IMG/VR virus record: IMGVR_UViG_3300011441_000013
Coordinates: 1 to 54,528 of that record
Direction: 5' to 3' (one strand)
Length of the DNA stretch: 54,528 nucleotides
From: a virus
Taxonomy: Duplodnaviria; Caudoviricetes
Part shown: piece by piece, positions 1 to 54,528 of the stretch
Position numbering within the stretch: the stretch's first letter is position 1
Layout: each line of letters begins with the position of its first letter
The notes under the pieces: model-generated
Databases searched by the model: none
What the model saw: the letters and a program-made list of their open reading frames with translations, nothing else
Told to the model about the DNA's origin: nothing
Position numbers and translations under genes: made by a program

Positions 1-120
1 CGCCAGGCGGGCCTTGCGAGCGGAAGTCTTAACATACAGCGATGTGGTGCCACTGATTCTGCACTCGGCACCAATCGTCAGCAGGTCGAAGCGGATGTTC
101 TTGAAGAGCATTGGCAGCGT
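1..120. repeat. Terminal direct repeat (circular overlap), copy 1; identical to 54309-54428
   Basis: cgccaggcgg...ttggcagcgt is the same 120 nt at both ends; implies a ~54,308 bp circular/permuted genome. Confidence 0.95.
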
Positions 121-135
121 CTGGTTCGTGGTCAT
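1..135 (-). CDS. 5' part of early hypothetical protein that wraps the origin (135->1, then 54308->53796; 215 aa, MTTNQTLPMLFKN...)
   Basis: ATG at 135 after a purine-rich leader, in frame with ORF 53796..54440. Confidence 0.8.
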   Translation of the reverse strand, partial: MTTNQTLPMLFKNIRFDLLTIGAECRISGTTSLYVKTSARKARLA

Positions 136-149
136 TTTCGTTTCTCTTT

Positions 150-193
150 GTCGTCTGCGTGCTGCCTAGTCCATCCAGGCCAACAGCAACGAC
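150..193 (-). promoter_or_regulatory. 5' leader RNA hairpin with AUGGA loop (copy 1)
   Basis: GTCGTTGCTGTTG-GCCTGG-ATGGA-CTAGGC-AGCACGCAG-ACGAC; same length and layout as 2235-2278 with compensatory changes. Confidence 0.75.
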
Positions 194-199
194 ATAGCC

Positions 200-228
200 A
201 TTATCTCAAAGTAAAAGGATAGAGTAAA
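200..228 (-). promoter_or_regulatory. Sigma70-type early promoter P1
   Basis: TTTACT-17 nt-GATAAT; spacer contains TCCTTTTA shared with P2 and P3. Confidence 0.75.
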
Positions 229-285
229 GCAAAAAGTGAGCGTTGAACGAAACATTCTGCAAAGCTCTTTGCCCTCTATAACTTA

Positions 286-319
286 GAAGGCCGCAGGGAC
301 AAGGGTTCCTGCGGCCTTC
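286..319 (-). terminator. Strong hairpin downstream of the DUF932-like gene, probable terminator
   Basis: GAAGGCCGCAGGGAC-AAGG-GTTCCTGCGGCCTTC; second hairpin at 321-341; U-tract weak. Confidence 0.55.
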
Positions 320-366
320 CGACAGGCCGTAGCAGCCTGTCCCTGCGTCGTAGGTCTAGGCCGCTA

Positions 367-1482
367 CTACGCTGCGACCGCCTCCGAGATTCGCTTCCAC
401 TCACGCTGGTCGAGAGCCAGCACCTTGCCGCCCGCGCGCTCCAGCTCCGTCGCGGATTCGTAGTCTCCCGTCGTGTTCGCCAGCGCGGTGATGGCGGAAG
501 AGAGACCCCAGGCTGTCAGGTCGCCGCCGCGAGCCAGCTGCGTCAGGATGCCTGACGCCGCTCTCTCCGGCAACGCCAGCTGTTCGACGATCGCATCCAC
601 GACCGCCGGCAGATCGTTCGAGATAATGCGATTGCCCGCAGCCGAGCGAATCAGCGCGACCGCAGACTCGAAGATCTTCCGATCGAACGCGGCGTTCGTC
701 ACGTCGCCGACCTTCAACCAGAATGCCTTGTCGTTCGCCTCGCGCGTCTCGTCGCGGTAGATGCTCAAGTCCTCCTGCGCCTCGAACGCGCGACCGATGT
801 GATACTTCCGCATCGCCGCCTGGCTGATGATCGCGAGGTTCGTGCACCAGGTGGTGAAGACGGATGGCTCGACTCGGAGAGTTCCAGCGCCGACCTCCGA
901 GTTCGAGATGACGATCGCGGCGACCACCTTGCCGGGCTGGTTGCCACGATACTCCGCGACTGCCGCGTGACCTGAACCCCACACGGCGCCCGCCGGCAGA
1001 TCGTCGGAGAGGTCTGGCAGGATCCCCTTGATGTACATCCGCGTCTCGGTCAGCTCGCAGCTGGTGATCTGGACGTTCAGCTCGACGAGCTTCGGCAGCA
1101 CCGCTTCGGCGAGCTCGAAGTTGTCGAGCGGCCGAAACTTTTGACTCATGAACGCGCGGACTTCGCCGCCGAGCGTTCTGACCATCCGCTTCTCGGCGCC
1201 TGCGGCCTTCAGCCACGTGTTCATGTTCTCGGCGAGCAGCGCCGGCTGCTCGCTTCGCATGCGCTCGTAATACTTCTGCGGGATGGCAAGGTGGTCTGCC
1301 ACCTGTCGGTGAGCGTGCGGCGTGAGCGTGAGCGGCTGTCCGTTGAGACCGTCGATCACGATGCCCCGCGTGCCATCGGCGACCACGCGGAGCTTCTCCT
1401 GCGGCGCGATGAAGTCCTTGCGGGTCTGCCGCTGCCGTTCGAGTTCGTCAGCGAGTGACTGGAGCGTGCGTCCTGAGTTCAT
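367..1482 (-). CDS. DUF932/DUF945-like phage protein
   Basis: Start MNSGRTL with AAGGAG RBS; motifs RAFMSQKFRPLDN, ISNSEVG and CTN typical of DUF932. Confidence 0.75.
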   Translation of the reverse strand: MNSGRTLQSLADELERQRQTRKDFIAPQEKLRVVADGTRGIVIDGLNGQPLTLTPHAHRQVADHLAIPQKYYERMRSEQPALLAENMNTWLKAAGAEKRMVRTLGGEVRAFMSQKFRPLDNFELAEAVLPKLVELNVQITSCELTETRMYIKGILPDLSDDLPAGAVWGSGHAAVAEYRGNQPGKVVAAIVISNSEVGAGTLRVEPSVFTTWCTNLAIISQAAMRKYHIGRAFEAQEDLSIYRDETREANDKAFWLKVGDVTNAAFDRKIFESAVALIRSAAGNRIISNDLPAVVDAIVEQLALPERAASGILTQLARGGDLTAWGLSSAITALANTTGDYESATELERAGGKVLALDQREWKRISEAVAA

Positions 1483-1558
1483 CTTCGTATCTCCTTCAGA
1501 TGCTGCCTGCCCGACCCTCGCGTGATTGCGGGCGGTCGAGTTGCAGCTGTTGGCTTGT

Positions 1559-1972
1559 CTAGAGAGTCTTTCGATTGTCGCGCAGACTTGCACGAGCGCC
1601 ACAGCGGCATGCCGACTGTGACGTGTAGTCGGTGTTACATCTGATGCAGCGTCGTGGACTTTCCGCCTCCTTCGGCATCGACTGATCGTGAATGACGCGG
1701 TCCATCAGCTCACCACTTCTTCCGTCGAACAGTTCGTGCATAATCTTCCCGGTCTCGTCGATCGAAGAGACGAGATATCCTAGCAGCGTCTTCGAACCGA
1801 TCGAGTCTGGTGTCGTGGCTGCGCCGAAGTTAGGCGCTGTCGTCTTGAGGCGCTCGATCTCCTTGATGTGGGCATCGACGAGCGCGTTCATCCGATCTTC
1901 AGGGATCTCGTCGAGCGCTTCTCGAAGCGGAACGGACGTCTTGCGGACTTTGGCGTCGATCTTCTTGGCCAT
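1559..1972 (-). CDS. Hypothetical protein with C-terminal CxxC...CxC zinc finger
   Basis: ORF coupled to upstream gene; CIRCNTDYTSQSACRCG. Confidence 0.65.
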   Translation of the reverse strand: MAKKIDAKVRKTSVPLREALDEIPEDRMNALVDAHIKEIERLKTTAPNFGAATTPDSIGSKTLLGYLVSSIDETGKIMHELFDGRSGELMDRVIHDQSMPKEAESPRRCIRCNTDYTSQSACRCGARASLRDNRKTL

Positions 1973-2220
1973 CAGCTCACCACTTCTTCCAGCGTGCGGA
2001 GGGTCGTCTTCGTCGCGTCAATCTTCGCGGCAAGTTCTTGGAGGTTCTGACAGTTGGCGGCGAGGTTGAAGGGCGTGTGCGTTGAGAAGTGATCGCGGAC
2101 TTCGGCGTCTTCGATTCCGAGGCGAGCGCGTTCGGCGATGCTTGCAAGTTCCTGCACGTATCTGAGTTGAAGTTTGGTGAGTTCGCGCTTGAAGGCTTCG
2201 ATCGTCTGGAGGATGGTCAT
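1972..2220 (-). CDS. Hypothetical early coiled-coil protein (MTILQTIEAF...)
   Basis: ATG at 2220 directly downstream of promoter P2 and its leader hairpin. Confidence 0.7.
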   Translation of the reverse strand: MTILQTIEAFKRELTKLQLRYVQELASIAERARLGIEDAEVRDHFSTHTPFNLAANCQNLQELAAKIDATKTTLRTLEEVVS

Positions 2221-2234
2221 GTGCGTCTCTCTTG

Positions 2235-2278
2235 GTCGTCTGCACCCTGCTTGGTCCATCCAAGCCAAGGACAACGAC
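2235..2278 (-). promoter_or_regulatory. 5' leader RNA hairpin with AUGGA loop (copy 2)
   Basis: GTCGTTGTCCTTG-GCTTGG-ATGGA-CCAAGC-AGGGTGCAG-ACGAC. Confidence 0.75.
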
Positions 2279-2285
2279 TAAGGAG

Positions 2286-2314
2286 AGTGTATAACAAGAT
2301 AAAAGGAATGTAAA
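2286..2314 (-). promoter_or_regulatory. Sigma70-type early promoter P2
   Basis: TTTACA-ttccttttatcttgtta(17)-TACACT. Confidence 0.75.
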
Positions 2315-2377
2315 GCACTTTGTTTTGAGCCAGATCAGGCTCAAATGCAGCGAGAAAGATCCTACTGTATTTTGCCC

Positions 2378-2393
2378 AAATCTGTGATAAGAT
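2378..2393 (+). promoter_or_regulatory. Extended -10 type rightward promoter for the replication operon
   Basis: AAATCTGTGA-TAAGAT; the 12-mer AAATCTGTGATA recurs at 5712-5723. Confidence 0.55.
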
Positions 2394-2483
2394 GGCCCCC
2401 GCTTGGCGGGCCAACCGGCCCGGCAATCACGGTTCCGGTGTCGACACCTCCACCGAGCTGCGGCCAAGCTCCAACCAACCGGG

Positions 2484-2696
2484 GTGTTCGTGTTCGTCAC
2501 ATGGCTCTTCGCCCAAACTTTTCGGACTGACGTCGTCGGTCGTCTTGCGAAGCTCGCACAAGACAGCCAACGCTTTCCGCCTCCGCGCGTCTGGCGGCTC
2601 TACGCTTTTCTTCACTGGGCCGCCGACGATGAGACGTTGCGCTCCGCAGTCAAGCAAGCACACAATGAGTGGCGTCGACTGCGAGCGCAGCGATGA
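2484..2696 (+). CDS. YozE SAM-like small protein
   Basis: FVTWLFAQTFRTDVVGRLAKLAQDSQRFP...AHNEW resembles the YozE pattern; ATGA-coupled to the primase; start GTG 2484 or 2490. Confidence 0.55.
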   Translation: MFVFVTWLFAQTFRTDVVGRLAKLAQDSQRFPPPRVWRLYAFLHWAADDETLRSAVKQAHNEWRRLRAQR

Positions 2697-3739
2697 ACCC
2701 CGCCAAGTGGTTCCTTGATAACGGCATCCGCGTCTTTCCGATCAAGACGCGGGACAAGGTCCCAGCCTGCGCGTCGTGGGACGACTACAACGCGACGTCT
2801 GAAGAAGTCACCACGTGGGTCAACTACGGCGTTTGTCTTGGATTGCTTGGCGTCATCGACAGCGACACGCCTGAGGTCGAAGCCTGGACATCGAAGCATG
2901 CACCTCAGACCCCGTTCGTCGTCAAGACTGCTCGCGGACTTCATCGCTACTACCGACTGATCGGTGCGACGACGCACTTCATTCACCGAGCCGGACATAC
3001 GATAGAGTTCCGCAATCATGGTCAGTATGTTGTCGGACCAGGATCCGTTCATTCCTCAGGCTTCGTCTACACAGCGGAGAAATGGAGCTGGCAGATACGC
3101 GACGTTCCATTCTTCCCTGTGAACGACTTCCACTGGGACGATCGCTCGATCGAGCATCGCGGCTCTGCCGACGGTCAGCCGCTCATCCTGCCGCCCGCCA
3201 TTCATACAGGCGAGCGTCACGATCTGCTCTTCAAGCTCATGCGCTCATTGCAAGCTCGCGGCGTCGCGGACGTCGAGCAGATTCTCACGATCCTCAAGGC
3301 AGAGAACAAGGCGAAGTGCGTGCCGCCTCTCGATGAGGGTGAGCTGACGCGATACATCAGGCGTGTCGCCCGCTACAAGGACAGACCCGAGTTCACTCGT
3401 CAAGAGATCCTCGACCCAGAGGAGAGCGGGGCTGAGCTCGCCGGCGAGCTGATTGAGATCGGCGTCAGTCCCGCGGCAGCGGTCGAGGCAGCAAAGGCGC
3501 TCGACGTGAAGTTCGATCCCACCGGCGCCGCTCCGTCGAATGAGAAGCGACTCAAGGCGGAGAAGAAGATCGCCAGACTCGAGGCGAGGCTCGCCAAGGA
3601 AAAAGCGAACCTAGATGCCGTTGAACATCCTCTTGACGATGACTCAGACGTCATCGACTGGCCAGAGGCCGATGATGACGAGGTTCACGATGCGTCAGAA
3701 CTCATCGGTGGCGTAGACGACGTCGAGGAGATCGAGTGA
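2693..3739 (+). CDS. Bifunctional primase-polymerase (Prim-Pol) with PriCT-type domain
   Basis: VFPI..RDKVP, NYGV, VIDSD, TARGLHRYY, GQYVVGPGSVH; G-ERHD..F and N..KCVPPL PriCT motifs; acidic tail. Confidence 0.9.
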   Translation: MNPAKWFLDNGIRVFPIKTRDKVPACASWDDYNATSEEVTTWVNYGVCLGLLGVIDSDTPEVEAWTSKHAPQTPFVVKTARGLHRYYRLIGATTHFIHRAGHTIEFRNHGQYVVGPGSVHSSGFVYTAEKWSWQIRDVPFFPVNDFHWDDRSIEHRGSADGQPLILPPAIHTGERHDLLFKLMRSLQARGVADVEQILTILKAENKAKCVPPLDEGELTRYIRRVARYKDRPEFTRQEILDPEESGAELAGELIEIGVSPAAAVEAAKALDVKFDPTGAAPSNEKRLKAEKKIARLEARLAKEKANLDAVEHPLDDDSDVIDWPEADDDEVHDASELIGGVDDVEEIE

Positions 3740-5091
3740 CCGTCGCCGACCTCAATCAATCATATGCCATCGTCGGCGTCGGCAACCGCACGGTCATCAT
3801 GGAGCTTGGCGTCGATCGGTCGATCGTCGAGTTATGGGACTTCGATCACTTCAGAAAGAAGCTCATCAAGGAAACTGTCCGCGTGCGCCTTCCTGATGGC
3901 AAGATCAAGGTGATGGGGCTGGCGGACTTCTGGCTCAAGCATCGTCAAGGTCGTCAGTACAACAAGCTCGTCTATGCCATGCCAGGCTCTCGTCAGCAGG
4001 CAGGACCAAACGACTACAACGGGTGGCAGGGATTCTCCGTCGAGCCGAAGCCTGGCTGCTGGGACCTCAACCGCGAGCACATTCGTCACATCATCTGCAA
4101 CGGCGATCCATTCGCCTTCAAGTGGGTGATGAACTGGAGCGCTGCACTGATTCAATTTCCCGGACGCCACGCCTGGGTCGCGCTCGTCATGAAGAGCGGG
4201 CAAGGCACCGGCAAGGGGCACTACGCCAACAACATGATCGGTCGTCTCTTCGGCCCTCAGCAATACATCCACATCTTGGGCAGTGGTCAGCTGACCGGAG
4301 AACACAACGAGCACCTCTCGGGCAAGTGCTTCGTCTTCGCCGATGAGAGCACCTGGGGCGGAGATCCCAGAGCCGCAGCAAAGATCAAGGGCCTCATCAC
4401 CGAGGACACGACGCCCATCCATCGAAAGTTCCTGAAGATCGTCGACGAGCCCTCCATGTTGCACATCTGCATCGCCAGCAACAACGAGTGGCCCATTCCG
4501 ATTGAGCCAGGCGACCGTCGATTCACGGTCCTCGAGGTCTCGGAAGAGAAGAAGCAAGATCAGAGATACTTTGGCCAGCTCCTCGCCGAGCTGAAGAACG
4601 GCGGCCACGCGGCCATGCTCGCCGAGCTTCTGGAACATGAGATCGACGACGACATGCTCCGCATCCCCTACAACACAGACGCGAAGGCAAGCGTCGCCAT
4701 TCATACACTGAAACCAGTCGAGCATTGGTGGTTCTCGTTGCTCCAGCGTGGTGCAATCATCAACGAAGAGTGGCCATACACGATGGTGAAGCGCAATCTG
4801 CACGACAACTACATGGCGTTTCTCGATCGTTATCATCCACACAATCGGGAACGCAAGTCGACTGAAATGGAGCTTGGTTGGTTCTTGAAGCGGCACGCTC
4901 CCATCACGCAGCAGAAGACGCTCAATGGCAAGTCAGAACGTGTGGTCACCATCCCTCCTCTTGATGTTTGTCGCCTCGAGTGGCTGAAGTCAGTCGGCTG
5001 GAGGCTGACATATACGTGGAAGGTCGACGATGAAGTTGAGCCTGAAGATGACGGTGGGCCGCCGCCGCCGAAGGACCTCGAGGAGATGTAA
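3736..5091 (+). CDS. Primase-associated SF3/D5-type helicase (DUF5906-like)
   Basis: Walker A GQGTGKG, Walker B VFADE, IASN, DRRF. Confidence 0.85.
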   Translation: MTVADLNQSYAIVGVGNRTVIMELGVDRSIVELWDFDHFRKKLIKETVRVRLPDGKIKVMGLADFWLKHRQGRQYNKLVYAMPGSRQQAGPNDYNGWQGFSVEPKPGCWDLNREHIRHIICNGDPFAFKWVMNWSAALIQFPGRHAWVALVMKSGQGTGKGHYANNMIGRLFGPQQYIHILGSGQLTGEHNEHLSGKCFVFADESTWGGDPRAAAKIKGLITEDTTPIHRKFLKIVDEPSMLHICIASNNEWPIPIEPGDRRFTVLEVSEEKKQDQRYFGQLLAELKNGGHAAMLAELLEHEIDDDMLRIPYNTDAKASVAIHTLKPVEHWWFSLLQRGAIINEEWPYTMVKRNLHDNYMAFLDRYHPHNRERKSTEMELGWFLKRHAPITQQKTLNGKSERVVTIPPLDVCRLEWLKSVGWRLTYTWKVDDEVEPEDDGGPPPPKDLEEM

Positions 5092-5093
5092 TC

Positions 5094-5327
5094 ATGGACA
5101 AGACCATCGAAGAACTCTACGAGCATGCGGCCGCCATCTGGGGTCGCAGCCGCATCGTCGTGGTGAACCACTTCACCGATCGAGTGGAAGTGCACCTTCG
5201 AGTGCCGGGCGTCGGTGACGGCGTGTTGGTCAGCGACACTCGCGAGCGCTGGCTCTCGGTTCATGCGCTCGACGCCGCAGGCAACATCACGTGCCACGAC
5301 GATTGCAAGCGACTGGCCCCTGGTTAA
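5094..5327 (+). CDS. Hypothetical protein
   Basis: ORF with GAGGAG RBS following the helicase. Confidence 0.6.
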   Translation: MDKTIEELYEHAAAIWGRSRIVVVNHFTDRVEVHLRVPGVGDGVLVSDTRERWLSVHALDAAGNITCHDDCKRLAPG

Positions 5328-5625
5328 CGACCTCTAACAGCTTTAACGACTACGCGCTGGGGGCTTCGGGCAGCGAATTCTGGCTCATTCTTCTTCAACT
5401 TAACAGCTTTAACAGCTTTAACAACTAATATAGAATGCTAGAAGGAATATAGGTTTTGATTCATGGAAGTCATGGCGTCGTGGCGTCGTTTGTAGAATCT
5501 CTATATGGTTGGCAGCCGTTATGGCTGTTAAAGCTGGTAAGGCTGTTAAGTTGAGTAGGAAAGAGCCAGAATACGTCGGCGAAGCTCCCAGCCAGAAGCT
5601 GTTAAGGCTGTTGGAATGCTGTTAA
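5324..5625. other. Putative replication origin: ~110-130 nt imperfect inverted repeat carrying 9-mer TAACAGCTT iterons
   Basis: Left arm 5324-5432 mirrors right arm ~5494-5625; AT-rich centre; directly downstream of primase/helicase. Confidence 0.65.
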
Positions 5626-5626
5626 G

Positions 5627-5695
5627 GTAAAACCTTTTTCTATAGTCAAAGGTTTTACAATCTAGCATGTTAGTCAAAAGTTTTACCATCTAGCA
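5627..5695. repeat. 25-bp direct repeat plus one inverted half-copy upstream of terS
   Basis: TAGTCAAAGGTTTTACAATCTAGCA (5643-5667), TAGTCAAAAGTTTTACCATCTAGCA (5671-5695), inverted GTAAAACCTTT (5627-5637). Confidence 0.85.
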
Positions 5696-5711
5696 GACTA
5701 CTCAGCCGTCG

Positions 5712-5727
5712 AAATCTGTGATACGCT
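5712..5727 (+). promoter_or_regulatory. Extended -10 type promoter of the packaging operon
   Basis: AAATCTGTGA-TACGCT, 13 nt before the terS GTG. Confidence 0.55.
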
Positions 5728-5740
5728 CCGCTCAGTCCCC

Positions 5741-6316
5741 GTGGCTGATGTTCCAATCCAAGAAGTTCCAGTCGTAGAACGTCCACTCAACGCCCGACAA
5801 GTGGCGTTCGTTCAGGAATACATCATCGACAACAACGGCACTCAGGCGGCGATTCGCGCTGGCTACTCTCCAACTTCTGCTGGAGAGTCGGCCTGTGAGT
5901 TTCTAAAAGATTCTAGGATCGCCGCTGCTGTAGCAAAAGCACAAGCTCAGCGTGCCTCGCGTGTCGGCGTCACACAAGATTCTGTGCTGCATGAGATGTC
6001 GTTGCTCGCCAACGCCTCCGTCGATCATTACTTCGTCGACGAGCACGGCGACTTGAAGGCGAAGCCTGAAGCTCCGGACGGCGCGATCAGAGCGGTGGCT
6101 TCCATCAAGAAGACGACGCGCATGGACAAGGACGACAACATCACGCATACCGTCGAGTTCAAATTGTGGGACAAGCCGGGCTCGCTCAAGTTGATGGGCC
6201 GCCACATCAACCTCTTTCCTGACAGAGTCGAGCACACCGGTGCAGGCGGCGGGCCAATCGAGACGGTGTCGAAGATCGAGCGCGTCATCATCGATCCTGT
6301 GAAGGAGAAGCTGTAG
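5741..6316 (+). CDS. terS: Terminase small subunit
   Basis: LNARQVAFVQEYIIDNNGTQAAIRAGYS (Terminase_2 HTH); KLWDK..L..MGRH. Confidence 0.93.
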   Translation: MADVPIQEVPVVERPLNARQVAFVQEYIIDNNGTQAAIRAGYSPTSAGESACEFLKDSRIAAAVAKAQAQRASRVGVTQDSVLHEMSLLANASVDHYFVDEHGDLKAKPEAPDGAIRAVASIKKTTRMDKDDNITHTVEFKLWDKPGSLKLMGRHINLFPDRVEHTGAGGGPIETVSKIERVIIDPVKEKL

Positions 6317-6549
6317 TGCCGATCTGGGACTATCGATGCGCGAACGACGAGTGTCCGCACATCGTGCTGGACCTCTTCATGTCGCCGGGCGGCGAGGTGC
6401 CGACTCACTGCGGACAGAAGATGGTCAGGATGATTGCTTCGCCGTCATTCGTCGTCAAGGGATTCAGCTCAGCGAACGGCTACAGCGGCGGCCAGACATA
6501 TGAAATCAAGTCGAAGGAAAAGGGCATGCGAGTGGTGGTGAAGTCATGA
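6316..6549 (+). CDS. FmdB-family zinc ribbon protein
   Basis: MPIWDYRC...C...HCG..M.R.I..PSFVVKG. Confidence 0.85.
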   Translation: MPIWDYRCANDECPHIVLDLFMSPGGEVPTHCGQKMVRMIASPSFVVKGFSSANGYSGGQTYEIKSKEKGMRVVVKS

Positions 6550-6716
6550 AGTTCACGCTTGAAATCTATGCGTCGAAGGACGGCTTTCGCTTTCGTCTCA
6601 AGGGACGGAACGGTGAGATCGTCGCCATCGGCGAGAGTTACACACGACGACGTGACGCGGTTCGCGCCGCGCGGAACCTCTGGCCGAAGGGCAGGTTCGC
6701 AGTCAAGCATCTGTGA
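6546..6716 (+). CDS. YegP/DUF1508 family protein (56 aa, not in ORF track)
   Basis: MKFTLEIYASKDGFRFRLKGRNGEIVAIGESYTRRRDA; ATGA overlap. Confidence 0.85.
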   Translation: MKFTLEIYASKDGFRFRLKGRNGEIVAIGESYTRRRDAVRAARNLWPKGRFAVKHL

Positions 6717-6722
6717 TTAGTC

Positions 6723-6887
6723 ATGGCGATCAAGCATGACTACACGCACTGTCGTGTGTGTGGTTGTGAGCTGACGAACAAGGAGATGAACGCGACGGGC
6801 GGCATCTGTCCAGCTTGTGAGCGTAACGAGCGAGACAGAGAAAAGGAGAAGCGCCGACGTGAAGGGCCTGCGGACATAGAGGATTGA
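6723..6887 (+). CDS. Small CxxC...CxxC zinc-finger protein (54 aa, not in ORF track)
   Basis: MAIKHDYTHCRVCGCELT...ICPACERNE; fills the gap to terL. Confidence 0.65.
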   Translation: MAIKHDYTHCRVCGCELTNKEMNATGGICPACERNERDREKEKRRREGPADIED

Positions 6888-6888
6888 A

Positions 6889-8214
6889 ATGGGCCGTACG
6901 CTTCAGATTCCAGTCGCGCGAGCCTTCGTCCCAGTGCTCGCGCCAGCAAGATACAAAGGGCTGTATGGCGGCCGAGGGTCTGCCAAGTCTCATCAGTTTG
7001 CAGGGATGCTGATTGATGATTGCATCGCACATCCTGGCATGCGAGCGGTGTGCATCCGCGAGGTGCAGAGGTCGCTCGAACAGTCCGTCAAGCGGTTGCT
7101 CGAGGACAAGATTCGAACGTTTAGTTTGGGCAATGAGTTCAGAGTGATGAACACGCACATCGAGACTCCAGGCGACGGCATCATCATCTTTCAAGGAATG
7201 CAGAACCATACCGCCGAGAGCATCAAGTCGCTCGAAGGCTATCGCCGCGCGTGGGTGGAAGAGGCGCAGTCGCTGAGCGCACATTCGCTCACACTGCTGC
7301 GGCCAACCATTCGTGAGGAAGATTCCGAGATCTGGTTCTCGTGGAATCCTCGTCATGCATCGGACCCCGTCGACGTGTTCTTGCGCGGTAAGGTTTCGCC
7401 GCCAAATGCCATCGTCATTGGCACGACGCATCGAGACAACCCGTGGTTCCCCGAAGTGCTCCGCAAGGAGATGGAATGGGATCGAGCGAACGATCCAGAC
7501 AAGTATGCGCACGTGTGGGGTGGCGGCTATGAGAAGCACAGCGAAGCTCGCGTGTTCAAGAACTGGCGGGTGGAAGAATTCGACGTGCCAGCAAACGCCA
7601 ACTTCATGCTGGGTGCTGACTGGGGGTTCTCGATTGACCCCTCGACGCTCGTTCGTTCTTTCGAGCAGCGGGTCAATCCTGCGACGGGCGAGCCTTGGCC
7701 ACGCAAGCGGCTCTACATCACGCACGATCTCTATCAGGTCGGCGTCGAGATAGATCACATGCCGGCGTTCTTCGATGGGCTGGTGTGCGGATGCCGCCTT
7801 CAGGTTGACGGATCTCCGAACCCTGGTGGGTGCCAGGACAAGCCAAACCATGGATGGGCGAGAGCTTGGCCAATCGTCGCGGACTCAGCTCGTCCCGAGA
7901 CGATCTCCTACCTTCGCCGTCATGGCTATGGGCGCATGGAGTCGGCGAAGAAGGGCGCAGGCAGCGTGAAGGAAGGCGTCATCTTTCTTCAAGGCTACGA
8001 CATCATCATTCATCCACGCTGTGTCCACACCATCGATGAGTTCACGAACTACTCGTACAAGACTCAAGAAGTAGTCGATGAGGCTACCGGCATGCTGACG
8101 CTGAAGGCGTTGCCCATCCTCGAAGACAAGAAGAACCACATCATCGATCCAGTACGCTACTCGGCGGAGCAGCTGCGCGGACAGGTCATCGTTCACGAGG
8201 CGGTGTGGGGATGA
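6889..8214 (+). CDS. terL: Terminase large subunit, PBSX/Terminase_3 family
   Basis: YGGRGSAKSH, CIRE, WVEEAQ, FSWNP, GADWG, ADSARPETI, NHIID. Confidence 0.96.
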   Translation: MGRTLQIPVARAFVPVLAPARYKGLYGGRGSAKSHQFAGMLIDDCIAHPGMRAVCIREVQRSLEQSVKRLLEDKIRTFSLGNEFRVMNTHIETPGDGIIIFQGMQNHTAESIKSLEGYRRAWVEEAQSLSAHSLTLLRPTIREEDSEIWFSWNPRHASDPVDVFLRGKVSPPNAIVIGTTHRDNPWFPEVLRKEMEWDRANDPDKYAHVWGGGYEKHSEARVFKNWRVEEFDVPANANFMLGADWGFSIDPSTLVRSFEQRVNPATGEPWPRKRLYITHDLYQVGVEIDHMPAFFDGLVCGCRLQVDGSPNPGGCQDKPNHGWARAWPIVADSARPETISYLRRHGYGRMESAKKGAGSVKEGVIFLQGYDIIIHPRCVHTIDEFTNYSYKTQEVVDEATGMLTLKALPILEDKKNHIIDPVRYSAEQLRGQVIVHEAVWG

Positions 8215-8693
8215 GAACTCTGCTGATCGTTTGTCTTCTGGCGTCGGCGCCTCAGGTCGCACTGGCACAAGAGCCGCGCGTTCAACTCCCGACCGAGACG
8301 CAGCGCAAGGTTGCGGATGCCGCCTCTTGGGCGACAGCGTTCACCACGGTAGCTCTTGACACCAGAGCATCGTGGGACTGCACAGATCGACGACGCTGCT
8401 TCACGACTCAAGGTGCTCGACTTGGCGTGACCTACGGCGTGGTCTACTTGGTCAAGAAGCTCGTACACCGTAAGCGACCATGCTATCCAGACTGCGGAAT
8501 CGACAATCCATTCTCTTCCTTCTATAGTGCTCACACCGCGCTGGCGTTCCAGTCGGTGGGTGGCCATCGCTTGATGTTCACCATCCCTCTTTCCATCAGC
8601 ACAGGCGGACTTCGTGTCGCTGCTGGCAAGCACTGGATCACCGACACGCTCGTTGGGGCGGGCGCGGGACTTCTTACTTCAAGGATCAGGTGA
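8211..8693 (+). CDS. PAP2-family phosphatase-like protein with signal peptide
   Basis: Motifs K.....RKRP, SFYSAHT, RVAAGKHWITD. Confidence 0.8.
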   Translation: MRTLLIVCLLASAPQVALAQEPRVQLPTETQRKVADAASWATAFTTVALDTRASWDCTDRRRCFTTQGARLGVTYGVVYLVKKLVHRKRPCYPDCGIDNPFSSFYSAHTALAFQSVGGHRLMFTIPLSISTGGLRVAAGKHWITDTLVGAGAGLLTSRIR

Positions 8694-8696
8694 CAC

Positions 8697-9143
8697 ATGA
8701 GGAAGCTCCAACGCTTCTCGATCGCCATCATCGTCGCCGCGCTCTCTGCTTCGTGTGCATTGGTTCGCGTCAATCCGAATCAGTCAGAGGCCCAGCAAGC
8801 TCGCGCCGCGGCCATCCAGATCTTTCAGGCAGTCGAGATGGCGGGCATCGCCCTCGAGCAAGTGCAGATCACCGAGATTCAGATGTTCGACGCCGGCAGG
8901 ATCGAGCGCGAACCGCATCGCGTGTTCCAGTCGCGGCTATTGGTCACGGCGCGCATCGTCCGCACAGGGCTGAAGCAGATCCAGTCGGCGACCAGCAAGC
9001 CAGAGTTGAAGAACACCGTTAACTTGATCCTCGAGGATCTCAAGCATCTTCGAGATGACTTCTTGACCCCATTTCCGCCGGCGGTGGGCGCTGGTCTGAA
9101 CACGCTCATCTCGAGCTTGTCCATCGTGCTCTTGATTCTCTGA
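8697..9143 (+). CDS. Putative lipoprotein with hydrophobic C-terminus (u-spanin-like topology)
   Basis: Signal ending ALSASC; helical body; C-terminal LISSLSIVLLIL. Confidence 0.55.
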   Translation: MRKLQRFSIAIIVAALSASCALVRVNPNQSEAQQARAAAIQIFQAVEMAGIALEQVQITEIQMFDAGRIEREPHRVFQSRLLVTARIVRTGLKQIQSATSKPELKNTVNLILEDLKHLRDDFLTPFPPAVGAGLNTLISSLSIVLLIL

Positions 9144-9153
9144 GGGAGATTCC

Positions 9154-9354
9154 ATGATCACCGCTGAAGCAGTCATCGCTGCCGTTCAAGTCGCGCGCAA
9201 GCTCGTCGACGCGTGGCGTGGCCGCGCCAAGTTCGTTGACGGCACCACGCTGGAACAGTCGCATGTCGACGCCGCGTGGGCAAAGGCCGATGCTCCGTTC
9301 GAGAGGATCGAGGATCGTGCGAAGGCTGAGCTCGAGCGAACTGAAGGCGAGTGA
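9154..9354 (+). CDS. Hypothetical protein
   Basis: GGGAG RBS, tight packing. Confidence 0.65.
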   Translation: MITAEAVIAAVQVARKLVDAWRGRAKFVDGTTLEQSHVDAAWAKADAPFERIEDRAKAELERTEGE

Positions 9355-10112
9355 TGATCATAACGCTTGCCTCGGCTCTCATGCTCGCTGGCGTCGTGCT
9401 GCTTGTGACGCTTGTCTGGTCACTGCTCTCGTTGCGCAAGCATCACGTTCGGAGAGCATCGGGCTGGAAGGCGGTGCTCGCCTTCACGGTGGTGCTGGCG
9501 ATGGTCGACGCATCGGACTTCGCGAGTGCGAGGCGACAGTCAACAATCCCTGCCGAGTGTCGAGCGAGCTTCGATCGGAGCTTCGACTACGCTTCGGCGC
9601 TGCTTACCGTCTCGCCATCTTACACTTGGGACACGACGAAGTGTCCGAACATCAAGGTGCCATATCGCATCGCAGCGAACGACGCTGCTGGCAACATAGG
9701 CGCCGTCACAGGCACGCTGTCGGTGTTGAACATGGGTCGCGTGCCGATCCTCGGCTTCGAGACTGCGACGCAGATCTATCCGCTCGGCGGCTACGTAGAG
9801 CTCATCACCTCTGATGTCAAGAAGCGAACGTTCGGCCTCAGCGATGAGAACTTCCGCTTCAGCTGGTCAATCGTGTCACAGAACAATGAGGCATGGGTGG
9901 TCGAGAACGGTGTGCTGCGGAGCATCCGCCCAGCGCCGAGGGGTTCCATTCTTCGCCTGTCGGTGTCTGACGGCACCGTGACGTATCTACGAAATGGCGT
10001 CGTGTTCTTCACGTCGCCTCGCAAGATGTTGGCATCAAGTAAGGTGCAGGTTGATGTTGAGGACGACAAGACGCTCCTCGGCTTGCTCACCATCGCTGGA
10101 GGAGCAAGGTGA
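9351..10112 (+). CDS. Membrane-anchored beta-rich protein
   Basis: Two N-terminal hydrophobic segments; C-terminal beta domain (VVENGV...LRLSVSDGTVTYLRNGVVFFTS). Confidence 0.65.
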   Translation: MMIITLASALMLAGVVLLVTLVWSLLSLRKHHVRRASGWKAVLAFTVVLAMVDASDFASARRQSTIPAECRASFDRSFDYASALLTVSPSYTWDTTKCPNIKVPYRIAANDAAGNIGAVTGTLSVLNMGRVPILGFETATQIYPLGGYVELITSDVKKRTFGLSDENFRFSWSIVSQNNEAWVVENGVLRSIRPAPRGSILRLSVSDGTVTYLRNGVVFFTSPRKMLASSKVQVDVEDDKTLLGLLTIAGGAR

Positions 10113-10570
10113 CGCTGATGGCGATCGCCGCAGCGGTCGTTGTTGCTGGCGGCGCGGCGTATGGCGTCTATCGTTGGCGGAAGCGTCGGGGACATGGGGT
10201 CGCCACGCATGTTTACTTCATCGTGAAGGGAAAGAGGACCGACATGGAGACACTGAAGGTAGGCCAGCTCATTCGTCCGGCGCTCGACGTTCGTGACCGC
10301 TTTGGCAACCCAGCTGCGGTCGATGGCGTTCCAGCCTGGACACCGCCGACGAGTCCGACGCATGGCATCCTCGAGGTCGCAGCGGATGGCATGTCGGCCA
10401 TCTTTCGCGCACGCGGAACAGGCCAGGGTTCCTTCACCGTGACGTGCGATGCGGACCTCGGTGAAGGCGTGCGGTCGATCACCGGCATCCTCAGCTACAC
10501 GGTCTTGGCTGCGGAGGCAACGGTGATCAACTTCAACGTTGGGCCGGCGGAAGAAGATCCCAGCGCGTGA
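10109..10570 (+). CDS. N-terminal TM protein with Ig-like beta domain
   Basis: TM followed by RWRKRR; DRFGNPAAVDG.P.W, DADLGEGV. Confidence 0.65.
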   Translation: MTLMAIAAAVVVAGGAAYGVYRWRKRRGHGVATHVYFIVKGKRTDMETLKVGQLIRPALDVRDRFGNPAAVDGVPAWTPPTSPTHGILEVAADGMSAIFRARGTGQGSFTVTCDADLGEGVRSITGILSYTVLAAEATVINFNVGPAEEDPSA

Positions 10571-10577
10571 AGAAACG

Positions 10578-10868
10578 ATGCCGCCGTTCACCTCCGCCCA
10601 GCTGAAGGAGATGGCGACCGGCTCGTTGTGCTGCTCACGGGCACGGTGGTCCGAAGCGGAACCAAACTGTTCCGTTCGGACACCGTGTCCCGTGCACGCT
10701 GAAGTGTATCGCGCTCTCATTCAGGGTGCACAAGATCGTGCAATCCTCGAGGGTTTGCATCGGAAGGTGACGAAGGCAGAACGAGAGCGTTCGTCTAACA
10801 GCTCGAGTCCGCGTGACAGGCGGAGGCAACCTCGATTCGTTGCACGGATCATGAAGAGGGACATGTGA
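10578..10868 (+). CDS. Hypothetical Cys/His-containing protein
   Basis: ORF fills the gap; CC...C....CPVH. Confidence 0.5.
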   Translation: MPPFTSAQLKEMATGSLCCSRARWSEAEPNCSVRTPCPVHAEVYRALIQGAQDRAILEGLHRKVTKAERERSSNSSSPRDRRRQPRFVARIMKRDM

Positions 10869-11296
10869 TGAGCGACATGGAAGCGAAGTTGGCTCAGCTG
10901 GGGGCGACGGTTGCATCTGGCTTCGCAGAGGTGCGCGCCGGCATGGCGCTTCACGAGCGTCGCCAACAGGAACGTCACGTTGAAAACACCGATCGTCTCG
11001 ACAAGATCAATGGTCGCGTCAACGATGCGCACTCCAAGACGGATGAGCTTGGCGGCGTCGTTCAGTCGCTGTCGGCCAGAGTCGAAGTTGTTCATTCGAA
11101 CTATCACAATCTTCGGAATTGGATTCAAGAGAAGGCAGGTCGCGTGATGCCGCCAAGTAAGGAAGCGTTGGCATCTGGTGATTCCCAGCCTGTCAGCAGA
11201 GCCGAGCTGAAGTGGATCATCGGATTGATCGTGGCGTGCATCACGATTGGTGCAGGTGTCACGATCTGGATCATGAAGATTGCTGGGAAGCTGTAG
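10865..11296 (+). CDS. Coiled-coil protein with C-terminal TM (holin/XhlA-like topology)
   Basis: Heptad-like body; WIIGLIVACITIGAGVTIWI. Confidence 0.6.
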   Translation: MMSDMEAKLAQLGATVASGFAEVRAGMALHERRQQERHVENTDRLDKINGRVNDAHSKTDELGGVVQSLSARVEVVHSNYHNLRNWIQEKAGRVMPPSKEALASGDSQPVSRAELKWIIGLIVACITIGAGVTIWIMKIAGKL

Positions 11297-11303
11297 AGGA
11301 CAC

Positions 11304-12821
11304 ATGCCTGTCACTGATACGCGCAAAGACTACGAAGCCATTCTCCCCAAGTGGCAGCGCTTGCGCGACTGCTTCAATGGCCGCGACGCCATCATCGCCG
11401 CCGGCAACAAGTATGTGCCCGATCTGCCTGGCGTCGACCTCGCCGGCAACAAGGCGTACCGTGAGCGCGGCAGCTACTACAATGCCGTAGGCCGTACGGT
11501 ACAAGGCATGAACGGTGCCATCTTCCAGACGGCGCCAGAGGTGGAGCTGCCAGCAATCTCAGACCCGTTGCTCGACGACATCACGCTGACGAACATCACG
11601 TTCGAGTCCTTCTCCACTGAAGTTGGCAAGGAGATCTTCATCACCGGACGCTACGGCGTGCTCGTCGACATGCCGATTCAGCCCCCGGCCGGAGAGACGC
11701 AGAAGCCAGACGTCGACATGCGCCCCTACTGCGTCGGCTATCGGGCCGAAGACATCATCAACTGGCGCACCGAGCGTCGGGGCGGCGACGAAGTGCTCAC
11801 GATGGTCGTGCTGAAGGAGGATGAAGAGATCGTCGATCCGAAGGACCCCTATGCGTGCGTGAGGGTCTGTCAGTATCGGGCCGTCTACTTGAAGGGCGGC
11901 GTCTGTGTGCTTCAGCTCTATCGTGAGAAGGCTGGCGAGGTTGGAGTCTACGAGCCTTACGGTGCTGAAGTCACGCTGATGCGGCGCGGTGATGCCTTGA
12001 CCTTTGTGCCGTTCATCTTCATCGGCGCCATCAAGCCGACGCCCGAGGTTGAGCATCCACCTCTCGTCGACATGGCGGACGTGAACCTTGGTCACTGGCG
12101 AAACTCCGTCGACCATGAGTATGGACTGCACCTCGTGGCTCTTCCGACGCCGTGGTTGGCTGGGCGCAAAGGGTCGTCCGAGGGTCCGATGAAGATCGGT
12201 CCATCTGTCGTCTGGGAGCTTGAGCTTCAAGGCTCGGCAGGAATGTTGGAGTTCAGCGGTCAGGGATTGGGCGCCATCGTGACGGCGATGGGCGAGAAGA
12301 AGAAGCAGATGGCGACGCTCGGTGCCAGACTGCTTGAGGATGCGCCAGTCACGTCAGAGACCGCCTCCGCCGTGAAGCTCCGACACAGCGGCGAGACGGC
12401 GTCGCTCAAGACGGTCGCGCAGAGTCTTGAGCAGGGCTTCACGTTGATGCTGCAGATCTGCGTGTGGTGGCAAACGGCTGGCTTGGCGAAGCCGACGGAC
12501 GCCCTTGTTGAGGTGGAGTTGAACAAGGAGTATCTCAACATCAGAGCGACGCCGCAAGAGATTCAAGTGGCATTGACCGCTCTTCAGGCTGGCGAAATGA
12601 GCTTCGAGACGTGGTATTCGCTGCTTCAGAAGGGCGGCTGGTCGCGCGAAGGGATCACGGCGGAAGAGGAGCGCAAGGCCATCGACACGGCTGAGGCTTC
12701 CGAAGATGAGCCGGAGATCGATCCCGATCTGAGTCCTAATGAGCCGCCGCCACAAGCTCCTAAGAAGAAGGTTGTTCGCGGTTCGGATGGCAAGGTGAAG
12801 TATGAGATCTCAGAGGAGTAA
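11304..12821 (+). CDS. Portal protein (DUF4055 type)
   Basis: GAGGA RBS; Y..RG.YYNAVGRT, GRYGVLVD, IINWR, PPL..MA..NL.H.RNS.D, LGARL. Confidence 0.9.
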   Translation: MPVTDTRKDYEAILPKWQRLRDCFNGRDAIIAAGNKYVPDLPGVDLAGNKAYRERGSYYNAVGRTVQGMNGAIFQTAPEVELPAISDPLLDDITLTNITFESFSTEVGKEIFITGRYGVLVDMPIQPPAGETQKPDVDMRPYCVGYRAEDIINWRTERRGGDEVLTMVVLKEDEEIVDPKDPYACVRVCQYRAVYLKGGVCVLQLYREKAGEVGVYEPYGAEVTLMRRGDALTFVPFIFIGAIKPTPEVEHPPLVDMADVNLGHWRNSVDHEYGLHLVALPTPWLAGRKGSSEGPMKIGPSVVWELELQGSAGMLEFSGQGLGAIVTAMGEKKKQMATLGARLLEDAPVTSETASAVKLRHSGETASLKTVAQSLEQGFTLMLQICVWWQTAGLAKPTDALVEVELNKEYLNIRATPQEIQVALTALQAGEMSFETWYSLLQKGGWSREGITAEEERKAIDTAEASEDEPEIDPDLSPNEPPPQAPKKKVVRGSDGKVKYEISEE

Positions 12822-12824
12822 CGC

Positions 12825-13232
12825 ATGATCCGACAAGCGGTTGCTGACGCCTTCAAGTTGGATCTGCTTCGACGTTTGGTGTCGGACGTCTTCAGAATGG
12901 CGCTCTACACTGATGGTGCTAACATCGATCAGAGTACGACGCATTACACGACCGATGGCGAGGTTTATGGTCCTGGCTACATGGCAGGTGGCATCGTGCT
13001 TCAAGGCTTGACGATCGTGCTGGATGGTTCAGTGGCCTTGATGGATTGGGCAGATCCTGTATGGCCAAACGCCAGCATCACGGCACGCGGCGCGTTGATC
13101 TACAACTTCACGCAGGCTAACAGAGCAGTTGGCATCATCGACCTTGGGAAGAACTACACAAGCACCAATGGCGCGTTTCTCGTCGTGTTGCCCGAGCCAA
13201 CTGCTAAGACGTCGTTGATTCGCATCAGCTGA
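12825..13232 (+). CDS. Putative virion structural protein
   Basis: FK..LL, F.MALYT, GY.AGG..L, D..D..W..ASITARGALIYN: recurrent phage structural family. Confidence 0.7.
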   Translation: MIRQAVADAFKLDLLRRLVSDVFRMALYTDGANIDQSTTHYTTDGEVYGPGYMAGGIVLQGLTIVLDGSVALMDWADPVWPNASITARGALIYNFTQANRAVGIIDLGKNYTSTNGAFLVVLPEPTAKTSLIRIS

Positions 13233-13242
13233 GGAGACCTTC

Positions 13243-13641
13243 ATGTCACTGCTCGTTCCGAACGTTGGTGAGGATGTCATGCTGCAGAACATCCTCAACA
13301 AGACGGCCCCTCAGAACGGCCGCTTGAAGCTCTACACCAACAACATCACGCCAGCAGAGACGGACGTCACGGCCACATACACTGAGGCGGCTGGCTTCGG
13401 CTATGCGGACATCCTGCTTTCTCCCGCATCGTGGAGCATCACGCCAGGAGCGCCAACCTCGGCAGCGTATCCAGAGCAGACGTTCACGTTCACGGGGGCG
13501 CTCGGCAACGTCTACGGCTACTTCGTGCCACAGACGACGAGCACGATCCTCTTGTTCGCGGAACGGTTCACGACCGGTCCATTCCTCATCGCCAACAGCG
13601 GTGACCAGATCAAGGTCACGCCTCAGTTCACAGGAGAATAA
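13243..13641 (+). CDS. Putative virion structural protein
   Basis: LKLYTNNITPAETD, GY....L....W, VYGYF, LLFAERF. Confidence 0.7.
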   Translation: MSLLVPNVGEDVMLQNILNKTAPQNGRLKLYTNNITPAETDVTATYTEAAGFGYADILLSPASWSITPGAPTSAAYPEQTFTFTGALGNVYGYFVPQTTSTILLFAERFTTGPFLIANSGDQIKVTPQFTGE

Positions 13642-13643
13642 GC

Positions 13644-13868
13644 ATGCCCCGCAAAGGACAGTGGGTCAAGGTGGGTGGACAGATCGGCATCTGGCATGCT
13701 GGTCAGTTCCATCAAGTCAACGAGGCGGGACATACCGTGAAGGTTCGTTCTGTGGATCCTTCTGCCTGTGTGCCCGTCACAGACGTGAAGGACATTCCGG
13801 CATCTCGTCGAGCGCATCTCCCCGAGGGCTACAACCCACATACGCGACAGATTGAGGAGAGGAACTAA
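13644..13868 (+). CDS. Hypothetical protein
   Basis: GGAG RBS, coupled to neighbours. Confidence 0.65.
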   Translation: MPRKGQWVKVGGQIGIWHAGQFHQVNEAGHTVKVRSVDPSACVPVTDVKDIPASRRAHLPEGYNPHTRQIEERN

Positions 13869-14419
13869 TGGCTGTTCAGGTCATCGCATCTTCGTACACA
13901 GACGGCCCGGCATTGACGGCCGCCGCGGCGGCCAGCTGTGTGCCGACTTACTTCCCCACCACTCTGCCCGCTGGCTACTGGCAGATCGGGCGCATCTGGC
14001 GCGTGACACTGACGGGCCGCATCTCCGTCGCGGTCACGACGCCAGGCACGCTGCGATGGGATGTGCGCCTTGGTGGCGTGGTCGCGGCCGACACGCTGGC
14101 GGTCCTCGGCAACATCGTTGCGAAGACCAACGTCGGTTTTCTGCTCACTGGGTTGCTCACGTGCCGTGCAGTGGGGTCTGGCACGTCGGCGAACATCATG
14201 AATCAGTGGAGGCTGACGACGGAGGCTTCCATCAACACCGCAGTTCCAACGACAGGCCCTGGTCCTGGTGGCGCGAACCTCCCGTGGAACACGGCGCCGG
14301 TGGTTGGCACGGGCTTCAACAGTCAATCGGCGTTGACGTTGGACATCTTCTTCACGCAGACGGTGGCCACTGGATCGATGACTGTGCATCAGGCGATCAT
14401 CGAACAGTTGACACCCTAA
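13868..14419 (+). CDS. Putative structural beta protein, paralog of 27569..28126
   Basis: Shares TDG..LTAAAAA, TTPGT, LPWNTAP.VG and D.FFTQTVATGSMTVHQ. Confidence 0.75.
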   Translation: MAVQVIASSYTDGPALTAAAAASCVPTYFPTTLPAGYWQIGRIWRVTLTGRISVAVTTPGTLRWDVRLGGVVAADTLAVLGNIVAKTNVGFLLTGLLTCRAVGSGTSANIMNQWRLTTEASINTAVPTTGPGPGGANLPWNTAPVVGTGFNSQSALTLDIFFTQTVATGSMTVHQAIIEQLTP

Positions 14420-14430
14420 CGGGGGACACG

Positions 14431-15030
14431 ATGCCGGTGATCCTACCGTCACTGCAAGATCCTACAGATCTCGTGGTTCAAGGTTTGCAGTTGTCGATTC
14501 CTGATGAACCTTATCAATGGGAATCATACTGGTCGCCGCTCATCAGCGATCCGCCCGATCGTTTGCCGAACGTTGTCTTCAGTCAAGTTACACTCCCATA
14601 TGAAACTGGGATGATGGAAATCTCAACACGTCGGTTCAGCGCACGAGTGTCTAATCCAGCTATCGGCCATGGGATTCGCGCGAATGCCTGCGTCTGCACG
14701 CCGACCGGAGCGACCATCCCAGTGCAGCTCGGCCAGCAGCTTGGGCTCAAGAACGACATCGGGCAGACGACGGTTCAGTTCTTGCTGAGCGGCATCACGA
14801 AGGACGATACGGGCGCGCCGCTGGGCAACTGTCGCGTGGTGGTGTTCGAGACGGCACGACTTCAGATAGACGGAGCACCTATCGTAGTTGAGACCGTCTC
14901 CGATGGCAGCGGCAACTATGCGGTGATCGTTCCCATGAACACCGCATATCAAGCCATCGCCTACAAGCCGGGCTCACCGGACGTCGCAGGCATCACTCGC
15001 AACGACTTGGTCCCAGTCGCCAATGGCTGA
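14431..15030 (+). CDS. Structural protein with C-terminal carboxypeptidase-regulatory/Cna-B-like beta sandwich
   Basis: LSGITKDDTGAPLGNCRVVVF...TVSDGSGNY; GGGGA RBS. Confidence 0.7.
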   Translation: MPVILPSLQDPTDLVVQGLQLSIPDEPYQWESYWSPLISDPPDRLPNVVFSQVTLPYETGMMEISTRRFSARVSNPAIGHGIRANACVCTPTGATIPVQLGQQLGLKNDIGQTTVQFLLSGITKDDTGAPLGNCRVVVFETARLQIDGAPIVVETVSDGSGNYAVIVPMNTAYQAIAYKPGSPDVAGITRNDLVPVANG

Positions 15031-15928
15031 CATCTTTCTATATTCGGGGGAGCCTAACCCAAACGACATCAAGCTCTCCGATCCCACGGTGCTTCGCGGT
15101 GGAGTGGTCGTCTACTCTTACACGGGCACCGGCGGCATCATCTTCGCTGGAGCGGCGGCTTACAGCGAGGCTTGGGCTTATGCAGGTGCAGGTGGCATCG
15201 CGTTTGGTGGCGATGCTGCAGTTACAGAAACGTGGGCATATGCAGGTGCAGGTGGCATCGCGTTTGGTGGCGATGCTGCAGTTACAGAAACGTGGGCATA
15301 TGCAGGTGCAGGTGGCATCGTCTTCGCTGGAGCAGCGACCTATGCTGAGGCTTGGGCATATGCAGGTGCAGGTGGCATCATCTTCGGCGGCGCTGCTGCC
15401 GCATCCTACGTGCCTGGCATCATTGTCTATGCCTACACTGGCTCTGGCGGCATCACGTTTGGCGGTGCAGCTCATTATGTTGGGCCGACAGCAGTCGTCA
15501 TAGATAAGTCTGGCGGTTACTTCCGTCGTCGTTACCACATGGAAGTGCATCTGGAGGGCGTCGAAGCACAGCTCTCCATTGGGCAAGTCTCTGTCATCGC
15601 CAAGACTTCTGCATCGATCTCTGGCGTTGAATTGCAGACGAGCGTCGGTCAGGTTGCGGTTGATGCAGTCGCGCTTCTTGGCTTGGACGACTTGAAGGTT
15701 GCTGCTGACATTGGTCAAGTTCACATCGTGGCATCGGTTCGTACTGCTGTTGTTCTTCCGTTTGTCATATCTGGCAAGATGGGGCAAGCGGAAGGACAAG
15801 TCTTGGTTCGTGCGCAGGTCGAAGGAAGAAGCGTCACTGCTCAGATAGGGCGTGCATCCGTCGTGATCGGTGAAGATCTTGTAGAGCAGGAGCTTGATGA
15901 GATCTTGTTCTTGCTGGAAGTTGCATGA
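15023..15928 (+). CDS. Repeat-rich fibre-like protein
   Basis: Six 20-aa (W/Y)xYxGxGGIxFxGxA repeats, then repeated IGQVxV units. Confidence 0.75.
   Translation: MADIFLYSGEPNPNDIKLSDPTVLRGGVVVYSYTGTGGIIFAGAAAYSEAWAYAGAGGIAFGGDAAVTETWAYAGAGGIAFGGDAAVTETWAYAGAGGIVFAGAATYAEAWAYAGAGGIIFGGAAAASYVPGIIVYAYTGSGGITFGGAAHYVGPTAVVIDKSGGYFRRRYHMEVHLEGVEAQLSIGQVSVIAKTSASISGVELQTSVGQVAVDAVALLGLDDLKVAADIGQVHIVASVRTAVVLPFVISGKMGQAEGQVLVRAQVEGRSVTAQIGRASVVIGEDLVEQELDEILFLLEVA
15179..15320 (+). repeat. Perfect 60-bp intragenic tandem repeat (~2.4 units)
   Basis: Lines 15181-15240 and 15241-15300 are identical. Confidence 0.95.
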
Positions 15929-16176
15929 AGGAGAAGGATCACCAAATGACCCAGCCTCAATCAATCGTCGCTCAGTTGGTCATCGTCTTGAACGCTGACG
16001 GAACTCTCGGCGTCAATGGACCCATCGAGAACAAGATGTTGGTCTATGGCATGCTTGAGATGGCAAAGGATGCCATCAGAGATTTCAACACACAGGCGGC
16101 GAAGAAGATCATCGAGCTGCCGGCTGGCACGACGCTGAGACCAGTGCCGCCTCCGAATGGGAGATCCGGTGGCTAG
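15925..16176 (+). CDS. Hypothetical protein
   Basis: Start 15925 or 15946; V.GPIENKMLVYGMLEMAKD. Confidence 0.7.
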   Translation: MKEKDHQMTQPQSIVAQLVIVLNADGTLGVNGPIENKMLVYGMLEMAKDAIRDFNTQAAKKIIELPAGTTLRPVPPPNGRSGG

Positions 16177-16687
16177 AAAGAAGATCACCCAGCTCACGGC
16201 GCACGCAGCGCCAGCACTGACCGACATCTTACCGATTGTCGATTTGAGTGGAACTGCAACTACAAAGAAATCAACTATCACTCAAGTGCTGTCACCACTG
16301 GTTTCCGCTTCTTATGCAGTCACCTGGACTGCTGTGAGCGTGAATCCGGCTATTGGTGATGGCACGTTAGTGGGGTTGTTTCTCCAGGTCGGAAAAGTCG
16401 TCGACTTCAGCATCACGATGATTGTAGGGTCGACTACAACCTTCGGCACTGGTGCTTGGATCTTCACGCTGCCAGTTGTCTCGCTCGCGATGACGGTGTC
16501 GCGCCCGGTGTTTCAGGCATATGCACAGACCGCCGGTGGTGTCCCATTCATGGGGCTGGCGCGGGCCTCGAACACGACAACGTTCCGCGTGGTGGCGGAA
16601 GGTAGTGTCTACTTTGATTTCGATTCGCCGTTCGTCTGGGCATCGGGCGACTTCTTCAACGTGTTCGGTCGTTATTGGGCAGCATGA
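16169..16687 (+). CDS. Fibre-tip-like structural protein
   Basis: KKITQLT...DILPIVD...TTKK N-terminal fibre motif; G.F..VGK.V...GSTTTFGTG.W.FTLP beta domain. Confidence 0.7.
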   Translation: MARKKITQLTAHAAPALTDILPIVDLSGTATTKKSTITQVLSPLVSASYAVTWTAVSVNPAIGDGTLVGLFLQVGKVVDFSITMIVGSTTTFGTGAWIFTLPVVSLAMTVSRPVFQAYAQTAGGVPFMGLARASNTTTFRVVAEGSVYFDFDSPFVWASGDFFNVFGRYWAA

Positions 16688-17112
16688 TCTACGTCAAGCG
16701 AAACGGCGTAGTGATCTCTGAGCTGTTGAGCGTTACTTCGTCCGATCAGCGTCGCGCACAGATTGACAGAACGACGCACTCGGAGACGACCGATGCCAAG
16801 CAGATGAGCATCATGGATCGTGGTTTCTTGTCGTTTGAGATCAACTACATCGCGATCGATCCAACGCATCAAGGACTCATAGACTCTCTGGCAGGGCTGA
16901 GCGAGGACATCTTCACGTTCGACGATGGCAACGGTGTGGTGACTTCATATGGCATGGTTCAGAGCTTCAAGTATCAATCGTCGCCGGTCGACGCGCCGAT
17001 GCGGGTCAGAGTCGACGTCTTGTTGATTGCCGAGCCGCCGAACTTGCTGTTGCAAGAGAGCGACAGTGAATTGTTAACCGAAGACATCGAAGATTTGGAG
17101 CTGGACTTATGA
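16684..17112 (+). CDS. Tail-tube-like paralog
   Basis: IDRTTHS...FEINYIAIDPTHQGL resembles IETSTHN...FKINYVAADASHINL of 24323..24736. Confidence 0.55.
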   Translation: MIYVKRNGVVISELLSVTSSDQRRAQIDRTTHSETTDAKQMSIMDRGFLSFEINYIAIDPTHQGLIDSLAGLSEDIFTFDDGNGVVTSYGMVQSFKYQSSPVDAPMRVRVDVLLIAEPPNLLLQESDSELLTEDIEDLELDL

Positions 17113-17486
17113 GTTCAAAACTGTACCCAGAAGGCAGCGGCGGCGTTCACAGCGTTTATGAAAGCGGAGTTTTGAAGTTCAAGAACCACGCTGGAGTAGT
17201 CATCTTCTCCGTCGATCCTGCCGCGCAGAGCGTTGGAGGAATGGGCGTGCAGGGCACGAAGGAGGTCTCGTTGTCGGTGTCGACCGCGACGAACACGGCG
17301 TCGTCGTCTGCTGATCCTACCTTGGTCGGTGGCCGCATCTTAGGCTGGCGTCCCAACTCAGGCGGCAACTCCATCTATCAGATTCGAAGTCTCGTGCTGA
17401 ACGCTAATGGGTCGGTGACTGTCTTGATGAACGCCAATCCAACAGTGGCGTCCGCCGTAGTCGTCGCGGTCGTAGCATTGCCATGA
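17109..17486 (+). CDS. Hypothetical structural protein
   Basis: ATGA-coupled, beta-rich. Confidence 0.6.
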   Translation: MSSKLYPEGSGGVHSVYESGVLKFKNHAGVVIFSVDPAAQSVGGMGVQGTKEVSLSVSTATNTASSSADPTLVGGRILGWRPNSGGNSIYQIRSLVLNANGSVTVLMNANPTVASAVVVAVVALP

Positions 17487-18046
17487 GGATCAAAGGCCCT
17501 GTCTTTCCTTCGTTCGAGGATGCGGCTGGACCTTCGCGGCGCATGCACAAGCAGTGGACGCCTGGGAGTCACAGTCCGAACAAGCTGCTGCGAAACCTGC
17601 GGCAACAATGCCGCGAGATCCTCGACTCGAATGACCATCAGATCATCTCAGTCGGTGACAGGGTCATCAGGATGTGCTTGAACGAACCGCAGCCTGAGTG
17701 GTCCGCGCTTCACCTCATGGCCACGGCGCTCAAGATCTCCAAGGAGGAGAAGCTCCCTTGGACGACGTGCATGTTGGTGATCTTGGACAAGTATGAACTG
17801 GTCGACAGAGAATCGAGGGAGGAAGATGCCACGCCAAGCGGAAGAGATCAAGGTGGTTCACGCATCCGCGGACTACTACGAAGCATTGTGCCGCGCGCGC
17901 TTCGTAAAGGCGATGCGCCTGCTTCAGTCGCAGACAAGCCTCAGCGCGCTGGCTATGGCGTTGGTCAGCGTGCGTCGGGGTTCGAACCTAGTGGATCGCG
18001 CCGAGATCATCAAGGCGTTGGAACCAATGAAGCATGTCATGATTGA
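17483..18046 (+). CDS. Hypothetical protein (C-terminal ~73 codons overlap the next gene)
   Basis: ATGA-coupled start; globular N-terminal ~110 aa. Confidence 0.5.
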   Translation: MRIKGPVFPSFEDAAGPSRRMHKQWTPGSHSPNKLLRNLRQQCREILDSNDHQIISVGDRVIRMCLNEPQPEWSALHLMATALKISKEEKLPWTTCMLVILDKYELVDRESREEDATPSGRDQGGSRIRGLLRSIVPRALRKGDAPASVADKPQRAGYGVGQRASGFEPSGSRRDHQGVGTNEACHD

Positions 18047-18104
18047 TGCATTCATGCGCGGTGGCAAGCTTGGCGCCGATCATTTGAAGAAGGCACTTGG
18101 CTAA
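17826..18104 (+). CDS. Hypothetical protein, possibly the split N-terminal part of the head morphogenesis protein
   Basis: GGAGG RBS; helical; overlaps the gpF-like start. Confidence 0.6.
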   Translation: MPRQAEEIKVVHASADYYEALCRARFVKAMRLLQSQTSLSALAMALVSVRRGSNLVDRAEIIKALEPMKHVMIDAFMRGGKLGADHLKKALG

Positions 18105-18669
18105 ATCACCGATTCGCTTTCGCTTTGATGACAAGGCGGCCGCCGCCGTCAAAGCCGCCGAGAAGATGGCGGCGAAGATGATCGTCGAGATCAGCAAGGA
18201 GACGGAAAAGGCGATTCGTAATTTGATCGCTACTGCCATTCGCACCGGCATCCCGCCCGCAGAGGCGGCGCGCACCATTCGTCCCTTGATCGGATTGACG
18301 TCGGCGCAAGGCCAGGCGGTGATGAAGTATCGCGAGCAGCTGATCGAGTCTGGTCTCAGCAGAGAAGTGATCGACAAGAAGGTGGACAGATACGCTGCTG
18401 AAAAGCTCGTTGAGCGTGGCGACAACATCGCTCGCACGGAGATCCTCGATGCGCTCAACGAGGGTCAAAAGGAAGCGTGGGAACAGGCACAGGATGCTGG
18501 GCTGCTCTCCGAGAACGCCACCAAGGAAGTCATACTGGCGGTCGATCCTTGTGAGATCTGTGAAGGCATCGCCGCCGAAGGCCCGGTGCCAATCAGTCAA
18601 GACTTTAGTGAAGAAGGACCACCGTTTCATCCCCGATGTCGTTGCACGATTGCGATTGGAACACCATGA
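18097..18669 (+). CDS. Minor head/head morphogenesis protein (Mu gpF/SPP1 gp7-like)
   Basis: IARTE...A.NEG, CEIC, PPFHPRCRCT. Confidence 0.85.
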   Translation: MAKSPIRFRFDDKAAAAVKAAEKMAAKMIVEISKETEKAIRNLIATAIRTGIPPAEAARTIRPLIGLTSAQGQAVMKYREQLIESGLSREVIDKKVDRYAAEKLVERGDNIARTEILDALNEGQKEAWEQAQDAGLLSENATKEVILAVDPCEICEGIAAEGPVPISQDFSEEGPPFHPRCRCTIAIGTP

Positions 18670-18866
18670 AGCGTGGACGACCGATGAAGTCCGAAGCATC
18701 GAAGTTGAGCGAGCGGGTCACGTTCGCCTTGACGAAGGAGGAGACGGACCAGCTCATCCGTAGAGCGCGGAAGGACCGGATGGATGTTGGTCCTTGGATC
18801 CGTAACCAATTGAAGCACTTAGGGATTTTGGTATCCCGAAAATACAAAACCCAGCAACCTGTGTAA
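18666..18866 (+). CDS. Ribbon-helix-helix-type DNA-binding protein
   Basis: KRGRP...RVTFALTKEETDQLIRRARKDRMDVGPWIRNQL. Confidence 0.65.
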   Translation: MKRGRPMKSEASKLSERVTFALTKEETDQLIRRARKDRMDVGPWIRNQLKHLGILVSRKYKTQQPV

Positions 18867-18870
18867 TAGT
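18855..18870 (+). promoter_or_regulatory. Possible promoter of the scaffold/capsid operon
   Basis: CAACCTGTGT-AATAGT resembles the 2378/5712 motif; imperfect IR TTTTGGTAT...ATACAAAA just upstream. Confidence 0.35.
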
Positions 18871-18883
18871 GAGGAGCGTTCCC

Positions 18884-19711
18884 ATGCCAGCACTCGTCCC
18901 AGTCGTCGACAGACTCGAAGATGCCCCAGAAGCCGCGCGAACGTTCTACGTCGCGAGGGAAGGCAAGTTTCACCTCGAACTGAACGGCGCTCCCGTTGGA
19001 TTCGTTCCAGCGGCGGACCTCGCTGTCGCGAATGGTCGTGTGGTGGAGTTCCGCGACAACAACGTCGCGCTCACCAAGAAGGTCGCGGACCTTGAGCCTA
19101 TCGTCGCCAAGTTCAAGGACATCGATCCGGAGAAGGCGCGCGAAGCCCTCGCCGCTCAGGCTGCACTCGCCGCGAAGGGCATCACGAAGCCAGATGACGT
19201 CGCTGCAGCCATCAAGTCGGCGGTCGATGCCAGCATGGCAGCGCACGTGAAGCCACTGCAGGATCAACTGACGTTGGTGACGACGACTGCTGTCGCTGAA
19301 CGGAAGCGTGCGGATGAAGGCACGCTACGGAGCGCGCTGTCGGACAAGTTCAACAAGGCTGGCGGCAAGCCGGAAACGTTTGACTTTGTCTTTGGCAAGG
19401 CGCAGTCCACGTTTGGCGTCACTGATGGCGTCGTCAAGGCTGCAGCGAATCAGTTCAGCGCTGACAGGCCGAGCGAGCCACTTTCGATCGACGAGTGGAT
19501 GACGCGGCAGATCAAAGAGACGCCGTGGGCGTTCAAGGAGTCGGGTGGCGGCGGCGCAGCACCTGCTGGCGGTGGTGCTGGTGGTGCTGGCGGCGGTCGT
19601 CCTGGCGTATCCATCTTGAAGGATCCGACGCCGCAGCAGCTCGGCGACCCCGCGAATTCTGCCGCCATCAAGGCTGGTAAGATGCGGGTGGAATACAGTC
19701 AGCAGGCGTAG
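18884..19711 (+). CDS. Capsid scaffolding protein
   Basis: GAGGAG RBS; FY...EGKFHL, EFRDNN, coiled coil, F..SGGGGA Gly-rich tail; precedes coat gene. Confidence 0.8.
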   Translation: MPALVPVVDRLEDAPEAARTFYVAREGKFHLELNGAPVGFVPAADLAVANGRVVEFRDNNVALTKKVADLEPIVAKFKDIDPEKAREALAAQAALAAKGITKPDDVAAAIKSAVDASMAAHVKPLQDQLTLVTTTAVAERKRADEGTLRSALSDKFNKAGGKPETFDFVFGKAQSTFGVTDGVVKAAANQFSADRPSEPLSIDEWMTRQIKETPWAFKESGGGGAAPAGGGAGGAGGGRPGVSILKDPTPQQLGDPANSAAIKAGKMRVEYSQQA

Positions 19712-19723
19712 AGCCTGGGCTGG

Positions 19724-19880
19724 CTTGATCTCTGACGTCTGCGGGGTTCGGTGAATCCCGCAGGCGTGCTCCGGTGGAGCGGGGTCAAGTAAATAGATGA
19801 GGACGGCGTCCAGTGGACGCGTGTCCTGGCCATCCTCGGCGGGGATGTGACCCGGCTTCGGTGAAGTCGCTTGGTGACAC
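19724..19880 (+). ncRNA. Structured cis-RNA: five hairpins with C-RGY-G apices upstream of the major capsid gene
   Basis: Apices CGGTG (19749, 19772, 19859), CAGTG (19811), CGGCG (19837); enclosing stem 19724-32/19781-89; G-U pairs favour the + strand. Confidence 0.7.
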
Positions 19881-19910
19881 GGAACCTGTTATCAAGAGGA
19901 GACTGCACAC

Positions 19911-21059
19911 ATGGCCGGAGCAATTGTCACAACCAACATCTTGGGCACCACCGTCTCGATGGGTCTCGCGACCCTTCGTGAGAGGCTGGCGCTCGTCCAC
20001 ATTGCCAACAAGGATTACGAGCAGGAGATCACGGCGGCGAAGCGCTTCGCCACGGTGAACATCACCATTCCTGCCGTGGTCGCAACGCGAGCCGTCACGC
20101 CCGACGTGGTTCCGCCTGCGGTTACCGCCGTCACACCGACGTCCGTTCCGCTCCAGTTGACGGAGTGGCGAGAGGCGCCGTTCGCGATGGATGACAAGGG
20201 GCTGTCCCAGGTCGATCGCGGCATCCTGCCGATGCAGGCGGCCGAGGCGTCGAAGGGGCTCGCGAACTACATCGAAGACTTCCTGTGGGGCAAGCTGGCG
20301 CTCAAGATCTATGGCTACGCCGGCACCGCGCTGGTCACGCCGTTCTCCACGGATCTGTCTGCTTATCTTGATGCTCGCGCGATCGCGAACCGTCAGCTGA
20401 TGGACATGGAACCACGCTTCGCCGTGCTCGACACAAATGCAGAGGCGAACGCCCTCGGGCTTCGCGCCTTCCAAGATGCGAGCTTCGGCGGCGGCACGGA
20501 CGTTATCATCAATGGTCAGATCGGCCGCAAGCTGGGCGCACTCTGGCTGATGTCGCAGCGTGTGCCGACTCACGTCGGTGGCACATACACCACGGGCACG
20601 ACGGTCACGGGCGTGAATGCGATCGGCGCAACGGTCATCGCTCTCTCTGGCGGTGCGACCGGCACGCTCATCGCGGGTGACATCATCGGGATCGGCGCCT
20701 ACACCTACAACGTCGTGAGTTCCGTTGGTGGTGCGACGCCGTCCTCGGTGACCATCACGCCTGGGCTGTTCGCAGCCACTGCGGGCGGCGAGGCCATCGT
20801 TGGCCGAAACAGCGGCAACAACTCGTTCGTCGCGAACATCCTCATTCAGCGTGATTGTCTCGGCTTCGCGATGGCGCCACTGCTCGACACCGAACAGGTG
20901 CCAGGCGCGACGCTGCAGGCAATTGCGATCGATGAGATCAGTGGCTTGGCTCTCCGACTGGAAGTCAGCCGTCAGTACAAGCAGACGCAGTGGGCGTATG
21001 ACGCGCTCTTCGGAGCGACTGTCGTCCGTGACAACGCGGCTGTCTGGATCGCCGGCTAG
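19911..21059 (+). CDS. Major capsid protein, P22 coat-protein family
   Basis: AGAGGAG RBS; N.DYE, TVNITIP, GLALRL...RQYKQ..W.YD.LFG; position after scaffold. Confidence 0.88.
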   Translation: MAGAIVTTNILGTTVSMGLATLRERLALVHIANKDYEQEITAAKRFATVNITIPAVVATRAVTPDVVPPAVTAVTPTSVPLQLTEWREAPFAMDDKGLSQVDRGILPMQAAEASKGLANYIEDFLWGKLALKIYGYAGTALVTPFSTDLSAYLDARAIANRQLMDMEPRFAVLDTNAEANALGLRAFQDASFGGGTDVIINGQIGRKLGALWLMSQRVPTHVGGTYTTGTTVTGVNAIGATVIALSGGATGTLIAGDIIGIGAYTYNVVSSVGGATPSSVTITPGLFAATAGGEAIVGRNSGNNSFVANILIQRDCLGFAMAPLLDTEQVPGATLQAIAIDEISGLALRLEVSRQYKQTQWAYDALFGATVVRDNAAVWIAG

Positions 21060-21072
21060 TCCGAAACGTGAT

Positions 21073-21110
21073 GGGGCGATCCAAATTCCTGGATCGCCCC
21101 CTCCTCTTTC
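21073..21110 (+). terminator. Hairpin after the capsid gene (terminator/attenuator)
   Basis: GGGGCGATCCA-AATTCC-TGGATCGCCCC followed by a pyrimidine run. Confidence 0.65.
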
Positions 21111-21139
21111 ATCAGTGCTTCATTAAAGGAGACACGTTC

Positions 21140-21604
21140 ATGGGCGACACTCGGAATTATCCAGAAGGACGCGGAGTGGTCAAGGCTCGCTATATCAAGG
21201 ATGTCTTGGTTACGTTCGGCATCGCGCAGATGGCGCGAACGCGACTCACGACGGCTCAGGTCAATGCTGGTGCCACTTTGCTTCCGGCTCTCCCTGGCGT
21301 CAAATGGCGGCTGCTCGATTGGGCGATGATTGCGATCGGCGGTGCAGCGACAACGGCAACGTCCATCAACATTCAAGGAACGCGCGCTGCTGCAACGGTG
21401 CAGCTTGCTGCTACCGCCGTCGCTGCGCTGACGCAGAGTGCTCACGTTCGAGCAGGTGCCGCCAACGCTGTGATCTTGGCCGACGGCGCATCGTTCACGC
21501 AGCTTGATGCAAACACCGCGGTTCGCGGTATCACCGTTGGCGCCGCCATGACCGTGGCGACTGCGATCGACTTCTTGCTCAACTACGTGGCTGACCCGGC
21601 CTAG
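21140..21604 (+). CDS. Putative head decoration/cement protein
   Basis: AAGGAG RBS; Ala/Thr-rich beta protein directly after the coat gene. Confidence 0.6.
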   Translation: MGDTRNYPEGRGVVKARYIKDVLVTFGIAQMARTRLTTAQVNAGATLLPALPGVKWRLLDWAMIAIGGAATTATSINIQGTRAAATVQLAATAVAALTQSAHVRAGAANAVILADGASFTQLDANTAVRGITVGAAMTVATAIDFLLNYVADPA

Positions 21605-21608
21605 TAAC

Positions 21609-22136
21609 ATGCCGGTCTCCACGCTGGTAACAACAGCTGGTTCGGCGAGCGCCAACGCTTACTGCGACCTGGCGTTCGCCGAGCAATACCAGCTCGATCG
21701 GCCTGCGGTTGGCACCACTTGGTCGGCGGCTACCGCAGATCAAAAGAATGCATCTATCCTTTGGGCGACCAAGTTGATGGATGCATTGTGGATCTGGGAG
21801 GGGTTCCCAACTGATGCGATTCAGGCGCTGCTCTGGCCTAGACATGGCATCTTGAAGCTCAACGGATGGGAGTATGTCGACATACATACGATCCCTGTAG
21901 AGCTTCAGCGTGCGACAGCAGAGTATGCTCGACAACTCTTGGCGAGTGACTTGGCCGGCACCTCTGACATCGAGACGTTGAAGATCACGTCGATGAAGGC
22001 AGGCCCGGTGGCATTTTCGTTTGGTTCTGGCGTTACAGCGAAGCCTGTTCCGGACACGGTGTTTACGTTGATCCCGCCGTCATGGGGTTATCCGCGTGGA
22101 CGCAACATGGGAGTTCGACCGTTGGTGAGGGCATGA
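21609..22136 (+). CDS. Head-tail adaptor, DnaT-like family
   Basis: ANAYC...A..Y, W...T.DQK..SI..AT...D, QALLWPR, IP.EL..A..E.A. Confidence 0.85.
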   Translation: MPVSTLVTTAGSASANAYCDLAFAEQYQLDRPAVGTTWSAATADQKNASILWATKLMDALWIWEGFPTDAIQALLWPRHGILKLNGWEYVDIHTIPVELQRATAEYARQLLASDLAGTSDIETLKITSMKAGPVAFSFGSGVTAKPVPDTVFTLIPPSWGYPRGRNMGVRPLVRA

Positions 22137-22576
22137 TGATCAGAACCTCAATCGCTCGTAGAACAACGAACGTCACTTCAGGCCAAGCGGCGCTTGAGAT
22201 TTTGGCTGGAACCAAAGGTTGCTTCTTGCGTGAGTTGCATATCATCTTGGCAGCAGCGACTGCAAGCACCTACGGTTTCGGTCGTCCTGCGGCAAAAGGC
22301 ATCACGCCAACGACGCCTGTAACCAATCTTCTGGAAGGTCCAGGATTTGGCGTCAAGGTAGCTGAGGTAAAGACGGCACTTGCGTGGGGCACCGGACCAA
22401 CAATTCCATCGGAGTTCTATCGTCGGGTTGGTTTTCCTGCAACGATCGCTTCTTTCGTTTTGTGGGAGTTTCCTGGACAGGGATTGTTCATTCCTGCCAA
22501 CGGTTCCATGGTGATTTGGAACTTGGCGCTGAACGGCGTCGTCGACGCCAACCTCGTGACGGAAGAATTGCTGTAG
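22133..22576 (+). CDS. Hypothetical structural protein
   Basis: ATGA-coupled; neck region. Confidence 0.6.
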   Translation: MMIRTSIARRTTNVTSGQAALEILAGTKGCFLRELHIILAAATASTYGFGRPAAKGITPTTPVTNLLEGPGFGVKVAEVKTALAWGTGPTIPSEFYRRVGFPATIASFVLWEFPGQGLFIPANGSMVIWNLALNGVVDANLVTEELL

Positions 22577-22582
22577 AGCATC

Positions 22583-22939
22583 ATGAGTCTTTTGGGCGGT
22601 CTCGTAGCGGTGGCGAACAGCTTGACTCAGAGTCTTGGGTTGCAGGCTGACGTTACCTATCGTCGCTATCTGCATTCGGATGGTGCAGGCAAGCGGTTCT
22701 ACGAAGCAGGCGTCGTTCGTAGAGCCATCTACATGCGCGACGTGAAGAAGGTGATGACGTTTTCTGGCGAGCTTGCGGTCAGCAATGCTCAGGTTGTGTT
22801 TCTGGATCCGACGATCATCAATGAATTCGATGAGATTGTTTTGCCGAGCGGAATGACGCAACCGATCATCGGCACAAGCGCGTTTGTCGATGTCAGCAAC
22901 GGACCGATCTTGACTGAGATCTTCTTGGGCGGAAAGTGA
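22583..22939 (+). CDS. Putative head closure protein
   Basis: Size, position, DGAGK..Y and D.I.LPSG motifs. Confidence 0.65.
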   Translation: MSLLGGLVAVANSLTQSLGLQADVTYRRYLHSDGAGKRFYEAGVVRRAIYMRDVKKVMTFSGELAVSNAQVVFLDPTIINEFDEIVLPSGMTQPIIGTSAFVDVSNGPILTEIFLGGK

Positions 22940-23328
22940 GATCGCTGATGCCAAGCATCTTCCGTGGCGCCGATAATGCCATCAGAGACATCAAGAAGCT
23001 CCGTCTGTTTGCACCTGACGAGTTCGGTCGCGCTCTCTATCAAGAGGGACAGATTGAGCTGAAGGAAGTCAAGCGGAGCACTCCTGTCAAGACGGGGGCC
23101 CTTCGTGCGAGTGAGGGCATCACCCAACCGCAGCGGCAAGGACGCCGGATTTGGGTTGAGATCTTTGCTGGCGGGCCCTCGGTCACGTATGCCTTCATTG
23201 TGCATGAGGATCTCGAAGCGTTTCATGCGGCAGGTGAAGCGAAGTATATCGAGCGTCCATTGACCGAGAGCGCGCCGCATCTGCCGGCTCGCATCGCTGC
23301 ACGGATCAACTTGAACAGGGCGCTATGA
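22936..23328 (+). CDS. HK97 gp10-like neck/tail completion protein
   Basis: TPVKTGALRAS, YAFIVHE, AKYIERP. Confidence 0.8.
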   Translation: MRSLMPSIFRGADNAIRDIKKLRLFAPDEFGRALYQEGQIELKEVKRSTPVKTGALRASEGITQPQRQGRRIWVEIFAGGPSVTYAFIVHEDLEAFHAAGEAKYIERPLTESAPHLPARIAARINLNRAL

Positions 23329-23329
23329 G

Positions 23330-23758
23330 ATGGCGAGCACATTTGTTCCGGATCTCATCGTCTTGCTTGAGGGAGCAGGGCTCGGACTTGCATACGGGAC
23401 GAACCTCTTCGAGGGTTCGAAAGTTGTGCTTCCAGATGGCGTTGGTCCTTTCGTCTCGATCATTCGTACTGGCGGGTTGGGTGCTGAAGGGACTCACAAT
23501 TCCCCTGACGTGCCTGCTTATGAGCGTCCGACTGCTCAGCTCGTTGTCAGAGCATTGGACTACAAGGCCGCTGAAGCATTGGCTGACGTCATCTATGCGT
23601 TGTTCTATGGCATCGGCAATCAGAAGATCAACGGAACGTGGTGGCGTGAACTTAATCCACGCTCTGAACCGTTCGACTTGCCGCCCGATGAGAAGGGGCG
23701 GCCAAGGTTCGCATTCAATCTTGACTGTGTGAAGAGAGTTTCACCCGCTACGAGCTAA
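23330..23758 (+). CDS. Tail terminator (minor capsid 3-like)
   Basis: TGG, P..Q..VRA.DY..A, DEKGRPRF.FN. Confidence 0.75.
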   Translation: MASTFVPDLIVLLEGAGLGLAYGTNLFEGSKVVLPDGVGPFVSIIRTGGLGAEGTHNSPDVPAYERPTAQLVVRALDYKAAEALADVIYALFYGIGNQKINGTWWRELNPRSEPFDLPPDEKGRPRFAFNLDCVKRVSPATS

Positions 23759-23770
23759 GGAGATAGCTAC

Positions 23771-24271
23771 ATGCCTGCTACAGTAACGTCGAAGCTCATC
23801 GTCAGTCTCACGTCAATCCTGGCCGATGCCAAGGGATTGGCCTCCGCACAGGCCTCGATTGAAACGGGGATCAACAAGGCCTTGGCGTCTGGCACTGGCG
23901 CCGATCAGTGCGATCGCGTCTATTCCGAGAACGACAAGTCGATCTCGGTCGCCTATGATCTTGACCTGTCGGGTGCGCTCCTTGACGCCTTCGGCGTGGC
24001 AGCGGTCTTCGCGAAGGTGAGGGCGGTGATCGTTGTCGCGGATCCGCTCAACACTGGCAACATCGTCATCGGAGGTGATGCCGCGGCCTTCCTGATGGGC
24101 TTCGGTGCTGTTGCGCATACCTTCTTCGTGCCGCCCGGCGGTGTGTTCCTGGCGTTCGCGCCAGCTGCGGCGGGCTACGCTGTCGTGGCAGGGACGGGCG
24201 ACATCCTGCAATTCGCTCCCTCGGCGGGAACGCAGGTGTTCGACTTCGCCATTCTCGGGACTAGCGTCTAA
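23771..24271 (+). CDS. Hypothetical structural protein
   Basis: AAGGAG RBS; GTGADQ.D, DLDLSG.L.DAFG....FAKVRA. Confidence 0.65.
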   Translation: MPATVTSKLIVSLTSILADAKGLASAQASIETGINKALASGTGADQCDRVYSENDKSISVAYDLDLSGALLDAFGVAAVFAKVRAVIVVADPLNTGNIVIGGDAAAFLMGFGAVAHTFFVPPGGVFLAFAPAAAGYAVVAGTGDILQFAPSAGTQVFDFAILGTSV

Positions 24272-24322
24272 CGGGTGGGTGGTCGTCCAACGAGCAGTTC
24301 TATAACCTGAGGAGATACTTTC

Positions 24323-24736
24323 ATGTCGAATGCCGTCACAGCAACAGGGATTCTGATCAAGAGGGCCCCGTTTGCGACGCCTACCGCCTTTGTGACAATC
24401 GGGGAGATCACCGAGATCGATCCGGGCGGCATGTCTCGCAACAAGATCGAAACGTCGACGCACAACGATGGTTCGGAGAGCCACATTCTGGGCATCCTGC
24501 GCCAGTCCGATCCGACGTTCAAGATCAACTACGTTGCCGCCGATGCCAGCCACATCAATCTTCTGGCTGACATGGCGAACAACGTCAAGAACGCCTGGCA
24601 GATCCTGTTCCCCTCCGGCAAGACGCGGACGGGATTCGGGTATGTCCAGCAGTTCAAGTTCGACCCCGCGCCGGTCGACGCCAAGCAGGGTGCATCGCTC
24701 GCGATCACCTGGGCAGGTCCGGTCACCGAGGCGTAG
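24323..24736 (+). CDS. Major tail tube protein (siphovirus type)
   Basis: IGEIT.I, IETSTH, I.G, F.INY, W.I.FP.G....F.YV; precedes the chaperones. Confidence 0.85.
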   Translation: MSNAVTATGILIKRAPFATPTAFVTIGEITEIDPGGMSRNKIETSTHNDGSESHILGILRQSDPTFKINYVAADASHINLLADMANNVKNAWQILFPSGKTRTGFGYVQQFKFDPAPVDAKQGASLAITWAGPVTEA

Positions 24737-24769
24737 TAAGTCAACCAGTCGTAACAAAGGAGAGAGCCA

Positions 24770-25126
24770 ATGCCCCAGACATTGCTCTCTGCGGCCCAGA
24801 TCATTGCCGCAGAGGATCTATCGCATGAGGATCTTGAGATCTCCGAGTGGGGAGGAACGATTCGTCTTCAGCAGATGACCGCTGAAGAGTCAATTGCGTT
24901 CACCAAGGAGCTGAAAGAGGTCAACGCGACGTACGGCTACGACGTCGGCATGTTCTTGATGCTGATTCACTCCGCGCGGGATCTCAAAGGCAATCGGATC
25001 TTCACGGTGGACGACCTGCCAGCGCTCAAGAAAAAGAGCATCGCCGTCTTGATGCATCTTCAGCGCAAAGCGCTGGCATTGAATCGTGCGGGTTACTCTG
25101 AAGAGGTGGCCCTAAAAAAGGGCTAG
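24770..25126 (+). CDS. Tail assembly chaperone (gpG-like)
   Basis: EWGGTI..Q.MT; ends at slippery site CTA AAA AAG GGC TAG. Confidence 0.85.
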   Translation: MPQTLLSAAQIIAAEDLSHEDLEISEWGGTIRLQQMTAEESIAFTKELKEVNATYGYDVGMFLMLIHSARDLKGNRIFTVDDLPALKKKSIAVLMHLQRKALALNRAGYSEEVALKKG

Positions 25127-25152
25127 AGCGGGGCGGCGATCGCCGCTTCGCT
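25114..25152 (+). promoter_or_regulatory. Programmed -1 frameshift signal
   Basis: A AAA AAG heptamer 25114-25120 and hairpin AGCGGGGCGGC-GATC-GCCGCTTCGCT starting 6 nt downstream. Confidence 0.85.
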
Positions 25153-25473
25153 TACCGCCTTGCGCGGCGACTCGGGTTTCTGGACGTGGATGCGATGCTT
25201 GCATCCATACCAGCGTGGAAGTTTACCGAGTGGAAGATATTCGAGGATCTCGATCCAGACTTGCCGTATCGTGTTGATTGGGGCTTGGCACACGTTGTTC
25301 AAGCCATCATGCGAAACGGCAAGCAACTGAAGGAGTTCATGTTGCCATTCGGCGATTCAGACGCCACTGGCATCATACCTCAAACGATCGAGTATCAAGA
25401 GATGGTGATCGACGCGTGGGTGAAGACGAACAATGCGATCGTGAAGCGAAGAGAGGGCGCTGGTAGTGGCTGA
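25120..25473 (+). CDS. gpT-like -1 frame extension of the tail chaperone
   Basis: The -1 frame reads GLERGGDRRFAYRLARRLGFLDVDAML...FTEW without a stop. Confidence 0.8.
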   Translation, partial: GLERGGDRRFAYRLARRLGFLDVDAMLASIPAWKFTEWKIFEDLDPDLPYRVDWGLAHVVQAIMRNGKQLKEFMLPFGDSDATGIIPQTIEYQEMVIDAWVKTNNAIVKRREGAGSG

Positions 25474-27556
25474 CATCGCCCCAATCAAAGGGCTCATCGA
25501 GCTTCAGGATGACTTCACGGGTCAGCTGGGCATTGCTGAAGCTGCGCTTGGTAACTTTACACGAAACAATCAAGAGAGCTTGAAGGCAGTTGCTGGAGCT
25601 GCAGGGCTCGTCGTTGCTGCACTCGGCGCGGTTACCATTGCCGTCATTGCATTGGGCAACCGCGGTTCTGATGTCAATGATGTCAGAGCGACGCTTGAAC
25701 ATTTCGTTGGCACTGCTGAAAAAGCAGAAGCCACGATGGAAGCGTTGCGACAGGGCACCAAGAATACCGTTGACAATTTCACGCTCGCCAAAGAGGCTGC
25801 TCATCTTCTGAGCGCGGGCGTCAAGCTCACGACGGAAGAGTTTGGCACATTGGGCCAAGCGGCCTTTGTTCTACAGAATCGCGGCCTTGGACCGACGAAG
25901 GAACAACTCGGACTGATCTCGGATGCCCTCGTCACTGGGCGCACGCGTGCTTTGGCGATGTCGCTTGGCGTCATCGACAATACCAACGCGATGGAAGATT
26001 ACGCCAAGAGCATCGGCGTAACTGTAGACCAACTCTCTGATGCAGGCAAGGCTGAAGCTAAACGCATCGAAGTGATGCGGCTATTGAAGGTCGCAGTCAA
26101 GGATGCTGGTGAACAGGCGCGGGACTTTGGTGAGCAATTTGAGGCAGCACAAGCTGCGATCACCAACTGGGTTGATGATCTTGGCGGTGCGATCGCGGAG
26201 TCAAAGGTATTCAGTGCCGCCTTCAAGAGCGTCGAAGAGGCGCTCAAGGATGCGTTCGGCGACGGCGGTCAAGAAGCGATTCAACAGATCGTTCACGCCA
26301 TCGAGCAGGGTGCAATCGCCGTGCTGGGGTTCGCCAGCGACATGCTCGTCTTGGCCAAGATCGCTGACAACGTTTGGAACGGCATCAGGACAGTCGTTCT
26401 TGCCGTCGAGACCGTCATCGTTGGCACTGCCACTGCAGTCGCAGAACTCGGCAACACGTGGGTCCGCGTTGGATATGCAGTTGGTCTCGTCAGCGATCAG
26501 ACCGCTGCATCGATGCAGGACACGACGACAGCGCTGGAAGAGATCACCAAGGGTCTGGCGATTCAAACCGCAGAGGCGGCGAAGGCGACTGTTGCAACTT
26601 CTGAGTTTGACAATAACATTGACAAGCTACGATCGACACTTGACAAGACTCAACAGTCGATGATCGCTGCTTCCAATGCTACGATGGACACAGGAAAGAC
26701 GAACGAGGTCCAGGTCAAGGGGCTCGAGAAGCTCGCTGCGACGCAAGAGCAGGTCAATCAGAAGATGGTGAATGCGACCAAGGTGCAACAAGCCTTGGAA
26801 AAGAGCACGAAGGAGTTGAATGAGAACAGCGGTCTGACATTCAGTCGTGAAGCATTGAAAGAACAACTGGACAAGTATCGCGAACTGCAGGGTGAGGTCA
26901 GAAATTATGGTAGGTCTGTTTCTGACGCCGTCATGGATGCTGCCAGCTCGATCCAGATTCTGGACAAGTCTTGGGTGACCGACGCCGACATCGCGGAGGC
27001 GACGATCAACAAGACGACGGTCATGGTGCGAACACTCTCAGGTGAGCTGATCACCTTGATGGAAGCACAACGACGTCAACAGCAGGGGTTTTCTTACCAG
27101 GTGGAACCCATCGATCAGTTCACGATCGACAAGACGCCAGGTGGTGCTGATGCGCTGCTCAAGGAGCTGTTGTATCTCAGTCAGAACATTGAGACGATGC
27201 GGATGACCATCAAAGATCAACGAGATCAGAACAACTACTTTCACGCCCTGGCCCGCTACAACGTCTTGCGGGATGCCTACAATCTTTTGATCTCCCAGTC
27301 GAAGAAGAAGCCTGCCTCGTTCGAAGAGGGCGGCACGGTCATGGTCGGTGAGCGCGGGCCTGAGATCGTCAGGCTCCCCATCGGCGCGACCGTCTACCCC
27401 ACTGGTATGATGCCGATCCCCCAGGATGGCATGGCGGGCGACGTCGTGTTCTACAACACTTGGCAGGTCAATGGAACTGGTGCTGATGTGGCTCGCGACG
27501 CGAGCAGAATCATCATGCGTCAGCTGAAGAATGCACGTCAATTTGGTTCGGCTTAA
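25466..27556 (+). CDS. Tape measure protein
   Basis: Ala-rich helical 696 aa after the chaperones; C-terminal F..GG...VGERGPE. Confidence 0.88.
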   Translation: MADIAPIKGLIELQDDFTGQLGIAEAALGNFTRNNQESLKAVAGAAGLVVAALGAVTIAVIALGNRGSDVNDVRATLEHFVGTAEKAEATMEALRQGTKNTVDNFTLAKEAAHLLSAGVKLTTEEFGTLGQAAFVLQNRGLGPTKEQLGLISDALVTGRTRALAMSLGVIDNTNAMEDYAKSIGVTVDQLSDAGKAEAKRIEVMRLLKVAVKDAGEQARDFGEQFEAAQAAITNWVDDLGGAIAESKVFSAAFKSVEEALKDAFGDGGQEAIQQIVHAIEQGAIAVLGFASDMLVLAKIADNVWNGIRTVVLAVETVIVGTATAVAELGNTWVRVGYAVGLVSDQTAASMQDTTTALEEITKGLAIQTAEAAKATVATSEFDNNIDKLRSTLDKTQQSMIAASNATMDTGKTNEVQVKGLEKLAATQEQVNQKMVNATKVQQALEKSTKELNENSGLTFSREALKEQLDKYRELQGEVRNYGRSVSDAVMDAASSIQILDKSWVTDADIAEATINKTTVMVRTLSGELITLMEAQRRQQQGFSYQVEPIDQFTIDKTPGGADALLKELLYLSQNIETMRMTIKDQRDQNNYFHALARYNVLRDAYNLLISQSKKKPASFEEGGTVMVGERGPEIVRLPIGATVYPTGMMPIPQDGMAGDVVFYNTWQVNGTGADVARDASRIIMRQLKNARQFGSA

Positions 27557-27568
27557 GGAGCAGTCCAC

Positions 27569-28126
27569 ATGTCCGCACAAGGTTGGAACGAAACACTCAT
27601 CACGGCAACGACAGATGGCGCAACGCTGACAGCCGCGGCTGCGGCCACAGCACTGCCAGCTCAGGCGAGGGTCACGCTGAAGCCGAACTTTTTCTACTAC
27701 ATCGGCCAACAGATGATCGTCAAGGCCGCTGGACGAATCTCATCGGTCATCACGACGCCAGGCACCGCACGATTTGACATCCGCTTCGGTGCCTCCATCG
27801 TGTTTGACGGACTGGCGGTTCTGTTGGACACGGTGGCGGGCCATACGACGGAACACTGGCATCTTGAGATCTTGATGACGTGCCGTGCGATTGGTGCGAC
27901 GGCGAATCTGTTCGGACAGGGTCGATGGGAGTGCCAAGACATCCTTGGCACGCCTGCTGGCACGCCGCGTGGCGGCATCGTGGCGATGCTTCCATGGAAC
28001 ACAGCGCCAGCGGTTGGTGCGAACTTCGACTCTACCGTCTCGCAACAGGTTGACATGTTCTTCACGCAGACCGTCGCGACTGGCAGCATGACGGTTCATC
28101 AGTTCTCAGTTCAGGCGATGAATTAG
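27569..28126 (+). CDS. Tail-region structural protein, paralog of 13868..14419
   Basis: AAGGAG RBS; shared motifs with 13868..14419. Confidence 0.75.
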   Translation: MSAQGWNETLITATTDGATLTAAAAATALPAQARVTLKPNFFYYIGQQMIVKAAGRISSVITTPGTARFDIRFGASIVFDGLAVLLDTVAGHTTEHWHLEILMTCRAIGATANLFGQGRWECQDILGTPAGTPRGGIVAMLPWNTAPAVGANFDSTVSQQVDMFFTQTVATGSMTVHQFSVQAMN

Positions 28127-28130
28127 ATCG

Positions 28131-31100
28131 ATGCCGCTCTTCGGACCTGGATTCCCAGATCGCGGTCCTGGACGCTCAGACCAATGGCCTGAGACTGGGC
28201 CAAAGATCCACAATCTCACCCCCAACTCCGATCGAGTTGCTGGCGGAGCCACCGTCACGATCACTGGGGTGAGATTCACATCAGATCCTTCGGGATTGAC
28301 GCCTCTCGGTGGAAGCACTTGGATCCGAGTCTTTTTTGGTTCTGTCGAAGCAGCACCATCCTCAGTCATCTTCAATGGTTCATTTGACTTTTCAGTCGTT
28401 GTTCCTCCTGCGGCTGGTCTTGAACCTGGCACTTTCGATGTGCGGGTCATCTTCGGCACCCAAGAAGATACGCTCGTCGATGCCTTTACTTATTACACGA
28501 GTGAGATCACACGGATTGTCCCTCAGTTTGGTCCTCTCGCTGGTGGCACCCCAGTCGTCATCGAAGGGTTCAACTTCATCACAGGATCTACAATCACGTT
28601 TGGTGGTTCTCCTGCAACGAGTGTCGTGTTCATTGACTCTGAACACATTGCTTGTGTAACGCCGAGTCATGCCATAGGCTTCGTCGACGTAGTAGTCACT
28701 GAACCGAGCGCGGCGACATCGACACTTCGCAACGGGTTCAAATACAATCTGCTCATTCGCGGAGAGGACTTTCGTCGACTGCCTGGCGTCACCATCAAAG
28801 ACGTTCTCAACAACACACCGAACTCGATGTCGTTTTCTATCGACGGCAACAGTCAAGAACCGGTGTCTGGTGAGCTCATCGAGATGATTGATGTTCACGA
28901 TGGCAATCGGTTGTTGTTCAGAGGGACGATTCAGACGATCGACCAAGAGTATGAAGGGCTGACGGATCAACTCGTCTGGCGTTGCACCGCTGTCGATGCC
29001 ATCTGGTTGCTCAATCGACGTCGTCCAGTTGGAAAATATACGAACGTCTCAGCATCGAGCATCGTCATCGATCTGATCAACAAGTTCTCGCAGGGCTTCA
29101 CCGTCAATCACGTTCAGACGTTGTTGGCACCGATCAGCGTAGAGCTGGACGGCACTCAAGACTTCAGTTCTGCCTTGAACTTGATCGCTTCCGGCATCGG
29201 CAGCGGTCATTGGTATGTTGACTACGACAACGACCTGCATTTCTTTCATGTGCCGCCGCCTGACATCAATCCAGTCGTGCCAACGACATCGGGTCCGGGC
29301 ACTCCGATCACGTTGACGGAGGATGGCGCCATCGGCGGAATGGCGAGCTTCGCCACAGGTTACTACTATGTCCGTTCGACGTTCCTTTATTCGAACGGCG
29401 TAGAGTCAAGACTTGGGCCGGTCTCTGCCATCGTCGCGATGAACGGCTTGAACTTCATGCAGATGGATGTCATTCCTCTTGGATCAGATCCAGGTGGCGG
29501 CATCACTTGCACAGGTCGGCGTATTTATTTCGGTCGTGGCACTTTTCCGATGCTTCGCGGCTGGAAGATCAACGATAATACGACGACAAGCATCACCGTC
29601 TATCCTGGCTTCCCTGTTCCAGCAGTGCCGCCGATCACATATGAAGGCAGTCAAGGCGCGATCATCTCATTGCCTGACGTTCCGCCGACGCCTGGTGCTA
29701 TTGCAGCGCCGACGGTTGGCATCGTCATTTACGACGGACCACTTCTCAGCGGGACGAATCCACCGCCGCCTGGAGCTCAGACAGGATCTGATGGCAACTG
29801 GGTGTTTCAAGCCGCTGCAGTCTATCAGGACGGTAATGAGTCACTGCCGTCACCGTTCTCGAACTCTGTTCGACTTGGTTCAACGCCGCTGTCTGGTGGT
29901 CCTGGCATCTCACTGACGCTCAACTTTCCAACGTTCTTGACACTGCCGACGTTTCCGGTGATCAATGGAGTGTCGCCAGCGTTCTATAAGATCTACGCTA
30001 AGAAGCTGCCGTCAACTGGTGGCATTCAGGTTGGAGATCCTGCTGAGTTCATTCCACACTTCTGGTGTAACATGCCTTACGGTACGACTGGCGAACCAGA
30101 AGTTACGGAGATCGATTATGGCGACAGGCCACGCTTTACCGGTGACACGCCGAGCCTGGTTTGGCCGAATCCTGACGGTCCGTATCTTGAGGATGCCGAT
30201 CCGCCTGGGGATCTGACAGACACGAATCCGGACCTGCTCCGCAATCCACAGCTTGCGGTGAGCATCGATCGATCGCAACAGCGCAATCGTGTGACGGTGC
30301 TTGGCGCTGGCACTGTGACGACAGCTGACGCTGTGACTGGTGAGAGCCAACTATCCGTCGCAGATGTGTCAATTTTTACTGAGGCTGGTGGAGAGATCAT
30401 CGTCAACGGCAACGTGCTTGTCTACTTTGCGCCTGGCACTGGTCAGGCTGGACCCGGAGACATCTTCCTCACTCAGGTGATCAATGAACCGATTGCAGCA
30501 GGATCTGCCATTCGGTTCTATCTGCAGGTTGATGACTTGGCATCGCAGGCTGCGATCGGTGCCATTGAGCTCGACTCCAATGGCAATCCAACCGATGGTG
30601 TTCACGAGACGATCATCTCAGATTCATCATTGATTCTTCCGCAGCAGCTCTACATGAGGGCAAATGCGGAGCTTGAGTTGTTCTCTCGACCAATCGTGAC
30701 GATTCGCTATGCGACGAGAGATCCTAAGACGAAGTCTGGTCAGCGTGTCACGGCGAACATGACCGACCCGCCGTGCATCGGCGACTTCTTGATTCAGGAC
30801 GTTACAATTGATCAGATCCACGATGAGTCGGATCAATTGCGACCGCGCTACACGGTCGTTGCTTCTTCCGTCAAGTTTGAGCTGAATGATTTGCTCATGC
30901 AGATCGTCGAAGGCACGCTTGGCGGTGGAGGCGCATCTGTCTCGACCGGCATGGTTGGGATCGGCGGCATCGGCGGGACTGGTGGCGGCGCTGTGTTCAC
31001 TGGCAGCGATCATCCGCAAGGCATCATCGAGGCACCAGTTGGTTCTACGTTCATTCGTTCGAATGGATACCGATACTACAAGCAGGGCGGCGGAACGACC

Positions 31101-31838
31101 CGCTTCGGCTGGTATCCAGACATGGACTACATCAAAGGGCTCGGACTCGGACCGAGCATCCATGGCTTCGTCAACTCGGAAGTTGTCAGCATCACGACGA
31201 CCGGTGGAGCGATCGGCACGACGGCATGGGCGAACACCAACCCCGGCACGCCTGTCTATGTCGATGTGAATGGAAGGGTCTATCGTCGATTCAACACGAA
31301 CACGACGATCAACACGAATTCATTTATCAACCCTGGTTCAGCTTGGGCCTTCGATCTTTGGGATGCTGACTTCGACATCGTTGGGCGCATCGCTGTGGCA
31401 GACGTTTCGAGCATTCGAATCTTCTTGGCCATCAGTACGGCGGCTATCACCGCACAACCAAACATCGTCACGAATGCGACTCCCTCTTGGCATACCGCGA
31501 TCGGCTACCGCTCTGATCAAGGTGAAGGCAGTTGGATTGGCATGACGAAGAATGATGCCAACAACCTCAGCTCGACGTCAGGATTGGCCACGGCAGTTGG
31601 CGGCGGAACGACGAACCCAACTGAGGTGACGCTCCGCATTCGTTGGCGCATCGAGCGTCCAGGCATCTCACAGCGGACGGCTTACTTCAGCGTGAATGAT
31701 GGCGAGGAGATTGCACAGACGACCAACGTGCCGACGACGAATCCCTCGAATCCAACGATCTACTTTGGCGGCACGAACTTGATCGGTGCCGATCGGACCT
31801 TTCATCACCGCGCCATCTTGATGGCCCTTGGAGATTGA
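28131..31838 (+). CDS. Large tail tip/host-recognition protein with IPT/TIG and FN3-like domains
   Basis: P..G...GG..V.I.G.NF IPT repeats; WYVDYDNDLHFF hub motif; YY......NGVES..G / YQDGNES.PS; lectin-like C-terminus. Confidence 0.8.
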   Translation: MPLFGPGFPDRGPGRSDQWPETGPKIHNLTPNSDRVAGGATVTITGVRFTSDPSGLTPLGGSTWIRVFFGSVEAAPSSVIFNGSFDFSVVVPPAAGLEPGTFDVRVIFGTQEDTLVDAFTYYTSEITRIVPQFGPLAGGTPVVIEGFNFITGSTITFGGSPATSVVFIDSEHIACVTPSHAIGFVDVVVTEPSAATSTLRNGFKYNLLIRGEDFRRLPGVTIKDVLNNTPNSMSFSIDGNSQEPVSGELIEMIDVHDGNRLLFRGTIQTIDQEYEGLTDQLVWRCTAVDAIWLLNRRRPVGKYTNVSASSIVIDLINKFSQGFTVNHVQTLLAPISVELDGTQDFSSALNLIASGIGSGHWYVDYDNDLHFFHVPPPDINPVVPTTSGPGTPITLTEDGAIGGMASFATGYYYVRSTFLYSNGVESRLGPVSAIVAMNGLNFMQMDVIPLGSDPGGGITCTGRRIYFGRGTFPMLRGWKINDNTTTSITVYPGFPVPAVPPITYEGSQGAIISLPDVPPTPGAIAAPTVGIVIYDGPLLSGTNPPPPGAQTGSDGNWVFQAAAVYQDGNESLPSPFSNSVRLGSTPLSGGPGISLTLNFPTFLTLPTFPVINGVSPAFYKIYAKKLPSTGGIQVGDPAEFIPHFWCNMPYGTTGEPEVTEIDYGDRPRFTGDTPSLVWPNPDGPYLEDADPPGDLTDTNPDLLRNPQLAVSIDRSQQRNRVTVLGAGTVTTADAVTGESQLSVADVSIFTEAGGEIIVNGNVLVYFAPGTGQAGPGDIFLTQVINEPIAAGSAIRFYLQVDDLASQAAIGAIELDSNGNPTDGVHETIISDSSLILPQQLYMRANAELELFSRPIVTIRYATRDPKTKSGQRVTANMTDPPCIGDFLIQDVTIDQIHDESDQLRPRYTVVASSVKFELNDLLMQIVEGTLGGGGASVSTGMVGIGGIGGTGGGAVFTGSDHPQGIIEAPVGSTFIRSNGYRYYKQGGGTTRFGWYPDMDYIKGLGLGPSIHGFVNSEVVSITTTGGAIGTTAWANTNPGTPVYVDVNGRVYRRFNTNTTINTNSFINPGSAWAFDLWDADFDIVGRIAVADVSSIRIFLAISTAAITAQPNIVTNATPSWHTAIGYRSDQGEGSWIGMTKNDANNLSSTSGLATAVGGGTTNPTEVTLRIRWRIERPGISQRTAYFSVNDGEEIAQTTNVPTTNPSNPTIYFGGTNLIGADRTFHHRAILMALGD

Positions 31839-31841
31839 TTC

Positions 31842-32288
31842 ATGATTCACTGGTGGCGCATCGTTCGTGAGCCTTCCGTTGCATTGACGACGATGGGCTC
31901 TTTCTACATCGACGGAGCATGGTTCTGTTGGACCGTCGAGGATCAGATCCGCGAAGTTCCAGGACAACCTGTCGTCAGCTGGAAAGTTCAGAAGGAGACG
32001 GCGATCCCAGCCAGTCGTTACCCCGTGAAGCTGACGATGTCGGGACGCTTCGGGCGTCTGACGCCGGAGATTCTGAACGTGCCTGGCTTCTCTGGCATTC
32101 GGATTCATCGCGGCAACTTCAACACCGACACCGAAGGCTGTCCGATCGTCGGCTTCGGCCGCGGAAAGAACATGATCGCTGGCGGCACTTCTAAGCCGTG
32201 TGAAGAAGCTCTTGTTGCTGTGCTGAAGAAAACGGAAGCTGCAGGAGAGGTCACTTGGATCGCGATCGAGAACCCCCCAGCCTTCTAA
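31842..32288 (+). CDS. DUF5675-family putative endolysin
   Basis: TMG...IDG...C.T.ED, ETAIP...Y, GIRIHRGN...DTEGC.IVG; next to holin. Confidence 0.8.
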   Translation: MIHWWRIVREPSVALTTMGSFYIDGAWFCWTVEDQIREVPGQPVVSWKVQKETAIPASRYPVKLTMSGRFGRLTPEILNVPGFSGIRIHRGNFNTDTEGCPIVGFGRGKNMIAGGTSKPCEEALVAVLKKTEAAGEVTWIAIENPPAF

Positions 32289-32298
32289 GGAGTGTGTG

Positions 32299-32655
32299 AT
32301 GGAAGAACTCATCAATCAACTGACGCAAGCACTTGGCGCCATCCTCGCTGCGGCCCTTGTCGCGCTTGTCGTGCAAGGACTCCGCAAGCTTGGCGTTACA
32401 TTGACGACCGACAAGCAACATCTCTTGGAGACGATCGTCAAGCAGGGCGTCAGCTACGCTGAAGAGGAAGCCAAGAACTATCTGACCAAGCAAGGTCAGA
32501 AGATGGAGAGCACGCTCAAGCAGAAGATGGCGATCGACTACGTCATCAGCAAGCTCCCCAAAACAAGCAGAGATGATGTGGCGCAAGTCATTCAGGCGGT
32601 GATGCCGATGGTGCGTCCAACACTCGACCGCGGCACGACAACGACAACCCAGTAG
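32299..32655 (+). CDS. Holin, LL-H-like
   Basis: Single N-terminal TM; V..GV.YAEE...K..MA..YV pattern. Confidence 0.7.
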   Translation: MEELINQLTQALGAILAAALVALVVQGLRKLGVTLTTDKQHLLETIVKQGVSYAEEEAKNYLTKQGQKMESTLKQKMAIDYVISKLPKTSRDDVAQVIQAVMPMVRPTLDRGTTTTTQ

Positions 32656-32682
32656 CCGACAACCAAGAAAAGAGGTAGAGCA

Positions 32683-33018
32683 ATGAAACGTCTCAGCATC
32701 ACATGCATGGTGATCGCAGCCATTCTCATCTTGACGGCCTGCGACAAAGTCAAGTCGCCAGCTGGCCCGTCAGGCACTCCCATCATTACGACGTTCTCAG
32801 CCGACGTGTTGACCATCAAGACTGGCAACACCGTCACGCTCCGATGGGACGTGTCCGGCGAGAATACGCAGGTGCGCATCGACCCGATGGTTGGCAACGT
32901 GCCGAGCACCGGCAGCACCTCGTTGATCCTCACGGCGACGACGGTGTTCACGTTGAACGCCCGAGCGCCTAACGGACTGTCGGCTCAGCGGAGTCTCACG
33001 GTCATCGTCACGCCCTGA
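32683..33018 (+). CDS. Lipoprotein with Ig/PKD-like domain
   Basis: Lipobox LTAC; P.I.TFSA...I..G..VTL.W, TTVFTL.A. Confidence 0.75.
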   Translation: MKRLSITCMVIAAILILTACDKVKSPAGPSGTPIITTFSADVLTIKTGNTVTLRWDVSGENTQVRIDPMVGNVPSTGSTSLILTATTVFTLNARAPNGLSAQRSLTVIVTP

Positions 33019-33033
33019 GCGTGGCACCGAGAC

Positions 33034-33110
33034 GGGGCGGCTTCGGTCGCCCCTAGGGCGGCGGCGAGCGGGGTTTGCTGGGAGCCTTGCTTCGTCGCTG
33101 CCCGCTTTTT
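33034..33110. terminator. Convergent terminators between the two arms
   Basis: GGGGCGGC-TTCG-GTCGCCCC, then a long hairpin 33056-33103 followed by TTTTT. Confidence 0.75.
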
Positions 33111-33336
33111 ACAGGTAGGTTCTTCGATAGGCCGTGCGAAGTTCTTCGAGTGCTTCTTCGAGTGCCGGCTTGTGCTTTTCTTCCGCTTCTTCAAGTTGTC
33201 GCACGGCTCGTTTGATCATCATCAACGCCCATTGTCTGTCCGTAAGTCCTTCGGGTAGCGGATCTTTCCATGTCCAGGAATACTTCTTGGCGGGCGGCTT
33301 TTCTTCGTCGTCGAAGTTGAAGAGATCTTGCTTCAT
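33109..33336 (-). CDS. Hypothetical protein (N-terminal KQDLF)
   Basis: Last ORF of the left arm. Confidence 0.65.
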   Translation of the reverse strand: MKQDLFNFDDEEKPPAKKYSWTWKDPLPEGLTDRQWALMMIKRAVRQLEEAEEKHKPALEEALEELRTAYRRTYL

Positions 33337-33339
33337 CGA

Positions 33340-33501
33340 CTATGACGAAGAGATCTCCAAGTAGACTTCTTCCTCTGGAGCATCGTCGCTCTTGGTGACG
33401 TCATCGAGCATGTTGACGTCGTCAGTGCTGATGTCGTACACATGAACGATGGCGTCTGACGGATACTTCTTCAGCTCTTCGATCAACTCTCTCACGGTCA
33501 T
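33340..33501 (-). CDS. Small acidic protein MTVRELIEELKKYPSDAIV (not in ORF track)
   Basis: Common phage MTVxELIxxL.xxP N-terminus; GGAG RBS. Confidence 0.75.
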   Translation of the reverse strand: MTVRELIEELKKYPSDAIVHVYDISTDDVNMLDDVTKSDDAPEEEVYLEISSS

Positions 33502-33503
33502 CA

Positions 33504-33722
33504 TTATTTCTCTCCGAAGTAACCAAGCGCCTTCGCTTCGGCGAACGTCCGCACTGACGCGGTCTCGATCTCACGCCAGTCCATTTCCCAGTCGTCTGCG
33601 ATCTTCTGTTGATCAATCTCTCTCGCGGCATTGATCGCGACTCGATAGGCGGCAGCGAACAGCGCGAGGTATTCCGCCTCCGTCCACTTCGCTTTACCCT
33701 TGGCGACGTCGATTCGACTCAT
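33504..33722 (-). CDS. Hypothetical protein
   Basis: Tightly packed ORF. Confidence 0.6.
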   Translation of the reverse strand: MSRIDVAKGKAKWTEAEYLALFAAAYRVAINAAREIDQQKIADDWEMDWREIETASVRTFAEAKALGYFGEK

Positions 33723-34117
33723 CTGCCACCATCGATTCGGATACCGGCAGGCTTGGCCCTTGACCGCGGTAGGCTGGTCTTGGCAGCCTGCTCCAGCCTG
33801 CCAGAGACTCGAACGATTGGCGGTCTGGAGTCTAGCCTGGACCCGAATCGAACGCCCCTAGGCAGGTGGTAGACCAGGCAGCCGCAGCCTTCGCGAGCTG
33901 GCGCGGTCATGGTGACGTTGACGTTGATAATCGTCGCTGTGGCTGAAGTTGGCCTAAGCTCTCTGACGTAGAATCGCGGAAGCTCCGCCGGCCTCTTGAG
34001 CACCGGCGTCCACGGCGTAAGCGACGCCTGAAGGATGGCGATTCCCTCGAGCGGCGTCGGCTTCGGCATGGGACAGTTCAGCGTGACGACGAGGCCGATG
34101 ATGGTGGTTATGCACAT
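33719..34117 (-). CDS. Hypothetical protein
   Basis: ATGA-coupled ORF; atypical codons in the 3' half. Confidence 0.45.
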   Translation of the reverse strand: MCITTIIGLVVTLNCPMPKPTPLEGIAILQASLTPWTPVLKRPAELPRFYVRELRPTSATATIINVNVTMTAPAREGCGCLVYHLPRGVRFGSRLDSRPPIVRVSGRLEQAAKTSLPRSRAKPAGIRIDGGR

Positions 34118-34120
34118 GGT

Positions 34121-34258
34121 TTAGAGCTTGTAGAACCCAATGGGTCCTATCCTCTTGATTGTTGGATGTGCGATGTCGAGTACGAACAAACTACGCAGAC
34201 CGTACCAGTCGGAGTGGAAAGGTCCGCGATAGTAGAGAGTCCAGCCATTGATTGTCAC
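34121..34258 (-). CDS. Small hypothetical protein (45 aa)
   Basis: GTGA-coupled; MTINGWTLYYRGPF... Confidence 0.45.
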   Translation of the reverse strand: MTINGWTLYYRGPFHSDWYGLRSLFVLDIAHPTIKRIGPIGFYKL

Positions 34259-34374
34259 CGGATCGCTCCGAGGTAGTCTCTGCCGACCGCTGCGGCCTCT
34301 TCGACGCAGGCTGCCTCGCGAGCCATGCGAAAGATGCGAGCGAGGATGTAAGGGTCGATGATGAGCATGGTCAT
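34255..34374 (-). CDS. Small hypothetical protein (39 aa)
   Basis: AAGGAG RBS; MTMLIIDPYILARIF... Confidence 0.55.
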   Translation of the reverse strand: MTMLIIDPYILARIFRMAREAACVEEAAAVGRDYLGAIR

Positions 34375-34386
34375 GGTGTTTCTCCT

Positions 34387-34596
34387 TTAGTCACGAGGAT
34401 CGAGCGGCCACACGTCCTTGTAGTGGACCGGGACTTCTTCGACGCGGGGATTGTTCCCCACGCGAACTGGAACGATGGCAGTCCGGCCGTCAGCGTCTTG
34501 TTCGATGAAGAACTTGAACGCCTGACCACCGTTCTGCGAGACTCTCTTGCACTTCTCGGAGATCGCGTCCCACTGTGCCTCGGTGATCAGATACAT
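34387..34596 (-). CDS. Hypothetical protein
   Basis: ORF with GGTG RBS. Confidence 0.6.
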   Translation of the reverse strand: MYLITEAQWDAISEKCKRVSQNGGQAFKFFIEQDADGRTAIVPVRVGNNPRVEEVPVHYKDVWPLDPRD

Positions 34597-34685
34597 GAGA
34601 TCACCACCAGCAGCAACATGATGACGCCTCCGCCGATGCCGAACCAGCGGTCTGCATCTTCGCGGCGTTGAGTGATCGTAGTCAT
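34587..34685 (-). CDS. Leaderless 32-aa single-TM peptide
   Basis: MTTITQRREDADRWFGIGGGVIMLLLVVISCI; ATG 6 nt after the -10 box. Confidence 0.55.
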   Translation of the reverse strand: MTTITQRREDADRWFGIGGGVIMLLLVVISCI

Positions 34686-34691
34686 GCTCTT

Positions 34692-34721
34692 ATCATACGC
34701 TAGATTCGTGCCAGCTGTAAA
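34692..34721 (-). promoter_or_regulatory. Sigma70-type promoter P4
   Basis: TTTACA-18 nt-TATGAT. Confidence 0.6.
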
Positions 34722-34733
34722 GCACCGAATTGT

Positions 34734-34976
34734 TTAGGTGTTTGAGCTGCTTTCGTCCACAGAGCCTACGCTTTTGAGCTGCTCGGTTACGCTTTCGGCG
34801 GGTGGTTCTATCGTGGAAAGCGACACCCAAACGACGACCTCGACGAACGCGCCATCATGCATTGGATTCACGGTGCCGTATGGATGCTCAGCAACGCCAA
34901 CCATCTTCGCTGCTGCCGTGCGGTAGAGCGCCGCGCGTCGCTTTGCCACCTGTCGAGCGTCGTAGACTTCGCTCAT
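34734..34976 (-). CDS. Hypothetical protein
   Basis: ATGA-coupled; DGAFVEVVVWV. Confidence 0.6.
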   Translation of the reverse strand: MSEVYDARQVAKRRAALYRTAAAKMVGVAEHPYGTVNPMHDGAFVEVVVWVSLSTIEPPAESVTEQLKSVGSVDESSSNT

Positions 34977-35227
34977 AGGGCCGTCTCCACGTTCTTCAGC
35001 GTAAAGCCGATCTTGTCGAGTGCTTCGACGAACTGTTGCAGCGTCACCTTCTCGTCATCGACGTAGCAGCGAAGAAGTCCAGGCACGAAGTGCGGCAGGC
35101 ACTTCGGCTTGACGGAGAGGGTGCTGCCATCTTCCCACTCCCAGACTGTGCGATCGAACGGCGTCTGTTCCCATGGGTAGTCAGCAGATCCGATGGGCTC
35201 GTAGTGACGCTTGACCTTGAGGTTCAT
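34973..35227 (-). CDS. Hypothetical protein
   Basis: ATGA-coupled. Confidence 0.6.
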   Translation of the reverse strand: MNLKVKRHYEPIGSADYPWEQTPFDRTVWEWEDGSTLSVKPKCLPHFVPGLLRCYVDDEKVTLQQFVEALDKIGFTLKNVETAL

Positions 35228-36576
35228 GCGACGTGCCCATCCTCCAGCATGACGGACACGTCGCCGGCGTCTGAGGTGACGTATTCCATCCAGACCTGTG
35301 CACCAGCCTCCGCTGCCTGTTCTGCGACGAGCTTGAGGCTGTCATCGTCGAGCAAGTTCCCGTTTCTGATGAGCAGCACCTTGAGCGTCGGGTTGAGGGC
35401 CAGGCCGATGGCGATGCTTACGCGAAGTTGAACGCTCGCCGAGACTTCGGCCAACGGAAGTCCTTCGAACGTGACGCCGTCGTCCGTGAGGCCGAGGCCG
35501 GCGACTGGGAACTTCGCGCCCTGGAGCTTCGCCGCCTTGTCAGCGTCGAGCTGCTCGAGCTTCTTGGTCAGCTCTGCGACGAGCGCCTGGTGGTTCATGA
35601 CCTCTTGCTCTTGCACCAACCACGCTTGGTTATGTCGAGCGTGCGTGTTCTGGACGTCGAGGTCGGTGAACTTGCTCGCCAGCGCGACGGAGTCTGGCAC
35701 GGCCGCAAGCGTCTTGACTGCGACAACTTTCAGATCCGCCAGCGCCGCCATCTTGGCATCGACCTCGATGTCACACGCCGCCTGTTCCGCGTCAAGTTGA
35801 TCGAGCTGTGCTCTCAGTGTCTTGATCTTTTCCGCCATCAATGTGCGATCTTTCTGCAGGCTCTCGATCGACTGCTCCATCTTGGACGCGGCGCGATCGG
35901 CCTCAGCAGCGGCCTGACGAAGCTCTTCGGCTCGACGGATCTCGTTCGACACCTCGTCGATCGGCATGATCGTGATCTCGTAGATGCCCTGCGGCGTCGC
36001 ATGGTGCGGCAGGTTGTCAAGTCTGCTCTCGGCCAACGTCACCGTCTTCTTTTCCATCGCGCGGGTGTCGAACAACAGTCTTCGTTGATCGTTGATCAGT
36101 CCGAAGTCGAGGTTCACGAGGCGGCGCAGGATCTCGTTCTGAGCTGGCGGCTTCTCTCTGCTGAAGGCGAGCGGATCGAACGTCAGCTTGCCGTAGAGCT
36201 TGTCGAGCAGCGCCTGCGGCGAGGGATACTTCGCGCCCTCTCTGTTCGTGACGACGAGCACCGACTGGGTGGAGGTCCAGACCATCTTGGAGTCTGCCGC
36301 GCCTGGCACATCTTCCACCTGTTCGCGATAGAATCGGCGAGTGACGATGTAGTCGCCGAGGTCGACGGTGACCTTGGCCTCCGACTGGCCTGTGCGGATT
36401 GGCTGCGTTGGAACCAGGTCGTTGCCGCCGAGCGCGTAGGCGATGGAATCAAGCACCGATGACTTGCCGGAACCGTTCTTACCGCCGATCGTGACGAGAG
36501 AGCCGTCAGGCGCTGGCGTGACTTCAACCGCGCTGAGCCGCTTGACGTTGGAAGAGCTGAGACGGACGATCTTCAT
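35224..36576 (-). CDS. SMC/Rad50/RecN-like coiled-coil ATPase
   Basis: Walker A GKNGSGKSS, long coiled coil, signature-like VSASVQ, degenerate Walker B LLIRNGNLLD. Confidence 0.85.
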   Translation of the reverse strand: MKIVRLSSSNVKRLSAVEVTPAPDGSLVTIGGKNGSGKSSVLDSIAYALGGNDLVPTQPIRTGQSEAKVTVDLGDYIVTRRFYREQVEDVPGAADSKMVWTSTQSVLVVTNREGAKYPSPQALLDKLYGKLTFDPLAFSREKPPAQNEILRRLVNLDFGLINDQRRLLFDTRAMEKKTVTLAESRLDNLPHHATPQGIYEITIMPIDEVSNEIRRAEELRQAAAEADRAASKMEQSIESLQKDRTLMAEKIKTLRAQLDQLDAEQAACDIEVDAKMAALADLKVVAVKTLAAVPDSVALASKFTDLDVQNTHARHNQAWLVQEQEVMNHQALVAELTKKLEQLDADKAAKLQGAKFPVAGLGLTDDGVTFEGLPLAEVSASVQLRVSIAIGLALNPTLKVLLIRNGNLLDDDSLKLVAEQAAEAGAQVWMEYVTSDAGDVSVMLEDGHVA

Positions 36577-37019
36577 GGGGTCTCCTTCGCCAGAGTTTTC
36601 TGGCAATTCTTGCAGCTATCGTTTGGCGGTGCAGCGCCAAGCAGTCGTGTGTTGGCTGGCAGCGGCGTCTGAATGCAAAGCGAGAGTCCGCTGCGGAAGA
36701 AGTGCCACTTGCCGAGCATGGCCCAGCCTTCCGACAAGACGGTGGGCCGCGACATCTTCTTCACCTTGATCGTTCCATCTCGCATCATCTTGCACATGAC
36801 GTCGTCGGTAGAGTAGATGATGCTGGCGCCGCGGTTGCTGAGGTTGTGCATGGCACACTTGTAGCACATGTAGTACGATCGCTCGTCACCGTTGTCGATG
36901 ATTGTCACAGCCAGACTGCCGCAGGCGAAGTAACGGTGTCCAGACATCGGCGACGCTTCCTGACACTGCTGACCTTCTGGGATGTCGAAGAGATCTACGA
37001 CTGGCGTTATGACGCTCAT
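36573..37019 (-). CDS. Cys/His-rich hypothetical protein
   Basis: Several C/H clusters (CYKC, KWHFF...LC, CKNC). Confidence 0.6.
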   Translation of the reverse strand: MSVITPVVDLFDIPEGQQCQEASPMSGHRYFACGSLAVTIIDNGDERSYYMCYKCAMHNLSNRGASIIYSTDDVMCKMMRDGTIKVKKMSRPTVLSEGWAMLGKWHFFRSGLSLCIQTPLPANTRLLGAAPPNDSCKNCQKTLAKETP

Positions 37020-37252
37020 GATTCAATCCTCAGCAAGTCTACCGGCAACCAACCATCGACCTCGCCGCTCGCCGTCAGCGAGTCGACGATCAGCTTCTCG
37101 TGGTTTTTTCTATAGGTGTTGTTGAAGAACGCTCCCACTCTCATGCTTTCAAGGTCGACGCGATAGACGGTGCCCAGTTGGATGTTGTCGTTCATCACGA
37201 CAAGTCCATCGTCTGTCTGTCGTCGAATCAAGACGGCACGAGTGGGCGTCAC
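37016..37252 (-). CDS. Hypothetical protein
   Basis: GGAGGT RBS. Confidence 0.65.
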   Translation of the reverse strand: MTPTRAVLIRRQTDDGLVVMNDNIQLGTVYRVDLESMRVGAFFNNTYRKNHEKLIVDSLTASGEVDGWLPVDLLRIES

Positions 37253-37263
37253 TTCTACCTCCG

Positions 37264-37288
37264 AAAAAGTGACCCCTTACGGGGGTCA
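37264..37288 (-). terminator. Intrinsic terminator
   Basis: TGACCCCC-GTAA-GGGGTCA-CTTTTT on the - strand. Confidence 0.75.
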
Positions 37289-37486
37289 GTCGGCTCCCTA
37301 CCGGAGTCACCCGGCTTGCCACTCATCCGAGAGCGGGACTGGCGGTCGACTAGCCGCCGACCTCATCAACGTGTCCGTCGCCATTGTGGCAAAAAGAATG
37401 CACCGGCTTTACTTTCGTCGACGTGGTGAAAGCCGGAAAGTCCACACGCTTGACAGGACCAGCATTGTACCTGTCTTGCGATGCTC

Positions 37487-38254
37487 TTACATCTCCGCTG
37501 CGTCTGCTCCAGGACCAGGGAAGTCGGGGTCGTCACCCGGCTCACGTTCAGCTTTGCGCTCGATCTGTTCGAACTTGATCGCCTGCACCGCTTCGAACAT
37601 CGCTTCGCCGGCGACCGCGTCAGCCTCGCTCACCCAGTCGGCGTTCTCGACCTTGTAGATCTGATGCGGCTTTGGATCCAGCTCGACGCCAGTCGTGATG
37701 CGGTAGCATCCAGCGAACACCGGACGATTGCGCATCGTGACGAGTCCCCAGAGCGTCGTCGCCACCGGCAGACCGCTGGACTTGAAGCTCAACGAGATCA
37801 TCTCGCGCGACGGCAGGATGACGACGATGAAGTCCCTGAACAGCGTCGCCTTTGGCTTTTGATCCTTACGGTTGGTTGCCTTGTTGTTCCACAGCAACCG
37901 CGGGTCGCCGAGCGGCACGTTGGGGTCCTTGACGCCGCCGCCGTCCTCGATGGGATAGAACTCCATCGCGCGCTTTGGCATCTTGCGGAGCACCTGCACG
38001 AACACCTCGCGACCATAGATCTGCCCGGTCACGCTGTTGAACAGGTCGCCGACCTTCAGCCCCTCGATGCGGTTAGGATCTCCTTCCGTCACCTGCGGGC
38101 TGAGCGCTTGAGCGAGCGCCAGTCGAGGGATGTTGATGTCGGACTGAACGGTGTCCTCCAATCCTCGTTGGTCGCCCTTCTTGAAGTAGTCCGGTGCGGG
38201 CGCGAGCGCTCCCGGCAACGGCTTTGCGAGTGCATCTGCTTTCGGTTCAGTCAT
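37487..38254 (-). CDS. Putative single-stranded DNA-binding/annealing protein
   Basis: DINIPRLALAQALSPQV, GDLFNSVTG; acidic C-terminal tail; replication context. Confidence 0.6.
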   Translation of the reverse strand: MTEPKADALAKPLPGALAPAPDYFKKGDQRGLEDTVQSDINIPRLALAQALSPQVTEGDPNRIEGLKVGDLFNSVTGQIYGREVFVQVLRKMPKRAMEFYPIEDGGGVKDPNVPLGDPRLLWNNKATNRKDQKPKATLFRDFIVVILPSREMISLSFKSSGLPVATTLWGLVTMRNRPVFAGCYRITTGVELDPKPHQIYKVENADWVSEADAVAGEAMFEAVQAIKFEQIERKAEREPGDDPDFPGPGADAAEM

Positions 38255-38348
38255 TTGTGTTCTCCGCTTTGCGGTTGTGATTGATGGGCCCGAACATTCT
38301 CGTGAACCGCCGATGACCTCGGGTCAACGGTCATCAGTCGAGCTTGAA

Positions 38349-38993
38349 CTACGCGCGCCTCAACTTCACCGTCATGCGCGCGTAGACCGCCACGCCATCA
38401 GGCGGAGGTGCACCGGCGAGAGTTCTCTCCTTCGCGATGGCGTTCATCGATGAAGGCCAGAGCTGCAAGCTGCGCTCGAGGCCGCCGCCTGGCTTGAATG
38501 AATGATGCGTCCAGTTGGCATCTTCCCCACGTTCGTCTGTCCCGCGATGCCCGAGTGCACCTTCGTCGCCGCCGCAGGTCATGCAACGATCCGCAGGCGC
38601 CATGCACCACAGACGGAACGCCTCCTTGTCCTCGACCTTGCCTTCAGGCACAGAGCCGACATCGACCGCCGTGCCATCCTTCAACTTGACGGTGTTCGGA
38701 CCGGCACCGTAAGTTCCCCAACCCTCTTCGTCGTTGTCCCAGCTGGCGGCGAGCAGTTGCTCGAATGCGTCGATTTGAACTTGAAGCTCAGAACGCTTCG
38801 CGCTCACCTCAGCGTGAATGGCACGCACCGTCGCATATGCCGCCGCGAGCTGATCAGGCATCAGCTTGACGATCTCGCCCGTGCTCTTGTCGACACAGAT
38901 CTCGCTCTTCGCTGTGTCGACCTTCTCTTGATGCTTGGGATCGTCGATTGGCGCCGGCAACAGGCTGTCAATCACTGAGTCATACTTGCCCAT
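38349..38993 (-). CDS. Hypothetical replication-cluster protein with CxxC/His insertion
   Basis: Coiled coil, V.DKEAF..W, PPDGV.V; inserted CMTCG...GH...HHSF. Confidence 0.65.
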   Translation of the reverse strand: MGKYDSVIDSLLPAPIDDPKHQEKVDTAKSEICVDKSTGEIVKLMPDQLAAAYATVRAIHAEVSAKRSELQVQIDAFEQLLAASWDNDEEGWGTYGAGPNTVKLKDGTAVDVGSVPEGKVEDKEAFRLWCMAPADRCMTCGGDEGALGHRGTDERGEDANWTHHSFKPGGGLERSLQLWPSSMNAIAKERTLAGAPPPDGVAVYARMTVKLRRA

Positions 38994-39115
38994 CGTCTCT
39001 GCTCCTTTTCCTAGTCTGCTCCAGTCTGCCAGCGCGTCGTCTCAGGCTCAAGACAAGTAGAACTTCAGGCCAGGAACCGACGACGAGTGGTCAGGCTGCT
39101 ACAGTTTCCTTCTCC

Positions 39116-39172
39116 AAAAGTTTTACAATTCTACTACAAATCCACCGATAATTATTCAGGTGGAAAACTTTT
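39116..39172 (-). promoter_or_regulatory. Operator-flanked promoter region
   Basis: -10 TAGAAT (39128-33) preceded by TTTGTAG as in P3; IRs AAAAGTTTT/AAAACTTTT and TCCACC/GGTGGA. Confidence 0.55.
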
Positions 39173-39174
39173 AT

Positions 39175-40836
39175 TTACGCCGCCTCTTCACGCAGCACGC
39201 CGAGCCATCCGCTGGTCGTCAACGTCGCGAGATCGTGCTTCGCCATCAACATCGCCAGCGTGCGATGATCGATTGTCTTTTGTCCCTGCGGTCCTGTCGC
39301 GACGATGTCGAAGTAAGACACCGGCGACGTTTGACCTGGGCGGTGAAGTCGATCATCTGACTGAAGTCTGTAGTCGAGCGAGAAGTCGTTCGAGAGCGTA
39401 TACATCGTGTGACTGGCCGTCAAGTTCAAGCCGCGTGCACCAGCACTGACGCTCATCACGATGACCGCCGAGCCAGCCGGCATCGTGCGCGGGTCAAGGA
39501 TGCGCAGAGAGTTCCGTCGATCGTCTTTTGATTGTCCGCCGATGATCATTCCAGTCTCGACGATGCCCCTTGCCATCAGCTCCTTATGGAGTCGAAGCAC
39601 CTCTGGGCGAAAGCGACTGCGTACGAGGATCTTGATGGTTGGATCTTCAATCAGATGCTCATCAAGTCGCTGCATGAATAGATCGAGCTTCTCGCGGCTG
39701 ATCTCTTGAACAGACAAGATGGTGGCATTGTGATCGCCCGCGTTCATCCATTCGTCATGTTCTGGCTCATCGAAGCGCATGCCTTCGACGCCGCCCAAGA
39801 ATCCACTTGTGATTTGCGCCAGGCGCATGATCTTCGTCATGGCCTGCGGTGCTTGGCTGACGGTCGAGTTCGTCAACCATACGACAAGCTCGTCGCGCAT
39901 CTCTCTGTAGATCTTCCATGTCGCTGGATCGAGCGGCACCGTCAGCATCACAGGTGGTAACTTCGTCGGTAGATCGAGGCAGTCCTTCTTCAAGCGGCGC
40001 AGGACGTATGGCACGAACCGTTTGTTGATGTCTTCGATTCCACTCCAGGTGTCAACTGTCTTGATGGCGAAGCCGCGCTTCGATGTCAACGGCTTGCCGC
40101 CGAGACTCAGCACAGGCTTCATGATCGCGTAACGTCTGCAAAATTGTGTGTACGATGGACAGTTCAGAATCGTCTTGCTCATGATGTTGCCCTGACTAAA
40201 CATGTCGCCCGGACTGTTGGAGATCGGGGTGCCGTTCAACAAGGCAACACGGCCGCAGCGCTGACGCAGCTGCATGCACGCCTTCGACTGTGCGCTCTTT
40301 GAATTCTTGACCGCACTGGATTCATCGAGGATCAGCAACGTCTTTGGAGAACAGACGCCGAGCAACCTGACGAGCCGATGATCCTTTGCCTTGTCTGTGA
40401 CCTTGATGGTGTAGTCAATCGGTCTGATGAACTCATAGTTCGTGACGACCCATCGAAGGCGTTCTTCTGCCGTCGCTGTCTCTGGTCCATGCTTCCAAGC
40501 TCGGATTCTTGAATGGTATTCGGTGATCGTCGATGGGACGTCGGTCCAGAGGTGACGGGCGAGTTCTCCAAGCTCTTCGTCATACCAGACGCCAGTGCGA
40601 ACGCTCGACGGTGCGACGACAACCACTCTGTCGATCACGCCCCTCGTGAACAAGAACTGGGCTGCGACGATCGCCTGCGCGGACTTCATCGCTCCCATCT
40701 CGTCGAAGAGGGCGAAGAACGGATGATCGATGAGCGCCTGCACGCCGACCTTCGCATGCTCCTTGATTGCCGACGGACCTTCATCCGTCATCACCAAGCG
40801 GCAGCGGGAGAAGTCTAGCGTCGTGCCATCAGGCAT
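39175..40836 (-). CDS. SNF2-family helicase
   Basis: LFDEMGAMKS, NYE, ILDESS, LNGTP, RRLKKDCLDLP, GLNLT, QS.DRLHRPGQ. Confidence 0.92.
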   Translation of the reverse strand: MPDGTTLDFSRCRLVMTDEGPSAIKEHAKVGVQALIDHPFFALFDEMGAMKSAQAIVAAQFLFTRGVIDRVVVVAPSSVRTGVWYDEELGELARHLWTDVPSTITEYHSRIRAWKHGPETATAEERLRWVVTNYEFIRPIDYTIKVTDKAKDHRLVRLLGVCSPKTLLILDESSAVKNSKSAQSKACMQLRQRCGRVALLNGTPISNSPGDMFSQGNIMSKTILNCPSYTQFCRRYAIMKPVLSLGGKPLTSKRGFAIKTVDTWSGIEDINKRFVPYVLRRLKKDCLDLPTKLPPVMLTVPLDPATWKIYREMRDELVVWLTNSTVSQAPQAMTKIMRLAQITSGFLGGVEGMRFDEPEHDEWMNAGDHNATILSVQEISREKLDLFMQRLDEHLIEDPTIKILVRSRFRPEVLRLHKELMARGIVETGMIIGGQSKDDRRNSLRILDPRTMPAGSAVIVMSVSAGARGLNLTASHTMYTLSNDFSLDYRLQSDDRLHRPGQTSPVSYFDIVATGPQGQKTIDHRTLAMLMAKHDLATLTTSGWLGVLREEAA

Positions 40837-41014
40837 GTTTCAATGCTACCAGTTCTGCCTTTACCATCTTTCCAAGGTAGAGGCGATCTTTCAAATCATG
40901 GACTTCTTGCTTAACATCTTGCTGAGCAAGATCTGATAGTCCATCAAGAAACTCAACGATGATCGTGAGTCTCATTGGTTTCAACGGAGTCATTCTAATT
41001 TCTTCGTCAGGCAT
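40829..41014 (-). CDS. Hypothetical protein
   Basis: GGAG RBS before MPDEE. Confidence 0.55.
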   Translation of the reverse strand: MPDEEIRMTPLKPMRLTIIVEFLDGLSDLAQQDVKQEVHDLKDRLYLGKMVKAELVALKHA

Positions 41015-41294
41015 GGTCTCTCCACACGACCCCATCACGGTCTACTGTTCGCCACATGTCTTCATCCATCGTGAGCGAGCTGATGCTGTGAATGAACTTG
41101 ACTCGTGGTTCAAGCAGCACCGCGCCACACCGACGACAGTGCGAGGATTCCTCGATGACTTCTTCGGCGACGATCCGGTATCCTGTGGCACGACGGAGAC
41201 CGTAGCGCACCCTGTCCTGTCGCTTGTGTCCACGCTTGAAGCAGATGAAGATCTTCAGCGCCAGCCAATGAACGCGAAGCCACTTCAACATCAC
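41007..41294 (-). CDS. Hypothetical protein with C...GH...CRRCG motif
   Basis: DUF1660-like zinc pattern. Confidence 0.55.
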   Translation of the reverse strand: MMLKWLRVHWLALKIFICFKRGHKRQDRVRYGLRRATGYRIVAEEVIEESSHCRRCGAVLLEPRVKFIHSISSLTMDEDMWRTVDRDGVVWRDHA

Positions 41295-41500
41295 ATGTTC
41301 CCCTTGTGGACGTGAACCTTGTCGAACGGGACAGGAGGGAAGATCAACTTACGGACCCTCATCTCGCACTGATAGTTCCGCTGCACGCGACGTGCACGCT
41401 TGCGGGCGGTGAAGCCAAACCAATGCGTGAACATCGGCTGCCAGAGTCCGAGTCCCATCGGGTTGGCCTCAACTATCCACTTCCGCCAGCGGAGCGTCAT
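41291..41500 (-). CDS. Hypothetical basic protein
   Basis: Coupled ORF. Confidence 0.5.
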   Translation of the reverse strand: MTLRWRKWIVEANPMGLGLWQPMFTHWFGFTARKRARRVQRNYQCEMRVRKLIFPPVPFDKVHVHKGNM

Positions 41501-41661
41501 CGAAGTCCTTTGACCTTGTTCTCCAGCTTCTCTACGCGGGCGAGAATTTGAAGCAACAGCTTGTCCGACCAGCGTGCATCTTTCTGTGCTTCGCGAACTT
41601 CTGCTCGCAGCCGCTTCACGTCGCCGACGACTACGTCACGAGGATTACGCTTCTTGGCCAC
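41497..41661 (-). CDS. Small coiled-coil protein (54 aa, not in ORF track)
   Basis: MAKKRNPRDVVVGDVKRLRAEV...; fills the gap, ATGA-coupled. Confidence 0.55.
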   Translation of the reverse strand: MAKKRNPRDVVVGDVKRLRAEVREAQKDARWSDKLLLQILARVEKLENKVKGLR

Positions 41662-41664
41662 AAG

Positions 41665-42135
41665 TCACAACCTTTCGGGGAAACCATACTCCACAGACTT
41701 CTTGTTGAACGCCTCTCTGATGCACTCGACCAGGTCGGCGTCAACTCTGGCGCACAGCAGCACGCCGTAGATGATCACATCGGCTACTTCCATGCCAATC
41801 TGCTTGCGGTAGCACTGTCTATTATTCAATGACAGGCCCATCTCGTATGATCGACTGTCGATGTTCGCGATCTGGTCCTCCACTCGTTTTAGTTTCTTTG
41901 CCGCATTGGCGGCCTCACCTGCCTCGCCGCACATCGCACCGGCCCACTCGAGAGGCGACCAGCTGTCGAGTGAGTGCCAGCGCGCTACGCGAGAGATGTT
42001 GGCGGCGATCAACTCTTGGAACGTGAGGATCGGAAACACGTCGCGGCCGCTATAGTGATAGCCGCAGGAGCATGGAACGCCAAGTTCAATGACGTTGTCG
42101 TTACCACAGTTGGGACACTTCCAGGAATTAGTCAT
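41665..42135 (-). CDS. MazG-like nucleotide pyrophosphohydrolase with N-terminal zinc ribbon
   Basis: GEAGEAANAAKK...EVADVIIY; WKCPNCG...CSCG. Confidence 0.85.
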   Translation of the reverse strand: MTNSWKCPNCGNDNVIELGVPCSCGYHYSGRDVFPILTFQELIAANISRVARWHSLDSWSPLEWAGAMCGEAGEAANAAKKLKRVEDQIANIDSRSYEMGLSLNNRQCYRKQIGMEVADVIIYGVLLCARVDADLVECIREAFNKKSVEYGFPERL

Positions 42136-42289
42136 CAGACTTCCTCGCTGCCTTCCAGAGGGCCTGCTGGATCATTACTGCGGCGACTCTCTCGCTGACG
42201 CGAAACTCCTTCGCGACGATCGACACGGCACGATTGCTGTCGTGCTGTTGAGTGATTTCATTGACGCGGATCGCGACTCGCTTCGTCAT
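42128..42289 (-). CDS. Small HTH-like protein (53 aa, not in ORF track)
   Basis: AVSIVAKEFRVSERVAAVMI. Confidence 0.5.
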   Translation of the reverse strand: MTKRVAIRVNEITQQHDSNRAVSIVAKEFRVSERVAAVMIQQALWKAARKSDD

Positions 42290-42300
42290 TCTTGATTCTC

Positions 42301-43065
42301 TCAATCTGGAAACTTCCCAATCATCGCCTGACGAGCGATCTGCTTGATCTCATCGGAGAATGTTGACTTCGATCCGCCCATCCACTTCCAGTAGTCGGAA
42401 TCGGCGTCTCGCATTGGCTTGCCTTGATACTTGCCAAACATGATCATGGCGACGCCATCGATTCGGCGAAAGAACCCCTCACAATCGATGAAGTCTGGCC
42501 ACTGCGCCTTGTGAAGTTCATCAAGATCACGTGACAAGATCTCATGCATCTTGAGTTGCCCAATGATGACGGCGTGGGATGCCTTCACGTCAGCCAATGC
42601 TCCGTGGGCATCGACGAGATCCACGCCGGTGTATTTCCTGTAGAGCGTGCTGAGATCTCGTGGGATGGCGAGAGCTTCCAGTCTGAAGCTGTCGACGATC
42701 CGCGCTCCGACGTAATCCCATTCTTGACTGGCGCGCTTCATCTCGTTGGCGATGATCTTCAAGTCGAAGCGTGTCTGTTGACCGCCGTAGTCACATCCGA
42801 CAAGACCCTTCGCCAAGTTCGCCGCCAGTGCCTGGAATCTTGGTGCGTTCTTCACCATCTCATCGGTGATGTGATGCACCTTCGTCGATGCTGATGGGAT
42901 TGGGATGCCTGGGTTGACGTAAGTTCGCCACTCCTTCGTCATGCCGGTAGCGTCCCAACGTTGAAATCCGATTTCGATGATTCGATCGGTTCTCGGATTG
43001 ATGCCGGTCGTCTCAGTGTCTAAGATGAACAACGGACGGGTGAGCGAGAGCAGTTCATTGAGCAT
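42301..43065 (-). CDS. DnaQ-like DEDDh 3'-5' exonuclease
   Basis: LDTETTG, RFD, HGALADV; C-terminal FGKYQGK. Confidence 0.9.
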   Translation of the reverse strand: MLNELLSLTRPLFILDTETTGINPRTDRIIEIGFQRWDATGMTKEWRTYVNPGIPIPSASTKVHHITDEMVKNAPRFQALAANLAKGLVGCDYGGQQTRFDLKIIANEMKRASQEWDYVGARIVDSFRLEALAIPRDLSTLYRKYTGVDLVDAHGALADVKASHAVIIGQLKMHEILSRDLDELHKAQWPDFIDCEGFFRRIDGVAMIMFGKYQGKPMRDADSDYWKWMGGSKSTFSDEIKQIARQAMIGKFPD

Positions 43066-43447
43066 GAGTTCTCCGAACGAAGTCCAACACGAAGCGATGA
43101 TCGAATCCATCGACGACCTCAACATCTTCTTCATCTGGCGTCAAGATGCACGTGCGTCGATGCGACAAGACATCTTCGTAGAGCACGACGTAACAGATGC
43201 CATTCGCAGCCAAGCGTCGACAGGTCAGCTGCTGAAGGGCGTTGGCCCAGACAACCTTCTCGCCGTGCTTCAATTCCCACCACGTGTCTTTCTTCTTCCA
43301 CGTGATGCTGATGTCTGGTGATCCTGACGTGAAGCCGTCTGAGTGCTTGATGATGACTGGCTTGGAAGCGTACTGCAATGCTGTTTCTGAAGCGAGCTCC
43401 GCACGAAGCAACTCAAGAAGTCCAGCTTGCAGCTTGCTCTCCGTCAT
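43055..43447 (-). CDS. PD-(D/E)xK nuclease, VRR-NUC/resolvase-like
   Basis: MTES.LQ, GSPDI, WWELK, LQ. Confidence 0.8.
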   Translation of the reverse strand: MTESKLQAGLLELLRAELASETALQYASKPVIIKHSDGFTSGSPDISITWKKKDTWWELKHGEKVVWANALQQLTCRRLAANGICYVVLYEDVLSHRRTCILTPDEEDVEVVDGFDHRFVLDFVRRTHAQ

Positions 43448-43761
43448 AACTTGACCAGTCGATGATCGAGGTAGTAGTAGACGGGGAAGTTCAACGCGAC
43501 CGCGACGTAGAGTTCAAGCTTGGCGCCCTTTGAGCCAGACCAGCCAGGCAACAACACGAGCGCGATGTCGTCATACTTCAACATCATGATGAGATCTCTT
43601 CTGAGCGAATCTTCCCACGAACGCCCATCGCTCGGTGGTGAGATCTCGTGTGGATTCAGCACTGAATGTCCTTCACATCGCAAGACGGCGGCAGCCTCTT
43701 CGAACGCTGGCCTGTTGTGAAGAGGGACATCTGACATCGGACCGCTGAGGTAGATGGTCAT
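43444..43761 (-). CDS. DUF4406 (nucleoside deoxyribosyltransferase-like) protein
   Basis: IYLSGPMS...N...F, VLNP, LLPGWSGSKGAKLE. Confidence 0.88.
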   Translation of the reverse strand: MTIYLSGPMSDVPLHNRPAFEEAAAVLRCEGHSVLNPHEISPPSDGRSWEDSLRRDLIMMLKYDDIALVLLPGWSGSKGAKLELYVAVALNFPVYYYLDHRLVKL

Positions 43762-44225
43762 TTGCCTTCCAACTGCTTGAGGATCAACTCTCGCATCAGT
43801 CGGCGATACGCCGCTCGATGCGAGAAGGATGCTGCGGCGTCGCCTGGGATCGTCTCCACCAGCGGCGGTAACATTCGTGGAATCTCTGTGAGCAGATGCT
43901 CGAAGAACTCATCTGTCAACAGATCAGCGTCCGTCTTGCTCATCTTAAATCTCCTTCCGATGACGTCGAGCTGATCTGAGATCAACTTCGACAATGATGT
44001 TTTCTGCTTGTCGGCGACCTTCTTGAGACAATCTTTCGTCTCTTGTCTGAGATCGACGCCGACGTAGGCTGGACGGATTTCTTGTGGCTTCCAGATTCCA
44101 GCCGCGACGACGATCTGACGAACACGCTGACCCGAGAGCTTGTAGCGCTCAGAAAGCGCTGCGATCGTCTGGCCCTCAATGTAGAGCTTGCAAAGTTCTG
44201 TGTTGCGTTCGGCGAAAGTCATCAT
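43758..44225 (-). CDS. DNA-binding protein (HTH plus RHH-like)
   Basis: G.TIAALSERYKLSGQRVRQIV; VGVDLRQETK..L...A.....SLSKLI. Confidence 0.7.
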   Translation of the reverse strand: MMTFAERNTELCKLYIEGQTIAALSERYKLSGQRVRQIVVAAGIWKPQEIRPAYVGVDLRQETKDCLKKVADKQKTSLSKLISDQLDVIGRRFKMSKTDADLLTDEFFEHLLTEIPRMLPPLVETIPGDAAASFSHRAAYRRLMRELILKQLEGK

Positions 44226-45292
44226 CAGCCTCTCATCGTCATGATCACATTGATGAAGCTGACGCCATCAGCAACAAGCAACGGCGACTTGTCACTCTTC
44301 ATCCCAATGGTGACGGTGTCTCCTTCGGCGACGTCCAAGAAGTCATGTAGATAACGCCAGTTGACACACATGATCAATGGATCGCCTTCGTAGTGCGCTG
44401 GCATCTGTTCATCGGCTTCTCCAACCTCGACGCTCTTCGACGAAAGACTGAGCGATTCCGAACTGATCGAAAGATACACAGCGCAGTTGTTCTCTGCGGC
44501 GACGCCGATGCGCTTCAGCGCGGCCGACAATCGCTTCCTGTCGACGGTCAATGTTTTGTTGTTGTCGCGTGGGATGATTCGCTCGTAGCTTGGAAACTTC
44601 CCCTCAATCATGCGTGACGTCAGCATCATGCCGTCGATCGAGAAGAACAAATGGTTGGCGCCAACCAGAACTGAGATCGGTCCTGTGCCAAGCACTGGCA
44701 GAATGTCCATCGTCTTGCGCGGAATTAGGATGGCGAAGTCTGGCCCTTCGTCTCGCACAGCAGTTGCGATCGATAGACGAGCACCGTCCGTCGCAATCAT
44801 GCCCATCGAGGTGCCGGAGAGCTTCAGCAATGCTCCTTCAAGTATGAACTTCTTGCCGCGATCAGCAACTGCGTAACGCGTTGCAGTGATGAGACGCATC
44901 AACAAGTTTCCTGCCAGCGTTGCTGGTTCACCTTCTGGGAATGCCAACGTTGGAAACTCAGCAGCTGGCAGCGTCTGTAGTCTTGACTTGAAGGTGGCGT
45001 GATGCACATGAGCACCCTTGGCATCAACAGCGATCGTGACGGTGCCGTCGGTAAACTGCTCGATTAGTTGAAGAGTCGTCGCAGCTGGCAATACACATCG
45101 ACCAGGCGTCGAGATTGTAGCTGGACATGTGAGCGCCAAGCTGACCTCAAGGTCTGTCGCTGAAAGACGGAGTTCATGATCGGCTTCGACCAGGACGTAA
45201 CCAAGAATCTGAATCGATGGCTGTGATTGGACAACTTTGCAGACGGCGCGGAGTGCCTCTGCAAGTTTCTGTGAGTTCACCGTGACGATCAC
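44225..45292 (-). CDS. dnaN: DNA polymerase III beta sliding clamp
   Basis: ATDLEV, EFP, ATDG.RL, SRMIEGKFPSYERIIP, N..YL.DFL, VIMTMR. Confidence 0.93.
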   Translation of the reverse strand: MIVTVNSQKLAEALRAVCKVVQSQPSIQILGYVLVEADHELRLSATDLEVSLALTCPATISTPGRCVLPAATTLQLIEQFTDGTVTIAVDAKGAHVHHATFKSRLQTLPAAEFPTLAFPEGEPATLAGNLLMRLITATRYAVADRGKKFILEGALLKLSGTSMGMIATDGARLSIATAVRDEGPDFAILIPRKTMDILPVLGTGPISVLVGANHLFFSIDGMMLTSRMIEGKFPSYERIIPRDNNKTLTVDRKRLSAALKRIGVAAENNCAVYLSISSESLSLSSKSVEVGEADEQMPAHYEGDPLIMCVNWRYLHDFLDVAEGDTVTIGMKSDKSPLLVADGVSFINVIMTMRG

Positions 45293-45822
45293 AACTGATC
45301 ACCCATGCAAGTCCATCCATCTCTCTGTTTGCGTGCGAACAACTCAACACGCGGACCGTCGAACAACGACTCGACAATCTTGTAGAACTCATCCGGCTTT
45401 TCTGAATGACGCCCAACTGTTGCCGAGAATCCAGTCACGTCGATGACGAACGTCGAGCGTGTTGAGTGATTCAAAACTTGTGGCTTGCCGCGCGTGGCGA
45501 TGAGACACGTCTCATGCTCAGCACGCAGAGTTCTTCCCATCCCAAACCATCTCATCCCATGTTCGGTTTTCTTCAGCCAGATGAGCTCCGTCTTGACGGT
45601 GAACCCCCACATGCGACAAACGTCAAGTGCCGCCTGTTGCATGCTCGCGACGCGCCAGAGAAAGAGCACACAGTCGGCGGCGAGGGGCGGCAGAGGGAAG
45701 CGGCAGATCTCTTCAAGCGTCATCGTAGAGTAGTGCCGTGCGGCACCGCGATTCTTGCCTGGAAGTTTGTCAGAGAACTTCCACGGCGGATCCGCCGCGA
45801 CGACGCGAAATGGTTCGCTCAC
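45289..45822 (-). CDS. MT-A70-family adenine methyltransferase
   Basis: ADPPW, HY.TM, LFLW, W.K, G.G...R..HE, HSEKP, ELFAR; GTGA-coupled start 45822. Confidence 0.92.
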   Translation of the reverse strand: MSEPFRVVAADPPWKFSDKLPGKNRGAARHYSTMTLEEICRFPLPPLAADCVLFLWRVASMQQAALDVCRMWGFTVKTELIWLKKTEHGMRWFGMGRTLRAEHETCLIATRGKPQVLNHSTRSTFVIDVTGFSATVGRHSEKPDEFYKIVESLFDGPRVELFARKQRDGWTCMGDQL

Positions 45823-46259
45823 CGAGTTCGCTCCACGATGTTCTTCATGAAAACCATCGCCAGCTGGACGTTTGCTGGATCGTTCCACCATCTGTTGATG
45901 CCAGATGGATGTGGCACGACTCTCACGTCTGCACCGCCGATCATCTGCTGGACGAAGTAGTCATGATGAGCATAGAACGCATCAGCGACGCGCAGGCCAA
46001 GCAGGATCACAATTTGATCGGACTTGAAGGTTGTCTTGAGCGCGGCCGCCTCGCCCTTCGCCGCCTCGATGTCAAACTGGAATTCATGCGCCGCTGTGTC
46101 TTGCCGATGGTGCAACAAGTTCACTCGATCGAAGTGATACAGAAACTCTGGCAGCGTCAGTCCGGCCATCGACGCCAGCCGTAGACCGATTCGACCTTCG
46201 ATCGGCTGCTCAAGTTGTTGGTTCTTCGACGGCGCCTCGCCGATGATGAGCGGCTTCAT
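45819..46259 (-). CDS. Uracil-DNA-glycosylase-superfamily protein (minimal)
   Basis: IIGEAPS, G..L, N, VILLG, VPHPSG. Confidence 0.8.
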   Translation of the reverse strand: MKPLIIGEAPSKNQQLEQPIEGRIGLRLASMAGLTLPEFLYHFDRVNLLHHRQDTAAHEFQFDIEAAKGEAAALKTTFKSDQIVILLGLRVADAFYAHHDYFVQQMIGGADVRVVPHPSGINRWWNDPANVQLAMVFMKNIVERTR

Positions 46260-46699
46260 TCCAACTCACCTTTCTTGTTTAACCTGAACCAACGCTGCCG
46301 TGTATCTTCCATCGCCTGCTTGATGCGCGGAGAGTTCTCGGCTTGCTTTAAGTCTAGTTGAAGCGCAAGAACCTGAGCTTGAATCACTTTGCCATAACGG
46401 CAATTCTCGTGCTTAGTGCCAGGACCAGTGACGTGGATGCACCAGCTCTTTCCATTGCGGTGTTTCCTGATGATGCGCATCAAGACTTCGCACTTCGGAT
46501 GTCCGCATTTGACCCAAGTATCAAACGCACGCTTTTCAAGATCTGGTGGCAGCACGCGACTATGAAAGCTTGCACGTGACCTCATCGAATTCCGCAGCGG
46601 TGTTATGAACGTGCGAAGCTCTTGCCAGATCGGCAGCTCCATGATTGCAGGAGCAACTGGCAGCAGCGGCTTCCGTTCGTGTTTTTTCTTTCTCGTCAT
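46256..46699 (-). CDS. Hypothetical basic protein with C/H residues
   Basis: GAGGTG RBS; CGHPKC...CIH...HENC. Confidence 0.65.
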   Translation of the reverse strand: MTRKKKHERKPLLPVAPAIMELPIWQELRTFITPLRNSMRSRASFHSRVLPPDLEKRAFDTWVKCGHPKCEVLMRIIRKHRNGKSWCIHVTGPGTKHENCRYGKVIQAQVLALQLDLKQAENSPRIKQAMEDTRQRWFRLNKKGELE

Positions 46700-46712
46700 A
46701 GTGACACCTCTG

Positions 46713-49700
46713 TCACTTGCAATCTGCCCACGTCGGGCCGATCTTGCCTTCCCATAGGATCGGCACTCGCATGTTGGGGAAGCTCTGATGATTCAGAATC
46801 TCCATCATCGCCGGCAGCGTTCCTTCATCGTTGGCATCGCCAACGAGTTCATCGTGTGCCGTGATGCGCATCAAGAACCCAGTTGCCTTGCGTACCTTAT
46901 GCAAGTCAACTGTCTTTCGCTTCAGAATGTCTGCGCCCGTGCCTTGAATGACACGGTTCAATCCGATGTAGGTCTTGTAGGCGTTCGGAAAACGTGAGCG
47001 ACGTCCAAGCATCGTCTTGACGAAGCCACGATGCTGGAATTGCCGATGCATGGCGTCATTGGGCCTGCAGTATTCATCGCAGGCAGGCTTCGCAAGATGC
47101 GCGGCTCGGGCCAGCAGCTGATCGCCTTCCGGCATCATCTTGCTGTAAGCTCTCTCGATCTCATGAATCGTGTTGAGTCGTGGATCGTCCCACCTCTTTG
47201 CTCGACGAATCTCCGCGCCGATTCGTTCGGTGATGAACCTCATCATCACGGCGAGCTTGATACTCTTGGCGCCATACTGCCGGGCGAAGTTGAAGTTCTT
47301 CTGATGACTGTAGACCATGTCGGCCTTGTATGCCTTCATGCGTTCCCACGTCATCTTATGAAACGACAGCCGCGGATCTTTTCTGTATGCCTCAATCATC
47401 TCCATGTTCTTGGCGAGATGAACGAAGATCCGATACTCGATCTGCATGGCATCTGACGCCAATGCAATGCCTGTCGCCGACCTGAAGAGGCGGCGCGGAA
47501 ACAACGCACACAGTCCTGCACAGTCATCGACTAGACCTTCGCCGAACGCCTTGTGATGATTGTCGTGGTTTGGCACCTGCTGAACGTAGCCAATCGAGAA
47601 GCGACCGCTGACCGTGCCACCGTCATCGCCACGCAGTTGATTGATCTCAAAGCGGAGAATCCCGTCTGGGCCGATCTGCTCTCTGTAAGGCTTGAATACC
47701 TTCGAGTTAAGCGATGCGTACTGCGCCGCCTTCTGCCCCTTGCGCACCAACGGATGATCGATCTCTTCCAGTGCAGCTTCGTCGAACGCATCTGGCGTCG
47801 GCAATCCAAGCTTATCGAGCAGTCGCGTCCACCCCGTCGCTGTATGATCGAAGGCGAAACCGATCTCCTTGGAGATGTCCCAGACCAATTGATCATGTGT
47901 CGCTAAACATTCAGCTGCATACTTTTCGAGCAACTCCATGTCGATCGGAGCACCATTCTTCTCCATCTCTACGACGGCTGGGATGACCTCGTCTTCGAGA
48001 TCATGGACGGCACGAAGATCTTGCTCGTCGATCTGTGGCTGGAGCTTGGCGGTGAGCTTGGCAACAAGTTCTGCCGTGAAGCGTTCACGTTCAGCAACAT
48101 CTAACGCATGATGATTTGCATGACGTGATTCATCAACTCTTGCCACGATTGGAACGTCCGGCAAGTATTGCTCTGCCAATATGTCAATCGCGAACCGCTT
48201 GCGATGGTCATCGAGCAATGCCGCCGTGTGTTGAATATCCGAGAACGTGCAGCCTTGCTCTTCAAGATCGACGTCCCAGACCCTCGCCATGTGGCAGTCG
48301 AACTTCGTCTTGGCGTTGACGATCCTCTTGTGCTTGAGTTGCTCTTTCGCCCACCGCTTGATCACCGCTTCATCATGATTGCCTCCGTAGGCAAAGCCGA
48401 AGGGCAGAAAGCGGATCATCTGACCATCGAGCGTTCCAACGGTGAGACCGACAGGCCGATCGCCCTTCGCCCAGTCGAGGCCAGATGTGGCGAAGTTCAA
48501 GACGACCGCGTCGATACCTGTCAGGTCGGGCGGTTCGTCAGGCTTCCAGTCGGCATCGAGCTTAGTTGATGGCGTGCCGATGAATTCGATTGCCGTTGGT
48601 GCCGGCGGTCCTACAAACATCGGTGCCTGCGATACAGGGACCGTTGGTTGATCAGCAGCCGTCTGTGCTGGATCGGCGATCGTGATCAGCTCAGGCTTGA
48701 GCGCCTTGATCTTGATCAGATCGTCGCCGCTGAGCTTCGTTGCATTGCTGGCGAAGAGTTTTCCATCACGCGTCAGCAGTCGATGTCCCTTTGCTTCCAG
48801 CTCGGCTTTGAAGAGCTGCGCCTCGGAGGGGGCCACAGGGGGCGACAGGGGCGGCTCTGGAGCTGCCTGGACGGCCGTAGCTTCTACAGGCCTGGCTCTA
48901 GCCAGCCCAACCCGTTCGGTAGCTGTGGCAGGCTGCTCCAGGGTGGTAGGCACCGAGGCGAAGTCCAGCGCGGACGGGCCTATTCTACCGGTAGCAACTA
49001 CCCTCAACGTCGAGTTCGGCTTGAGAGTTCCAGCTGGTATCGTCAACTCTCCGCCAGGCATCACGCCGAGCGTCAATCCAAAGTCGTCGCCCTCTGTGAT
49101 GACGACGCCTTCTCTCATGACGAGATGATTGTGATCGGCGAAGTGCCGATAGTCAACCTGATGCTGCCAGCGACGCCACTTTCGCTCAACGCTTGTGCGA
49201 TCTGGATGTTGCTCCAGCAGCGACTGAGCCATCAACCAGCGGCCATCCTTCTTCAGGATCTCGCGACCTACGTCGCAAGGTCCTGGATCGATTCCCTTGT
49301 AGCCATCGAGACACCGTCGACACTGCTCGCAGTTGGCGGCATGATCTTGCCACTCATTGGCCATCGCCTCGACGCCGGCGTAGAGTTGGTCAGTGTTGCC
49401 GCCCTTCATCGTGAGCGTCGGCTTCTTGTACATCAAGAACGCGTTGAAGAGTGCGGTGCACCAACGCCCTTGATACCCGTTCTGTGGAGTGGCACCATCC
49501 TTCAAGATGCGAAGCGAGAGATCTGTGTCCTCATTGTAACGTCCGCGCCATCGGATTTGATTGCCAGCGAAGTCAGTCAGATCGTTGCGAAGCAAGATGC
49601 CGGAATAGCAACGAGTGTTCAATGTGATCGGCTTGATCTTTGCACCTTGCTTGCGCGGCGCGAAGTAGTCGTAGTTGAACGCCGCCATTGGAACATTCTC

Positions 49701-50345
49701 GTAGCGATCGACGAAGTCCTCGACGAGCTTCAACAAGATGCCGGAGTCAACCTCGACCTTGAGGTTGTCTTGAAAGCGACAGAAGCCAGAGATGTTGTCG
49801 TCGAAGATCCAGTGCCGTTCAGCGCCGGTGCTGATTGCATGCTCCCATACCCAATTACGCGCTGGGATGCCGCCGAGCCCAAGGTTCGAGAACGGCAGAA
49901 CGAGGATCTTTGCAGGATCGATGACGGCGGCGTAGTCGTTGAACTCCTGCGGCTCGATGACGATATGATATGGGACGCCGGTGAACTCAAACGCCTTCGA
50001 CGTCAAGCGGGTGTCGGCTCTGCTCTTCGAGATGATGTAGACCGGGTATCGAGGATTGCCCTTCGCGCCAGTCCAGACCTTGTCGGCTGCAGTGCCGATC
50101 GTCGCCTTCGGATGCCAGATGAACTTCGTGTTTGAATGAAGTGCTTGACCAACGAGCGTAGCGAAAGTTTGACGATCTTCCTGTGTCTTGAAGTGCACGT
50201 AGATCGACTGCCACGGTTCGAGCTTCTCGTGGCTATACTCTGGCATTCCCTGCCAGTTGTCCTTCCAGTCAGGATCGACCTCGAACAAATTGTCTTGTTC
50301 TTCGCTGCCCGGCAGCGGCGCGTCGTCGCGTGGATCGTCACTCAT
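46713..50345 (-). CDS. Fusion: TAGT/GREB1-like glycosyltransferase + linker + degenerate 3'-5' exonuclease + family A DNA polymerase
   Basis: YPVYIISKSR, VIEPQE...Y, ARNW.WEH, HW.FDDN, WRGRYNEDTDLSLR.LK, KGGNT; PolA motifs SGRFS, DAMQIEYR, KNFNF...YG, N.VIQGTGAD, HDEL. Confidence 0.9.
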   Translation of the reverse strand: MSDDPRDDAPLPGSEEQDNLFEVDPDWKDNWQGMPEYSHEKLEPWQSIYVHFKTQEDRQTFATLVGQALHSNTKFIWHPKATIGTAADKVWTGAKGNPRYPVYIISKSRADTRLTSKAFEFTGVPYHIVIEPQEFNDYAAVIDPAKILVLPFSNLGLGGIPARNWVWEHAISTGAERHWIFDDNISGFCRFQDNLKVEVDSGILLKLVEDFVDRYENVPMAAFNYDYFAPRKQGAKIKPITLNTRCYSGILLRNDLTDFAGNQIRWRGRYNEDTDLSLRILKDGATPQNGYQGRWCTALFNAFLMYKKPTLTMKGGNTDQLYAGVEAMANEWQDHAANCEQCRRCLDGYKGIDPGPCDVGREILKKDGRWLMAQSLLEQHPDRTSVERKWRRWQHQVDYRHFADHNHLVMREGVVITEGDDFGLTLGVMPGGELTIPAGTLKPNSTLRVVATGRIGPSALDFASVPTTLEQPATATERVGLARARPVEATAVQAAPEPPLSPPVAPSEAQLFKAELEAKGHRLLTRDGKLFASNATKLSGDDLIKIKALKPELITIADPAQTAADQPTVPVSQAPMFVGPPAPTAIEFIGTPSTKLDADWKPDEPPDLTGIDAVVLNFATSGLDWAKGDRPVGLTVGTLDGQMIRFLPFGFAYGGNHDEAVIKRWAKEQLKHKRIVNAKTKFDCHMARVWDVDLEEQGCTFSDIQHTAALLDDHRKRFAIDILAEQYLPDVPIVARVDESRHANHHALDVAERERFTAELVAKLTAKLQPQIDEQDLRAVHDLEDEVIPAVVEMEKNGAPIDMELLEKYAAECLATHDQLVWDISKEIGFAFDHTATGWTRLLDKLGLPTPDAFDEAALEEIDHPLVRKGQKAAQYASLNSKVFKPYREQIGPDGILRFEINQLRGDDGGTVSGRFSIGYVQQVPNHDNHHKAFGEGLVDDCAGLCALFPRRLFRSATGIALASDAMQIEYRIFVHLAKNMEMIEAYRKDPRLSFHKMTWERMKAYKADMVYSHQKNFNFARQYGAKSIKLAVMMRFITERIGAEIRRAKRWDDPRLNTIHEIERAYSKMMPEGDQLLARAAHLAKPACDEYCRPNDAMHRQFQHRGFVKTMLGRRSRFPNAYKTYIGLNRVIQGTGADILKRKTVDLHKVRKATGFLMRITAHDELVGDANDEGTLPAMMEILNHQSFPNMRVPILWEGKIGPTWADCK

Positions 50346-50971
50346 CGGCTTGCCGTGAACGCCCGCTTACGAGCAGAGACTACAGTCAACCCAGATTCTT
50401 CAAGGTAACGACGCACGTCGGCGATGCGCTGCTCACGATTGGCGATTGGATGGAACTCGATGAAGAGCGACCTCACGCTGCGGAGATCTCCAGGGCACAA
50501 GCTTGCGAGCAAGTCGTACTCGGCGCCTTCGACATCGAGCTTGAGGACAGAAGGCCGCAGCGTGAGCAGAGAGCGGCGGAAGTTGACCGCCGACACCTCG
50601 ATGAACTTCATTCGGCGCGTCTGCGGCAGAATGCTGTTCGCGCCAGAGAATCCAGACAAGTTCAACGAGACGGTTGAATCATTTGATGCGACGAGCGCCG
50701 CCTCGATGACGCCGATCTGTTGATAGCGGCTGCAGTTCTGTCGAAGCATCGCGGCGTTCTTCGGCGCGGCCTCATAGCATGTGACGTAGGCGGCGCCTTG
50801 CTCGACGCAGGCGATTGCGAACGTGCCGATGTAGGCACCACAGTCCATCACGGTTGCGCTGCGTGGCAGCTCGAGATGCTCGAAGGGGTTGTGCTTCTCC
50901 AGATCGTTGCGTAACCAGAACGCAGACGTCGGAATCATGAAGCTTGATGGAAGAACGTCCCCGTAGCGCAT
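50342..50971 (-). CDS. FkbM-family SAM-dependent methyltransferase
   Basis: VMDCGAYIGTF, CYEA, LKLDVEGAEY, IEFH. Confidence 0.9.
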   Translation of the reverse strand: MRYGDVLPSSFMIPTSAFWLRNDLEKHNPFEHLELPRSATVMDCGAYIGTFAIACVEQGAAYVTCYEAAPKNAAMLRQNCSRYQQIGVIEAALVASNDSTVSLNLSGFSGANSILPQTRRMKFIEVSAVNFRRSLLTLRPSVLKLDVEGAEYDLLASLCPGDLRSVRSLFIEFHPIANREQRIADVRRYLEESGLTVVSARKRAFTASR

Positions 50972-50977
50972 GGAAGT

Positions 50978-51055
50978 TTACTCGACTGAAAAGGTGTCGT
51001 CGGGACGAACGATCCAGATCTTCCGGGTTGGTTTGGGAGCTTCAACGAACGCCAT
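50978..51055 (-). CDS. 25-aa upstream ORF in frame with the FkbM gene
   Basis: MAFVEAPKPTRKIWIVRPDDTFSVE*, then ACT TCC ATG. Confidence 0.4.
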   Translation of the reverse strand: MAFVEAPKPTRKIWIVRPDDTFSVE

Positions 51056-51066
51056 TTGGGAATGGC

Positions 51067-51095
51067 ACTATACTACAAAATAAAAGGAATGTAAA
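51067..51095 (-). promoter_or_regulatory. Sigma70-type promoter P3 of the DNA modification/replication operon
   Basis: TTTACA-ttccttttattttgtag(17)-TATAGT; 16 nt identical to P2. Confidence 0.8.
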
Positions 51096-51109
51096 CCCCA
51101 GAAAGTTCC

Positions 51110-51151
51110 AAAAAAGCAAAGCGACCCAGCGAATTTCTCCGCTGAGTCGCT
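51110..51151 (-). terminator. Intrinsic terminator
   Basis: AGCGACTCAGCG-8 nt-CGCTGGGTCGCT-TTGCTTTTTT on the - strand. Confidence 0.8.
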
Positions 51152-51174
51152 GTGTGTGAGCGCGACCTTTCGGT

Positions 51175-51666
51175 CTAGAGTTCGGCCGCCGGCGCCGCCG
51201 CGAGCTTGACGCGCGCAGCCGTGAGCCGCGCTTCCATCTTCGCGATCTTCTCCGCTGCGGTCGGCTTCGGCAGCGCGGCGCGCTGTTCCTTCGTCAGCTT
51301 CACCTTCGGCTGACGCGGGACCTTGACGGCGAAGACTCCCTCGGCGACTTCAATCGTCGCCGGTGCCGTCTTGTTGGGGAACGCGCGGAGCGACATGCGG
51401 ATCGTGCCGGTCGTCCCGGCGTAGATGGCAGTCGTTCCCTTTCGGTTGAGACCGTGCAGGGTGAGGTTCATGGTCGGTGCTTTCTGCGCCCCTTGGGCGT
51501 CTGAGTTCGGTGCCGGGATTGGCGCCGACTGTTGAGACTCTACTATAGCTGCGGCGGAACTGTCCAGCGAAATGTTGGGACTACCGCTCAGCGCGGCACC
51601 TTGCTGGCTTCGATCGACTGGCTTGTGCTTTCGTTTCTTTGCTTTCTTGGCCTTGTGCTTCATCAC
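51175..51666 (-). CDS. Lys/Ala-rich basic protein
   Basis: GAGGTG RBS; KHKAKKAKKRKHK N-terminus. Confidence 0.65.
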   Translation of the reverse strand: MMKHKAKKAKKRKHKPVDRSQQGAALSGSPNISLDSSAAAIVESQQSAPIPAPNSDAQGAQKAPTMNLTLHGLNRKGTTAIYAGTTGTIRMSLRAFPNKTAPATIEVAEGVFAVKVPRQPKVKLTKEQRAALPKPTAAEKIAKMEARLTAARVKLAAAPAAEL

Positions 51667-51693
51667 TTCACCTCTGTAGTTTGTCTAACTTCT

Positions 51694-52663
51694 TCATCTC
51701 GAAACATCGTAGACCTTCGGCGCTGCGATCTTCATCGGCTTGTCGTCCGGACCCTTGACGTAGGCATCAATCCAGATGAGCTTGCGTTCTCTGCGGCCTG
51801 GACCGACAGGCTGATTACGAATGTGACCCTCGACGATCCAGCGAACGGAGTATTCCCGCTTCGATTCTCCCTCCGTCGGCTCGTGTGTTGCTGTCGCTCG
51901 TTTGCGTAGCTGCACCACGCGCACCTTGTCAAGCTTCTCCGTGCCTGTGTGACGATCGAAGTCCTTCCGCGCGTGGCGCTCCACGTGTCCGTCGACAAGC
52001 TCCAGCGGCGCGAGCTTTTGGTTGAGCCAGAGCAACGCGCCGAGGATGAAGCGACTGATCTTCTCAGTCGCATGCATGAACTTGTCCTCGCCGAGGATTT
52101 GTACATCGCGGAACTTGCCGATAGGCCCATATTGCATCCAGTGTTCGTGACGAGCGCGGTCCAGCAGCTCAGCGATGGTCTCGCCTGGCATCCAATACCA
52201 GACTTGCGACGGCAACAGGGCGCCGGCCTTCGCCTCGAGTTGATAGACGCCGTGAGCGGATGCTGCACGTGGACGGTTCGTCGACACCCAACAAATGACG
52301 GCAAACACGCCGTCGATCCATCCCCATGCACAACGCCTTCAGCGGATCAGGTTGAATCACCGTTTGCACCTGCAGCGGCTCGTCGAAGTGCCACCACACG
52401 GCGGTCGTCGACAAGTTCCACTCGTTCAACTGAGCGTCGAGTGGGATCTTCTCCGCAAGCGCCAGCACCGCCGCCGTAGGATCTTTCGCCCAGAAGAACG
52501 GCCGCGCCACCGGCAAGAGCTTGGCGCCGATGAGAAAGTCATTCGCCGTGAGCATCTTCTTCCAGGCTTCCGATGGTCTCATCTTCACCACTCGCATGAC
52601 GGCTAGCGCCTGAAGCTGACTCTCGATCGCCGCCATGTATTCCCGACCTGCGCGGGGGATCAC
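51694..52663 (-). pseudogene. Frameshifted gene of the W-x-V-x-G-H-x-R-N-Q family (one extra G at 52322-52325)
   Basis: Removing one G from ATG GGG A gives ...LKALCMG-WIDGVFAVICW... and a 322-aa ORF ending VRWIVEGHIRNQPVGPGRRERKLIWIDAYVKGP. Confidence 0.7.
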
Positions 52664-53796
52664 TTGCCACCTCCAATCAGCTTCGTCGAGGTCGTCGTCG
52701 ACTTGAGAGCCTTGCTGAGCACCATCTTGTCGGCGGCCGCTCGTCCTGCAGCCCGTCCGGCCGCGTGGTCGGCCATCCCGCCGTTCAGCGCGGCAGAGTA
52801 GCGGCGGCGCTTCTTGAACTTCCCGTCGATGTATTCCTGCGCCTTGACCAGGCACCCATCGAGGCGCAGCAGCGCGGTCGACGTAGAGCCTGGCGCGTCG
52901 GCAGGGGCCGCAGCGACTGCCGCGACTCTGCTCTCCTTGAAGCGGTCCGCGATCCGCTCGACGAAGGCCATCAGCCACGCGGCGTGGAACCCGTGCGCCT
53001 CCTTCGCGTTGCCATGCTCCGCCTTACACTTGGCATAGAACTTCCGCCAGTCGGTCATCGAGAGCTGGTAAGCCGCCGGCACCAGCACGCCGTACGCATA
53101 CTCTGCGACCATCGCGTGGCTGCGAGTTCCGACGAACCAGACGTTGTTCGAGCCCGCCTGGATGAGGAACTTGCAAAGGTGCGCGCGAGCGACGACCCGA
53201 GCGAGTTCTTCCTGCCACGCGATGCGAGTCCGCTTCTTCACGATGCGATACTTCGTCAGGTCAACCGCCATCTCGATGACCGGGTCACGGTCGCTCGCGC
53301 GTGCGTAGTCGAGGTCGCTCGGGTTGAGCTCGTACTCGAGCAACATCTTGTTGATCATCGAGGCGAACGCCTCAGCGGCTTCCGTGTTGCCGATCTCCGC
53401 CTCCGACTCTCTCGACGCCTGCATCTTCACGAGACGCTCGATGACGCGATCGCGATGGTCAGACTGCTGATGCCTCATCGCGAGGATGAGTTCCTCTTCG
53501 AACTCCTGGAAGGCGACGCCGTGATTGAAGTGCCGCAAGTGCGCGAGTTCGTGCGCGCCCGTCTTCCAGACTTCTTCAGGGCTGATCGGCTCTTCCGTCC
53601 AGACGCCGTTCACCATGCCGCGCATCGCGATGGTGACGTCGCCGCTCGCAGAGCAGTAGCCGAGCGCGGACGTCGCGAGCTCGGGGTTCGCCACAGGCGC
53701 GACGGACTTGAGCTGCAGGTCGTAGTTCTTCGCCACGCGGCGCATCGCCGTGGCGACCTCGTGGAAGAGCAGGACGTCGTCAGGATGAAGATTCAT
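52660..53796 (-). CDS. HExxH (SprT/WLM-like) domain + DUF2786-like protein
   Basis: HELAHLRHFNHG..F; RVIERLVKM.......GNTEAAEAF......ML..Y. Confidence 0.8.
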   Translation of the reverse strand: MNLHPDDVLLFHEVATAMRRVAKNYDLQLKSVAPVANPELATSALGYCSASGDVTIAMRGMVNGVWTEEPISPEEVWKTGAHELAHLRHFNHGVAFQEFEEELILAMRHQQSDHRDRVIERLVKMQASRESEAEIGNTEAAEAFASMINKMLLEYELNPSDLDYARASDRDPVIEMAVDLTKYRIVKKRTRIAWQEELARVVARAHLCKFLIQAGSNNVWFVGTRSHAMVAEYAYGVLVPAAYQLSMTDWRKFYAKCKAEHGNAKEAHGFHAAWLMAFVERIADRFKESRVAAVAAAPADAPGSTSTALLRLDGCLVKAQEYIDGKFKKRRRYSAALNGGMADHAAGRAAGRAAADKMVLSKALKSTTTSTKLIGGGK

Positions 53797-54440
53797 TAGC
53801 GGCCGCCCTTCACGTCCGAGACGCGGTAGCCGAGCGCGTTCACGAGGCTGGCGAAGGTCTCTCTCTTGGCGATGAGCGTCGCGACCAGCATGTCGACGTT
53901 GCCATTGCCTTGAAGCTCGCCGCAGCTGTTGAGCCCGAAGAACTCCACAGCGGCTGCGGCTGGCGTGATGCTGAACTTCCGCGAGAAGCCCTTTTGTTCC
54001 AGCTCGACCGCGCCGCCGCGATCTGGATTGCGGCGCAGCGTCTGCTTGATGTCGGACATCTTACGAGCGACGTAGTCCGCCATCTCGTCGAGCTTCGTCG
54101 TGGCGGTGATGACATCGTCCATCGCGGAAGAGAGCGCGTAGAAGTCCTGACGCGTCTTGCAGCTGGCTTCCGTCCCGTCGAAGAGCGGCTTGGAGAGTTC
54201 CTTGTCGCGAGCTTCCATCGCAGCGACGTCGGGGATGGTGACGACGGTCGAACCCTTGACGGCGAACTCCTGATGCATGTCGTAGCCTTCGATGAGCGGC
54301 TCGGAGTTCGCCAGGCGGGCCTTGCGAGCGGAAGTCTTAACATACAGCGATGTGGTGCCACTGATTCTGCACTCGGCACCAATCGTCAGCAGGTCGAAGC
54401 GGATGTTCTTGAAGAGCATTGGCAGCGTTGAACGAAACAT
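53796..54440 (-). CDS. Early hypothetical protein (variant N-terminus MFRS created by the deletion junction; native start at 135)
   Basis: ORF track plus terminal overlap. Confidence 0.75.
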   Translation of the reverse strand: MFRSTLPMLFKNIRFDLLTIGAECRISGTTSLYVKTSARKARLANSEPLIEGYDMHQEFAVKGSTVVTIPDVAAMEARDKELSKPLFDGTEASCKTRQDFYALSSAMDDVITATTKLDEMADYVARKMSDIKQTLRRNPDRGGAVELEQKGFSRKFSITPAAAAVEFFGLNSCGELQGNGNVDMLVATLIAKRETFASLVNALGYRVSDVKGGR

Positions 54441-54528
54441 TCTGCAAAGCTCTTTGCCCTCTATAACTTAGAAGGCCGCAGGGACAAGGGTTCCTGCGGC
54501 CTTCCGACAGGCCGTAGCAGCCTGTCCC
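54309..54528. repeat. Terminal redundancy: copy of 1-120 joined directly to a copy of 244-343
   Basis: Junction ggcAGCGTtgaacg skips 121-243; AGCGT occurs at 116-120 and 239-243. Confidence 0.93.

Follow-up and report, generated by a model that had tools for sequence, protein, structure and literature searches.

How does a phage glycosyltransferase of the TAGT family find a group to glycosylate when its genome carries no visible enzyme that would make one? To our knowledge, all DNA-sugar pathways worked out so far begin at a hydroxylated pyrimidine, and the sugars on phage DNA decide how readable that DNA is to restriction enzymes, CRISPR systems, and sequencing chemistries. The question is raised by a 54,528-nt phage record (IMGVR_UViG_3300011441_000013; Duplodnaviria; Caudoviricetes) that CheckV scores as 100% complete and whose full length we call the window. 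An earlier note on its sequence had described a modification operon at 41665-51095, headed by an FkbM methyltransferase and a glycosyltransferase-polymerase fusion (GT-Pol), and had pointed to the lack of an acceptor-making gene.

Organization of the operon and of the GT-Pol protein

All operon genes are encoded on the minus strand, their positions agree with those in the earlier note (Table 1), and the translational coupling that it read from overlapping stop and start codons was borne out, every junction being -4, -1, -8, or a small gap. The FkbM stop and the GT-Pol start overlap by 4 nt, and the coupled genes extend beyond 41665, reaching the SNF2 helicase. Pfam agreed with the names given to FkbM, GT-Pol, MT-A70, the clamp, DUF4406, and, narrowly, the UDG-like protein, and the DnaQ gene was recovered as an RNase_T exonuclease. 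The remaining names fared less well: the "HTH" protein has a Sigma70_r4 match below the cut-off, the "nuclease" (probably the 130-aa protein) shows its motif by eye and no HMM match, and the MazG-like match, although present, falls short of its threshold. The MT-A70 gene probably starts at the GTG at 45822. The UDG-like protein carries GEAP and HPSG motifs and zero cysteines, and a PDB sequence search with it gave no match.

Table 1. Features of the operon and its flanks (positions in the window)
Feature	Position	Strand	Evidence or remark
SNF2-family helicase	39175..40836	-	End of coupled gene run, outside the interval of the earlier note
Zinc-ribbon plus weak MazG-like pyrophosphatase	41665..42135	-	23.8 bits vs cut-off 27
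RNase_T/DnaQ-like 3'-5' exonuclease	42301..43134	-	5e-21
130-aa protein	43055..43447	-	No HMM match; PD-(D/E)xK-like motif by eye
DUF4406/nucleoside 2-deoxyribosyltransferase-like	43444..43761	-	1.6e-20; phrog_355 1.1e-32
155-aa protein	43758..44225	-	Sub-threshold Sigma70_r4 match only
DNA polymerase III beta sliding clamp	44225..45292	-	All three beta-clamp domains
MT-A70 methyltransferase (N6-adenine type)	45289..45891	-	1.1e-27
UDG-superfamily protein	45819..46259	-	UDG 2.1e-5, 25.1 vs cut-off 24.3
147-aa basic Cys/His-rich protein	46256..46699	-	No Pfam family; conserved Cys/His cluster
GT-Pol fusion, 1210 aa	46713..50345	-	TAGT PF20691 + DNA_pol_A
Family A DNA polymerase part (about aa 600-1210)	46713..48548	-	Exonuclease-like region + polymerase domain
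GT-A glycosyltransferase core, TAGT family (about aa 97-426)	49068..50057	-	D182-D183-N184, E272-D273-x-D275
ND, N-terminal domain, ~80 aa (about aa 15-95)	50061..50303	-	Without Pfam family
FkbM-family SAM methyltransferase	50342..50971	-	Pfam FkbM/Methyltransf_21, 8.4e-11
Sigma-70-like promoter TTTACA-17-TATAGT (P3)	51067..51095	-	10/12 matches; directly after terminator-like hairpin
Terminator-like hairpin	51120..51151	-	14-bp stem then T run; ends upstream unit

A promoter (P3) had been placed ahead of the operon, and a matching site was indeed found there; since the scan as a whole returned 6 promoter-like sites versus 3.9 ± 2.1 in shuffles, not far above chance, this site is suggestive only. 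Contigs from an RNA library matched six places in the operon, including the FkbM/GT junction (50206-50405), but we do not take them as evidence of transcription because the run's share was small and DNA carry-over is possible. No match was found when the region was compared by megablast with 50,697 phage records. GTAC, GGCC, CCGG, and CTAG are under-represented in the genome; this depletion would be expected if many sites are restriction sensitive and so speaks against C or T having been replaced throughout.

Within GT-Pol, the TAGT profile PF20691 matches aa 100-316 (4e-33; 115.5 bits, cut-off 27.5). We find that the transferase is a two-part module, new here, that consists of an N-terminal domain (ND) and a GT-A core. 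The ND, defined by the motif W..W.GMPEF...VHF...F..L.GQ...KTKSIW.P., has 3483 representative clusters and frequently occurs as a separate small protein; among the 61 ND proteins scanned of 150 listed, 14 carry TAGT, 4 carry ParB_N, and 1 carries another glycosyltransferase. In the core, the DDN and EDxD motifs do not vary among 24 GT-Pol proteins or among 42 clade members, and one or the other is the putative metal-binding motif. The modeled core (AF2, pLDDT 79.6) has a predicted GT-A fold: Foldseek matched it to the GT-A enzymes TarS, TarP, SpsA, and GnT-I in the PDB with probability 1.0, although with a TM of only about 0.3, and to phage models named TAGT in BFVD with a TMt of up to 0.91. 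A PDB sequence search with the GT profile returned only a chance-level match (Hpy99I, E = 0.94).

The C-terminal half appears to be an active family A polymerase, judging from its residues: DNA_pol_A (PF00476) matches aa 853-1208 (1.7e-22, 80.3 bits), and motifs A (D965, E970), B (K1016, Y1024/G1025), and C (H1164-D1165) are invariant or nearly so in the 24 GT-Pol proteins. It is ~26% identical to phage PolA proteins, DpoZ-annotated ones included, and also resembles polymerases that neighbor QueE. PF01612 had no match in GT-Pol at E ≤ 0.01, and the ExoI acidic residues of the 3'-5' exonuclease region appear, by eye in the consensus, to have been replaced; the operon encodes an RNase_T exonuclease separately.

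FkbM scored 42.7 bits with PF05050, above the cut-off of 22.7, and a PDB sequence search with it gave no match. Of six longer homologs of this protein, four are FkbM-TAGT fusions and two carry ParB_N, and FkbM adjoins the GT in loci L169, L008, L091, L097, L193, and L228. These arrangements argue strongly for a functional link between FkbM and the GT, and this link makes a methylated sugar, the product suggested by the earlier note, a reasonable guess. That FkbM may O-methylate a sugar hydroxyl on DNA is suggested by its functional link to the GT through the fusions.

Search for an acceptor-making enzyme

Six-frame HMM searches that covered the entire record (E ≤ 1) gave no match to the 2OG oxygenase families PF12851 (Tet_JBP), PF13640, and PF13532, to PF00303 (ThyA) or PF02511 (ThyX), to the C5-MTase family PF00145, to PF01702 (TGT) or PF00709 (PurZ-like), or to PF04055 (radical SAM). 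Detection of Tet_JBP was validated on Nonlabens phage P12024L, where it scored 96.1 bits. A custom (5mYOX) HMM built from GT-adjacent dioxygenases reached at best E = 0.3 in the window, in an alternative frame, and Pfam assigned only replication, packaging, and structural families among 20 further minus-strand and 43 plus-strand or alternative open reading frames (ORFs). No HxD...H pattern was seen by eye in suitably sized unassigned ORFs. A 333-aa family split at 51694-52978 resembles AcrVA2, which we treat as a lead only. The claim that this complete genome has no 2OG-Fe(II) dioxygenase, thymidylate-synthase-like, or C5-MTase gene was thus upheld, and without PF00145 and PF12851 the locus falls outside the phage C5-MT/5mYOX/GT clusters.

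Other routes to a modified base were considered and rejected. 2-Aminoadenine (PurZ/DpoZ) and 7-deazaguanine (DpdA) systems were raised by the resemblance of the polymerase half to DpoZ-annotated and QueE-neighboring polymerases, and a radical SAM acceptor maker by a TAGT-radical SAM fusion (P0080); the corresponding families, PF00709, PF01702, and PF04055, are those absent above.

The earlier note had also singled out ORF 46256-46699 as a possible hidden acceptor enzyme, a role for which it proved a poor candidate. The protein is basic and lacks an HxD motif, has a single homolog among 5.8 billion proteins, and is missing from both of the loci closest in GT-Pol (L169 and L001); it does not belong to what the module conserves. 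Since the AF2 model of the protein and its one homolog was too poor for a fold search (pLDDT 54), we claim no fold for it. Its sequence suggests that it is likely zinc or nucleic acid binding.

Relatives of the ND-GT module

The ND-GT module is common among viral and metagenome contigs, and a dioxygenase adjoins it in only 4 of the 239 loci fetched. The custom dioxygenase HMM matched these 4 in the first set of 159 loci and none of the 80 metagenome loci that complete the total. The four exceptions (L020, L090, L131, and L151) imply that the clade is able to use hydroxymethyl acceptors. Of 81 loci, 50 related viral records were searched, and neither Tet_JBP nor ThyA was found in any of them, including the 8 with a completeness of 90% or more; among 48 module-carrying genomes, Tet_JBP rose above its cut-off in one. 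A weak Tet_JBP match in L166 (2.1e-4) was set aside, as it looks by eye like a PD-(D/E)xK nuclease and is unlinked to other dioxygenases. The comparison of homolog neighborhoods that the earlier note had proposed therefore shows that the missing partner is not particular to this phage, and its premise that a TAGT enzyme needs a TET or hydroxymethylase partner fails for this clade, in which partner-less loci are the rule. That many phage GT contigs are partner-less was already known: one preprint gives ~65% without such a partner (10.1101/2023.12.21.572611).

Fusions to PolA account for 56 of 84 TAGT-bearing matches, and independent TAGT fusions involve PolB, RecT, an N6_N4 DNA methylase, UDG-exo-PolA, and ParB_N. 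By domain-limited profiles, ParB_N is fused to the GT or lies no more than 3 kb away in 61 of the 159 loci, and within 3 kb we also found the large terminase (22 loci), an SNF2 helicase (11), and a clamp (6). In the wider clade, ParB_N-ND proteins are encoded upstream of the GT, and the UDG-like domain is elsewhere fused to or adjoins the GT. Locus L169, whose GT-Pol is 61% identical, has FkbM, UDG-like, MT-A70, clamp, and exonuclease genes in the same order, whereas L001 (59% identical) lacks FkbM, UDG-like, and MT-A70 proteins by blastp, which implies that those three are dispensable. Isolate genomes (Pantoea, Erwinia, Pseudescherichia, and Acidobacteriaceae) carry the module too, in prophage-like regions. 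Among cultured carriers, Vibrio phages 1.076.O and 1.124.O have no known acceptor-making gene, and Aeromonas phage phiAS5 has one ThyA-family gene only; in 1.076.O the module sits between portal and head-morphogenesis genes.

Known systems resemble the locus in part. Nonlabens phage P12024L carries an MTase/5mYOX (TET-like)/GT cluster (genes 26-28) whose GT belongs to the same Pfam GT-A family, is 26% identical to that of the window over aa 102-285, and likewise has replication genes around it and a DNA methyltransferase adjoining. P12024L, however, has a PF12851 oxygenase directly upstream and no ND, whereas the window lacks an oxygenase and encodes FkbM and a GT that carries an ND and is fused to a polymerase. 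Iyer et al. 2013 are said to have described the kinetoplastid base J glucosyltransferase (JGT) as a TAGT-type GT-A enzyme acting on DNA; JGT is eukaryotic, requires 5hmU made by JBP, and is unfused, in contrast to the polymerase-fused GT of the window, which has no JBP. The T-even enzyme acts on glucosyl-hmC, supplied via a pre-replicative ThyA-like hydroxymethylase, for which the window has no ThyA-like gene. The BFVD match of rank 21 for the GT is named beta-glucosyl-HMC-alpha-glucosyltransferase, and the T6-type enzyme of this name is stated to be a TAGT-family member (PMC13390438). According to PMC13229309, ParB-dependent thymine dioxygenase phage systems neighbor GT, ParB, terminase, polymerase, and O-methyltransferase genes, a set shared with the ND-GT clade; as described there, those systems are defined by the dioxygenase, whereas the window has neither dioxygenase nor ParB and has a polymerase as fusion partner instead. 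One TAGT match (P0083) carries the UniRef name "GREB1-related," and GREB1 is reported to be an animal protein O-GlcNAc transferase with a TAGT-related domain (PMC7968844); its target is protein rather than DNA, and the TAGT-related domain is common to GREB1 and the family of the window's GT.

Target and acceptor of the transferase

From the earlier interpretation we keep the missing acceptor maker and the FkbM-GT link and drop ORF 46256-46699 and the need for a TET partner. What we observe are the domains themselves, the conservation of their catalytic-type residues, the lack of any known partner enzyme, and repeated fusion to enzymes that act on DNA; DNA as the target, timing at the fork, methylation of the sugar, and a protective role are what we infer. 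We give roughly even chances to a reading in which a replisome-tethered transferase glycosylates phage DNA as it is made, FkbM methylates the sugar, and the acceptor comes from no known pathway. The operon would then be the replication module of the phage, into which a unit that decorates DNA has been built. The transferase would travel with the replisome, whose clamp is encoded 1.4 kb downstream, and place sugar from a host nucleotide-sugar on phage DNA that has just been synthesized; FkbM, which is translationally coupled to the transferase, would methylate the DNA-borne sugar afterwards, and the outcome would be an anti-restriction mark. The acceptor would not be 5hmC, 5hmU, or 5hoC from any recognizable phage enzyme. 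It might be a canonical base or other DNA group to which the sugar is attached directly; alternatively, it might be made by a class of enzyme that has so far not been connected with the hydroxylation of DNA. The specific version in which the ND and GT-A core directly glycosylate a canonical base or native DNA group without prior hydroxylation, with the module delivered to DNA by the polymerase (here), ParB, or a terminase neighborhood and the sugar O-methylated by FkbM, we hold to be possible but unlikely; we know of no precedent for direct canonical-base glycosylation by the TAGT family.

The transferase might instead modify a protein (the polymerase itself, the clamp, the ND, or a host defense or receptor protein) or a small molecule, its fusions serving co-expression or localization. 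The partners of the scanned ND proteins are almost only glycosyltransferases, and the ND, frequently encoded on its own as a small protein, might act as an adaptor or might itself receive the sugar. The structural gene block of 1.076.O and the GREB1 precedent point the same way; we counted both against glycosylation of DNA, along with the absence of FkbM, UDG-like, and MT-A70 genes from L001 and the tetranucleotide depletion. However, all fusion partners handle DNA and have unrelated folds, and the characterized members of the family described in PMC13390438 and 10.1101/2023.12.21.572611 act on DNA, so that we regard a non-DNA target as improbable. A catalytically dead GT serving as a structural or DNA-binding appendage of the polymerase would have one seemingly degenerate domain, the exonuclease-like region, as company and nothing direct in its favor; with a core ~50% identical among very different phages and its acidic and basic residues invariant, it is very unlikely.

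If DNA is the target, a hidden first enzyme could hydroxylate T or C from an unannotated ORF and lead to a base-J-like or glucosyl-hmC-like base. Divergent dioxygenases do exist, as PMC13229309 reports thousands of dioxygenase-profile contigs without Pfam TET/JBP annotation; four clade members adjoin a dioxygenase, and no function is assigned to 51175-51666, 53796-54440, 38349-38993, 36573-37019, 1559-1972, 367-1602, or the DUF7168 protein. Against this stand the empty Pfam and custom dioxygenase searches of the window, the lack of an HxD...H pattern, the AcrVA2-like lead for the 333-aa family, and the same absence in all eight near-complete related records, and we judge such an enzyme decidedly unlikely. 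The acceptor might also come from the host or a co-resident prophage, for instance as an inherited host DNA modification. The only argument for this is that the phage encodes no source, together with the prophage-like carriers; with Tet_JBP above its cut-off in only one of the 48 module-carrying genomes, we consider it highly improbable.

This locus is a clean case of a transferase without the hydroxylation step, with its complete genome, its fusion to the replicative polymerase, and its very large, mostly partner-less clade. Fusions to two unrelated polymerase families, methyltransferase-fused relatives, and cultured carriers make the orphan glycosyltransferase question testable. If glycosylation is direct, the module would represent a one-step class of DNA glycosylation that would explain many "orphan" phage glycosyltransferases, and if the acceptor is a native base, the chemistry would be new to DNA and the enzyme might serve as a tool.

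Operon layout and anatomy of the GT-Pol fusion

The gene annotation of the earlier note, which had described a modification operon behind a promoter, P3, proved essentially right: all operon genes lie on the minus strand, and the Pfam search largely agrees with their assignments. The gene junctions are overlaps of 1 to 8 nt or tiny gaps, and the coupled run extends beyond the operon as first described, as far as an SNF2 helicase gene (39175-40836). The promoter scan overall only marginally exceeded shuffles. CheckV gave the record (54,528 bp) a completeness of 100%; at the DNA level, no close phage record was found in the searched collection, and several freshwater-sediment runs held contigs near-identical to the window. 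One contig from run X3 lacks 393 nt at 45750-46144, at the UDG-like/MT-A70 junction, and may represent a strain variant of the operon.

Operon features and parts of GT-Pol, the fusion of a TAGT (PF20691) glycosyltransferase with a PolA polymerase
Feature	Position	Strand	Basis or remark
Terminator-like hairpin	51151-51120	-	Upstream of promoter-like site and FkbM
Promoter-like TTTACA-17-TATAGT	51095-51067	-	Between hairpin and FkbM
FkbM methyltransferase	50342-50971	-	Pfam
GT-Pol, 1210 aa	46713-50345	-	Pfam: TAGT aa 100-316, 115.5 bits; family A polymerase aa 853-1208
ND (N-terminal domain) of GT-Pol	about aa 15-95		Motif W..W.GMPEF...VHF...F..L.GQ...KTKSIW.P.
GT-A core of GT-Pol	about aa 97-426		Alignments
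PolA part of GT-Pol	from about aa 600		Beyond low-complexity linker
ORF147, 147 aa	46256-46699	-	Unannotated
UDG-superfamily protein		-	Pfam, barely above cut-off
MT-A70		-	Pfam
Beta clamp, complete		-	Pfam
155-aa protein		-	HTH match, sub-threshold only
DUF4406		-	Pfam; PHROG: nucleoside 2-deoxyribosyltransferase
RNase_T/DnaQ-type exonuclease		-	Pfam
MazG-like protein		-	Pfam score below cut-off

Alignments of 24 full-length relatives and 42 transferase modules divide GT-Pol into three parts, ND, GT-A core and PolA, of which ND has no Pfam match. The TAGT family was reportedly defined by Iyer et al. in 2013; in the GT-A core, D182-D183-N184 and E272-D273-x-D275 are invariant, as are several Arg, His and Trp residues. 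An AF2 model of the transferase (pLDDT 79.6, with ND poorly resolved) matched GT-A enzymes in the PDB at probability 1, with a TM of only about 0.3, and TAGT-named phage models in BFVD with a target-normalised TM of up to 0.91. The PolA part is ~26% identical to phage PolA, DpoZ-annotated ones included, and among the 24 full-length relatives its motifs A, B and C show no variation. PF01612 was not detected in this part, and the ExoI acidic residues are, by eye, replaced; this apparent loss would fit the presence of a separate RNase_T gene.

On the plus strand, a Prim-Pol/PriCT_1 primase-polymerase is encoded at 2669-5091, and the DUF5906/VapE-like helicase matches of the batch scan probably lie in the gene after it; the phage therefore has a second replication block, on the opposite strand. 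One of the 43 plus-strand or alternative ORFs at 2669-34671 has a PAP2 (phosphatase) superfamily match (7.8e-9), an uncommon find among phage structural genes.

Acceptor-making enzymes in the window and across the clade

The earlier note had found no enzyme in the apparently complete genome that would make the acceptor, normally a hydroxylated base, and this gap is real. A six-frame HMM search of the complete record (E ≤ 1) gave no match to Tet_JBP, 2OG-FeII_Oxy_2, 2OG-FeII_Oxy_3, Thymidylat_synt, ThyX, C5 DNA_methylase, TGT, adenylosuccinate-synthetase-like (PurZ) or radical SAM families; the positive controls for Tet_JBP, the oxygenase of Nonlabens phage P12024L and one adjoining a clade member, scored 96.1 and 68.1 bits, respectively. 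Pfam searches of 20 other minus-strand and 43 plus-strand or alternative ORFs returned primase-polymerase, helicase, terminase, portal, tail and similar families.

ORF147, which had been put forward as a possible hidden enzyme, is a basic protein with a conserved C-x-H-x2-C...H...H-x2-C pattern and an unreliable structure model (pLDDT 54). Since it lacks HxD, has a single homolog in a set of 5.8 billion proteins and is absent from the two closest GT-Pol loci, it is unlikely to fill this role and is a poor candidate. A second gene, of ~330 aa, is broken over two frames at 51694-52978 on the minus strand (the middle of ORF 52169-52978 plus ORF 51694-52308); the split is not a one-off assembly error, given that contigs from two other runs span the break without indels. 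Its intact 333-aa ortholog in L001, a locus with a related transferase (L001:2936-3937), has an AcrVA2-family anti-CRISPR likeness (ESM Atlas 0.98; structure TM, 0.65 to 0.70). This family is no oxygenase, and its modeled resemblance to AcrVA2 is a lead.

Among 50 related viral records (50 of 81 loci, with locus L020 outside the 50), neither Tet_JBP nor ThyA-like genes were found in any, including 8 records with a completeness of 90% or more. Tet_JBP matched at an E of ≤0.01 in 3 of 48 module-carrying genomes and above the cut-off in 1. Using phmmer and HMM searches, we found a dioxygenase beside the module in L020, L151, L090 (via L164) and L131 (via L165) and in 0 of 80 metagenome loci, that is, in 4 of 239 fetched loci, each covering ≤10 kb per side. 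The clade can therefore use a dioxygenase, though as a rule none lies close by, and the acceptor-enzyme gap is a trait of the whole clade. Among cultured carriers, neither Tet_JBP nor the ThyA family was detected in Vibrio phages 1.076.O and 1.124.O, and a homolog of ThyA is present in Vibrio phage henriette. Given that the Aeromonas phage phiAS5 genome has one ThyA-family match only (314.7 bits), the RefSeq name of its ND-GT homolog, "beta-glucosyl-HMC-alpha-glucosyltransferase" (L249; NC_014636.1, 148662-149861), may have been over-transferred.

An NEB preprint describes about 25,000 GT contigs, for ~65% of which neither 5mYOX nor ThyS lies close by, and GTs adjoining polymerases, ParB, helicases, terminases and clamps (10.1101/2023.12.21.572611). 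Around phage dioxygenases, a 2026 PNAS paper (PMC13229309) gives GT at 31%, ParB at 27%, terminase at 19% and polymerase at 5%, along with O-methyltransferases. ThyA homologs make 5-hydroxycytosine (PMC13326640), and the T6 transferase for the second glucose belongs to TAGT (2026 paper, PMC13390438). We found no published description of the TAGT-polymerase fusion or of ND, although supplementary lists may include them.

Spread and partners of the transferase module

The transferase module (ND plus GT-A core) is far commoner than the polymerase fusion. Full-length GT-Pol gave 86 matches, 84 with TAGT, of which 56 also had PolA; matches to the module numbered at least 596 stretches for viral contigs, at least 600 for metagenome contigs and 84 for species-representative genomes. 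Of 81 viral loci, 74 have ND fused to the core or beside it, often as its own ORF upstream, and its profile matched 3483 representative clusters at an E of ≤1e-3. A scan of 61 of the best 150 ND proteins, selected by length, gave 14 proteins with TAGT, 4 with ParB_N and 1 with a different type of GT-A, and no further enzyme class among the 61. Tandem copies of ND also occur, two per protein in L037, L041 and L081; in the 979-aa protein P0096, five stretches match.

Across 159 loci from the first two collections, ParB_N is fused to the module or within 3 kb of it in 61, and a large terminase (22 loci), SNF2 helicase (11), sugar epimerase/dehydratase (8), clamp (6) or FkbM (3) lies within 3 kb; UDG-like domains are fused in 2 and adjacent in 2, and PolA is fused in 2 and adjacent in 1. 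ParB_N had Pfam matches in 6 of 10 upstream ORFs scanned, with the curated cut-off exceeded in only 2. Domain scans yielded the architectures TAGT-FkbM, FkbM-ParB_N-TAGT, ParB_N-FkbM, PolB-TAGT, TAGT-RecT, TAGT-N6_N4 methylase, TAGT-radical SAM/SPASM, TAGT-UDG-exo-PolA and TAGT-GT1. Six longer homologs of the window FkbM (46-55% identical) comprised four TAGT fusions and two with ParB_N.

L169, the closest metagenome relative among the matches listed (61% identical), keeps the order FkbM, GT-Pol, UDG-like, MT-A70, clamp, HTH and exonuclease, with ORF147 missing. In L001 (59% identical), GT-Pol is accompanied by a clamp, HTH, exonuclease and helicase, and blastp found no gene for FkbM, the UDG-like protein or MT-A70. 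A UDG-like domain directly follows ND-GT in L012/L183, L184, L008 and the protein P0064 (as ND-GT-UDG or TAGT-UDG-exo-PolA); because of such fusions, the window's UDG-like protein might act with either transferase or polymerase instead of serving plain repair. In P0080 and P0081, TAGT is fused with a radical SAM/SPASM domain, for which the window has no gene and which may be an alternative acceptor-preparing route.

Target of the transferase

The partner domains of the module have unrelated folds, and DNA is their sole common substrate. That it has been joined independently to polymerases of family A and of family B suggests that it works at the fork, and its ParB and terminase neighbors suggest that it works on DNA under loading or packaging. 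Since these lines converge on DNA, we favor, from sequence comparisons, a DNA-directed transferase: in the window, the polymerase part would deliver it to DNA, the transferase would glycosylate that DNA, and FkbM would modify the transferred sugar. FkbM-family enzymes can O-methylate sugars. The reading in the earlier note is partly borne out: the gap holds, the methylated sugar that it suggested gains support from the FkbM-TAGT fusions, and ORF147 is an improbable answer.

With partners that share DNA, a non-DNA target for the transferase is unlikely. That a cryptic hydroxylase makes the acceptor is improbable as well: a custom HMM built from four dioxygenases adjoining related transferases gave at best an E of 0.3 in the window, in an alternative frame within the helicase gene. 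Divergent dioxygenase candidates number in the thousands according to PMC13229309, a point in favor of such a hidden enzyme. An acceptor made by the host seems very doubtful, and a dead glycosyltransferase domain, in a core with invariant acidic residues, equally so.

Relative to a maximal-order Markov expectation for the whole window, GTAC (33 observed versus 105 expected), GGCC (201 versus 310), CCGG (152 versus 209), CTAG (28 versus 71) and CATG (240 versus 320) are under-represented, and GATC avoidance was not found (519 versus 564). The scarcity of GTAC, GGCC, CCGG and CTAG suggests that many sites are exposed, which speaks against bulk base replacement; any DNA mark is therefore probably partial or sequence-specific. 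Follow-up is merited, since cultured carriers permit a direct test by LC-MS.

Follow-up and report, generated by a model that had tools for sequence, protein, structure and literature searches.

A TAGT glycosyltransferase fused to a family A DNA polymerase in a phage genome: a candidate enzyme for glycosylation of nascent DNA

What does a glycosyltransferase do on a DNA polymerase, and on what does it act? The gene that raises this question occupies 46713..50345 on the minus strand of the window, the whole stretch of 54,528 nucleotides analysed here, which is a complete phage genome of 54.5 kb. The first-pass annotation had described one uninterrupted ORF of 1210 codons, holding a TAGT-like glycosyltransferase and a polymerase with complete PolA motifs A, B and C. 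The single open frame of 1210 aa plus a stop is there, all motif strings that had been quoted are located in the translation, and the glycosyltransferase-polymerase fusion is confirmed. From the N- to the C-terminus the protein consists of a clamp-type motif, a domain called N95 here, the TAGT domain, a linker with a mini-domain, an exonuclease-like domain and PolA; all features given below lie on the minus strand. The PHROG matches (phrog_842 at aa 98-320 and phrog_17, DNA polymerase, at 644-1210) give the same layout as Pfam. The N-terminus is the same as the start of the homologues, and the start codon ATG and the upstream gene's stop codon overlap in ATGA. This translationally coupled gene (50342..50971) encodes an FkbM-type methyltransferase (PF05050, E 8.4e-11), a possible sugar O-methylase that is not kept beside the fusion in four related IMG/VR loci, L002-L005. 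Several small conserved genes with no assigned function also flank the fusion.

Two neighbouring genes might have been merged by a chimeric contig or by an overlooked frameshift or stop, and the metagenomic assembly, with a depth of only ~2-8 per contig in the runs compared, lends this some weight. Contigs from three other public runs, which have year and habitat label in common and possibly come from one campaign, nevertheless cross the linker gap-free: X2 record 4 (47395-49299) differs at 1 position and X3 record 10 (47269-49302) at 37, all by substitution and with 0 gaps in either, and X4 record 22 spans 48811-50345. The sole indels in the contig comparison are a compensating pair, one base out at 50157 and one base in at 50168. 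Dozens of homologues, drawn from several sources and each assembled independently, likewise keep one frame, as do L002-L005 (1117-1252 aa). An artefact is thus extremely improbable, and we regard it as refuted for practical purposes.

The TAGT domain (aa 98-426; 49068..50054) matches PF20691 at aa 100-316 with an E value of 4e-33 and 115.5 bits, relative to a cut-off of 27.5, over positions 1-205 of the 205-position profile; the six-frame search of the genome gave 119.8 bits. The TAGT family also includes the kinetoplastid base-J glucosyltransferase (JGT) and GREB1. The AF2 model has a mean pLDDT of 75.9, with most 10-residue blocks of the TAGT core averaging at least 90, and the top Foldseek matches are GT-A enzymes (best E 5.7e-6). 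VIA comparison gave Z scores of 12-14 to GT-A enzymes (5ggf_A: Z 13.9, rmsd 3.6, 193 aligned), and all 50 VIA entries among the matches listed are glycosyltransferases. The TAGT assignment of the first-pass annotation therefore stands on both profile and fold. Across 43 fused and free sequences 30 columns are invariant, all of them kept in the window's protein, so the domain appears to be under enzyme-like constraint. They include two acidic clusters, D182 D183 N184 and D273 T274 D275; in GT-A enzymes in general, such DxD-type clusters function in metal and NDP-sugar binding. With column identity of up to 0.87, the TAGT stretch is among the best-conserved parts of the fusion. It also contains a Cys-rich insert (aa ~326-365; 49251..49370; C339, C342, C345 and C357). 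The insert, with 3-4 Cys, is shared by 30 of the 32 PolA-fused relatives aligned, is missing from the stand-alone sequences displayed in alignment A1, and may bind metal as a possible zinc site.

The Pro/Ala-rich linker that follows (aa 427-507; 48825..49067) is poorly conserved, with column identity of 0.26-0.36 in 32 fused relatives and pLDDT below 50. The mini-domain inside it (aa ~508-557; 48675..48824) is alignable in all 32 of these and has no Pfam match; YhzD gave the best Pfam score for it, at an E value of 0.2, and was rejected. An exonuclease-like region had also been claimed. The region exists (47946..48533), but its ExoI motif reads N617-F-A-T620 in alignment with intact relatives that have D-x-E-T, so that the carboxylates are lost. 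N-F-A-T occupies ExoI in 41 of 53 PolA fusions, D-x-E-T is kept by eight more distant ones, and the fusion protein has no match to PF01612 at E<=1. The domain is degenerate and probably inactive. The match of the polymerase domain (46716..47945) to PF00476 (DNA_pol_A) covers aa 853-1208, with an E value of 1.7e-22. All three of its motifs are present: the Asp and Glu of motif A (D965/E970), the Lys of motif B (K1016) and the His-Asp-Glu of motif C (H1164-D-E1166) align with 51 relatives. Among solved structures, 7pbk, 'DNA polymerase I', is closest to it (E 4.4e-15). Nearby lie genes for the phage beta sliding clamp (44225..45292; all three DNA_pol3_beta Pfam domains) and for a DnaQ/RNase T-like exonuclease (42301..43134; PF00929, E 5e-21; phrog_192, 'DNA polymerase exonuclease subunit'), a candidate trans proofreader. 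L002-L004 also carry both genes next to the fusion, in unchanged order.

The N95 domain (aa ~24-95; 50061..50276), ~75 aa long, belongs to no Pfam family and gave no fold match in the structure comparison. It has at least 1914 relatives as cluster representatives (E<=1e-3), mostly stand-alone proteins of 80-180 aa, and its only recurrent co-domain is TAGT (21 of 150). N95 and TAGT occur together in 71 of 80 loci, with N95 in the same ORF in 14, in the adjacent upstream ORF in 50 and in another upstream ORF in 7, 6 of which overlap the TAGT frame. The majority of relatives are stand-alone N95+TAGT modules adjoining terminase genes; most free modules adjoin terminase and portal genes rather than replication genes.

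Ahead of N95 lies a candidate beta-clamp-binding motif, Q17-D-N-L-F21 (50283..50297). The beta-clamp-binding consensus is a short motif of the Q-L-x-L-F type. Upstream of the W-x-G-M-P-E-F core, usually at a distance of 14-16 aa (range 11-18), 75 of 149 N95 relatives have Q-x-x-[LMI]-F, as against 3 of 331 control windows; of 81 long relatives, 30 have the motif. Since the spacing to the core is nearly fixed, the motif could instead be a structural part of N95. The region has a pLDDT below 50, as a terminal, disordered stretch. When the phage clamp dimer was modelled with aa 1-100 on alignments made for this analysis, the complex scored 0.65 compared with 0.00 for the best of three controls, a result that may come from likeness because clamp-peptide complexes have already been solved. 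Of 80 solved complexes, 58 reach the mark used for this score, and of 110 mismatched pairs, 2 do. The runs share at least 50% of contacts, with a partner pLDDT of at least 61, and the model places the motif in the clamp pocket, the lowest-error contacts pairing residues 15-20 with clamp residues 168-173, 309-311, 337 and 349-353. Q573-A-P-M-F577 (48615..48629), ahead of the exonuclease-like domain, may be another clamp motif: 23 of 32 fused relatives have an [LMF][FY]x motif 37-43 aa ahead of ExoI, versus 64 of 609 control windows, and 4 of the 32 have the strict Q..[LMI]F form.

A search of viral databases for the same fusion showed that it recurs. PF20691 and PF00476 are found together in 54 of 81 long relatives (precomputed Pfam), and a BLAST comparison with the window's polymerase half gave matches in 53 of the 81 (24-81% identity); fused homologues are at 33-69% identity. 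TAGT proteins had been expected to stand alone as a rule, which is borne out by the 80 IMG/VR loci examined, where only L002-L005 have the PolA fusion. Among cultured phages, none of 305 matched records covers 80% of the fusion protein, and our literature search, outside of which Iyer et al. 2013 lay, found no published description of a GT-PolA fusion. Other polymerases are joined to TAGT as well. Seven of nine tested long proteins labelled 'TAGT-only' carry phrog_1252, DNA polymerase, and this part has family-B-like motifs and a weak match (E 3.6e-4) to the solved chain 1s5j, named 'DNA polymerase I', which we take to be a family B enzyme. Such fusions occur in both domain orders, and in P0049 the family B polymerase is N-terminal to N95-TAGT. 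A quick FastTree was made from 159 TAGT domains: the architecture labels require 24 changes on it, and the NFAT-type PolA fusion requires 4, at least 3 of which are forced by starred branches. Further fusion partners of TAGT or N95 are also DNA-related (ParB, UDG, Bet and N6/N4 methylase): L007 and L013 encode ParB-N95-TAGT as one protein, and P0058 joins TAGT, FkbM and ParB.

The first-pass annotation had assigned hydroxymethyl-pyrimidines in DNA as the substrate, and here the genome gave no support. The window has no match to TET/JBP, ThyA-like, ThyX, C5-methylase or two 2OG-oxygenase families. Among 84 related viral records TET/JBP occurs in one, ~40 kb from the TAGT gene, and ThyA-like in none; the resulting 0 of 85 for ThyA-like takes in 21 related records that are at least 90% complete plus the window genome. 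The TET model is not blind, since it detected a phage copy at an E value of 9.4e-27. Vibrio phage 1.076.O (47.9 kb) likewise has neither TET/JBP nor ThyA-like, and four of five tested larger cultured phages with N95-TAGT have a ThyA-family gene. Because these genes are absent, the acceptor is probably no product of TET/JBP or of a thymidylate-synthase-type enzyme. The characterised TAGT reactions named in the literature examined all use a base acceptor that bears a hydroxyl.

We consider the best reading, at a probability of roughly 55%, to be clamp- and polymerase-tethered glycosylation of nascent DNA by a catalytically intact, NDP-sugar-dependent TAGT. An active replicative family A polymerase would drag the transferase along DNA by two tethers, one the covalent connection through the flexible linker and the other formed by the N-terminal Q-x-x-L-F motif and N95, which would dock on the phage's beta sliding clamp. 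The N95+TAGT pair, free-standing in most phages, would here and in many relatives have been welded to the polymerase. New phage DNA would be glycosylated at the fork or just behind it, with proofreading probably provided in trans by the neighbouring DnaQ-like exonuclease. DNA as the target, this timing, clamp binding in vivo and the identity of the sugar are parts that we infer. The coupling to replication proposed by the first-pass annotation is strengthened by the recurrent A- and B-family polymerase fusions and the predicted clamp motif, but not its hydroxymethyl-pyrimidine premise; that coupling might, as had been suggested, leave no unprotected window for restriction or CRISPR. What weighs against tethered glycosylation of DNA is that no enzyme recognisable in this complete genome, or in 83 of the 84 related records, can make a hydroxyl-bearing base. 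Also against it are the GREB1 precedent and normal phiJL001 digestion discussed below, and the free modules beside terminase and portal genes.

The acceptor gap could be filled if an unrecognised phage enzyme or a host function supplied 5-hydroxymethyl- or 5-hydroxy-pyrimidines for TAGT to glycosylate. This would be known family chemistry, as in T-even phages and base J: the T2/T6 enzyme is a PF20691 protein (PMC13216743), and JGT is reported to act on 5hmU. The ThyA-family genes of the larger cultured phages and the unassigned genes flanking the fusion also speak for such a pathway, which the scarcity of TET/JBP, the lack of ThyA-like, ThyX and generic 2OG-oxygenase matches, and the example of Vibrio phage 1.076.O together render unlikely. 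The clamp-docked TAGT might instead modify a protein, whether the clamp, the polymerase or another replisome or host protein, and so regulate or hijack replication. GREB1, a TAGT family member, is reported in PMC7968844 to be a protein O-GlcNAc transferase, and phiJL001, with a T6-type gene of the TAGT kind, is reported in PMC4276943 to have DNA that restriction enzymes cut normally. The missing DNA acceptor pathway, the predicted docking of the N-terminal module on the clamp surface and the location of some free modules among head genes fit as well. The fusion partners, however, are nearly all DNA-tracking or DNA-modifying domains and not regulators, fusions with a second glycosyltransferase and with FkbM resemble the glycan-building DNA hypermodification clusters outlined in the Pyle preprint, and no target can be named; we think a protein target improbable. 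That the transferase has become a non-catalytic accessory, kept on the polymerase for DNA or nucleotide-sugar binding, processivity or scaffolding, finds a parallel next door, because the degenerate exonuclease-like domain indicates that this protein can harbour inactive domains. The retention of all 30 family-invariant columns, both acidic clusters included, and the high conservation of the TAGT stretch make this very unlikely.

Tethered glycosylation of DNA, our preferred reading, has partial counterparts in known systems. JGT and GREB1 have their Pfam family in common with the window's domain; unlike it they are eukaryotic, neither comes with an N95 partner, clamp motif or polymerase, and JGT depends on JBP-made 5hmU. 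RefSeq names the cultured N95-TAGT homologues after the T2/T6 beta-glucosyl-HMC-alpha-glucosyltransferase, which resembles the window's domain in its Pfam family, its GT-A fold and its action as a phage enzyme on phage DNA. As described in PMC13216743, that enzyme is free and extends glucose already on 5hmC in phages that make 5hmC, whereas here a polymerase carries the domain and the genome has no hmC pathway. No T-even phage is among 25 tblastn matches at E<=1e-3, so we see the T2/T6 enzyme as a distant cousin. The closest functional analogue is the T4 alpha-glucosyltransferase, a DNA glycosyltransferase that binds a phage sliding clamp: PMC13216743 states that it co-purifies with the gp45 clamp, proposes glucosylation concomitant with replication, and attributes the share of modification to expression level more than to clamp binding. 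It differs in its GT-B fold, unrelated sequence, non-covalent association, different clamp type and 5hmC acceptor. ParB-dependent T-dioxygenases (PMC13229309) also couple a base-modifying enzyme to a DNA-loading or DNA-sliding module, but there the tether is ParB, not a polymerase or beta clamp, and the chemistry is oxidation. The best tblastn matches to the polymerase half are phage family A polymerases at 24-27% identity, from Klebsiella VLCpiS6a, Salmonella PMBT28 and Acinetobacter phages, one annotated DpoZ; compared with the DpoZ group, the window encodes no PurZ, and its fusion protein has lost the ExoI carboxylates and carries an extra N-terminal 600 aa.

In the usual picture of phage DNA hypermodification, free enzymes act on pre-hydroxylated bases after replication. 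Here the replicase itself carries the modifier, in an arrangement that recurs across different polymerase families and that includes an apparent sliding-clamp hook. Among the genetic arguments that some phages modify their DNA at the fork, this would be the clearest to date, and the coupling could be tested in a simple system of one polypeptide plus the clamp. Enzymatic synthesis of sugar-decorated DNA could also benefit from a polymerase that makes glycosylated DNA or can cope with it and that comes with its own transferase. More broadly, a very large TAGT clade with a dedicated, previously unnamed partner domain resides in genomes without a known route to the expected acceptor, a gap that implies either an unknown precursor pathway or unknown acceptor chemistry. 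We tentatively raise the possibility that N95+TAGT is a self-sufficient, clamp-riding DNA glycosyltransferase that needs no prior hydroxymethylation or hydroxylation. If so, DNA would be modified by a chemistry of a new class, with canonical bases or some other universal feature of DNA as the acceptor, and the polymerase fusions would be the module's most extreme replication-coupled form.

The 1210 codons at 46713-50345 (minus strand) are open throughout, in a genome that is a complete IMG/VR virus record (54,528 bp; CheckV completeness 100%) and in which a tRNA scan of all 54,528 bp found no tRNA genes. The first-pass annotation had described this gene as a fusion of a DNA-base glycosyltransferase with a family A DNA polymerase (PolA), and the motif strings it quoted are all found in the translation. 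Pfam placed the glycosyltransferase family PF20691 (TAGT) at aa 100-316 (E 4e-33, full profile covered) and DNA_pol_A at aa 853-1208 (E 1.7e-22), and PHROGs gave the same domain assignment. Contigs from other public sequencing runs, which all carry an identical year and habitat label and possibly derive from one campaign, cross the linker gap-free: X2 record 4 aligns to 47395-49299 with 1 substitution, X3 record 10 to 47269-49302 with 37 substitutions, and X4 record 22 to 48811-50345. The sole indels seen, in X3 and X5 contigs, are the loss of one base at 50157 and the gain of one at 50168, 11 nt away, in the part coding for the N-terminal partner domain (N95, aa ~24-95); the pair is compensating, with ~4 codons rewritten and the frame intact.

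The same fusion is present elsewhere. With protein length limited to 665-2118 aa, a search gave 81 long relatives, of which 54 contain both PF20691 and PF00476 in precomputed Pfam assignments and 53 match the polymerase half of the window by BLAST at 24-81% identity. Four IMG/VR loci with the PolA fusion (L002-L005) keep a single frame of 1117-1252 aa. This conservation among long relatives is more telling than the linker contigs for the fusion being real. The original observation is confirmed and sharpened, with a clamp motif, N95, TAGT, a linker and an exonuclease-dead PolA in one polypeptide. The protein was matched by 305 of 50,697 cultured phage records, none of which covers 80% of it, and the fused form is therefore known from metagenomes only. 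We found no description of a glycosyltransferase-polymerase fusion in the literature searched; the fusion goes unmentioned in the portions covered of PMC8256090, PMC13229309, the Pyle preprint, PMC13326640, PMC13216743, PMC9599517 and PMC4276943.

When aa 1-470 were modelled with AlphaFold2, mean pLDDT was 75.9 and most 10-residue core blocks averaged at least 90. The model bears out the expectation of a GT-A fold, matching GT-A glycosyltransferases in Foldseek with a best E of 5.7e-6. With VIA, 5ggf_A aligned over 193 residues (Z 13.9, rmsd 3.6 Å), and all 50 of the 50 matches listed are glycosyltransferases. The TAGT profile had no sequence match among solved structures in the PDB. Across 43 aligned relatives, fused and free, 30 columns within aa 98-426 are invariant, among them D182-D183-N184 and D273-T274-D275. 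A Cys-rich insert at aa ~326-365 has three or four cysteines in 30 of 32 aligned PolA fusions, which we selected from 41 fusions of the window's type, and is not present in the free forms shown in the alignment. All 32 of these fusions also conserve a mini-domain of ~50 aa within the otherwise variable Pro/Ala linker. The insert and the mini-domain are peculiar to the polymerase-fused clade. A docking-type domain was considered for the mini-domain, and this idea was dropped when Pfam gave YhzD alone at E 0.2.

N95 itself matched no Pfam family. Modelled alone with AF2 it has little secondary structure (pLDDT 83.8), Foldseek returned nothing from the PDB at E ≤ 0.001, and the ESM Atlas gave viral 'hypothetical protein' clusters alone (score 0.86) and no informative neighbour. 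Used as query in a full HMMER search, aa 20-97 recovered 1914 cluster representatives, mostly 80-180 aa long, at the E ≤ 1e-3 threshold; 294 were recovered at E ≤ 1e-10. In a Pfam scan of 150 of these sequences (the query and the best 149 of the 1914), TAGT was the sole recurrent co-domain, in 21; rarer ones were PolA (2), ParB_N (2) and FkbM (1). Across 80 IMG/VR loci, N95 lies within the TAGT ORF in 14, in the adjoining upstream ORF in 50 and in another upstream ORF in 7 (6 overlapping the TAGT frame, 1 ~900 nt upstream), and was not detected in 9. N95 is, on these arrangements, a dedicated TAGT partner.

A short motif precedes N95. The pattern Q-x-x-[L/M/I]-F, which resembles the bacterial beta-clamp-binding consensus, lies upstream of the W-x-G-M-P-E-F core in 75 of 149 N95 relatives, mostly at a distance of 14-16 residues (range 11-18), compared with 3 of 331 control windows from the same proteins; most remaining relatives have near variants. 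In the window the motif reads Q17-D-N-L-F21, and the strict form occurs in 30 of the 81 long relatives. When the phage clamp dimer was predicted in complex with aa 1-100, using our own alignments, the pair reached 0.65 versus 0.00 for the highest-scoring of 3 controls, a mark that 58 of 80 solved complexes attained, as did 2 of 110 mismatched pairs; because clamp-peptide complexes have already been solved, this pass may reflect likeness to those structures and not binding. The runs agreed on at least 50% of contacts with a partner pLDDT of at least 61, and the lowest-error predicted contacts join residues 15-20 with clamp residues 168-173, 309-311, 337 and 349-353. A second, weaker motif, Q573-A-P-M-F, stands ahead of the exonuclease-like domain, and [LMF][FY]x lies 37-43 aa ahead of ExoI in 23 of the 32 fusions versus 64 of 609 control windows.

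The polymerase half retains PolA motifs A, B and C. Its exonuclease-like domain (47946-48533, minus strand) has lost the ExoI carboxylates, the motif reading N-F-A-T here as it does in 41 of 53 PolA fusions; D-x-E-T is retained in 8 distant ones. Downstream of the fusion, and syntenic in L002-L004, are genes for a DnaQ/RNase T-like exonuclease (42301-43134, minus strand) and a phage-encoded beta clamp (44225-45292, minus strand). We infer that the DnaQ-like exonuclease would supply proofreading in trans. An exonuclease-degenerate PolA with a separate exonuclease and clamp resembles the way tasks are shared out in Pol III, here centred on a PolA. The nearest cultured relatives of the polymerase include phages annotated with DpoZ, yet PurZ/adenylosuccinate synthetase had no match, and a Z-genome was rejected.

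Polymerase fusion has taken other forms. Seven of nine long 'TAGT-only' proteins tested contain a phrog_1252 DNA polymerase whose motifs look like family B, and one member of this type weakly matched the solved chain 1s5j (E 3.6e-4), which is labelled 'DNA polymerase I' and which we take to be an archaeal family B enzyme. In the long relative P0049 the domain order is reversed: a clear family B polymerase occupies aa 72-653, and N95-TAGT follows it towards the C-terminus. No contigs of B-type fusions were found with the long relative P0070 as query, and with alignment A3 as query the matches were to the N95-TAGT part alone. On a quick FastTree tree of 159 TAGT domains with several long branches, where change counts are rough, the architecture labels need 24 changes against a possible minimum of 5; the window-type fusion accounts for 4, and starred branches force at least 3. 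Further TAGT partners are UDG, Bet, N6/N4 methylase, radical SAM and a GT1 glycosyltransferase, and these are likewise DNA-related. In two loci (L007 957-2561 and L013 9551-11038) one protein begins with a ParB-like domain and continues with N95 and TAGT, which is another means of tying the transferase to DNA. A UDG domain lies within the TAGT-PolA protein of two distant relatives (P0059 and P0060), and the metagenomic P0058 has TAGT, FkbM and ParB fused.

The unfused N95-TAGT module resembles a mobile orphan modification gene in its behaviour. With neighbour families annotated from one representative per cluster, the commonest gene family just downstream of TAGT is the terminase large subunit (clusters in 41, 8 and 6 of 80 loci), followed by portal families (19, 7 and 6 of 80). 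The TAGT gene lies between portal and head-morphogenesis genes in Vibrio phage 1.076.O and among replication genes in henriette 12B8 and GD1. In the portions covered of each source, solitary TAGT homologues are reported in 288 of 753 phage genomes (PMC13216743), ~65% of GT contigs have neither 5mYOX nor ThyS as a neighbour, and GTs adjoin polymerase, clamp and terminase genes (both Pyle preprint). Pelagiphages have a gene of the TAGT kind near a DNA polymerase (PMC9599517). In henriette 12B8 (L085 4001-5145) the N95-TAGT homologue, between clamp-loader and dUTPase/DNA polymerase genes, has no annotated gene and was matched in two pieces; its frame may be shifted, or the gene may just have been overlooked in annotation. 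Kuja (Ackermannviridae; L084 2443-5131) has two tandem paralogous N95-TAGT genes of ~450 aa each, adjoining a 'DNA end protector' gene.

Around the fusion in the window, the ATG of the fusion gene and the stop codon of the gene upstream share the sequence ATGA, an overlap that couples the fusion gene translationally to an FkbM-family methyltransferase (50342-50971, minus strand). In L002-L005 no FkbM gene neighbours the fusion; the idea of an obligate partner was dropped and the methylase kept as an accessory alone. Just downstream of the polymerase are an MT-A70-type adenine methyltransferase (45289-45891) and a small UDG-superfamily protein (45819-46259), both on the minus strand, their longest ORFs overlapping by ~70 nt. 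A DUF4406/nucleoside 2-deoxyribosyltransferase-like protein (43444-43761) and a weak MazG-like match (41665-42135; E 5.3e-5, under the Pfam cut-off), also on the minus strand, are possible nucleotide-pool enzymes. A Prim-Pol/PriCT_1 primase and DUF5906/VapE-type helicase (2669-5091, plus strand) lie apart from the main replication module, on the opposite strand by the terminase genes.

The acceptor proposed in the first-pass annotation, hydroxymethyl-pyrimidine, found no support in the genome, where Tet_JBP, Thymidylat_synt and C5 DNA_methylase had no match at E ≤ 1; nor did Thy1/ThyX, 2OG-FeII_Oxy_2, 2OG-FeII_Oxy_3 or adenylosuccinate synthetase at this threshold, and no base-replacement enzyme was found. 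Among related viral records, of which 21 of the 84 searched are at least 90% complete, Tet_JBP matched 1 of 49 and ThyA-like enzymes 0 of 49 in one sample (from 50 long-contig loci of 80, with shorter contigs left out), and each matched 0 of 35 in another (35 of the 80 loci from the alignment A3 search, all contigs >20 kb). The Tet_JBP model can detect phage copies, since the single TET match had an E of 9.4e-27. Most known pyrimidine hypermodifications begin at a pre-existing hydroxyl, typically hmC/hmU, to which 5hoC, the product of a ThyA homologue, is added as a further hydroxyl base (PMC13326640, portions covered), so the expected acceptor is without a visible source here. Cultured carriers of N95-TAGT number 25 records, including T4-like Aeromonas phages, Vibrio phages Kuja, henriette and 1.076.O, and Tenacibaculum PTm1; a ThyA-family gene is present in 4 of 5 tested, and neither TET/JBP nor ThyA was found in 1.076.O (47.9 kb).

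The acceptor could be a novel one, the product of a hidden hydroxylase, or a protein. In the portions covered of PMC4276943, phiJL001 has a T6-type gene, yet its DNA digests normally. The T2/T6 beta-glucosyl-HMC-alpha-glucosyltransferase belongs to PF20691 and has a GT-A fold, and T4 alpha-GT is confirmed to co-purify with the gp45 clamp (both PMC13216743, portions covered). T4 alpha-GT with gp45 is a known functional analogue of replication-coupled glycosylation. Replication-coupled glycosylation of DNA is the best-supported mechanism for the fusion, with a probability of about 0.55, and becomes rather probable when counted together with the variant in which TAGT would use a hydroxylated base supplied by the host or by an enzyme not recognised in the phage.
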